A DNA stretch of 32,000 bases, taken from Candidatus Kuenenia stuttgartensis (GTDB lineage Bacteria > Planctomycetota > Brocadiia > Brocadiales > Brocadiaceae). A program made the position numbers and the translations under genes. The stretch lies in NCBI RefSeq assembly GCF_900232105.1, contig NZ_LT934425.1:2730001-2762000 (forward strand). The letters are read 5' to 3'. The notes under the pieces were generated by a model that was given only the letters and a program-made list of their open reading frames with translations, did not search any database and was not told the DNA's origin. Positions 1 to 32,000 of the stretch are shown piece by piece (position 1 is the first letter of the stretch; each line of letters starts with the position of its first letter).

Positions 1-213
1 AATAGCGCCGGTATTTCTTTACAAATACCCTGTAAACAATGCTTCTTTGCCAAAGTGTTTTCAATTTTTTCATAAAACGTATTAACATTGAAATTCCTAA
101 ACGCTAACATAATTGAGAATAAAAACTTCATTTTAGAGAAGAAGTCTTGTACAAACAATGATAAACAGCATTTTCACCGTAACTATTCAGCGTAAATGAT
201 ACACAGATCTGTG

Positions 214-234
214 GCACAGGCATCTTGCCTGTGC
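214..234. repeat. Short perfect hairpin (GCACAGGCA-TCT-TGCCTGTGC), one of a family of short palindromes scattered through the window
   Basis: 9-bp perfect stem with a 3-nt loop, read directly. Similar perfect hairpins lie at 2207-2229, 2272-2292, 2299-2327, 18671-18704, 27744-27766, 30935-30960 and 31132-31157. Confidence 0.6.
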
Positions 235-345
235 GAAACGCACCTAAAAATGCTGTTGCTTAATGGTGTTAGAATGATAAAATTCAACCTTTAATTCAAA
301 AGAATAAAATATCCATGACCTTCGGTCGCAAAGGAGTGAAATAAT

Positions 346-2049
346 ATGTCTACAGATAATCCTGCTTCCGGGATTGATTTTATAAGGGAAATTATTGCGG
401 AAGATATAAAAACGAATAAACACGGCGGTAGGGTGGTTACACGTTTTCCGCCGGAACCAAACGGATACCTGCACATCGGGCATGCAAAATCAATTTGTCT
501 TAACTTTGGTATTGCCCTGGAAAATAAAGGTGGTGTATGTCACCTGCGGTTTGATGATACAAACCCTTGCAAGGAGGAAATTGAATATGTTGAGTCAATT
601 AAAAACGATGTACATTGGTTGGGCTTTGACTGGGGAACGCATCTTTATTACACATCCGATTATTTTGAAAAGCTGTATGAGTATGCGGTACAGTTGATAC
701 GGCTAGGCAAGGCCTATGTATGTAGTTTAAGCGCTGACGAGATAAGAGAGCACCGCGGCACCTTGACTCAACCGGGAAAGGATAGCCCCTATCGCACACG
801 AACCATAGAAGAAAATCTTGATTTATTTACACGCATGCGCAACGGAGAGTTTGCGGATGGCGCTCAGGTGCTTCGCGCAAAAATTGATATGTCATCTCCC
901 AATTTAAACATGAGAGATCCTGCTATCTATCGCATCCGGCGTACAAAGCATCACAGGACCGGCGATACATGGTGTATTTATCCGATGTACGACTTTGCCC
1001 ACTGCCTTTCCGATTCCATTGAAGGGATCACGCATTCCATATGCACAACAGAATTTGAAAACCATCGCCCCCTGTATGATTGGATACTCGACACGTTAGG
1101 GGTGGAATGCCATCCGCAACAAATAGAGTTTGCACGCCTCAACCTCAGCTATACCGTGATGAGCAAGAGAAAATTACTTGAACTGGTAGAGGAAAAGCAG
1201 GTAAGTGGGTGGGACGACCCAAGAATGCCTACTATTTCAGGCATGCGAAGGAGGGGATATACACCGGAAGCAATACGCAATTTCTGCGAACGAATTGGAG
1301 TGGCAAAGAGAGAGAGCATGGTTGATATCGCACTGCTGGAACACTTTGTCCGCGAAGACCTTAATAAACATGCTCTCCGGGTAATGGCGGTATTGCGCCC
1401 GCTTAAGGTAGTCATTGTTAATTACCCCGAGGGTCATGTGGAAGAATTGGAGTGTATAAACAACCCGGAAGACCCAAATATGGGGACACGAAAGGCGCCT
1501 TTTTCCAGGGTTTTATATATAGAACAGGATGATTTCTGTGAAGAACCGCCCAAAAAATTCTTTCGCCTTGCCCCCGGGCGTGAAGTCCGTTTACGCTACG
1601 CCTATTTCATTACCTGTATAAAGGCAATAAAAGACGAAGTGACCGGCGAAATCAAAGAATTGCACTGCACCTATGATCAGGAAACACGGGGCGGTTCCGC
1701 ACCGGATGGCCGTAAAGTCAAGAGCACAATACATTGGGTTTCTGCCGAACATTCAATTGAAGCAGAAGTGCGTTTGTACGACCATTTATTCATAAAGGAA
1801 TCTCCATGCGGAGAAAAAGATGAAACTGATTTTAAAAAGTTTCTAAACCCAAATTCCCTGGAAATAATAGCTAAATGCCGTGTAGAACCTGGACTGGCAG
1901 ATGCTAAACCCGGGAGCCGTTACCAATTTGAGCGCATAGGTTATTTTTGCGTTGATGCAAAAGACACCGCCAGTAAAAAACCTGTTTTTAACAGAACGGC
2001 GCTACTGCGTGATACGTGGGCAAAGGAGCAAAAGGCCGAAGTAAAATGA
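346..2049 (+). CDS. glnS: Glutaminyl-tRNA synthetase
   Basis: 567-aa ORF. Class I aaRS HIGH motif ([14 protein letters not shown]) and KMSKS-type motif (VMSKRK). The overall N-terminal pattern [13 protein letters not shown]...[14 protein letters not shown] is typical of GlnRS. SD AAAGGAG lies about 9 nt upstream of the ATG. Confidence 0.95.
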
Positions 2050-2104
2050 CAAAGACTAAAATGCGCAGACTCCAGGCGGGCTCAGGTTGCAAACATGAGG
2101 TTTG

Positions 2105-2520
2105 GGTTCACACCTTGATCAGTGATTATAAGTCGGAGTGTACGAGAGTAGCTACTATGAAATAAAGTAACACTTTAGTCTTTTGAAACTGGAAATTATC
2201 CTTTGTAGTGCGACGAGGTTCGTCGCACTATTTGAGTAGACCCTATTCCTTATCGCACAACTTTTTTTTTGGTGCGACGAACCTCGTCGCACTACATGGT
2301 AGAGACAGGTTTGAAACCTGTCTCTACTTAGATAGCTCAAATGAGGAACGAGCCGCAACCGTTTATACCAAATGCTCCACCCCTACACTACTATCCGGCA
2401 AGCAGCAGCACTATTATTGGAATTGTTCAAAAAACTAAAGTGTTATGAAATAAAAGATATTTAAAGAAGATGAAGCCAATAAACAATTATAAAAGGTAAA
2501 ATCACTAATCAAGGTGTGAC
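2105..2520. mobile_element. Non-coding MITE-like element (family A) carrying a nested second element
   Basis: Terminal inverted repeats CACCTTGATCAGTGATT (2111-2127) and AATCACTAATCAAGGTG (2500-2516). The ~65-nt left end and ~50-nt right end recur at 18556-18798. The interior 2167-2445 has its own IRs (GTAACACTTTAG / CTAAAGTGTTA) flanked by a 9-bp duplication TGAAATAAA (2158-2166 and 2446-2454). It also contains three perfect hairpins. No credible ORF. Confidence 0.65.
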
Positions 2521-2890
2521 CCTATTTTTCCAAAAGTACCCTCTTGCGGAATATCAAGGAAAATGTAATAATCCCCATTCCTTACAGACAATATACAAAA
2601 ATGACGGATTATCCATGATAAATTATTTGTTTTTGAAGAAAAAGCAATAATAGAATAAGAATGTGTAACTTTATATGGTGTTATCTATAAACTTAACAAT
2701 TACTTGTTATAGTGCGATAAAGAATTATACAAAAGCAGTCATCATGTTGCATTAGCAACACCCAGAAACGATGAAAATGGTTTTATAGCCATATCATATT
2801 GCGGTACATGTACTTAAGCTATTTTTTGTAGTCTTATTTTCGAGCCAGAATGATTATGAAACCCTCAATAAATGGATGTTATAGGGTCCT

Positions 2891-3277
2891 ATGAATGATA
2901 TTTTGGAAAAATTTGCATTTGCTCTTCTTGGAGCTTTTATTGGATATCTTGTGAGCAACCGACTCGCTATCGGAAGAGATAAAAGGAAAGAGTTTAATGA
3001 ATTGATTAATCCAATTCGTAGTGAACTCTTAGCTATTAGAAATAACCCTCGCTTCAATTTGACAGGATCCTATGGCATAACCCTATCTCTAATTTGCGAA
3101 CAGCTCCATTTTTGGAATAGACGTTCCTTTAAAAGGGCAATTGATAATTATGAGAAAAGTAAAGGTAGTGAAAACATTAAGTTAAATATAGATGGCATGG
3201 GTGGATGGGCTTACAAAGATACTGATTGGATTGTTCATGCTGCCAATGAACTCCTAAAGTATTTGAAGCCAAGGTAA
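2891..3277 (+). CDS. Hypothetical small protein with an N-terminal membrane anchor
   Basis: 128-aa ORF. Hydrophobic N-terminal helix FAFALLGAFIGYLV followed by a charged soluble region. Weak SD. I recognise no family motif. Confidence 0.5.
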   Translation: MNDILEKFAFALLGAFIGYLVSNRLAIGRDKRKEFNELINPIRSELLAIRNNPRFNLTGSYGITLSLICEQLHFWNRRSFKRAIDNYEKSKGSENIKLNIDGMGGWAYKDTDWIVHAANELLKYLKPR

Positions 3278-3304
3278 TACGAAAAAGCACTATAACCCGT
3301 CAGT

Positions 3305-3402
3305 TCAGGTAACAGCCAGGGCCGAGGCGTTTTTGTAGTTCGTTTTTATATTGAAATATTTTTGTTTTTATTGAGGTCAGTGGTAGCCCTGGCTGTTCCT
3401 GA
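3305..3402. repeat. Long-loop inverted repeat downstream of ORF 2891-3277
   Basis: Arms TCAGGTAACAGCCAGGGC (3305-3322) and GCCCTGGCTGTTCCTGA (3386-3402) are complementary apart from one indel, with a ~63-nt AT-rich spacer. Function unknown. Confidence 0.45.
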
Positions 3403-3530
3403 CTTCTATCGTTAGTCGCGACACGATGTCGCATAATTGATTGTACTAAAAGAAGATTTTCTTCTTGAGTGTACTAAGCATGTTCCTGCTTATTCCTACG
3501 TGAGCGTGCTACCATTGCGCTGACGACGGG

Positions 3531-4225
3531 GTGCGAAGCCTCACGGACAACGTACCGAATTGAGTCGAAATGGCGACAGGCAGACCCCTCCGGAAAACCT
3601 ATCCGGTTAAGGGCTAGGAACGAATGATATGATGAAAATATATGAATGTCCGCACGCATCGTCAATGAGCGACAGACCTACTAGGTTTAACAGGTCGAAG
3701 GTTATTCCCCAGTGAATAGCATGTTGGTAAAGTTGCAAGTCTCTAACGTGCTTGCACGGAACTGTAGAACCACCGGTGTCCAGGACGCATCTAAGTCATT
3801 TACAGGGTCAATTATACGGAACGTGGAAACTCAGACCTTCGCCCTATGGGCAGGCTAACCGTGAGGCATGCTGTTGGAGGACTGGGGGTGAGATGCCATA
3901 AGGAAGCGAATGCTTTTCTGTAATGGAAGAGATACCGGTTGAAATATTACCGGCTCAGTAATGAGGCTGATAGTTGGCAGGTGCCTTATTACGTGAACAT
4001 TGAATGAATCAGTTGAAAGAAGGGAACGCAAATGACGGGTGCTAAGCCTGGTGCCCCCTTCGTTTTTTTTGATATACTGACAGTCAGTTATTAACGTGAA
4101 GAAATTTATTAGCGGGTTTCTCCATAAGAGAAGCTTAAACAGGTGCTTGAGCTGTATGATGGGAAACTATCACGTACAGTTCTTAGGAGGGAATCGGGCA
4201 GCAATGCCCGTGACCTATCCGGTAC
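3531..4225 (+). ncRNA. ORF-less group II intron ribozyme (about 695 nt, no intron-encoded protein)
   Basis: 5' GUGCG at 3531. A 9-bp helix GCCUCACGG (3538-3546) / CCGUGAGGC (3859-3867) closes a ~330-nt domain I. The 34-nt domain V, GAGCUGUAUGAUGGGAAACUAUCACGUACAGUUC (4149-4182), has the AGC triad, a GAAA loop and the AC bulge of the group II consensus. Domain VI has a CGGGCA-GCAA-UGCCCG hairpin, an unpaired A and a ...GGUAC 3' end at 4225. The track shows no sense-strand ORF of 60 aa or more inside it. Confidence 0.8.
4018..4070 (+). terminator. Intrinsic-terminator-like hairpin plus T8 tract inside the intron domain IV remnant
   Basis: GAAGGG (4018-4023) pairs with CCCUUC (4056-4061), enclosing GGGUGC (4037-4042) / GUGCCC (4051-4056). 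It is followed by CG and eight T (4063-4070). The stem contains G-U pairs, so strength is uncertain. Confidence 0.35.
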
Positions 4226-4241
4226 AAAAAGGAGAAATCAT

Positions 4242-4973
4242 ATGGCGATATCGAGACAAGCAATACTAATTGGATCCCCAAGCGTAAAACCGGAACTTCC
4301 TGGCGTGACCACTGATATGGGGAATATTAAACAGTTTTTATTGTCGAATAAGGGTGGGGCTTGGAGGGCAGACGAAATAGTAACCCTTTCAGATCCCAGT
4401 TCCGCCGCTGTGGATGCGCAAATCGAATCGGCTAGGTACAAAGATTATGTTTTTATTTCTTGCTCTGGGCATGGTGAGCATCGTGTCGGAAAAGGTCTTG
4501 ATGAAACGGTAATGTATGTAAAAGAAAATGAGACTGTTTCGATTAGCAGTATAAATCCTAGAAACAAACGTCACTTGGTCATAGTCGATGTGTGTCGAAA
4601 ATTAATTAGAGTCGAGACAATGGAAGAAACGAGAGCCGCAATGAAGGCATTTATGAAAAGTGCGGCCATACCCATAGATTATAGAAAAATATTCGATGAC
4701 GCAGTAATGGCTAACCCTGAAGGTCGTATTGTTGCATATTCATGTGATATCAACCAATCTGCTGGTGACGACGGCAGTGGCGGTGTTTTTACTCAAGAGT
4801 TGTTAGCTGCCCCGAAATATTTTTCGCCTACAAACAACAATCAATATGGCATTGTCAAAATAAATGCAGCTTTTGATCAGGCAAAAACAATGACATACGC
4901 AAAAAATGCACCTCAAAGCCCTGTATTTAATGCTGGGAGACGTATGGACTTTTACCCATTTGCTATTGTTTAA
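4242..4973 (+). CDS. Stand-alone caspase-like cysteine protease (peptidase C14 fold)
   Basis: 243 aa from ATG 4242, with SD AAAGGAG 4228-4234 and a 7-nt spacer. Motif order is caspase/metacaspase-like: AILIGSP..., catalytic His in FISCSGHGEH (His codon 4470-4472) and catalytic Cys in LVIVDVCRK (Cys codon 4593-4595). The track ORF start at 4143 lies inside intron domains V/VI and is rejected. Confidence 0.75.
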   Translation: MAISRQAILIGSPSVKPELPGVTTDMGNIKQFLLSNKGGAWRADEIVTLSDPSSAAVDAQIESARYKDYVFISCSGHGEHRVGKGLDETVMYVKENETVSISSINPRNKRHLVIVDVCRKLIRVETMEETRAAMKAFMKSAAIPIDYRKIFDDAVMANPEGRIVAYSCDINQSAGDDGSGGVFTQELLAAPKYFSPTNNNQYGIVKINAAFDQAKTMTYAKNAPQSPVFNAGRRMDFYPFAIV

Positions 4974-5438
4974 ACGGTGAGAAAATGATCACAGATTACA
5001 ACAAAGACAAATGGGGGCCACTTGAACTAAAACATCTAATTTTAGATACAGAGGAATTTATTGCCTTTATAGATCATCGTAATGATTTAGACTGGATAAC
5101 AAGTAAAGAGTTTGATGCAAAAGGCCCGCAATCTCCAGAGAAGCATCACGAAATATTAAATACGGTTGCATTGTTGGAATGCAAACCAATTGTTCATCTT
5201 TCCGAAAACAACCAGTTAAATTTTAAAAGATTATTAGGTGAGGCTTTGGCAAGGAGCCTAAAGCATGATTACAAAAAGGCTTCGAGTATACTCGTCCATG
5301 CTGAAAACTTCCTTATGGATAGAGGTAAGGAAATATCGCGTCAATGGTATTTAAACCGAGCAGGTATAACCTCACTAATCATATTTGCAGTTGGTGTTCT
5401 CTTTTGGGTTTTTCGTGATTTAAGCATAAAAGTCCTAG

Positions 5439-7442
5439 CGTGAGTTTATCACGAAATAAGGTGTAAGACAAAGACATCAAGTTGCAATCCAATGATTTGT
5501 ATCGGGTTGCGACTTTTTTTGTCTAAAAAATTATGTATACACTGAATAATACTATATTTATATTGCATTATATGCCTGTATATACTATTATACACGGAGT
5601 ATTAATCTATTACGTATACACTAACAACTAATAGCCATGGCTACCATTCAATCTAAAAACTCCAGAGGTTATAAATATTGGTATATTGTCGAATCGCGGC
5701 GCGTTAACGGCAAGCCCAGGCCCATCGTCCTGGCCTATCTTGGCAAGGCAGACGATTTATTAAAACAACTGCAAGGTCTTACCGAAAAATTACGGCTCAA
5801 ATCTTATTCACATGGCGCGGTAGCCGCATTGCTAAGTGTGGCCAATGCCCTGGACGTCCCTTCCGTGATTAATAAATATATAAAGTCGCCACGGCAGTAT
5901 TGTGCTAAAAAACCTGTTCGAAATAATCTGACCGCCGGAAGTACCCTCTTGTTGGGTGCCGTGGGGAGAGTGTGTGTGCCTACCAGCAAAAGAGGATGGT
6001 GGGATTGGGCAAAGACGACTACTGCCGAATACTTACTCAGACACAGCTTGAGTAAAATAGACAGTCAGCATTTCTGGGATTTGATGGATGCACTTCCTGA
6101 AGAATCCATTGCAGAAATCGAGCGCGAATTAATTGAAAAGACATTTAAAACATACAACCTTCAAAGCGACACACTGTTTTTTGATACAACCAATTTTTTC
6201 ACGTATATCGACACAACTAATCTGCGATGCACTATTGCCCGGCGGGGGAAAAACAAACAAAAGCGATACGATCTCAGGCAGGTCGGGTTGGCGATGGTCG
6301 TTACACGTAACGACATGATACCGTTGTTTCACCATACCTATCAGGGGAACATGGCGGATGCAAAGGTGTTCAGCGCGGTTCTTGAGACGATAAAAGACAG
6401 GATGACCGGATTAGGTTTCGACAGCAAAAAGCACACTATTGTTTTTGATCGTGGAAACAATTCCATGGACAATATGGCTATTGTAGAGAGATTGGCATTG
6501 CATTACGTTGGAGCGCTTACACCGTATCATCACAAGCAGTTGGTAGGGGATGCCATGTGTAATTTCAGGGAATATGACGTTGACGGCAGTAAGATACAGG
6601 TGTACCATGACAAACGGGTTATTTGGGGGCAGGAAAGAACCGTTGTCGTATTTATTTCCGAGAAATTAAAGGTTGGGCAATTAAGGGGAATGTCTCAGTC
6701 TCTGGAAAAGGCAGAACATCAGTTAAAGCTCTTACAGCAGCATCTGTGTAATCCAAAGGGAAAGATGCGGGACAAAGAGGGTCTGGAGGATACGATAAGA
6801 AGTGTAGTGAAATGTCAATTTGCGAAGGATGTTATCGATTGGTCGTTAAAAGAGGTATCTGAAGGCAAGTTTCAATTGAATTTTTCAATCGACCAGAAAA
6901 AGCTCGAAGAAATAGAAGGGGAACTGGGGTTCAGGATTCTTATGACAGACCATCACGATTGGGATACCGCGGACATTATAAAAGCCTACTATGGGCAATC
7001 AAAAATTGAACATGCCTTTAGAAATCTCAAGAACCCCTATCACCTTGCTTTAAAACCGCAATTTCACTGGACGGATCAGAAAATCAGGGTGCATTTTTTT
7101 ATTTGCGTCCTCGGATACCTAATGGCGGCGATTGTGTGGTATCAGGCAAAAGCGCACGCACAATTTAGTGGAACGTTAGATACCCTGTTAGACACCCTTA
7201 ATAATATAAGGCTTTCTGCTATGCTTGAAGAAACAAAGGCCAGAGGGAGAGTTAAGGCTACCTACAAATTGGAAGAAATGTCCGACAAGGAATCTCTGTT
7301 GATGAATGCGTTAGGCATTATGGATTTCCACAAACATCGGCTGAAACTTCAAGGACTCAGTGTATACAATTGATGTTGTGCTTAACGCATTGACTGTATT
7401 TATGTTACGTTGCTTCATGCCTTATTTTGTGATAAACTCACG
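5439..7442 (+). mobile_element. IS1634-group (IS4-related) insertion sequence, about 2.0 kb
   Basis: Terminal IRs CGTGAGTTTATCACGAAATAAGG (5439-5461) and CCTTATTTTGTGATAAACTCACG (7420-7442) match at 22/23 positions. Flanked by CTAG at 5435-5438 and 7443-7446. Contains a single transposase ORF. Confidence 0.85.
5637..7373 (+). CDS. IS1634-family DDE transposase
   Basis: 578 aa. The N-terminus KNSRGYKYWYIVESRRVNGKPRPIVLAYLG is characteristic of IS1634-group transposases. Candidate DDE residues lie in LFFDTTNF, IVFDRGNNS and YGQSKIEHAFRNLK. Confidence 0.85.
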   Translation: MATIQSKNSRGYKYWYIVESRRVNGKPRPIVLAYLGKADDLLKQLQGLTEKLRLKSYSHGAVAALLSVANALDVPSVINKYIKSPRQYCAKKPVRNNLTAGSTLLLGAVGRVCVPTSKRGWWDWAKTTTAEYLLRHSLSKIDSQHFWDLMDALPEESIAEIERELIEKTFKTYNLQSDTLFFDTTNFFTYIDTTNLRCTIARRGKNKQKRYDLRQVGLAMVVTRNDMIPLFHHTYQGNMADAKVFSAVLETIKDRMTGLGFDSKKHTIVFDRGNNSMDNMAIVERLALHYVGALTPYHHKQLVGDAMCNFREYDVDGSKIQVYHDKRVIWGQERTVVVFISEKLKVGQLRGMSQSLEKAEHQLKLLQQHLCNPKGKMRDKEGLEDTIRSVVKCQFAKDVIDWSLKEVSEGKFQLNFSIDQKKLEEIEGELGFRILMTDHHDWDTADIIKAYYGQSKIEHAFRNLKNPYHLALKPQFHWTDQKIRVHFFICVLGYLMAAIVWYQAKAHAQFSGTLDTLLDTLNNIRLSAMLEETKARGRVKATYKLEEMSDKESLLMNALGIMDFHKHRLKLQGLSVYN

Positions 7443-7959
7443 CTAGGAGAATCCGCATTTATTATCAGTCTTGCAATGGTTTCTGGCGGGCTAGGGGCAT
7501 TTTTATCAATTATTTTCCGAATGGGAAAAGAATCCATAGATTGTCTTGCAGGGAAAAAGCTCCATGAACTCGAAAGCATGTATCGGATAATAGCTGGAAT
7601 GTTATCGGCCCTTTTGGCCTCATTGCTTGTGCGATCTGAAATGTTTTTGCCTGCTTTTTCTAAAATGAATCATATTGAATTGTCAATAATTGCTATAGGT
7701 TTCATCGCTGGTATGAGTGAAAGATTTGCTCCTTCAATACTATCAAAATTAGAAAAGAATAAAAAAATTGTATAACAATGCTAATTAACGCGCCGGTTAT
7801 TGGCAGCGTTATACATTAATTAAGGTTGAAAAAGAAGGAATGTGTCATAATGAAAAGAGCTCGGCAAATCCCTATATTCGCTAATTGAATTGCCCGGCTT
7901 TAAAATACAGTCCATGGCCTTGGAAGAGAGAAACAAGAAGGATTGAAAGGTGAATGTGA

Positions 7960-10955
7960 ATGACATCTGAAAGACAAATAGAAGAACTTTAATCAATAAT
8001 CTTAAAGACCTTAAATACACATACCGCGATGATATTCTGGATAAGGTCTCGCTTGAAGCAAATTTCAGAGAGCACTTTCAAAGACTCAATAAAGTAAATC
8101 TGAATGATTCTGAATTTGCACGACTTAGAGACGAAATTATTACTGCTGATGTATTCACAGCAGCAAAAACATTGCGTGAAATAAATACTTTTCGCAGAGA
8201 TGATGATACACCCCTGCAATATACCCTGGTTAATATCAAGGACTGGTGCAAAAACGAGTTCGAAGTCATCAATCAACTACGAATAAATACTGAAAATAGT
8301 CATCATCGTTATGATGTCATCTTACTGATTAATGGTGTTCCGGCTGTTCAAATTGAGCTTAAAACTCTTCAGGTAAAACCCAAAAGGGCGATGGAGCAGA
8401 TTGTTGAATACAAAAACGACCCCGGAAATGGTTTTACTAATTCACTTCTCTGTTTTATGCAACTTTTTATTGTCAGTAACGAAAACAATACTTATTACTT
8501 CGCTAATAACCATAAAGACCATTTTGCTTTCAATGCGGATGAAAGATTTTTGCCCATCTATCAGTTAGCTGATGAAGCCAATAAGAAAATCACCCATTTG
8601 CATGATTTCGCCGAAAGGTTTCTTGCAAAATGTACACTGGGACAAATGATCAGCCGTTATATGGTACTAGTGGTTAGCGAACAGAAATTAATGATCATGC
8701 GGCCGTATCAAATTTACGCTGTCAAAGCTATTGTGGACTGTATTCATCAAAACAGAGGAAATGGCTACATCTGGCACACCACCGGAAGTGGAAAAACCCT
8801 TACATCTTTCAAGGCATCAACACTTCTAAAAGATAATCCCGATATTGAAAAATGCTTATTCGTGGTTGACTGCAAAGACCTCGATAAACAGACCCGAGAT
8901 GAGTTCAACAAGTTTCAGGAAGGTTGTGTTGAAGAAAACACCAATACGGAAACACTGGTACAGCGGTTGTTATCAGAAGACTATGCTGATAAAGTGATTG
9001 TTACCACTATCCAGAAACTTGGTCTTGCCCTTGATGAAAACAGTAAAAGAAACCAAAACAGTAAGCAAAAAGGCAGACTGACCTTTAAAGAAAGGTTAAT
9101 GCCGCTTCGTGATAAAAGGATTGTCATTATTTTTGATGAATGCCACCGCGCACAGTTTGGCGATAATCATAAAGCCATCAAAGAGTTCTTCCCCAAAGCA
9201 CAGCTTTTCGGTTTTACCGGAACGCCTATATTTGAGGAAAACGCAACTTATAAACAAGTGGATGGTACCGTAGGCTCTTACAAGACAACCAAAGATATTT
9301 TTGAAAAACAACTGCACGTTTACACCATTACTCACGCCATTGACGATGGCAATGTCCTTCGTTTCCATGTGGATTATTTCAAGCCGGATAGCAAGAAAAA
9401 GGTTAAAACAGCAGATACCATCAGTAAAAAAGCCGTTGTGGATTCGATTCTTGACAAACATGACTCTGCCACTAATGCAAGACGATTCAACGCATTATTG
9501 GCGACAGGCTCAATAAATGACGCTATAGAGTATCATGAACTCTTCAAAGAGATACAAAAAAAGCGTGTACAAGAGAATGAAGATTTTACGCCATTAAATG
9601 TTGCCTGTGTCTTCTCACCTCCTGCCGAAGGAAATAAAGATGTCCAGCAGATTCAGGAGGATTTGCCGCAGGAAAAAGCGGACAACGAACAAGAACCGGA
9701 TAAAAAGAAAGAAGCTCTAAAAGCAATTATTGTTGATTATAACAAGCAATACGGGACAAACCATCGTATTTATGACTTTGATTTGTACTATCAGGATGTA
9801 CAGAAGAGAATCAAAGACCACAAGTATAGCAATGCCGATTATCCGCATAAAAACAAGATCGATTTGGTTATCGTTGTCGATATGCTGTTAACCGGCTTTG
9901 ACTCAAAGTATCTGAATACCCTTTATGTTGATAAAAATTTAAAGCAACATGGATTAATACAGGTTTTTTCTAGAACAAACCGGGTGTTGAATGACACAAA
10001 ACCCTATGGAAATATCCTTGATTTTAGAATGCAAACCAAAGAGGTCGATGAGGCCATCGCACTCTTTTGCGGTCAGGGTACAGAACGGGCTAAAGAAATA
10101 TGGTTGGTTGACCCGGCTCCTGAAGTAATTGAAAAATACAAAAAAGCAGTAGCCGCATTAGGTGATTTTATGCAAGCAAGCGATTTGGTATGCGAACCAC
10201 AAGAAGTTTATAATCTTAAAGGAGATACTGCGCGAATTAACTTCATTAACCGCTTTAAAGAAATACAACGTGTGAAAACTCAGTTAGACCAATACACCGA
10301 TCTAACACCTGAACAAAAAGCGCATATTGAAACACTTATTCCCGAAGACCAATTACGTTCGTTCAGGAGCTCTTATTTAGAAACAGCCAAACAGTTAAAA
10401 GAAAGACAGCAAAAAGAAGGAATCAATGCAGATCCCTCTGTGCAGCAACTGGATTTTGAATTTGTACTGTTTGCCTCTGCTGTAATAGACTACGATTACA
10501 TTATGAAGCTGATTTCCCGTTTCACACAAAACAAGCCGGGCAAACAGAAAATGACACGGGAGCAACTCATCGACCTGCTTAGCTCAAGCGCCAATTTGAT
10601 AGATGAACGTGAGGATATTGTGGCGTATATTAATAGTTTGGAAGTGGGTAAGGGTTTAGACGAAAAGGAAATAAAAGAAGGTTATCAGAAATTTAAAACT
10701 GAAAATGCCGAAAAAGACATGGCGGAGGCAGCCTGCAAGCATGGGCTAGAGCCGGAAGCATTACAATCATTTGTAGATGCAATTATTGACCGAATGGTTT
10801 TTGACGGCGAAAAACTCAGCGATCTGATGGAACCACTTGGATTGAGTTGGAAAGACAGAACAAAAAACGAACTGGAATTGATGGAAGATTTAATACCGTT
10901 GTTGAAAAAACTTGCCGGTGGGCGCGAGATTGCTGGGTTGACAGCGTATGAGTAA
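7960..10955 (+). pseudogene. hsdR: Type I restriction enzyme R subunit (EcoR124I-like HsdR) with an N-terminal frameshift
   Basis: Uninterrupted ORF 8172-10955 (927 aa from TTG). It has the nuclease region YDVILLINGVPAVQIELK and helicase motifs HTTGSGKT, IIFDECHR, GFTGTP and QVFSRTNR. The HsdR-like N-terminus continues upstream in the same frame to 7971 with no start codon. ATG 7960 (MTSERQIEEL, then stop) is in the neighbouring frame. Adding one T to the T-run 7988-7990 gives MTSERQIEELLINNLKDLKYTYRDDILDK... Confidence 0.8.
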
Positions 10956-11844
10956 TCAATTATCAATAGAAAAAATAATATACACAATCCGAGACTTTCA
11001 GGTGATGCTTGATCGTGATCTTGCCGTACTGTATGACGTGGAGACAAGGGCTATCAATCAGGCAGTGAAGCGGAATATGGGCAGATTCCCTACTGAATTT
11101 TGTTTTCAGCTATCGGATGAAGAATTTGAAAATTGGAAATCACAGATTGTGATTTCCAATGAGGATAAGATGGGACTCAGAAGACCGCCATACGCCTTCA
11201 CAGAGCAAGGCGTGGCAATGCTATCGGCAGTCTTACGGAGCGAAACTGCCGTAAAAGTAAGCGTCAATATTATGAAAGCCTTTATAGCGATGAGACGATT
11301 TTTGACGGAGAACGCTTATATATTTAAACGCATAGATACTATTGAGCAAAAACAAATAAGAACAGATAGTAAAGTCGATGAAAACAGTAAAAAAATTGAA
11401 ACTGTTTTGAATGCAATAGAAGCGAAAGCGTTACCGCAACGGCAGGGCATTTTTTATGAAGGTCAAGTATTTGATGCTTATACATTTGTGTCTGATTTGA
11501 TACGCTCGGCAAAGTCTTCGATTATCCTTATCGACAATTATATTGACGAATCAATACTTACTTTTTTCACAAAAAAGAAGCGAGATGTTACGGTTACAAT
11601 CTATACAAAAAAAATCTTAAAACAATTCGCCTTGGATATAAAAAAATTTAACGAACAGTATCCTTTACTTTCAGTTAAAGAGTTCTCCAAATCACACGAT
11701 AGATTTCTCATAATAGATGAAGATGCTATTTATCACATCGGTGCTTCACTGAAAGATCTGGGGAAAAAATGGTTCGCATTTTCCAAAATGGAATTCTCAG
11801 TGGCGGAAATGCTGATGAAAATTAAAGGACAAGAAGAGAAATGA
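10948..11844 (+). CDS. ORF6N (KilA-N-related) DNA-binding domain protein with a PLD/HKD-like C-terminal domain, embedded in the R-M operon
   Basis: 298 aa. The start overlaps the hsdR stop (ATGAGTAA). The N-terminal pattern IRDFQVMLDRDLAVLYDVETRAINQAVKRNMGRFPTEFCFQLS...RRPPYAFTEQGVAMLSAVLRS is typical of ORF6N. The C-terminus has IILIDNYID ... HDRFLIID ... IGASLKDLGKK, resembling an HxKx4D...GSxN motif with K replaced by R. Confidence 0.8.
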   Translation: MSNQLSIEKIIYTIRDFQVMLDRDLAVLYDVETRAINQAVKRNMGRFPTEFCFQLSDEEFENWKSQIVISNEDKMGLRRPPYAFTEQGVAMLSAVLRSETAVKVSVNIMKAFIAMRRFLTENAYIFKRIDTIEQKQIRTDSKVDENSKKIETVLNAIEAKALPQRQGIFYEGQVFDAYTFVSDLIRSAKSSIILIDNYIDESILTFFTKKKRDVTVTIYTKKILKQFALDIKKFNEQYPLLSVKEFSKSHDRFLIIDEDAIYHIGASLKDLGKKWFAFSKMEFSVAEMLMKIKGQEEK

Positions 11845-12249
11845 ACCACGAAAAATGGCGTTGAATATTGGCTGGCACGTGATTTACAGCACTTGCTGGG
11901 ATATACCAAATGGGACAATTTTTTGAATGTAATCTCCAAGGCGAAAACAGCCTGTGAAGTCTCCGGGCATGAAATCCAAGACCATTTTGCCGACGTCGGG
12001 AAAATGGTTGATCTGGGGTCGGGCAGCCAGCGGGAAATTAACGATATCATGCTTACCCGCTATGCCTGTTATCTGATTGCTCAGAACGGAGACCCTGCCA
12101 AACAGGAGATTGCCTTCGCTCAGACCTATTTTGCTATGCAGACACGCAAGGCGGAATTGATTGAGCAACGCTTACTTGAATCCGAGAGGGTATCAGCCCG
12201 AAAAAAGCACCAAATAAGAGAACACAGCGCTCTCGTGGTTAACGGGTAG
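11845..12249 (+). pseudogene. Truncated copy of dinD, covering roughly residues 21-137 of the full-length paralog
   Basis: Starts in frame immediately after the ORF6N stop with ...KNGVEYWLARDLQHLLGYTKWDNF. About 90% nucleotide identity to 14541-14900 over a 150-nt stretch aligned by hand. Homology ends after ...SERVSARKK near 12205. It lacks the N-terminus and the C-terminal half. Confidence 0.85.
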
Positions 12250-12280
12250 CAAATTAAAAGTTTTATTGAGGTTTGATATT

Positions 12281-12556
12281 ATGGCTAAGATCAATGTATT
12301 AGATAAAGAAATCGCAATATATTCTTACAATGATGATGACTACATTTCTTTAACGGATATGGTTAAAAACATTGAAAACGGACTTTCTCTGATTGAAAAA
12401 TGGCTCCGCAATAAAAACACTATCGAATTTATGGGAATTTGGGAAGAAATGTATAACCCGGATTTTAAATCCACCGAATTCGAGGGAATTAAAAATCAGG
12501 CAGGCTTGAACAGGTTTGTTTTATCTGTGAAACAGTGGGTAGAAAAAGAGGAATGA
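12281..12556 (+). pseudogene. 3'-truncated KilA-N domain gene
   Basis: ATG 12281 is preceded by GAGG. MAKINVLDKEIAIYSYNDDDYISLTDM...WLRNKNTIEFMGIWEEMYNPDFKSTEFEGIKNQAGLNRFVLSVKQWVEK matches the N-terminal ~90 aa of the ~250-aa KilA-N proteins common in R-M loci. The ORF stops at the TGA of the ATGAACCACGG repeat. Confidence 0.7.
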
Positions 12557-12595
12557 ACCACGGAAGACCTAGCGCGGCCTTTGGCCGCAACCAAA
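12553..12595 (+). repeat. 43-nt junction repeat, copy 1 (ATGAACCACGGAA...GCGCGGCCTTTGGCCGCAACCAAA)
   Basis: 40/43 identical by hand alignment to 16536-16578. Contains the hairpin GCGGCC-TTT-GGCCGC (12574-12588). Confidence 0.85.
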
Positions 12596-12622
12596 AAGGT
12601 GATTTTTAGTTTATTATAAAGT

Positions 12623-14269
12623 ATAGTAGTATCCTCGTAAATAGTAATCAGACAATTTGGAGGACACTACTTATGAATAAGTTGATGGAATTATATCGAG
12701 ACAGGATCGTGGGTGCAATAAGCGGTCTGTACAGGATTCGTTTTCGCGGGACATTGCGGTGGTTGGCCAGTGAGCGTGGGATGGGAACATTCATGAACCA
12801 AGCGAGAATTCTGCTTAAGGATTTTTCCGGTTGGGTCAATGGGCTTACGGCACAGGTGCGAGACAGTTGTGAATCGCGGGCGAAAGATTTGGGTATCGAG
12901 GTGCGGTATTTGATGAGCAGCGGTGTTGATAAGGAGAAGTTGGCTCGCCAGATCGCGGCGGATAAGAGGATTACGGAAGGTTCCATCTGCCTGTTGAGTG
13001 TGGTAGAGCCTTGTATTGCGCCGATGGTCAAGGGCAACAAGGCCAGCAAGAAGCTCGAGTTGGTAATGGCGCCCCGCAAGTGTGTCTTTGTGTATCATTA
13101 TTTTAATGATCCAGTGTTTGGTTTTGGTCATGTTCGTATCCAGAGTTGGGCGCCGTTTAATATTTTCATTTGTCTCAATGGTCGTCATTGGCTGGAGCGG
13201 CAACTTCAGAAGCAAGGTATTGATTATGTTAAGGACGGCAACTGTTTTGTGCGTATAGAGGATATTGCGGCTGCGCAGGTTCTGCTCCATGAGCAGCTTA
13301 AGACTGACTGGGCGAAGCTGCTGAACGGGCTTGCGTTAGGCAGTTGCCCGGCATTGTCGCAGATTCTTCGTCCGTTGGAACCGGAGTATTACTGGTCTGC
13401 GGATGAGACGGAGTGGGCGACGGACATCATGTTTAAATCGGTTGAGGCATTGGAGGAGTTGTTTCCATCGTTTGTTCATCATGCGATGCGGGTTTGCGAC
13501 AGTTCTTCGGTGATGAAGTATTTGGGTAGGCGTAACCTTGCAGGCGCTGCCCCTGATGAGGTTATCAGCGACTATCGAAGACGCTATGAAGGTATACGGG
13601 TCAAGCACAGTGTGAATTATAATTCAGTGAAGATGTATAACAAGAGCGGTAGTCTCTTGCGTATTGAGACAACGATCAATAATACGCGGGACTTTAAGGT
13701 CTTTCGGAGTCCCAATGATGATGAAGGCAAACCGGCGTCATGGCAGAAGATGCGTAAGGGCGTAAGCGATCTTCATCGACGGTGTGAGGTGAGCCAACAA
13801 TGCAATGATCGTTATGGGGATGCTTTGGCGGCGGCTCAGGTAGAGGAGAAACTGAAAGAAGTGGTGAGCAGCGCTTGTAACAAGGTTGTCAAAGAGGGCA
13901 AGAGGTATCGAGGTTTGAATCCCTGGCAGCAGGATGATTACCAGATGCTGATGTTCCTGTCCAAAGGCGAAAACGCGATAAATGGATTCCGCAACCATGA
14001 TTTGCGTAAGTGGCTTTACCGGGAATCCGAACAATCCGGCAAGGATCAGCAAAAGAAATATTCCGGACGAACGACCCGACGGATAAAGATGCTGCGGGCA
14101 CACGGTCTAATCCGCAAAGTTCCGAGGGCCAACCGCTATGTTTTGACGGAGAAAGGCCAGAAGTTCTCTTGTTCACTGATGACCGCTTCAGCCCTTGATA
14201 TTAAAGCACTTACGGAAATGGCGGCATGAAAAACACGCATAAAAAACAAGAAATTGATGGATAGTAGTA
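12623..14269 (+). mobile_element. Candidate insertion carrying the 518-aa gene (unclassified)
   Basis: 9-bp direct repeats ATAGTAGTA at 12623-12631 and 14261-14269. The interior is visibly more G+C-rich than the flanks: hand counts give 36/60 at 12721-12780 and 34/60 at 13321-13380, against 15/60 at 12601-12660. The last ~85 nt, including the gene's 3' end, recur as a degenerate solo copy at 16650-16735. No terminal inverted repeats found. Confidence 0.45.
12673..14229 (+). CDS. Conserved-looking hypothetical protein of unknown function with a C-terminal winged-helix-like segment
   Basis: 518-aa uninterrupted ORF, with GGAGG 8 nt upstream of the ATG. The C-terminus RRIKMLRAHGLIRKVPRANRYVLTEKGQ resembles a wHTH. 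I could not identify a DDE, HUH, recombinase, RT or nuclease signature by eye. Confidence 0.7.
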   Translation: MNKLMELYRDRIVGAISGLYRIRFRGTLRWLASERGMGTFMNQARILLKDFSGWVNGLTAQVRDSCESRAKDLGIEVRYLMSSGVDKEKLARQIAADKRITEGSICLLSVVEPCIAPMVKGNKASKKLELVMAPRKCVFVYHYFNDPVFGFGHVRIQSWAPFNIFICLNGRHWLERQLQKQGIDYVKDGNCFVRIEDIAAAQVLLHEQLKTDWAKLLNGLALGSCPALSQILRPLEPEYYWSADETEWATDIMFKSVEALEELFPSFVHHAMRVCDSSSVMKYLGRRNLAGAAPDEVISDYRRRYEGIRVKHSVNYNSVKMYNKSGSLLRIETTINNTRDFKVFRSPNDDEGKPASWQKMRKGVSDLHRRCEVSQQCNDRYGDALAAAQVEEKLKEVVSSACNKVVKEGKRYRGLNPWQQDDYQMLMFLSKGENAINGFRNHDLRKWLYRESEQSGKDQQKKYSGRTTRRIKMLRAHGLIRKVPRANRYVLTEKGQKFSCSLMTASALDIKALTEMAA

Positions 14270-14315
14270 CGGAATATCCAGAAAGGCTGGAAGAGAATTG
14301 AAACACGGATGCTTC

Positions 14316-14462
14316 GAGAAACTCAGCGATTTAATGGAGCCGCTGGACTTAGACTGGAAAGAGCGGACAAAAAAGGAACTGGAATTGATGGAAGATTTAA
14401 TACCACTATTAAAAAAACTTGCCGGCGGGTGCGAGATTGCGGGGTTGGGGGCGTATGAATAA
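14316..14462 (+). pseudogene. Remnant of the 3' end of a second hsdR gene
   Basis: Translates to EKLSDLMEPLDLDWKERTKKELELMEDLIPLLKKLAGGCEIAGLGAYE plus a stop. This is colinear with the last 48 codons of hsdR (10809-10955), with roughly 80% nucleotide identity by hand count. No upstream hsdR sequence is present. Confidence 0.9.
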
Positions 14463-14482
14463 GAAAAGAGGAGTGCGATAAA

Positions 14483-15328
14483 ATGGAAAATGATTTGATT
14501 TACACAATGACCGCAACCTTTGAAGGGCATGCTCAAACAACAGAAAACGGGGTTGAATACTGGCTTGCGCGAGACTTGCAACAGTTGTTGGGCTATAACG
14601 AATGGCGTAACTTCCTCAATGTCATCACTAAGGCGAAAACAGCCTGTGATGTATCCGGACATGCCGTCGTCAACCATTTTGTTGATGTCAACAAAATGGT
14701 TGATCTGGGATCCGGCAGCAAGCGGGAAATCAGCGACATCATGCTTACCCGCTATGCCTGTTATCTGATTGCTCAGAACGGAGACCCGGCCAAACAGGAG
14801 ATTGCCTTTGCGCAGACCTATTTTGCCATGCAGACGCGCAAAGTGGAATTAATAGAACAACGCTTGCTTGAATCAGAGCGGGTTTCAGCCCGTAAAAAGC
14901 TCTCTGCCACAGAAAAGGAATTATCGGATGTGATCTATGAACAAACAGGCGGCAATCAGAATTTTGCGCTGATTCGCAGTAAAGGTGATCATGCTTTGTT
15001 CGGAAAAACCACGCAGGCCATGAAAGCCCAATGGCGGGTTCCTGACAACAGGCCTCTGGCGGATTTTGCTCCCACGATTATTCTAAAAGCCAAGGATTTC
15101 GCAACGGAAATCACCATCCACAATGCCCGTGAAAACAAGATGAAAAATGAGTCTGAAATATCTGGCGAGCATGTGACCAACAATAGGGCAGTGCGGGACA
15201 CCCTGCTGAATCGAGGCATCCGTCCGGAAAGCCTGCCACCGGCTGAAGATGACAAAAAGGTAGAGCGCCGTCTGGATACGGCTCAGAAGAAAACAATCAA
15301 AAACCCTGATAGACTGGAAGAATTATGA
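14483..15328 (+). CDS. dinD: DNA damage-inducible protein D homolog
   Basis: 281 aa. Colinear resemblance to E. coli DinD, for example ...LLGY..W..F..VI.KAK.AC..SGH...DHF.....MV.IGS...R...DI.LSRYACYL..QNGDPAKP.IA..QTYFA.QTR. SD GAGGAG lies upstream. Confidence 0.9.
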   Translation: MENDLIYTMTATFEGHAQTTENGVEYWLARDLQQLLGYNEWRNFLNVITKAKTACDVSGHAVVNHFVDVNKMVDLGSGSKREISDIMLTRYACYLIAQNGDPAKQEIAFAQTYFAMQTRKVELIEQRLLESERVSARKKLSATEKELSDVIYEQTGGNQNFALIRSKGDHALFGKTTQAMKAQWRVPDNRPLADFAPTIILKAKDFATEITIHNARENKMKNESEISGEHVTNNRAVRDTLLNRGIRPESLPPAEDDKKVERRLDTAQKKTIKNPDRLEEL

Positions 15329-16539
15329 ATCACAAAAGGCACGAAAAGCACGAAAAAAAACAATTGGTGCCAAAGCTGAGATTTCCTGAGTTTCGGGATA
15401 AGGGGGAGTGGCAAGAAAATGAACTGAAGCAGTTTTTAACAGAAAGTCGCATCTTGGGTAGCAAGGGAAATACTGCAAAGAAAATCACAGTAAAACTTTG
15501 GGGAAAAGGCGTTTTTGAGAAGAACGATGAAATCCAAGGTAGCATCAATACGCAATATTACCGAAGAACAACAGGTCAGTTCATTTATAGCAAACTTGAT
15601 TTTCTCAATCAGGCATTTGGTCTTATTCCTGAACACTTAGACAGTTATGAATCCACCGTTGATCTTCCATGTTTCGATATAAGCCAAGGTATCAGTCCTG
15701 TTTTTTTGCTTGAATATGTAAAGCGAAAAGATTTTTACGAAAAACTAGGTGAAACAGCAGATGGTAGTAGAAAAGCAAGGCGAATACACGCTGATACGTT
15801 TCTATCTTTTCCTATCTTTATGCCTTCGCCTCAAGAACAACAAAAAATCGTCGATTGCCTCACCACCTTCGATGAACTCATCACCGCCGAAGCCGGGAAG
15901 CTCGAAGCCTACAAAGCCCATAAAAAAGGGCTGATGCAAAAGCTCTTCCCTGCCGAAGGGGAAACCATGCCGGAATGGCGGTTCCCTGAGTTTCGGGGTA
16001 AGGGGGAGTGGGAGCATTATGTAATTAACGATATTGCAAAGGTTACTACAGGGAATAAAGACACTCAAAATAAATTTGATGATGGAGAATATCCATTTTT
16101 TGTAAGATCACAAACTGTTGAGAGAATAAACTCTTATTCGTATGATGGCGAAGCAATATTAACTTCCGGTGATGGTGTCGGTGTTGGCAAAAATTTTCAT
16201 TACATTATTGGAAAGTTTGACTTTCATCAAAGGGTTTATTGTATATATGATTTTGAAAAAACTGTTTCAGGACATTTTGTTTATCATTATTTTACTGAGC
16301 ATTTTTACAAAAGAGTAATGCAATTAAGTGCTAAAAATTCCGTTGATTCAGTAAGAATGGCAATGATTACAGAAATGCCTATTAGCTTGCCAAGCAATGA
16401 AGAACAACAGAAAATTACAACTTGCCTCTCTGCCCTCGATAACCTCATCACCGCCCAGTCTAAGAAAATCGACACCCTCAAAATCCATAAAAAAGGCTTG
16501 ATGCAGGGGCTTTTCCCGTCTGCTGAGGTGAATATATGA
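15325..16539 (+). CDS. hsdS: Type I R-M specificity subunit
   Basis: 404 aa. Two half-repeats, each beginning (L/W)RFPEFR(D/G)KGEW and ending in the conserved helices QQKI..CL...D.LITA...K......HKKGLMQ.LFP. The start overlaps the dinD stop (ATGA). Confidence 0.92.
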   Translation: MNHKRHEKHEKKQLVPKLRFPEFRDKGEWQENELKQFLTESRILGSKGNTAKKITVKLWGKGVFEKNDEIQGSINTQYYRRTTGQFIYSKLDFLNQAFGLIPEHLDSYESTVDLPCFDISQGISPVFLLEYVKRKDFYEKLGETADGSRKARRIHADTFLSFPIFMPSPQEQQKIVDCLTTFDELITAEAGKLEAYKAHKKGLMQKLFPAEGETMPEWRFPEFRGKGEWEHYVINDIAKVTTGNKDTQNKFDDGEYPFFVRSQTVERINSYSYDGEAILTSGDGVGVGKNFHYIIGKFDFHQRVYCIYDFEKTVSGHFVYHYFTEHFYKRVMQLSAKNSVDSVRMAMITEMPISLPSNEEQQKITTCLSALDNLITAQSKKIDTLKIHKKGLMQGLFPSAEVNI

Positions 16540-16633
16540 ACCACGGAAAACTTGGCGCGGCCTTTGGCCGCAACCAAATTCAAAATACGAATATCGAAAT
16601 ACGAAACAAATTCAAATGACAAAAAACCCAATG
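16536..16633 (+). repeat. Junction repeat, copy 2, extended by a ~55-nt AT-rich tail
   Basis: The first 43 nt match 12553-12595 at 40/43. The whole ~85-nt unit from 16551 recurs in inverted orientation at 18840-18927: GCGC, a hairpin, CA(A/C)CCAAA, then CGAAATACGAAA...AAACAAATTC.AAA. Confidence 0.75.
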
Positions 16634-16649
16634 CTCCAAACTTTACGTA

Positions 16650-16735
16650 ATCCTCATCTAATCAATGCCTTACGGTTATGCATTTTGAAAAACGAGCATA
16701 AAAAACAAGAAGTTGATGGATAGTAGTACGGAAGG
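16650..16735 (+). repeat. Degenerate solo copy of the right end of the 518-aa-gene element
   Basis: TGAAAAACGAGCATAAAAAACAAGAAGTTGATGGATAGTAGTACGGAA (16686-16733) against TGAAAAACACGCATAAAAAACAAGAAATTGATGGATAGTAGTACGGAA (14226-14273). Upstream, AATGCCTTACGGTTATGC resembles AAAGCACTTACGGAAATGGC, the last codons of the 518-aa gene. Confidence 0.7.
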
Positions 16736-16802
16736 CACGGAAGAGGGAAAGAACATTCCGTGATTTCGGTGCTTTCCGTGGTTAAAAATAAGGAGTTAAA
16801 CA

Positions 16803-18410
16803 ATGAATGATACAATGCAAAAACAATTAGGTGCAACCCTCTGGAAGATTGCCGACCAACTCCGCGGCGCTATGAATGCCGATGACTTCCGCGATTATAT
16901 GCTCTCTTTCCTGTTTTTACGCTACCTTTCAGACAACTATGAAGTTGCATAAAAAAAAGAGCTTGGAAAAGATTACCCGAAGCTGAAAGAAGACGACAAA
17001 AGAACGCCCCTCTCAGTCTGGTATAAAGAAAACAAGGATGATACGGCTGTATTTGAAAAGCAGATGCGCCGTAAAATCCACTATGTAATCAAGCCCGACT
17101 ATCTCTGGCGCAGTATATACGAGCTGGCAAGAACCCAAAGCGATGACCTCCTTAAAATCTTGCAAGCCGGGTTTAAGCATGTTGAAAATGACTCCTTTGA
17201 GAGTACATTTCAGGGCTTATTTTCTGAAATCAACCTGGACTTTGAAAAACTTGGCAAAAACTATTCTTTCCGTAACGCAAAACTCTGTACGATTGTAACC
17301 AAAATCGCTGAAGGGCTTTCCGGGTTTTCTACCGAGAGTGATATTCTAGGCGATGCTTATGAATACTTAATCGGTCAATTTGCTTCCGGTTCAGGGAAAA
17401 AAGCCGGAGAGTTTTATACACCACAGCAAATTTCAACCATACTGTCCCGAATTGTTACATTGGATAGTCAAAATCCGAGTTCCGGTAAAAAGAAAAAACT
17501 TAAAAAAGTCCTCGATTTCACCTGTGGTTCAGGTTCACTTCTTTTAAATGTAAGGAAACAACTTGGTCCCAATAGTATCGGGCAGATATATGGGCAGGAA
17601 AAAAACATTACCACTTATAACCTTGCAAGAATGAATATGCTGCTCCATGGGTTAAAGGATTCTGAGTTTCAAATTCATCATGGAGATTCACTTCTCAACG
17701 ACTGGGACATATTAAATGAAATGAACCCAGCTAAAAAGCTTGAAAGTGATGCTGTGGTTGCCAATCCTCCTTTCAGTTATCGTTGGGAACCAAACGAGGC
17801 TTTAGCCGACGATTTCAGGTTTAAAAGTTATGGCCTTGCACCTAAATCCGCAGCAGACTTCGCCTTTTTGCTTTATGGTTTTCATTTTTTAAGCGATGAA
17901 GGAACCATGACAATTATTCTGCCTCATGGTGTTCTTTTTCGCGGAGGCGTTGAAGAACGAATCCGCACAAAATTACTCAAAGATGGAAATATTGATACAG
18001 TCATAGGCTTACCGGCTAATCTTTTCTTCTCAACGGGTATTCCGGTATGTATCCTCGTACTGAAAAAATGCAAAAAGTTTGACGATGTTTTATTCGTCAA
18101 TGCCAGTGAATACTTTGAAAAAGGTAAACGGCAGAATTTTCTTTCAGAAGAACACATCGATAAAATCATAGATACATATCAATACCGAAAAGAAGAAGAG
18201 CGGTATTCCCGATGCGTTTCGATGGAAGAAATAAAGAAGAACGAATACAATCTGAACATTTCGCGGTATGTGAGTACGGCAGAACAGGAAGAAGCTATTG
18301 ATATCAAAAAAGTCAATAAAGACTTAGCTGAAATTGAGAAGACGATAACCAAGGCAAAGAAAACGCATAATCAGTTTCTTAAAGAACTTGGCTTAGCAGA
18401 GTTACCATGA
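16803..18410 (+). pseudogene. hsdM: Type I R-M N6-adenine DNA methyltransferase subunit with an in-frame TAA
   Basis: ATG 16803 follows SD AAGGAG. The HsdM N-terminal pattern is MNDTMQKQLGATLWKIADQLRGAMNADDFRDYMLSFLFLRYLSDNYEVA, then TAA at 16950-16952, and the same frame continues KKELGKDYP.... The longest intact ORF, 17064-18410, carries motif I DFTCGSGSLLL and motif IV VVANPPFS. Confidence 0.85.
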
Positions 18411-18555
18411 ATATAGATGTTATTCACATTGTTAAACTAAATGAAACAAATAGGGACGACTACCTTTTATTTCCCGCAAAAATAGTAGCTGCCCCTATTA
18501 GCTTAAGTGAATAAGCAATGAAATATAAGGTCTTTGTCAGGCCTAAGGAGGATTG

Positions 18556-18798
18556 GGGTCACCTTGACCAGTGATTATAAGTCGGCGGGTACGAGAGTAG
18601 CTACTATGAAATAAAAGGAAGCATTCCCGATTTTTTGTAACTTCAGCTTATTTTTGGTGGACGGAGTATTAACCCTGACAGGGTTTTGGAACCCTGTCAG
18701 GGTTGTCTTGAAGCATAATACAATATTGAACTACAAAAAATCGGGAATGCTCCCCAATAAACAATGGTAAAAGGTAAAATCACTAATCAAGGTGTGAC
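18556..18798. mobile_element. MITE-like element (family A), second copy, with a different nested element (family B)
   Basis: TIRs CACCTTGACCAGTGATT (18560-18576) and AATCACTAATCAAGGTGTGAC (18778-18798). Ends are near-identical to 2105-2520 and in the same orientation. Inner IRs GCATTCCCGATTTTTTGTA (18621-18639) and TACAAAAAATCGGGAATGC (18732-18750) surround the double palindrome AACCCTGACAGGGTT/AACCCTGTCAGGGTT (18671-18704). Confidence 0.7.
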
Positions 18799-18839
18799 TC
18801 TATTTTTCCCTTAAAAACTAAAATTGTTACGGTTTTGTT

Positions 18840-18927
18840 CCTTGGGATTTTGTATTTTGGAATTTGTTTCATGCTTCTTATTTCGTATTTCGTGCTTGTT
18901 TGGTGCTGGCTATGCCAGCTTAGGCGC
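18840..18927 (-). repeat. Inverted copy of the ~85-nt repeat seen at 16551-16633
   Basis: The reverse complement reads GCGCCTAAGCTGGCATAGCCAGCACCAAACAAGCACGAAATACGAAATAAGAAGCATGAAACAAATTCCAAAATACAAAATCCCAAGG. This is colinear with 16554-16633. Hairpin CTGGC-TAT-GCCAG at 18906-18918. Confidence 0.65.
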
Positions 18928-18984
18928 TAAGTAAGCACAGGCATTGTTAATTTTGTAGTAATTGTATGGAAATTTCAAAGTTGC

Positions 18985-20853
18985 CTAATTTGCCCTTTGA
19001 TTTATCAGGAAAACACTCCCTTTAACGGCTTTGGCCTTCTTTTTCATTTCAGCCGCAACCGTGCTTATTTCAAGAAGTGATTGAAATCGCGAGTTCTCTT
19101 TTGATTCAACAACTGCGAGCGATACGGACATCAACGGGAACCTGCATTTTAGATTATTCCTGTCCAGGGTTTCGATGCAGCCGTTTTTCACGTCAATCTC
19201 TGCGTACAGCTTGGGTACCATGGCGTCAAATTCACGGATAAATCTGGCGCACAAGTCTTGTGCTTCCTCCGTGTGAATAATAGCGATAAAATCGTCTCCT
19301 CCAATGTGTCCAACATAGCCGATTCTTGAAACGCTAAATATCTCCATAATCAAATATGCCGTTTTTTTGAGTACTTCGTCACCCTTGCAAAATCCATAAT
19401 AGTCGTTATAGGCCTTAAAAAAATCCAGGTCAAAATACACACAGGCAAAATCCTGACCGGCTCTTATCTGTTTTTCAACAAATACCTTTATGGAATCGTT
19501 TCCAGGGAGCCCCGTCAGCGGGTTGGCCTGGCTTGCATGTTTTATTTTTAAGGTGGTCATCTTCTCAAGTAGGGCATGAACCGTGGAGACGCCATAATAT
19601 TTATTGTTATTGGTAATAATAAATATATCGTATAGCATGGAAAAATCTCTAGAGAGCACCTGTTTTGCAACTGAATCAATATCCTCGCTTACATCAACGG
19701 TTAAGAACGTTGTTCCCATTAAGTATGAAACAGGACGTTTATAAAAAAGATCATAGCCGAACTTTTTACTCAACTGAGAGAAAAGGTTGGTTTTCATGAC
19801 AAGCCCCGCTGGAATTCCATTATTCACAATTGGTATGCCAAGCATTTCTGGGTTCTGATTAAATGTTTCTACCAATTTTCCAATCTGCGTGTCGCAATGA
19901 AAGGCAGGTACATTCAAAGACGCTATGTTTTCAATTCTCGATTCATCAGAAAAGACTTCTCCGCCATTGGCATGCTGCTGTAAAATGATTTTGTTTTTAA
20001 CGTAGCCTGAAACTAGTTGTAGTGTTGATGATGGTTTGCCGAAAAGGTAGCCTTGTCCCCAATCAATCCCAAGCATTTTTACGGTGGTAAATTCTTCAAA
20101 CGTCTCTATGCCTTCCGCTACAATTTTTGAATTCAAGACTCTGTGGCACATATCTACCAGCATTTTTACAATGGCCTGCTTTTTAAATGATTTATCTATG
20201 TTTTCAACAAGAAATTTATCAATTTTCACTTTCTGTGGATTTATTTCCGATATCAGCCGCAGGCCAGCACTTCCAGACCCAAGGTCGTCTATAGCTATTG
20301 AAAACCCTTGCGATTGATAGTGTGATAACGCCTGGTGGAAAATCTGAGAGTCATTTATGAACGTCCTTTCCGTAATCTCAAGTACAACGTTGTCCATTTC
20401 AAACTCAAATTCCTCAATTAATGTCTTTGTCTTTCCTTTATCATGTTTTGAATAGGTTATACATGCCGCGTCTATGTTGATAAATAATTTAATTGGCTTT
20501 GTATTCATGCCCAATATTTTAGCGTTCATAATAGCCTTTTCCCTGCACAGCATGTCCAGGTCTTCCAACATCTCAAGTTTTTCGGCTACTTCGAACAGGA
20601 ATATTGGATTTTCGAACATACTTGCTTCCGGACCTCTGCTTAATGCCTCATACGCAACGACGTTTCCCGTGGCAAGGCAAACAATGGGTTGAAATTTGGT
20701 GAAAATCAGCCCCTTCTCAATAATGTTTATGAATTCTTCTTCCAATTCTTTGCTGATACCTGATTTTTTATTTGTTTCGGAAATGAAAGCGATTGCGGCT
20801 GTCATAGCGCATACCCCCATTTTTATGAACGGCACGTTCTCGTTTCGCACCAA
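18985..20853 (-). CDS. c-di-GMP signalling protein with EAL - CBS-like - GGDEF domain order
   Basis: 622 aa. EAL motifs: FQPIV...YEALSRG, INIDA, LEITER, IDDLGSG, KIDK, AEGIET, GQGYLFGKP. The C-terminal GGDEF domain reads NPLTGLPGN...YFDLDFFKAYNDYYGFCKGDEVL...GHIGGDDFIAI, with signature GGDDF. The start is uncertain: TTG at 20853, or ATG at 20820 or 20805. Confidence 0.88.
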   Translation of the reverse strand: MVRNENVPFIKMGVCAMTAAIAFISETNKKSGISKELEEEFINIIEKGLIFTKFQPIVCLATGNVVAYEALSRGPEASMFENPIFLFEVAEKLEMLEDLDMLCREKAIMNAKILGMNTKPIKLFINIDAACITYSKHDKGKTKTLIEEFEFEMDNVVLEITERTFINDSQIFHQALSHYQSQGFSIAIDDLGSGSAGLRLISEINPQKVKIDKFLVENIDKSFKKQAIVKMLVDMCHRVLNSKIVAEGIETFEEFTTVKMLGIDWGQGYLFGKPSSTLQLVSGYVKNKIILQQHANGGEVFSDESRIENIASLNVPAFHCDTQIGKLVETFNQNPEMLGIPIVNNGIPAGLVMKTNLFSQLSKKFGYDLFYKRPVSYLMGTTFLTVDVSEDIDSVAKQVLSRDFSMLYDIFIITNNNKYYGVSTVHALLEKMTTLKIKHASQANPLTGLPGNDSIKVFVEKQIRAGQDFACVYFDLDFFKAYNDYYGFCKGDEVLKKTAYLIMEIFSVSRIGYVGHIGGDDFIAIIHTEEAQDLCARFIREFDAMVPKLYAEIDVKNGCIETLDRNNLKCRFPLMSVSLAVVESKENSRFQSLLEISTVAAEMKKKAKAVKGSVFLINQRAN

Positions 20854-21040
20854 ACTTTAGAAATACGCCTAAAACATCTATTTTTCAAAATATTTAATAC
20901 GGTTTTACAGTGAAACGGCTCAACATCATAACAGCACGGACAAACTGGGTTTGTCAGTGCTGCCCTTACAATGAATTTTATTGTTCATCTTTAAAGAATC
21001 TAATTTGTTTGACTATTTATTCCTACGTTAAAAGACACAC

Positions 21041-21316
21041 TTACCGCTGAGACATAGGGTAAGTTTTTTTAAACCTCCCAATCGCCCTAACGTATCTCCT
21101 CCCGTTCGTTAATGCATCGTTATAATCATACCTTTTAAGACAGGGCACACATTCGATGTAATTGTCATGTTGCCGCAGATTAGGCAGGGCAAAGCTTGAG
21201 TCAATGCATCGCCCCAATTCTGGCGATTGTCTGACGATCTGAAAGTTGCTCGTAAAGATTTTAAAATCCTTGTCATTCCCGCATTCAGGACAAATAAAAA
21301 ACGTGTTCATTTTCAT
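21041..21316 (-). CDS. Small zinc-ribbon-like hypothetical protein
   Basis: 91-aa ORF with CPECG near the N-terminus and CVPC later, giving a possible four-Cys metal site. No family recognised. Confidence 0.5.
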   Translation of the reverse strand: MKMNTFFICPECGNDKDFKIFTSNFQIVRQSPELGRCIDSSFALPNLRQHDNYIECVPCLKRYDYNDALTNGRRYVRAIGRFKKTYPMSQR

Positions 21317-21508
21317 AATAGTAGCTCCTTTCCATAAATATAAAATTAAACTCTCTAAACCCTTACATTACAAATCATACCTTCGGCAAATTTCTTTTGC
21401 ACAACTTGTACGACTGTGTGACCGGCTTGAAATTCCTATACTATTAAACAACTCTTATGTAAAGGCAGTATAAAGAACATGTTAATTTTATGTTAAGGTT
21501 GCTATGGG

Positions 21509-21949
21509 TCAGGGGTGTTTTATACCTGGAGAATATTTAACGGAAAATACCCTCATAACGCACAATACTAAGACGAGGACGGCTATCGTACCCAGTTTGT
21601 ACAGATCGAATTCCTTAAACCAACACGCCATGATTTCCGTAAGCATTACAACAATGACCGTGTCTATAATATAGGTCACCTTTATGCGGCCTTCGGAAAA
21701 ATACGCCATAGTGGTTTTAAATATCTCCAGTAGGGCAAGGATGGTGAGGGCGTCTATGATAATAACCCGCAGGGCGTGTTCTATGTCCAGGCTAAAGAGG
21801 AGCCGCAAATGAAACATCGTAATGACAACGCCGCCCAACATACCGGAAAGGATGACCAGGATGAGGATGCTGAGTATCCATTTTGCCAGCTTTTCATAAA
21901 ATATCGAAGAATCAAATTCCAGCCATTTTCGCGGTAAATTAGTTTTCAT
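21509..21949 (-). CDS. Integral membrane protein, PsiE-like (phosphate-starvation-inducible E family resemblance)
   Basis: 146 aa with four hydrophobic segments. The central pattern ALTILALLEIFKTTMAYFSEGRIKVTYIIDTVIVVMLTEI resembles PsiE-family proteins. This is recognition by eye only. Confidence 0.5.
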   Translation of the reverse strand: MKTNLPRKWLEFDSSIFYEKLAKWILSILILVILSGMLGGVVITMFHLRLLFSLDIEHALRVIIIDALTILALLEIFKTTMAYFSEGRIKVTYIIDTVIVVMLTEIMACWFKEFDLYKLGTIAVLVLVLCVMRVFSVKYSPGIKHP

Positions 21950-21961
21950 ATTCTCTAATTT

Positions 21962-22125
21962 CAGAATAGTTTCTACCTGCTAAATGTAAGACAGGTACAG
22001 AGGTTACACTAAAGTAGGGGCGAAGCATTTGCCCGTTTTGGGTATGAATGCATTTATGACAATTTACAGCAGATGCTTCGCCCCTACACTCAAGAATGAT
22101 ATTTTAAGACGAAACTATTTGTATA
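21962..22125. repeat. Nested palindromic intergenic element
   Basis: Outer IR AATAGTTTC (21965-21973) / GAAACTATT (22113-22121). Inner 15-bp IR GTAGGGGCGAAGCAT (22014-22028) / ATGCTTCGCCCCTAC (22073-22087), separated by 44 nt. A half-site relative, ATGCTCCACCCCTACAC, lies inside the 2105-2520 element. Confidence 0.6.
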
Positions 22126-22152
22126 AGATTTCGCCGTGCTTTTGTATCAAAA

Positions 22153-23565
22153 CTATCGTGGTTTGGCAATACGCTCCACCTGTTCCATGTACTTAAGAAC
22201 GTCGTCTCGTGGTTTAAGTTGCTGCGCCTTGCGGAGCAGTGGCAGGGCTTCGTCATACTTACCCATTCCTACAAGTAACTGTGCATGGCGCACCCTGGCA
22301 TCCGCCTCATATTTTTCTATATTGGCCGCCCTTTCGTAATAAAACACTGCCCTTTCAGTGTCTCCGTTACGGTTGCTATGTTGTCCAAGCAAAATCAGCG
22401 CCTCGCCATCCAGCGGGTCAAGTCCGACAATCTCCTCCAGCACGCGCGCCTCCTCGCCGCCGGAACCTTCAGCAACGGCCAGCCTTGCACGAAGTTTAAG
22501 CAGGTCTTTATTATCTTCAGTGCTGAGCTGTCCGCCATGCAAGGCCTTTATACTATCAAGCAGTTTCCTTGTTTCTTTAATCTCTCCACGAGCAGTCAAC
22601 GCTTTGGCGGCACGAATGGCGCACTCAATCTTATACTGTGTACCTTTTCCCATAGCACGAATATAAGCATCTACCGCCATTTCGTATAACCCCTCATTGA
22701 TATAAACGTCACCCAGCATGTTGAGGCTATCTATGGTAGATTTGCCAATGCGATCGACAAGTTCATAATTTTCAGCAGCCTTAAGCGGCTGGTTAAGCCC
22801 GATATAGGCATTTGCCTGCAGCAACCAGAAATCTGCACGGTCGGGATTGCCGGAAATCAGACTATCACAAAGCGAAACAGCCTCTGCATATCTTTCCTGT
22901 TTAAAAAGGCTGCGAGCCAGCCCCATTTTCCAGTCAATAGTGGCAGGGTCAAGCAAAACGGCCATGCGAAAAGACGATTCGGCAGAAAGGTGATTTTCCA
23001 CAGATGAATATGCAAAGCCCAGCAGCCCGTATGTTAATGAATCGCTTCCGCCGAGTTCAATCACACGGGTAAGCGCAGGCAGTGCTTTTTCGAACTCGCT
23101 CATGCGCACATATATAAGGCCTAGATTGCGCCATGCACGGCGAAATTTCGGATATTTTTCCACGGCAATCTGATATATCCCTGCAGCCTGGTCAATCTTT
23201 TCCTGTTGAAATAGTATGTTAGCAAGCATAAAGTCATAAAGTGCATTCGCCTTGTCACCACGGCTCTTTTCCAGCAGGCCGGCAGCCTTGTCCATTTCAC
23301 CGGAAGACATAAACCCAAGCACCTTCTGCATCCTGTCGCGTTCCTCCATAGTCACGCGCGGCTCAATTTCAGTCTCTGCCATATAGCTTTCGGCAAACCG
23401 TTTTTGGAACGACAAATCGTTCCAGATTTTCAGTTCTGATTGACTTAATCCCGAAGCACAGGCCTGCCGTTCTTCAGGGACGGTTATCCATGAAATCAAA
23501 TAAAATATACCGGCGATGATAAAGATAAGCATACTATTTGTAATCTGCAAAAATAATCTTTTCAT
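22153..23565 (-). CDS. TPR-repeat protein at the end of the Ton cluster (TtpD-like position)
   Basis: 470 aa. N-terminal TM helix (MLIFIIAGIFYLISWI) followed by many 34-aa TPR-like repeats such as A...Y..A....P....AW..LG..Y. It follows tonB directly with a 5-nt gap. Confidence 0.8.
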   Translation of the reverse strand: MKRLFLQITNSMLIFIIAGIFYLISWITVPEERQACASGLSQSELKIWNDLSFQKRFAESYMAETEIEPRVTMEERDRMQKVLGFMSSGEMDKAAGLLEKSRGDKANALYDFMLANILFQQEKIDQAAGIYQIAVEKYPKFRRAWRNLGLIYVRMSEFEKALPALTRVIELGGSDSLTYGLLGFAYSSVENHLSAESSFRMAVLLDPATIDWKMGLARSLFKQERYAEAVSLCDSLISGNPDRADFWLLQANAYIGLNQPLKAAENYELVDRIGKSTIDSLNMLGDVYINEGLYEMAVDAYIRAMGKGTQYKIECAIRAAKALTARGEIKETRKLLDSIKALHGGQLSTEDNKDLLKLRARLAVAEGSGGEEARVLEEIVGLDPLDGEALILLGQHSNRNGDTERAVFYYERAANIEKYEADARVRHAQLLVGMGKYDEALPLLRKAQQLKPRDDVLKYMEQVERIAKPR

Positions 23566-23570
23566 AATTA

Positions 23571-24257
23571 CTATCCTTTCGGGAAACTGATGGGAACACG
23601 CATGCGAAACCGGACAGCCTTTCCGTTCCGTTTGCCAGGTTCAAATTTCCATTGCTTTACCGCTGCAAGCGCTGGCTTTTCAAATACAGAATCAGTAGAA
23701 CGCTGCACCATGGGGTCTTCAACACGTCCGTTCTGATTAACAATAAAAAGTATGTAGACCGTTCCCGGCGCCTTTTTTCTTACCTGTTTGTCAATGACAG
23801 GCCCCGGCTGATAGACAACACGCGGCTTCTGGTCAAGATCCGCCATTGAAAACAACGCGTCAAGATTATCGTCCCCTGCGCCTGCGGCAACGGTATTTAG
23901 TTTTACGGCAAAGTCACCGGACAGCCAGCCTTCGTTTAAACCCGGATTAAGGGCCAATTCAAGCTGCGACAGGTCTAGCGGTGGTGATTCGTCCATAAGT
24001 TCGGGCGGAGGTTCTTCAGGTTCCGGCTCTTTTTCCGGTTCTTCTTCCGGAGGTGGCGGGGGTGGAGGCACATAAGCCGTATCTATATCCCGCACCGCCA
24101 TATCAGCCCGGGGAGGTTTGCTTATCGTCTGCATTAGCGGCAATATTAGAAAAAAGAGAAACGTCAACCCCGCTGCGGCAGAAACAACCCTTATGTAATG
24201 AGATATATGGCCCGAAGTAGAACTCGTTTTATAATCTTTCACTCTATTTATGCTCAA
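23571..24257 (-). CDS. tonB: TonB-family energy transducer
   Basis: 228 aa. N-terminal TM anchor, Pro/Glu-rich spacer PPPPPPPEEEPEKEPEPEEPPPE, and a C-terminal TonB_C-like segment VYILFIVNQNGRVEDPMVQRSTDSVFEKPALAAVKQWKFEPGKRNGKAV. The start overlaps the exbD stop. Confidence 0.9.
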   Translation of the reverse strand: MSINRVKDYKTSSTSGHISHYIRVVSAAAGLTFLFFLILPLMQTISKPPRADMAVRDIDTAYVPPPPPPPEEEPEKEPEPEEPPPELMDESPPLDLSQLELALNPGLNEGWLSGDFAVKLNTVAAGAGDDNLDALFSMADLDQKPRVVYQPGPVIDKQVRKKAPGTVYILFIVNQNGRVEDPMVQRSTDSVFEKPALAAVKQWKFEPGKRNGKAVRFRMRVPISFPKG

Positions 24258-24667
24258 CTTTTAGACTGACGGGAAGCAATACTTACCTTGACGGCGCCCG
24301 CCAGCTTGGCTTCGTCAATGATACGTACCAGCAGTCCGGACTGCGCTGCGGTATCAGCCTGAATTATTACCGGAACCTCTTCCTTCTGAAGCATGCGTTT
24401 CACCAGCGGCTGTACTCCGCTGACGCCGATTTCCCTACCGCCGTAAACTACCTCTCCCTTATCTGTCAGCGCTATCAGTATGCTTGTTTTTTCCAGCCTG
24501 ACAGAGGATGCAGCCTGAGGCTTATCAACCTCAACCCCTGTCTCTTCAACAAAGGTTGTTGTGACGATAAAGAAGATAAGCAGGATAAAAACACAATCAA
24601 TCAGCGGCGACATATCTATCCCTGTATCACTGTTGTCCTCCGCCGCTAAATCACGTAAACGTCCCAT
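24254..24667 (-). CDS. exbD: ExbD/TolR-family biopolymer transport protein
   Basis: 137 aa. The IDMSPLIDCVFILLIFFIVTT single-TM signature is typical of ExbD/TolR. Confidence 0.9.
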   Translation of the reverse strand: MGRLRDLAAEDNSDTGIDMSPLIDCVFILLIFFIVTTTFVEETGVEVDKPQAASSVRLEKTSILIALTDKGEVVYGGREIGVSGVQPLVKRMLQKEEVPVIIQADTAAQSGLLVRIIDEAKLAGAVKVSIASRQSKS

Positions 24668-24681
24668 AAAGTTCCTTCCTG

Positions 24682-25311
24682 TTAAAATGGTTTCGCAAGT
24701 TTTTTATAAAGTTTCTGTGTAAAAATTGTTTCCAGATGGGCAAGGAAGCTTTTGTACCTTTCGTATTGACGCGACAGGTGATACTGAAAAAAAAGGCCTG
24801 GCAGCGCCAACACCAATCCGGTTTCAGTCGTAATCAATGCCTCCGAAATCCCTTGTGCAACAAGCCCCATAGTTTTTTCACCGCCTGACCCTGTAGCAAG
24901 GGCGCTAAATGTCGTAAGCATACCGGTTACCGTCCCAAGAAGACCTAAAAGCGGTGATACGCCTATACATATTCTCATAACGAGCAAATCCCTTCCTAAC
25001 GGGGCAATCTCCGTTGTATGGAGTTCCTGAAACAGAACGATCGCATGTTTTATCGAATTGCCGCCTGCAACAAAATCGAGCAGCGCTCCGATATGCCCTT
25101 TTCTTTCTTCAGGATGATTTATCCAGCGGCTCCATATCTTTTCAGGAACGCGGCGAAAGCCCTTTTCGTTCAGTTTAAAGTGCATATGCGCTCCAAGTCC
25201 AAACAGTACCAGGGCGTTTGCCGCAAGGGCAATCATGCTCCATCCTCCGGAAAGCCATAAGGATAATGCCTGTTCCCATAGGGTTTTTAAATGTTCGGTC
25301 AGTACATTCAT
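24682..25311 (-). CDS. exbB: ExbB/TolQ/MotA-family proton channel subunit
   Basis: Signature LLGLLGTVTGMLTTF...GISEALITTETGLVLALP. I prefer ATG 25311 (AAAGG 9 nt upstream, 209 aa) to the track's GTG 25338, which lies inside the upstream gene. Confidence 0.88.
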   Translation of the reverse strand: MNVLTEHLKTLWEQALSLWLSGGWSMIALAANALVLFGLGAHMHFKLNEKGFRRVPEKIWSRWINHPEERKGHIGALLDFVAGGNSIKHAIVLFQELHTTEIAPLGRDLLVMRICIGVSPLLGLLGTVTGMLTTFSALATGSGGEKTMGLVAQGISEALITTETGLVLALPGLFFQYHLSRQYERYKSFLAHLETIFTQKLYKKLAKPF

Positions 25312-25327
25312 TGTATATACCTTTTTA

Positions 25328-26797
25328 TCAATTATCACTCATTGCTAAATAACTATCTTCTTCTTTCATTTTAACGCGTTCATAAGGTGTCTTATTCACC
25401 TGATTGATAAAGGCAGCAGCGGCTTTTTGCATCTGATCAACAACACTGCGCGCCTTGCGTGAAAGAAAGGCATGCAGCAGCAATGACGGAATTGCCACAA
25501 TCAAGCCAAATTTGGTGGTAATCAGAGCCTCTGAAATACCGCCGGAAAGGGTTTTAACGTCTCCCGAACCAAATACGGTAATCAGTTTAAAGGTGTTTAT
25601 AATGCCGGTTACCGTCCCCAACAGTCCAAGCAAAGGAGCTGAAGATGCACTGATGGCAATGAATGGCAACAGGCTCTGAAGTTTCAGGCGTGTGGCAAGT
25701 ATCGTTTCGTACATGACCTCTTCAATCAGTTCGCTTTTTTCTTTAACATGTTCAACTCCGGCTGAGAGCATTTTGCCGACAGGCCCTTTGATGGCTTCAG
25801 CCGCCTGCATGGCTGCGTTTTTATCGTGCCTCGCAATGGCGTTGATAAATACACCTATATCTTTTGAAGGCGGATTGCGTAAAAAGGCTAAACCAATGAA
25901 TTTGTAAATTGCCATTAAAAGCGCAGCCCCCGCCAGTGCAAAAATGGGAACCATGACCACCCCTCCCTTGCGTATATGCTCCCAAAATGTTTCTTTGGTA
26001 GCTTCAATTTTGTGAGCATTGCCAAGTGTCGGATCGATCGGAAAATATCCACGGGAATTTGATACAACCTGTGCCGCCGCAACGGCGTCGCTGTTACTTG
26101 CAAAGCCGATAATTGAGGGTTCAAGCGAGCCGAGGCGCTGTTCCGCAGTGCCTACATTATTTCCATCTTTTGAGCGAAAAATCGCAACCGGCCCGACGAG
26201 AGCAAAATCACCGTGTCTTACCAATCCGTCGGTATCAACCGCCTCGCCTTCAAAACATAAACCGCCAAGCGCATCTTCGAGACGTGTTATAGATACAGAA
26301 ACTAATGCCGCCTGCGCCTTAAATACCTCATCTTTGGAGAGATTGTTGTTTTCGGCAGCAAGCCTGGCTTTTTCAATTATTTCCCCATAGCGCTGGATTT
26401 CTGCGATGTGCAGCCTTGTTTCAAAATTTCTTACGTATTCTCCCATCAGGTTGGAAAGATACGTAGCCTCCTCATGGCGCGATTTAATTTCATTTCTCAG
26501 GTTGCTAAGGTCAAGCGTATGGCTGTCAAGCATACGTGAAGTCTTTTGATAATCCATACGTACCCGGACGAGTTCACTTTCAAGGTCGTTAAGCTTGCGG
26601 TTAAGCGGGATTTTTTCATCTGCTATCAATTCACGTAGGGCGCTGAGTTCCGCCAGGCCTTCCTCAAGCTGCCCCTGCACCATTACTTCAGCACGGGCAA
26701 AGGAGCCTTCAACATTCTTTTGCTTATCATCAGCAAATGCATACCCCCAAAAAATAGTAAGCAGCATTACAATACCGATACAATTAATTGTCTTCAT
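25328..26797 (-). CDS. Long MotA/TolQ/ExbB-family protein with an N-terminal periplasmic coiled-coil extension (TtpC-like)
   Basis: 489 aa. Signal or anchor MLLTIFWGYAFA, then ~280 aa of coiled-coil/soluble region. The C-terminal MotA_ExbB signature is LLGLLGTVTGIINTF...GISEALITTKFGLIVAIPSLL. Confidence 0.85.
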   Translation of the reverse strand: MKTINCIGIVMLLTIFWGYAFADDKQKNVEGSFARAEVMVQGQLEEGLAELSALRELIADEKIPLNRKLNDLESELVRVRMDYQKTSRMLDSHTLDLSNLRNEIKSRHEEATYLSNLMGEYVRNFETRLHIAEIQRYGEIIEKARLAAENNNLSKDEVFKAQAALVSVSITRLEDALGGLCFEGEAVDTDGLVRHGDFALVGPVAIFRSKDGNNVGTAEQRLGSLEPSIIGFASNSDAVAAAQVVSNSRGYFPIDPTLGNAHKIEATKETFWEHIRKGGVVMVPIFALAGAALLMAIYKFIGLAFLRNPPSKDIGVFINAIARHDKNAAMQAAEAIKGPVGKMLSAGVEHVKEKSELIEEVMYETILATRLKLQSLLPFIAISASSAPLLGLLGTVTGIINTFKLITVFGSGDVKTLSGGISEALITTKFGLIVAIPSLLLHAFLSRKARSVVDQMQKAAAAFINQVNKTPYERVKMKEEDSYLAMSDN

Positions 26798-26814
26798 AAT
26801 ACCCTCATTTCCGT

Positions 26815-27657
26815 TTATTGAATTTCTATTGGCAATTGCACAAATGCCGCTGCGGTTTCATTTTTCAAAATTGCTATCGCTTTGGCAATAGCAGCGGCAT
26901 GTTCATTGGCAGGCCTCCAAATCCAGCCGTCTTGTGAAGCAATCCCTAATCCTGCCTTGTCGCAATTACCGTTAACAAAATATGATTGGCCTATTCCAAT
27001 ATAAAGAGATGTCGCTTCAACATGGTTTCCGTCCGGCAGACCATGCACTTCACTTACAACGGATATCTCTCCGTTAAATTTATTTACTTCGTTTAGTATT
27101 CCTATGATATTCTGAAATCGTTCTCCCAAAGATAGTTTTGTATCTTCCTGGTTTTCTGAAAGCCTCTGGCTGAGCGGTTTCACACGTCCTCTAATAGGGT
27201 CGGGCAGTTTTTTCAAGAGTTCCTTTGTTCTGGTTTCAAGTTCTATCACGGTAGCGCTTAAAGTTGTAGATGCTTTTTTAAGTTTTTCATTTTCTTCAAA
27301 CATTTCCGCCCTCTTTTTATCCGCTTCCGTTATACTTGCTTCGATCTCACTGTTTTTTTTACGCACGGTCTCAATTTCGCGTCCCAGCAGTTCTATCCGC
27401 TCAGAAAGCATTTCCTTCGCAAGCTCAAATTCCAGTTTCTCTTTTGAAATAATGCGACGGGTTTCAACCCATTTTTCAAGGGCTGCCCGTGCGCTATCCA
27501 CACTGCCGTTAGCCGTTTCGAATGGTATTGTTATAAAGGCAAACATGAAAAAAGCAATGAGCAGCAATGCGACTGTGGGTGGCCGGCAACGCATTTTCAC
27601 TAATACACCGCCAATGGTTTTTATTCTCCGGCATTTATATATTTTTTTGTTTTTCAT
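26815..27657 (-). CDS. DUF3450-like coiled-coil periplasmic protein (TtpB-like)
   Basis: 280 aa. TM or signal segment, long coiled coil, then a C-terminal pattern SLGERFQNIIGILNEVNKFNGEISVV...LYIGIGQSYFVN...GWIWRP...AIAKAIAILK...LPIEI that I recognise from DUF3450 proteins encoded upstream of long ExbB paralogs. Confidence 0.7.
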   Translation of the reverse strand: MKNKKIYKCRRIKTIGGVLVKMRCRPPTVALLLIAFFMFAFITIPFETANGSVDSARAALEKWVETRRIISKEKLEFELAKEMLSERIELLGREIETVRKKNSEIEASITEADKKRAEMFEENEKLKKASTTLSATVIELETRTKELLKKLPDPIRGRVKPLSQRLSENQEDTKLSLGERFQNIIGILNEVNKFNGEISVVSEVHGLPDGNHVEATSLYIGIGQSYFVNGNCDKAGLGIASQDGWIWRPANEHAAAIAKAIAILKNETAAAFVQLPIEIQ

Positions 27658-27743
27658 AATTTATTCGTCCTCTTTTAATAAAATACTGGTATTTTTGTAA
27701 TTTTTTAAGCAAACAAACATTGCCATTTCCATGCATTTAATGT

Positions 27744-27766
27744 AGAGACGCATGCAGTGCGTCTCT
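27744..27766. repeat. Perfect 9-bp hairpin (AGAGACGCA-TGCAG-TGCGTCTCT), 15 nt downstream of the receptor gene stop
   Basis: Read directly. It belongs to the GTAGAGAC...GTCTCTAC hairpin family (compare 2299-2327). No U-tract follows on the minus strand, so it is not a canonical intrinsic terminator. Confidence 0.55.
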
Positions 27767-27780
27767 GCTAAAATAATGTC

Positions 27781-30700
27781 TTACCATGTACCGCTTATAT
27801 AAATTGAAAAATCTATCCCCTTCGTATAGGAGGTTCTGACCTCGTCATTTCCTAAATAACCCGGCGGCCTATATACCTCTTCAATTTCAGGGTTAAGCAG
27901 GTTTTTCGCCTTAAACGTTATGTTAAAGTGTTTCCCGATATTTTTTGAAGCGCTGAAATTAAGCGTGCCGTATTCCGTTGCATAGACGTCCGGCACATAG
28001 TTTCCGTTTACATTTCCCGCACCGGCCACCAGCGTATCTCCTTTCACCGTATAAAAAAGCCCTATTTGCGTACCAATGCGTTCAATATCATACATTGTGT
28101 AAATATTGTACAGATATTCAGGCGCATTCATCATATTGCGGCTGGTCGTTTCCACCCCGGCATCGGCAAGCCGTGTTCGTTCGCTCTCAGGAAGCGTCAC
28201 TTCCGAGTCAATAAACGTTGCGTTGCCTCCTATCGAAATACCCTTCAGCACATCCCAGAAATAGCCCAGATGCTGTCGTGTCTCTACTTCAAAACCGGTC
28301 AATTTCCCTTCAGGAAAATTCAGCGGGGTCGTAAATGAAAAAGCGTTCACCAGATCCTGCACGTATTCAATGGGGTCTTCTATGTCTTTATGGAACCAGG
28401 AGACTGATACCAAGCCGCCATTATAGGGAGTATAGTCGAGCCGCAGGTCGTAATTTTTTAGTGCACTCATTTGCAGTGCATTATTTCCGATAAAAACATC
28501 GTCACCCAGAAATTCCTGCTGTTGAATCGGAGTAAGTTCCTTAAAAGTCGGACGCGCCACGGTTTCACTAAATGAACCGCGCAATGTGATCTTGCTAAAG
28601 GGTCTCAATACAAATCCGAGTGAAGGCAACACATCATCCTGACAATACGCGACGTCCGCATCTCCAGGAAGCAGGTCAACGTATAGACGATTCCCGTTTT
28701 CATCGGTAGTAACCCATTTAGCGTCTTTTTCAGGGTCATTTATTACGTTCAGTTTCGTTGTTTCATAGCGTGCTCCGCCAATCACATTGAGGAATGAGCA
28801 GAGGGGTAAGTCCGCCATGTAGTACCATGCCGAAATCTTCTGTTCTCCCTCGTAGTCGACATCAACAAAGGGAGGGCCGTCTTTCATTGTAGGGCCGCCC
28901 AAGTCAAGGAATTCGTCGCTATAAGAATAGTCATCCCATGATCCTTCATACGTTGGAATAGCGCTATCCCCCGTTAGCCGGTAATTGCCATATGAATCCT
29001 GATCATACTTACGATCTACCTTATCCGTGAAAAGCCCTAATTTCACATATCCTTTATCTCCGCTCCATTGCTCAAAAGGGAATTTCAGATTTAAAAAATA
29101 CTGGTTACTTTTTTCTGAAATATCGGTCCATGTCCGTGATGCATTTCCCAGCAGGAAGTTTGCAGCAGGCGTGTATGGGCCATAATAAGCGGGTTTGTAT
29201 TCCGGATCGATTCCATAAACCGGAGACCCTTCATCATACGATTCTGCATACCATGCAGAACCAAATTGCCGTTTGTCAGGTTCATTAAGACCTGAAAAAC
29301 TCATGGCAACTGTCCAGTCGATTTTAGGAGAGAGTATTGTAAAGAAATCATTAATGCCCGCTTCAGAGAACGGCACGGTATGATCTCCTGTAAATTGTAG
29401 TGTATCGGTCTCCCTTTCCGTATATTTTAACGTTTCAGTTCTGAGGTAGGGGGCTGCAAACCTATTGTCCGGGTCATTCCCCAGCCCTTTCGGGTCGTTT
29501 GGGTCATATCCGGGGAAATAGTATGCCTTGCCCCTGGTATCTTCAGCAAGAATCGACTTGTCCTCCGTAACCTGGGTATGCATATGAAGCGCTTGCAGCG
29601 AATGGTTTTTTATTTCCATCCCAATTGCGCTTAAAACACCCCATTGCACTTCTTCAGATGACTCCGTGACATCAAATAGAGAGGTTTTAAAATCTTCTCC
29701 AACAGCGGGTATGGGTGGATCGGGTGGGGAGTCGGGGTTTCCATACTGCGGAGTCAGCCCATCGCCCCTGTATTTGCTGTCAACCCACAAAGCATCATCG
29801 ATACCATTGTCGAAATGCGAACTGTCCTTCTTATAATAGGAACTGACAAGCCCCCCTACGCTGATGCCCTTCCCCAATTCAATTCTTCCCCCGGCGGCCA
29901 TCGACATTGAATAATCAATTGGCGCTTCGTCTCCGATAACTCCCATTGAACCGGTAAATACACCGTCCGAAGGGATATCCCTGCTTTTCTTGTCTATCCC
30001 CCAGAAATTCACTCCTCCACCCTTGTAGGTGAGGAAATTATCGTTACCTGCCGCCTGCGTGTTATATTCATATCCAGTTTTAAATCTGATTACATTTTTA
30101 TCAGGAATACCTTTCAGCACCACATTCACAGCGCCACCGGATGCATCGCCCTGTTGATCCGGTGTAAATGTTTTGCTTACCTGAATGCTTTCTATTACTT
30201 CCGTAGGAAATTGGTCCAACTGTACGGCACGTTTATCCGGGTCCGCGGTAGGCAGCCGCACGCCGTTCATTTGTGAACTGACATATCTGTCCGGCAGCCC
30301 TCGCACGACAGCAAATTTGCCGTCTTGCACCGTAGCGCCCGATACAAGACTCAATGCACTTGCCGCATCAGTCACTCCTGCCTGACGTAGCCATTCTGAA
30401 CTAATGGAATCCAGAAGTGCCGGGCTTTCAGCACGAAGCTCCATAAGGCCCGCCTCTGTATCTCCTGTACGAATATCCTCAACAATAAACTCTTCCATAT
30501 CCGTAAACTCTCCCGACAATGAAACTTCAACTTCCGTCATCTTCCCTGGAGAAACCACCACATTTGCCTGCACCTGACGGGTATAACCGCTTTTCGAAAA
30601 GATAAGCGTATAGCTGCCTGGAGCTACATGGTCAAACAAATATATTCCTTCGTCTGTAGCAATTATCTTATCTCCCGTTTCTGCAATAGTAACCTGTACA

Positions 30701-30831
30701 GTAGCCAATGGCGCATCAAACTCCTTGTCATACACAATCCCACGAATTGAGCCTTTCTGTTGAGCGAAAGCAACACCTGCAAATAATAATGACAAGATGA
30801 TGCTTAAACAGCCACTCCGTTTATTCGTCAT
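27781..30831 (-). CDS. TonB-dependent outer-membrane receptor with an N-terminal carboxypeptidase-regulatory-like domain (Oar-like)
   Basis: 1016 aa. Signal peptide LSIILSLLFAGVAFAQQ. CarboxypepD_reg-like domain GSIRGIVYD...APGSYTLIFSKSGYT. TonB-box-like EEFIVED. Plug region (VQDGKFAVVRGLPDRY), a long beta-barrel, and an aromatic C-terminus ...YISGTW. Confidence 0.9.
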   Translation of the reverse strand: MTNKRSGCLSIILSLLFAGVAFAQQKGSIRGIVYDKEFDAPLATVQVTIAETGDKIIATDEGIYLFDHVAPGSYTLIFSKSGYTRQVQANVVVSPGKMTEVEVSLSGEFTDMEEFIVEDIRTGDTEAGLMELRAESPALLDSISSEWLRQAGVTDAASALSLVSGATVQDGKFAVVRGLPDRYVSSQMNGVRLPTADPDKRAVQLDQFPTEVIESIQVSKTFTPDQQGDASGGAVNVVLKGIPDKNVIRFKTGYEYNTQAAGNDNFLTYKGGGVNFWGIDKKSRDIPSDGVFTGSMGVIGDEAPIDYSMSMAAGGRIELGKGISVGGLVSSYYKKDSSHFDNGIDDALWVDSKYRGDGLTPQYGNPDSPPDPPIPAVGEDFKTSLFDVTESSEEVQWGVLSAIGMEIKNHSLQALHMHTQVTEDKSILAEDTRGKAYYFPGYDPNDPKGLGNDPDNRFAAPYLRTETLKYTERETDTLQFTGDHTVPFSEAGINDFFTILSPKIDWTVAMSFSGLNEPDKRQFGSAWYAESYDEGSPVYGIDPEYKPAYYGPYTPAANFLLGNASRTWTDISEKSNQYFLNLKFPFEQWSGDKGYVKLGLFTDKVDRKYDQDSYGNYRLTGDSAIPTYEGSWDDYSYSDEFLDLGGPTMKDGPPFVDVDYEGEQKISAWYYMADLPLCSFLNVIGGARYETTKLNVINDPEKDAKWVTTDENGNRLYVDLLPGDADVAYCQDDVLPSLGFVLRPFSKITLRGSFSETVARPTFKELTPIQQQEFLGDDVFIGNNALQMSALKNYDLRLDYTPYNGGLVSVSWFHKDIEDPIEYVQDLVNAFSFTTPLNFPEGKLTGFEVETRQHLGYFWDVLKGISIGGNATFIDSEVTLPESERTRLADAGVETTSRNMMNAPEYLYNIYTMYDIERIGTQIGLFYTVKGDTLVAGAGNVNGNYVPDVYATEYGTLNFSASKNIGKHFNITFKAKNLLNPEIEEVYRPPGYLGNDEVRTSYTKGIDFSIYISGTW

Positions 30832-30880
30832 TTTTAAACAAATCTACCTTTTCTGCCAGAATTCAAACTAATCATTTTAT

Positions 30881-31245
30881 AGGAGCATTCCTGATTTTTT
30901 GTAACAGTTTAGATTTTTGGAAAAACAAAAATGCTCGTTCCCAAGCTCCGGCTTGGGAACGTAATTGCGTTGGGAGCTCTAGCTTCCATTTAGCAAGTAA
31001 GCGAAGCTTTGCGTATTATTCGGTTCAAAAGAGGTCTCCAAATATCTTGGGTAACATACTGAAAAGCCTCCAAGCTGACATCATGGGTTCATTCCCTTTT
31101 CCATTCGAAGCTGGAGCTTCTCAAACAATCCCGTTCCCAAATCGGAGCTTGGGAACGAGCGGTTTTTTTCATAGGACTAAAGTGTTACAATCTTTTGTAA
31201 AAAAACAAAATGTGTGAAGATATACAAAAAATCGGGAATGCACCC
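30881..31245. mobile_element. ~365-bp nested palindromic MITE-like element (family B ends)
   Basis: Four concentric IR layers: GGAGCATTCCTGATTTTTTGTAAC (30881-30904) / TACAAAAAATCGGGAATGCACC (31223-31244); GTAACAGTTTAG / CTAAAGTGTTAC; GCTCGTTCCCAAGC / GCTTGGGAACGAGC; GGAGCTCTAGCTTC / GAAGCTGGAGCTTC. The outer IR matches the inner IR of 18556-18798. Confidence 0.65.
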
Positions 31246-31306
31246 CATTTTATTTGCATAAGTACGTTTTATATTTATAGGGTTAAGAAATAATTTATTA
31301 TTTTAT

Positions 31307-31993
31307 TCACCAGGGATCGCCAAGTCCCTCTTTAATACCGCGTATTCTGCCCCACAATTCAACATCAGGCTCTACACCATGCAGCGCCATAGATAAACAG
31401 GCGGCAGATAAATCTTCTGCCCGTGGTCTGGAATTGGGATTTTCAACGCCTTCCTGAATCGCCATCGCATATATTTGAAGCGCTTCCTCTGTGTTACCCA
31501 TTGCCTGATACGCTTCGGCTAATGGCAGCAACGCTCCTGCCCGGTAGATAGTAATTATTTTTTCTTTCTGCAAATTATAAAAATTAAGGATATCGCCGGC
31601 ATCTGCCATTGCTTTTTGCCTGTCACCTGCCAAATAACGCAGCCTGGATACCCTGGACATAAGTGAAACATAATGTTCAGGCCGCCATTGTGCTGAATCA
31701 ATAATCGATTGCGTTTCATTTACCAATTCAAGCGTCTTCGGCTGGTCGGCATGGTCCAGCGCAAATCCTGCCAGTCCCATAAGTAGATCAATGCGCTTAA
31801 ATACCGGAAGTACTTCCCATGATGCTTTAAGCTTCTCTTCCGCCAGCATACGCCACCCCTTGTTTTCATAAAATCTGTTAAATAATTTAGCGCAAGCCTC
31901 CAATGCATTTACGATTGCGTCATAATTTCCAGATTCAATCCATGCATCCAGCGCATCCATTTGTTTCTCAAAATGATCTTCACTGGCAATCAT
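31307..31993 (-). CDS. Hypothetical helical-repeat (TPR-like) protein, possibly 5'-partial at the window edge
   Basis: 228-aa ORF from ATG 31993. The frame stays open for the 7 nt to the window end, so the true start may lie outside. It has repeated A..Y..A......A helix-pair patterns. No family recognised. Confidence 0.55.
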   Translation of the reverse strand: MIASEDHFEKQMDALDAWIESGNYDAIVNALEACAKLFNRFYENKGWRMLAEEKLKASWEVLPVFKRIDLLMGLAGFALDHADQPKTLELVNETQSIIDSAQWRPEHYVSLMSRVSRLRYLAGDRQKAMADAGDILNFYNLQKEKIITIYRAGALLPLAEAYQAMGNTEEALQIYAMAIQEGVENPNSRPRAEDLSAACLSMALHGVEPDVELWGRIRGIKEGLGDPW

Positions 31994-32000
31994 CGCCCGA

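Follow-up and report, generated by a model that had tools for sequence, protein, structure and literature searches.

The window analysed here, a 32,000-nucleotide stretch of Candidatus Kuenenia stuttgartensis contig NZ_LT934425.1, contains two adjacent same-strand genes, herein referred to as A and B, located directly upstream of the hsdR gene of a Type I restriction-modification (R-M) locus (Table 1). Gene A encodes a small caspase-like protease, while gene B, the start codon of which lies 11 nt after the A stop codon, encodes a protein with a soluble N-terminal region and four transmembrane (TM) helices, and is interrupted in this genome by an insertion sequence (IS). A longer, 276-aa open reading frame reaching back to a GTG at 4143 was dismissed as spurious on account of its overlap with the 3' end of a group II intron.

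Table 1. Features of the locus; positions are those of the window.
Feature	Position	Strand	Description
Gene A	4242..4973	+	243 aa, minimal metacaspase-like (Peptidase C14) protease
Gene B, 5' part	4985..5438	+	codons 1-151 plus 1 nt; soluble N-terminal alpha/beta domain, stalk helix, TM1
Target-site duplication, left	5435..5438	.	CTAG, 4 bp
IS1634-family element	5439..7442	+	2,004 bp, splits B after TM1
IS terminal inverted repeats	5439-5461 and 7420-7442		23 nt, differ at one position
Transposase gene of the IS	5637-7373	+	578 aa; NCBIfam transpos_IS1634 (NF033559), E=2e-84, 284 bits vs cut-off 100
Target-site duplication, right	7443..7446	.	CTAG, 4 bp
Gene B, 3' part	7447..7775	+	rest of codon 152 to stop; TM2-TM4
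hsdR (Type I R-M)	7953..10955 (start ~7953)	+	Pfam HSDR_N, ResIII, EcoR124_C
ORF6N gene	10948-11844	+	in the Type I R-M context
hsdS, same Type I R-M	15325-16539	+	Pfam Methylase_S
hsdM, same Type I R-M	17064-18410	+	Pfam N6_Mtase

Initial annotation of the locus, made from sequence alone, described the product of gene A as a bare C14-like catalytic core, and further analysis agrees with this description. The translated protein contains the motifs CSGHGEH and VDVCRK and matches the Pfam Peptidase_C14 model (PF00656) across residues 6-212 (E=1e-11; 45.4 bits, cut-off 21.4), with no other domain reported by Pfam. Motif and alignment data place the catalytic dyad at His77 (within SGHG) and Cys118 (within DVCRK), both of which are invariant across 61 homologues and, together with D25 and D116, in 27 partner caspases with identities as low as 21%. 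An AlphaFold2 model of A (pLDDT 89.7, pTM 0.87) is matched by Foldseek to caspase-7, MALT1, metacaspase-9 (AtMC9), and CED-3 (probability 1.0, TM ~0.6; E ~1e-9 for the first three), while a profile search of PDB sequences identifies AtMC4 (E=2.8e-7), whose LRGCVND and DSC sequences align with the LxGxxxD and DxC motifs of A. A disordered linker occupies residues 126-143, and neither the sequence nor the model displays a signal peptide or a TM segment. D25 and D116 are acidic residues predicted to line the S1 pocket, a role that we take to be theirs from published structures of metacaspases and MALT1. These data point to an active-type protease of the caspase fold. A shares its fold, His-Cys dyad, and acidic S1 residues, as well as the LxGxxxD, SGHG, DxC, and CxxxQ motifs, with the metacaspases, orthocaspases, and paracaspases (MEROPS C14B), but is distinguished from other C14B members by a length of only 243 aa and by the lack of a prodomain, a p10 extension, and repeat domains. 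A belongs to a separate clade, whose defining trait is an obligate partnership with B-family members.

When the two parts of gene B are joined (4985-5438 to 7447-7775), an in-frame gene encoding a 260-aa protein is restored, the product of which is 98.8% identical to that of an intact gene on a related Kuenenia contig (L001) and 100% identical to a database protein (P0001). Hydropathy analysis and a confident AlphaFold2 model (pLDDT 87.4) bear out the originally proposed arrangement, consisting of a soluble region of ~120 aa, including an N-terminal alpha/beta domain of ~110 aa, followed by TM helices at about residues 121-142, 153-176, 188-214, and 228-241. A higher content of Lys and Arg in the corresponding loops, along with the model, suggests an in-in topology in which the N-domain, the TM2-TM3 loop, and the C-terminal tail are cytoplasmic. 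Located downstream of the insertion are the sequences encoding the conserved cytoplasmic loop (R176-x-G178...H191-x-x-E194), a G240-x-S-E243-R244 hinge, and a C-terminal amphipathic helix. Alignment of homologues reveals the TM region to be the best conserved part of B: residues G165, G168, G178, G202, and G240 each reach a conservation of 90% or more, while E194 and E243 show no variation, a pattern typical of a functional bundle and not of a simple anchor. Seven basic positions are conserved, two of which, R176 and R244, fall outside the helices of the model. The N-domain is also well conserved and is tandemly duplicated in some members of the family.

B resembles no characterized protein family in the collections searched. 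No match was found in Pfam, NCBIfam (E<=1), PADLOC, PHROGs, PDB, or BFVD, and searches with B, with the N-domain alone, and with 36 distant homologues yielded no consistent Pfam family. At the structural level, the best Foldseek match in the PDB has an E value of 0.3, and a profile search of PDB sequences returned no match. Similarity to known pore formers was not detectable by Pfam, Foldseek, or profile searches, and the contention that the partner of the protease is not gasdermin-like is supported by the lack of any Pfam match and of any gasdermin among the Foldseek matches. Likewise, PADLOC-DB v2.0.0 (E<=1) gave no match for A, B, or a 128-aa protein encoded upstream of the pair. The family itself is large, as a profile search identifies 484 clusters (50% identity) at E<=1e-30 and ~3,500 at E<=1e-3.

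That an IS splits the membrane gene is confirmed by the terminal inverted repeats, by the CTAG duplication, and by the empty site in L001, where the IS flanks abut with a 4-nt overlap, verifying both the boundaries and the duplication. The called open reading frame of the B 5' part extends to 5443, reading into the IS. Because the element splits B after TM1, the module is inactive in this strain. An initial interpretation of the insertion as a sign of counter-selection against a toxic gene is not supported, on several grounds. Firstly, 20 full copies of this IS1634-family element are present in strain MBR1, which the source of the window resembles, while none are present in strains KUST or CSTR1 (PMC7709395). 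Secondly, most B alleles in other Kuenenia populations are intact, with the intact 260-aa form found on ~141 contigs vs. 11 contigs carrying the disrupted form. Additionally, the adjacent hsdR is itself frameshifted: relative to L001, a 1-nt deletion is located near codon 11, and the reading frame restarts only at TTG 8172. Recurrent pseudogenisation, as a reading of the fragmented B genes in contigs LQAG-LQAJ, was considered and also rejected; the differences are exclusively single-base homopolymer indels without substitutions, which points to sequencing errors.

A search of gene neighbourhoods, which had been proposed as a check on the association of the two families, located a B homologue (25-99% identical) directly beside a same-strand caspase gene at 31 non-redundant loci from several phyla, co-occurrence having been sampled for the deepest part of the B family, in which alignments of distant homologues are very diverse. 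The caspase gene is missing at only two loci with usable flanks. Intergenic gaps range from about -110 to +14 nt in 30 of the 31 loci, the exception being L036 (129 nt). A precedes B in close clades and follows it in deeper ones, at 25-45% identity, and pairwise identity in A correlates with that in B (r=0.745). Since A and B are adjacent in 31 loci, their linkage survives reversal of gene order, and their identities are correlated, they constitute a true, conserved, and old functional pair. Variations on the arrangement include caspase-B-caspase trios (L049-L051) and a single B-like protein that adjoins an nSTAND1 NTPase and no caspase, a pairing that would fit an effector usable by other sensors. 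The pair is distributed patchily across unrelated phyla and looks horizontally transferred. No consistent third gene is found beside it, the immediate neighbours being different in every locus, and the suggestion that the upstream 128-aa gene co-occurs with the pair as a third component failed, as its homologues are found only in the Kuenenia locus L001. A scan of positions 2500-8300 for promoters and terminators revealed no excess over shuffled sequence.

The genomic surroundings of the pair support the defence-island setting first proposed for it: R-M operons, a prophage, and defence islands are found among the loci, and flanking genes often belong to defence systems or mobile elements. In the window, the Type I R-M assignment of the neighbouring genes was upheld, with hsdR, hsdS, and hsdM all located downstream on the same strand. 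Including the window, five lineages carry the pair inside or beside a Type I R-M locus: in L006 the R-M genes are on the opposite strand, L013 displays the order hsdM-ORF6N-hsdS-B-A, L016 displays hsdM-...-hsdS-B-A-AAA_15-...-hsdR, and in L018 the cassette is flanked by hsdS and hsdR remnants. In both L016 and L018, the cassette lies between duplicated 5' fragments of hsdR. Elsewhere, in a P. syringae defence island, the neighbours of the pair are SIR2/DUF3800, Hachiman, and an OLD-family ATPase; the pair also adjoins a NACHT protein in L003, occupies a prophage accessory slot in Vibrio, and is present in variable islands and on an IMG/VR viral contig; tblastn of three B proteins against deposited phage and plasmid records gave no match. 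Additional neighbours match models for ThsB-TIR, PDC-S60/S65, PD-T4-2, DRT, mREase IV, RmrA, and AriA, while some loci, for example L007 and L047, have housekeeping neighbours only; this description of the defence neighbourhood is a qualitative listing of flanking genes, with raw counts.

Taken together, the protease fold, the linkage, and the neighbourhoods suggest that A and B are probably an undescribed two-gene abortive-infection module directed against phage. The reading that we prefer, though tentatively, is that of a self-contained, horizontally mobile cassette in which A cleaves B and the membrane is permeabilised as a result. According to this model, A would be a cytoplasmic metacaspase-like cysteine protease with putative cleavage after Arg or Lys, and B an inner-membrane protein whose N and C termini are both cytoplasmic and which is composed of the N-domain, a long stalk helix, and a Gly- and charge-rich bundle of four TM helices. 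A phage-derived trigger would activate A, which would then cut a cytoplasmic segment of B; cleavage would lift autoinhibition of B such that the TM bundle permeabilises the membrane and infection is aborted. Two invariant or near-invariant Arg residues in predicted non-helical, cytoplasmic stretches are the best candidate cleavage sites: R176, between TM2 and TM3, and R244, which belongs to the SER hinge preceding the C-terminal helix; the dibasic K81-R82 within the N-domain is a further candidate. The conserved Arg residues of B could instead be topogenic or structural. The logic of such a system would be gasdermin-like, with an effector unrelated to gasdermin, and neither component has an obvious sensor domain.

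An alternative model in which the roles are reversed is a serious, albeit somewhat doubtful, possibility. Here, B would be a membrane-embedded sensor or scaffold that perceives, via its N-domain, either a phage protein or events that phage induce at the membrane; B would then oligomerise and switch on A through induced proximity. A would be a promiscuous Arg/Lys-specific executioner that degrades essential cytoplasmic proteins. A is without a sensor domain, while the N-domain of B is conserved, modular, and in some members tandemly duplicated, features that favour such an assignment of roles. MALT1, which is activated by oligomerisation on a scaffold, is among the closest structural matches of A, and the caspase-B-caspase trios fit a single scaffold serving two proteases. 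Precedent exists as well: type IV Thoeris and the type III-B PCaspase employ small, promiscuous, Arg-specific executioners (10.1101/2024.10.24.620036; PMC13434031), and the fact that the minimal caspase-like protease of type IV Thoeris acts in this manner means that a TM effector is not required (bioRxiv 10.1101/2024.10.24.620036). Kaur et al. (2020) proposed such logic for the EACC1-caspase membrane pair, in which the conserved EACC1 TM helix has a glycine patch (PMC7159879), and the TM glycines of B are likewise conserved. Arguing against reversed roles are the strong conservation of the B N-domain, unlike the hypervariability of many phage sensors, and the B-like protein whose partner, in place of a caspase, is a STAND NTPase, a kind of protein that typically acts as a sensor. 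Whether the protease activates B or B activates the protease, the two readings are about equally plausible.

Less probable, and on balance unlikely, is a role outside of defence, in which A would control or process B within a membrane channel or signalling pathway (e.g. stress-regulated proteolysis), or the pair would form a selfish, toxin-antitoxin-like addiction module. Non-immune roles have also been proposed for bacterial metacaspases and orthocaspases, and both the failure of B to match any PADLOC defence-protein model and the loci with housekeeping neighbours alone are compatible with such a role. Weighing against it are the patchy, apparently horizontally transferred distribution of the pair, its occurrence in variable islands, a prophage, and a viral contig, its recurrence beside many different defence genes, and its dispensability in Kuenenia MBR1. 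More improbable still is the proposal that A and B serve Type I R-M as an accessory back-up arm, comparable to PrrC with EcoprrI, and would kill the cell when triggered by the R-M complex or by the inhibition of that complex through phage anti-restriction proteins. Embedding in or abutment to Type I R-M in five independent lineages and the duplication of hsdR 5' fragments around the cassette are in keeping with this proposal, but ~26 of the 31 paired loci have no R-M genes in their flanks, R-M neighbours are absent from the P. syringae, Vibrio prophage, and Sulfurimonas loci, and Type I R-M operons are hot spots at which unrelated defence genes accumulate. Fortuitous adjacency of two functionally unrelated genes is effectively refuted, given the ratio of paired loci to the two unpaired loci with informative flanks, starts and stops that overlap or abut, linkage that survives inversion, and correlated divergence.

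Comparison with known systems highlights both similarities and differences. As with A and B, bacterial gasdermins (bGSDM) are found in defence islands beside a protease gene, encoding a caspase-like or other protease, and the logic proposed for A and B is the same as theirs, namely the proteolytic removal of an inhibitory segment leading to permeabilisation and abortive infection. The bGSDM partner is a soluble beta-sheet pore precursor, whereas B is an integral protein of four TM helices with no Pfam or Foldseek PDB match, and its protease, A, is without sensor or repeat domains. The EACC1-caspase system is similarly a two-gene pair, composed of a caspase-superfamily protease and a small, conserved TM protein that bears alpha+beta extensions and has a conserved, glycine-rich TM segment, and its gene order, TM gene then caspase gene, is that of the deeper A/B clades. 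Nevertheless, EACC1 has a single TM helix while B combines four such helices with a 110-aa N-domain and gives no NCBIfam match, and the caspases of EACC1 type carry variable C-terminal effector domains while A is a bare catalytic domain; the caspase_w_EACC1 model (NF047832) scores A at 21.3 bits and tested deep-clade partners at 19-30, against a cut-off of 140. Type IV Thoeris is a two-gene operon in which a small caspase-like protease with a P1 Arg preference serves as the abortive-infection executioner (Rousset et al., 2025). Its partner is a TIR signal generator and its protease is activated by N7-cADPR, whereas B has four TM helices and no TIR or nucleotide-related domain; neither Pfam nor PADLOC detects a TIR in B, and TIR genes are only occasional neighbours at other loci. 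Finally, B is like the small multi-TM proteins of CBASS (Cap14, Cap15, S-4TM), Pycsar (PycTM), and SLATT, which are encoded beside an enzymatic partner and thought to kill by disrupting membranes. The activators of those effectors are nucleotide ligands and not proteases, the N-terminal alpha/beta domain sets B apart, and Pfam and PADLOC reveal no sequence similarity between them and B. No defence pair consisting of a caspase and a multi-TM protein was found in the full-text literature searched, which includes few subscription-journal papers.

With the module inactivated, the finding matters little for this particular genome; its relevance lies with the families to which A and B belong. Three ways in which caspase-family proteases participate in bacterial immunity are known, these being gasdermin activation, Craspase/PCaspase cascades, and type IV Thoeris, and the A/B pair would add a fourth architecture, in which a bare metacaspase is tied to integral membrane proteins of a family that had lacked annotation. 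This family of B proteins represents a sizeable, unexplored region of protein space for which there is a clear genomic hypothesis. It is conceivable, though we regard it as doubtful, that the family is a widespread new class of proteolytically gated 4-TM killers that, with a dedicated minimal metacaspase, forms a portable protease-effector cassette inserted time and again into Type I R-M operons and defence islands. If B instead activates the protease, the pair would provide a tractable case of membrane sensing by proximity-induced caspase activation, as postulated for EACC1-caspase. Should cleavage of B produce a pore, membrane killing under protease control would have evolved separately from gasdermins, and the B class would offer bacteria a path to caspase-triggered membrane death that does without them.

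The caspase-like protease gene of this window (gene A) and the four-TM membrane-protein gene that follows it (gene B) are found together well beyond Kuenenia. The initial annotation had proposed co-occurrence as a check, and when HMMs built from the A and B alignments were run against the ORFs of 53 fetched loci, and then of 3 more, a caspase gene was found directly adjoining B on the same strand in 31 distinct, non-redundant loci. Start and stop are separated by 14 nt or less, or overlap, in 25 of the 26 pairs measured (the exception, locus L036, has 129 nt), the larger overlaps being uncertain because ORF starts were called mechanically. The hosts include Kuenenia, Syntrophaceae, Geobacteraceae, Methylococcaceae, Methylobacter, Methylomonas, Marinomonas, Pseudomonas, Sulfurimonas, Aliarcobacter, Vibrio, and many metagenomes. 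Gene order is A-B in the clades where B identity is about 47% or more and B-A in most deeper clades, and human-gut metagenome contigs (L049-L051) carry caspase-B-caspase trios in which two divergent C14 genes surround one B. Across 351 pairs, pairwise identity in A rises with that in B (Pearson r=0.745), with at least one partner swap: the Sulfurimonas B is 54% identical, its A only 28%. Three caspases first taken to lack a B each have one immediately downstream, and a caspase is absent from only two loci with informative flanks (L012 and L021), both encoding longer, more divergent B-like proteins. In L021 (2005-7011) genes for a 1,064-aa nSTAND1 NTPase and a 124-aa ORF precede that of the divergent 336-aa B-like protein, an arrangement suggesting that the B module may also work with a different partner. 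The pairing of A and B is real. Among the sampled loci no consistent third gene lies beside it, and the 128-aa gene upstream in the window, initially considered a possible component, is confined to Kuenenia. Fragmented copies of B (and of A in L034) in L024, L027, L031, and L034 (contigs LQAJ, LQAG, LQAI, and LQAH) were rejected as pseudogenes and ascribed to sequencing errors, since these sequences differ only by single-base homopolymer indels and are otherwise identical.

Features of the caspase-membrane protein pair in the window, in the modeled B protein, and at loci with Type I R-M genes
Feature	Position	Strand	Details
Gene A	4242-4973	+	243 aa; CSGHGEH and VDVCRK (ORF listing, direct reading)
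Gene B, start	4985	+	11 nt past A stop codon
IS element in B	5439-7442		2,004 bp; inverted repeats, CTAG duplication, transposase
B, small three-stranded sheet and helices	residues about 15-92		AlphaFold2 model
B, long helix continuing into TM1	residues 96-142		AlphaFold2 model
B, TM2, TM3, TM4	residues 153-176, 188-214, 228-241		AlphaFold2 model
B, C-terminal amphipathic helix after short non-helical hinge	residues 245-257		AlphaFold2 model
L006			pair by Type I R-M; R-M genes on opposite strand
L013			hsdM-ORF6N-hsdS-B-A-Abi_C
L016			hsdM-NTase_sub_bind-hsdS-B-A-AAA_15-...-hsdR
L018			RT gene and cassette between hsdS and hsdR remnants

Protein A (SOH05027.1 of strain MBR1, an exact sequence match) is a bona fide C14 metacaspase-like protease. 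Its sole domain is Pfam Peptidase_C14 (E=1e-11), and its confident AlphaFold2 model (pLDDT 89.7, pTM 0.87) matches caspase-7, MALT1, metacaspase-9, caspase-8, and CED-3 in Foldseek (probability 1.0), with disorder limited to the loop at residues 126-143, directly after the catalytic Cys and at the position of the caspase intersubunit linker. By sequence profile, the closest solved structures are plant and yeast metacaspases (AtMC4, E=2.8e-7), with which A shares the aligned motifs L-x-G-x-x-x-D, SGHG, D-x-C, and C-x-x-x-Q. Residues H77, C118, D25, and D116 are retained without exception, both in 61 family members and in 27 B-linked caspases with identities down to 21%. Domain, fold, and invariant H77 and C118 bear out the initial description of A as a caspase-like catalytic core with a His/Cys dyad. 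D25 and D116 occupy the S1-pocket-lining positions that confer Arg/Lys specificity in published metacaspase and paracaspase structures, and from these two acidic positions A is predicted to cut after basic residues. The same basic (Arg) specificity has been shown by experiment for the type IV Thoeris caspase (bioRxiv 10.1101/2024.10.24.620036).

Upstream of A, Rfam matches on the + strand at 3474-3614 (D1-D4, 66.6 bits) and 4147-4223 (domain V/VI, 60.6 bits) together suggest an ORF-less group II intron of ~750-950 bp. The intron, present also in the related Kuenenia contig L001, occupies the ORF-free, GC-rich stretch from the 128-aa gene to the start of the caspase gene and ends 19 nt before the ATG of A at 4242; an apparent extension of A to a 276-aa ORF from a GTG at 4143 is therefore spurious.

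Joining 4985-5438 to 7447-7775 restores an in-frame B of 260 aa, which is 98.8% identical to the intact B of L001 and 100% identical to an intact public protein (P0001); the fragments in MBR1 are SOH05028.1 and SOH05030.1/KSMBR1_2543 (exact sequence match). The AlphaFold2 model of restored B is confident (pLDDT 87.4, pTM 0.73) and agrees with the soluble N-terminal region and four TM helices originally described. With its four TM helices and without a signal peptide, B would have its N-domain, TM2-TM3 loop, and C-tail in the cytoplasm, on the same side as A, and Lys and Arg, counted from the sequence, are enriched in the predicted cytoplasmic segments. Across 27 paired homologues (25-99% identity), K81, R119, G168, R176, E194, R198, G202, G240, and E243 are invariant, positions R82, R113, and R244 are basic in at least 90%, and the best conserved regions are TM3 and TM4 with its hinge. 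Two of these residues, R176 (in an R-x-G loop) and R244 (in a G-x-S-E-R hinge), fall in parts of the model that are cytoplasmic and non-helical. Some family members (P0141, P0153, and P0186) carry two tandem N-domain copies before the 4-TM region, showing that this domain is an autonomous module. The family is nevertheless large: searching 1.84 billion cluster representatives with a profile gave 3,493 hits at E<=1e-3, of which 484 reached E<=1e-30, the best 150 being mostly near full length. B and its relatives have no match in Pfam, NCBIfam, PADLOC, PHROGs, or BFVD, nor in the PDB by sequence or by fold.

The reading ranked first, tentatively and only slightly ahead of the next, is the initial proposal that A cleaves B: following gasdermin-like logic, A would cut a cytoplasmic segment of B and so release a membrane-permeabilising bundle. 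Arguing for cleavage are the strongly conserved, glycine-rich, charge-bearing TM bundle of B, the conserved Arg in its exposed cytoplasmic hinges, the specific, co-evolving pairing, and the single B-like gene that neighbours a STAND sensor. A second, hardly less likely reading reverses the roles: B, as a membrane sensor or scaffold, would activate A, and A would go on to degrade cellular proteins. Consistent with this second reading are the precedent of promiscuous Arg-specific caspase-like executioners (PMC13434031; bioRxiv 10.1101/2024.10.24.620036), the sensor role proposed for the EACC1 glycine-patch TM helix (PMC7159879), and the fact that A has no sensor domain.

On qualitative evidence, the neighbourhoods of the pair are those of an accessory conflict system that moves horizontally. 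In P. syringae the pair adjoins SIR2/DUF3800, Hachiman (HamA and helicase), and an OLD-family ATPase; in Pseudomonas RC3H12 it lies near GmrSD and Phd, in L003 next to a NACHT-metallophosphatase protein, and in Vibrio diazotrophicus within a prophage, with early genes on one side and the lysis/terminase cassette on the other. One pair locus is an IMG/VR viral contig with a polyvalent protein. Neighbours pooled from 15 further loci match ThsB-TIR, PDC-S60/S65, PD-T4-2, DRT, mREase IV, RmrA, AriA, MADS, integrases, and RHS toxins, plus housekeeping genes. A non-defence role for the pair is improbable. The defence-island setting by a Type I R-M locus, recognized from the outset, holds in the window and recurs, the pair lying inside or abutting such loci in five independent lineages (the window, L006, L013, L016, and L018); that Type I R-M supplies the trigger for the pair is less probable still, and chance adjacency of A and B is excluded.

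Immediately next to the B-caspase cassette, L016 (7548-7799) and L018 (5662-5988 and 3190-3543) contain partial copies of the hsdR N-terminus, with identities of 85% and 56% to the L016 HsdR. Together with the hsdS remnant of L018, they suggest that the cassette inserts or recombines repeatedly at the hsdR 5' end. In L018-L020 (3566-5988) the hsdR remnant and the cassette are immediately preceded by a gene for a 704-aa reverse transcriptase (RVT_1); PcfJ and NERD genes belong to the same element.

Exact sequence matches identify the source of the window as Candidatus Kuenenia stuttgartiensis, an anammox bacterium of the Planctomycetota. Here the module follows glnS, in an island shared with Type I R-M (hsdR, hsdS, hsdM), ORF6N, and Bro-N/DinD-like genes and bracketed by short direct repeats (about 2.1-2.5 kb and 18.5-18.8 kb). 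The two repeat pairs (2097-2166 and 18548-18615, 90% identical; 2476-2531 and 18754-18809, 95% identical) enclose about 16.5 kb, comprising the 128-aa gene, the intron, A, the IS-split B, and the Type I R-M genes, and may represent island boundaries or a repeated intergenic element.

The IS certainly inactivates B, cutting it off after TM1. Its 23-nt terminal inverted repeats (CGTGAGTTTATCAC[G/A]AAATAAGG) are absent elsewhere in the window, a 4-bp CTAG target duplication flanks it, and its 578-aa transposase belongs to the IS1634 family (NCBIfam, 284 bits against a cut-off of 100). The site is empty in L001, where the window flanks align at 99.5% and 94.4% and abut with the exact 4-nt overlap expected from the duplication. 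Near its start (about 7953-8172), hsdR carries a 1-nt deletion relative to L001 (GAAGAA-CTTTAATC against GAAGAATCTTTAATC) that throws the gene out of frame beyond about codon 11, with TTG at 8172 as the next in-frame start; owing to this frameshift the HsdR subunit, too, is probably inactive in this strain, unless the deletion is an assembly error. The window also differs from L001 by about 2.1 kb of inserted sequence (12250-14314), flanked by a partial duplicate of the Bro-N/DinD-like gene (11893-12249 versus 14483-15328); it contains a 518-aa ORF (12673-14229) that matches no family, and it may be a further mobile element. Frameshift and insertion point to general decay or IS activity in an enrichment-culture strain. 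Kuenenia genomes each carry >200 transposase genes, and MBR1 has 20 full copies of an IS1634-family transposase that is missing from strains KUST and CSTR1 (Ding and Adrian 2020, PMC7709395). Intact 260-aa B alleles occur on about 141 contigs, as against 11 with a 152-aa fragment. In light of the IS copy number, the predominance of intact B, and the signs of decay or IS activity in the island, the insertion is poor evidence for the counter-selection of a toxic gene initially read into it.

Comparison with known systems sets the pair apart from three of them. B fails the gasdermin fold and family test, in keeping with the initial view that it is not gasdermin-like; the partner in EACC1-caspase systems has one TM helix where B has four, and the caspases here score 19-30 bits against the cut-off of 140; and the TIR partner of type IV Thoeris is missing from the A-B pair. 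Nothing in PADLOC v2 matches the pair, and no description of a caspase and multi-TM pair was found in the literature searched, coverage of which was incomplete. On this comparison the pair belongs with the caspase-family, protease-based abortive-infection modules, with a new partner family and a function that we infer. The observation that first drew attention to the two genes stands, and its interpretation does so in part. As a candidate for an undescribed defence module with a putative function, the pair is well supported and experimentally tractable; it is built on a large unannotated membrane-protein family and is broken in this genome.
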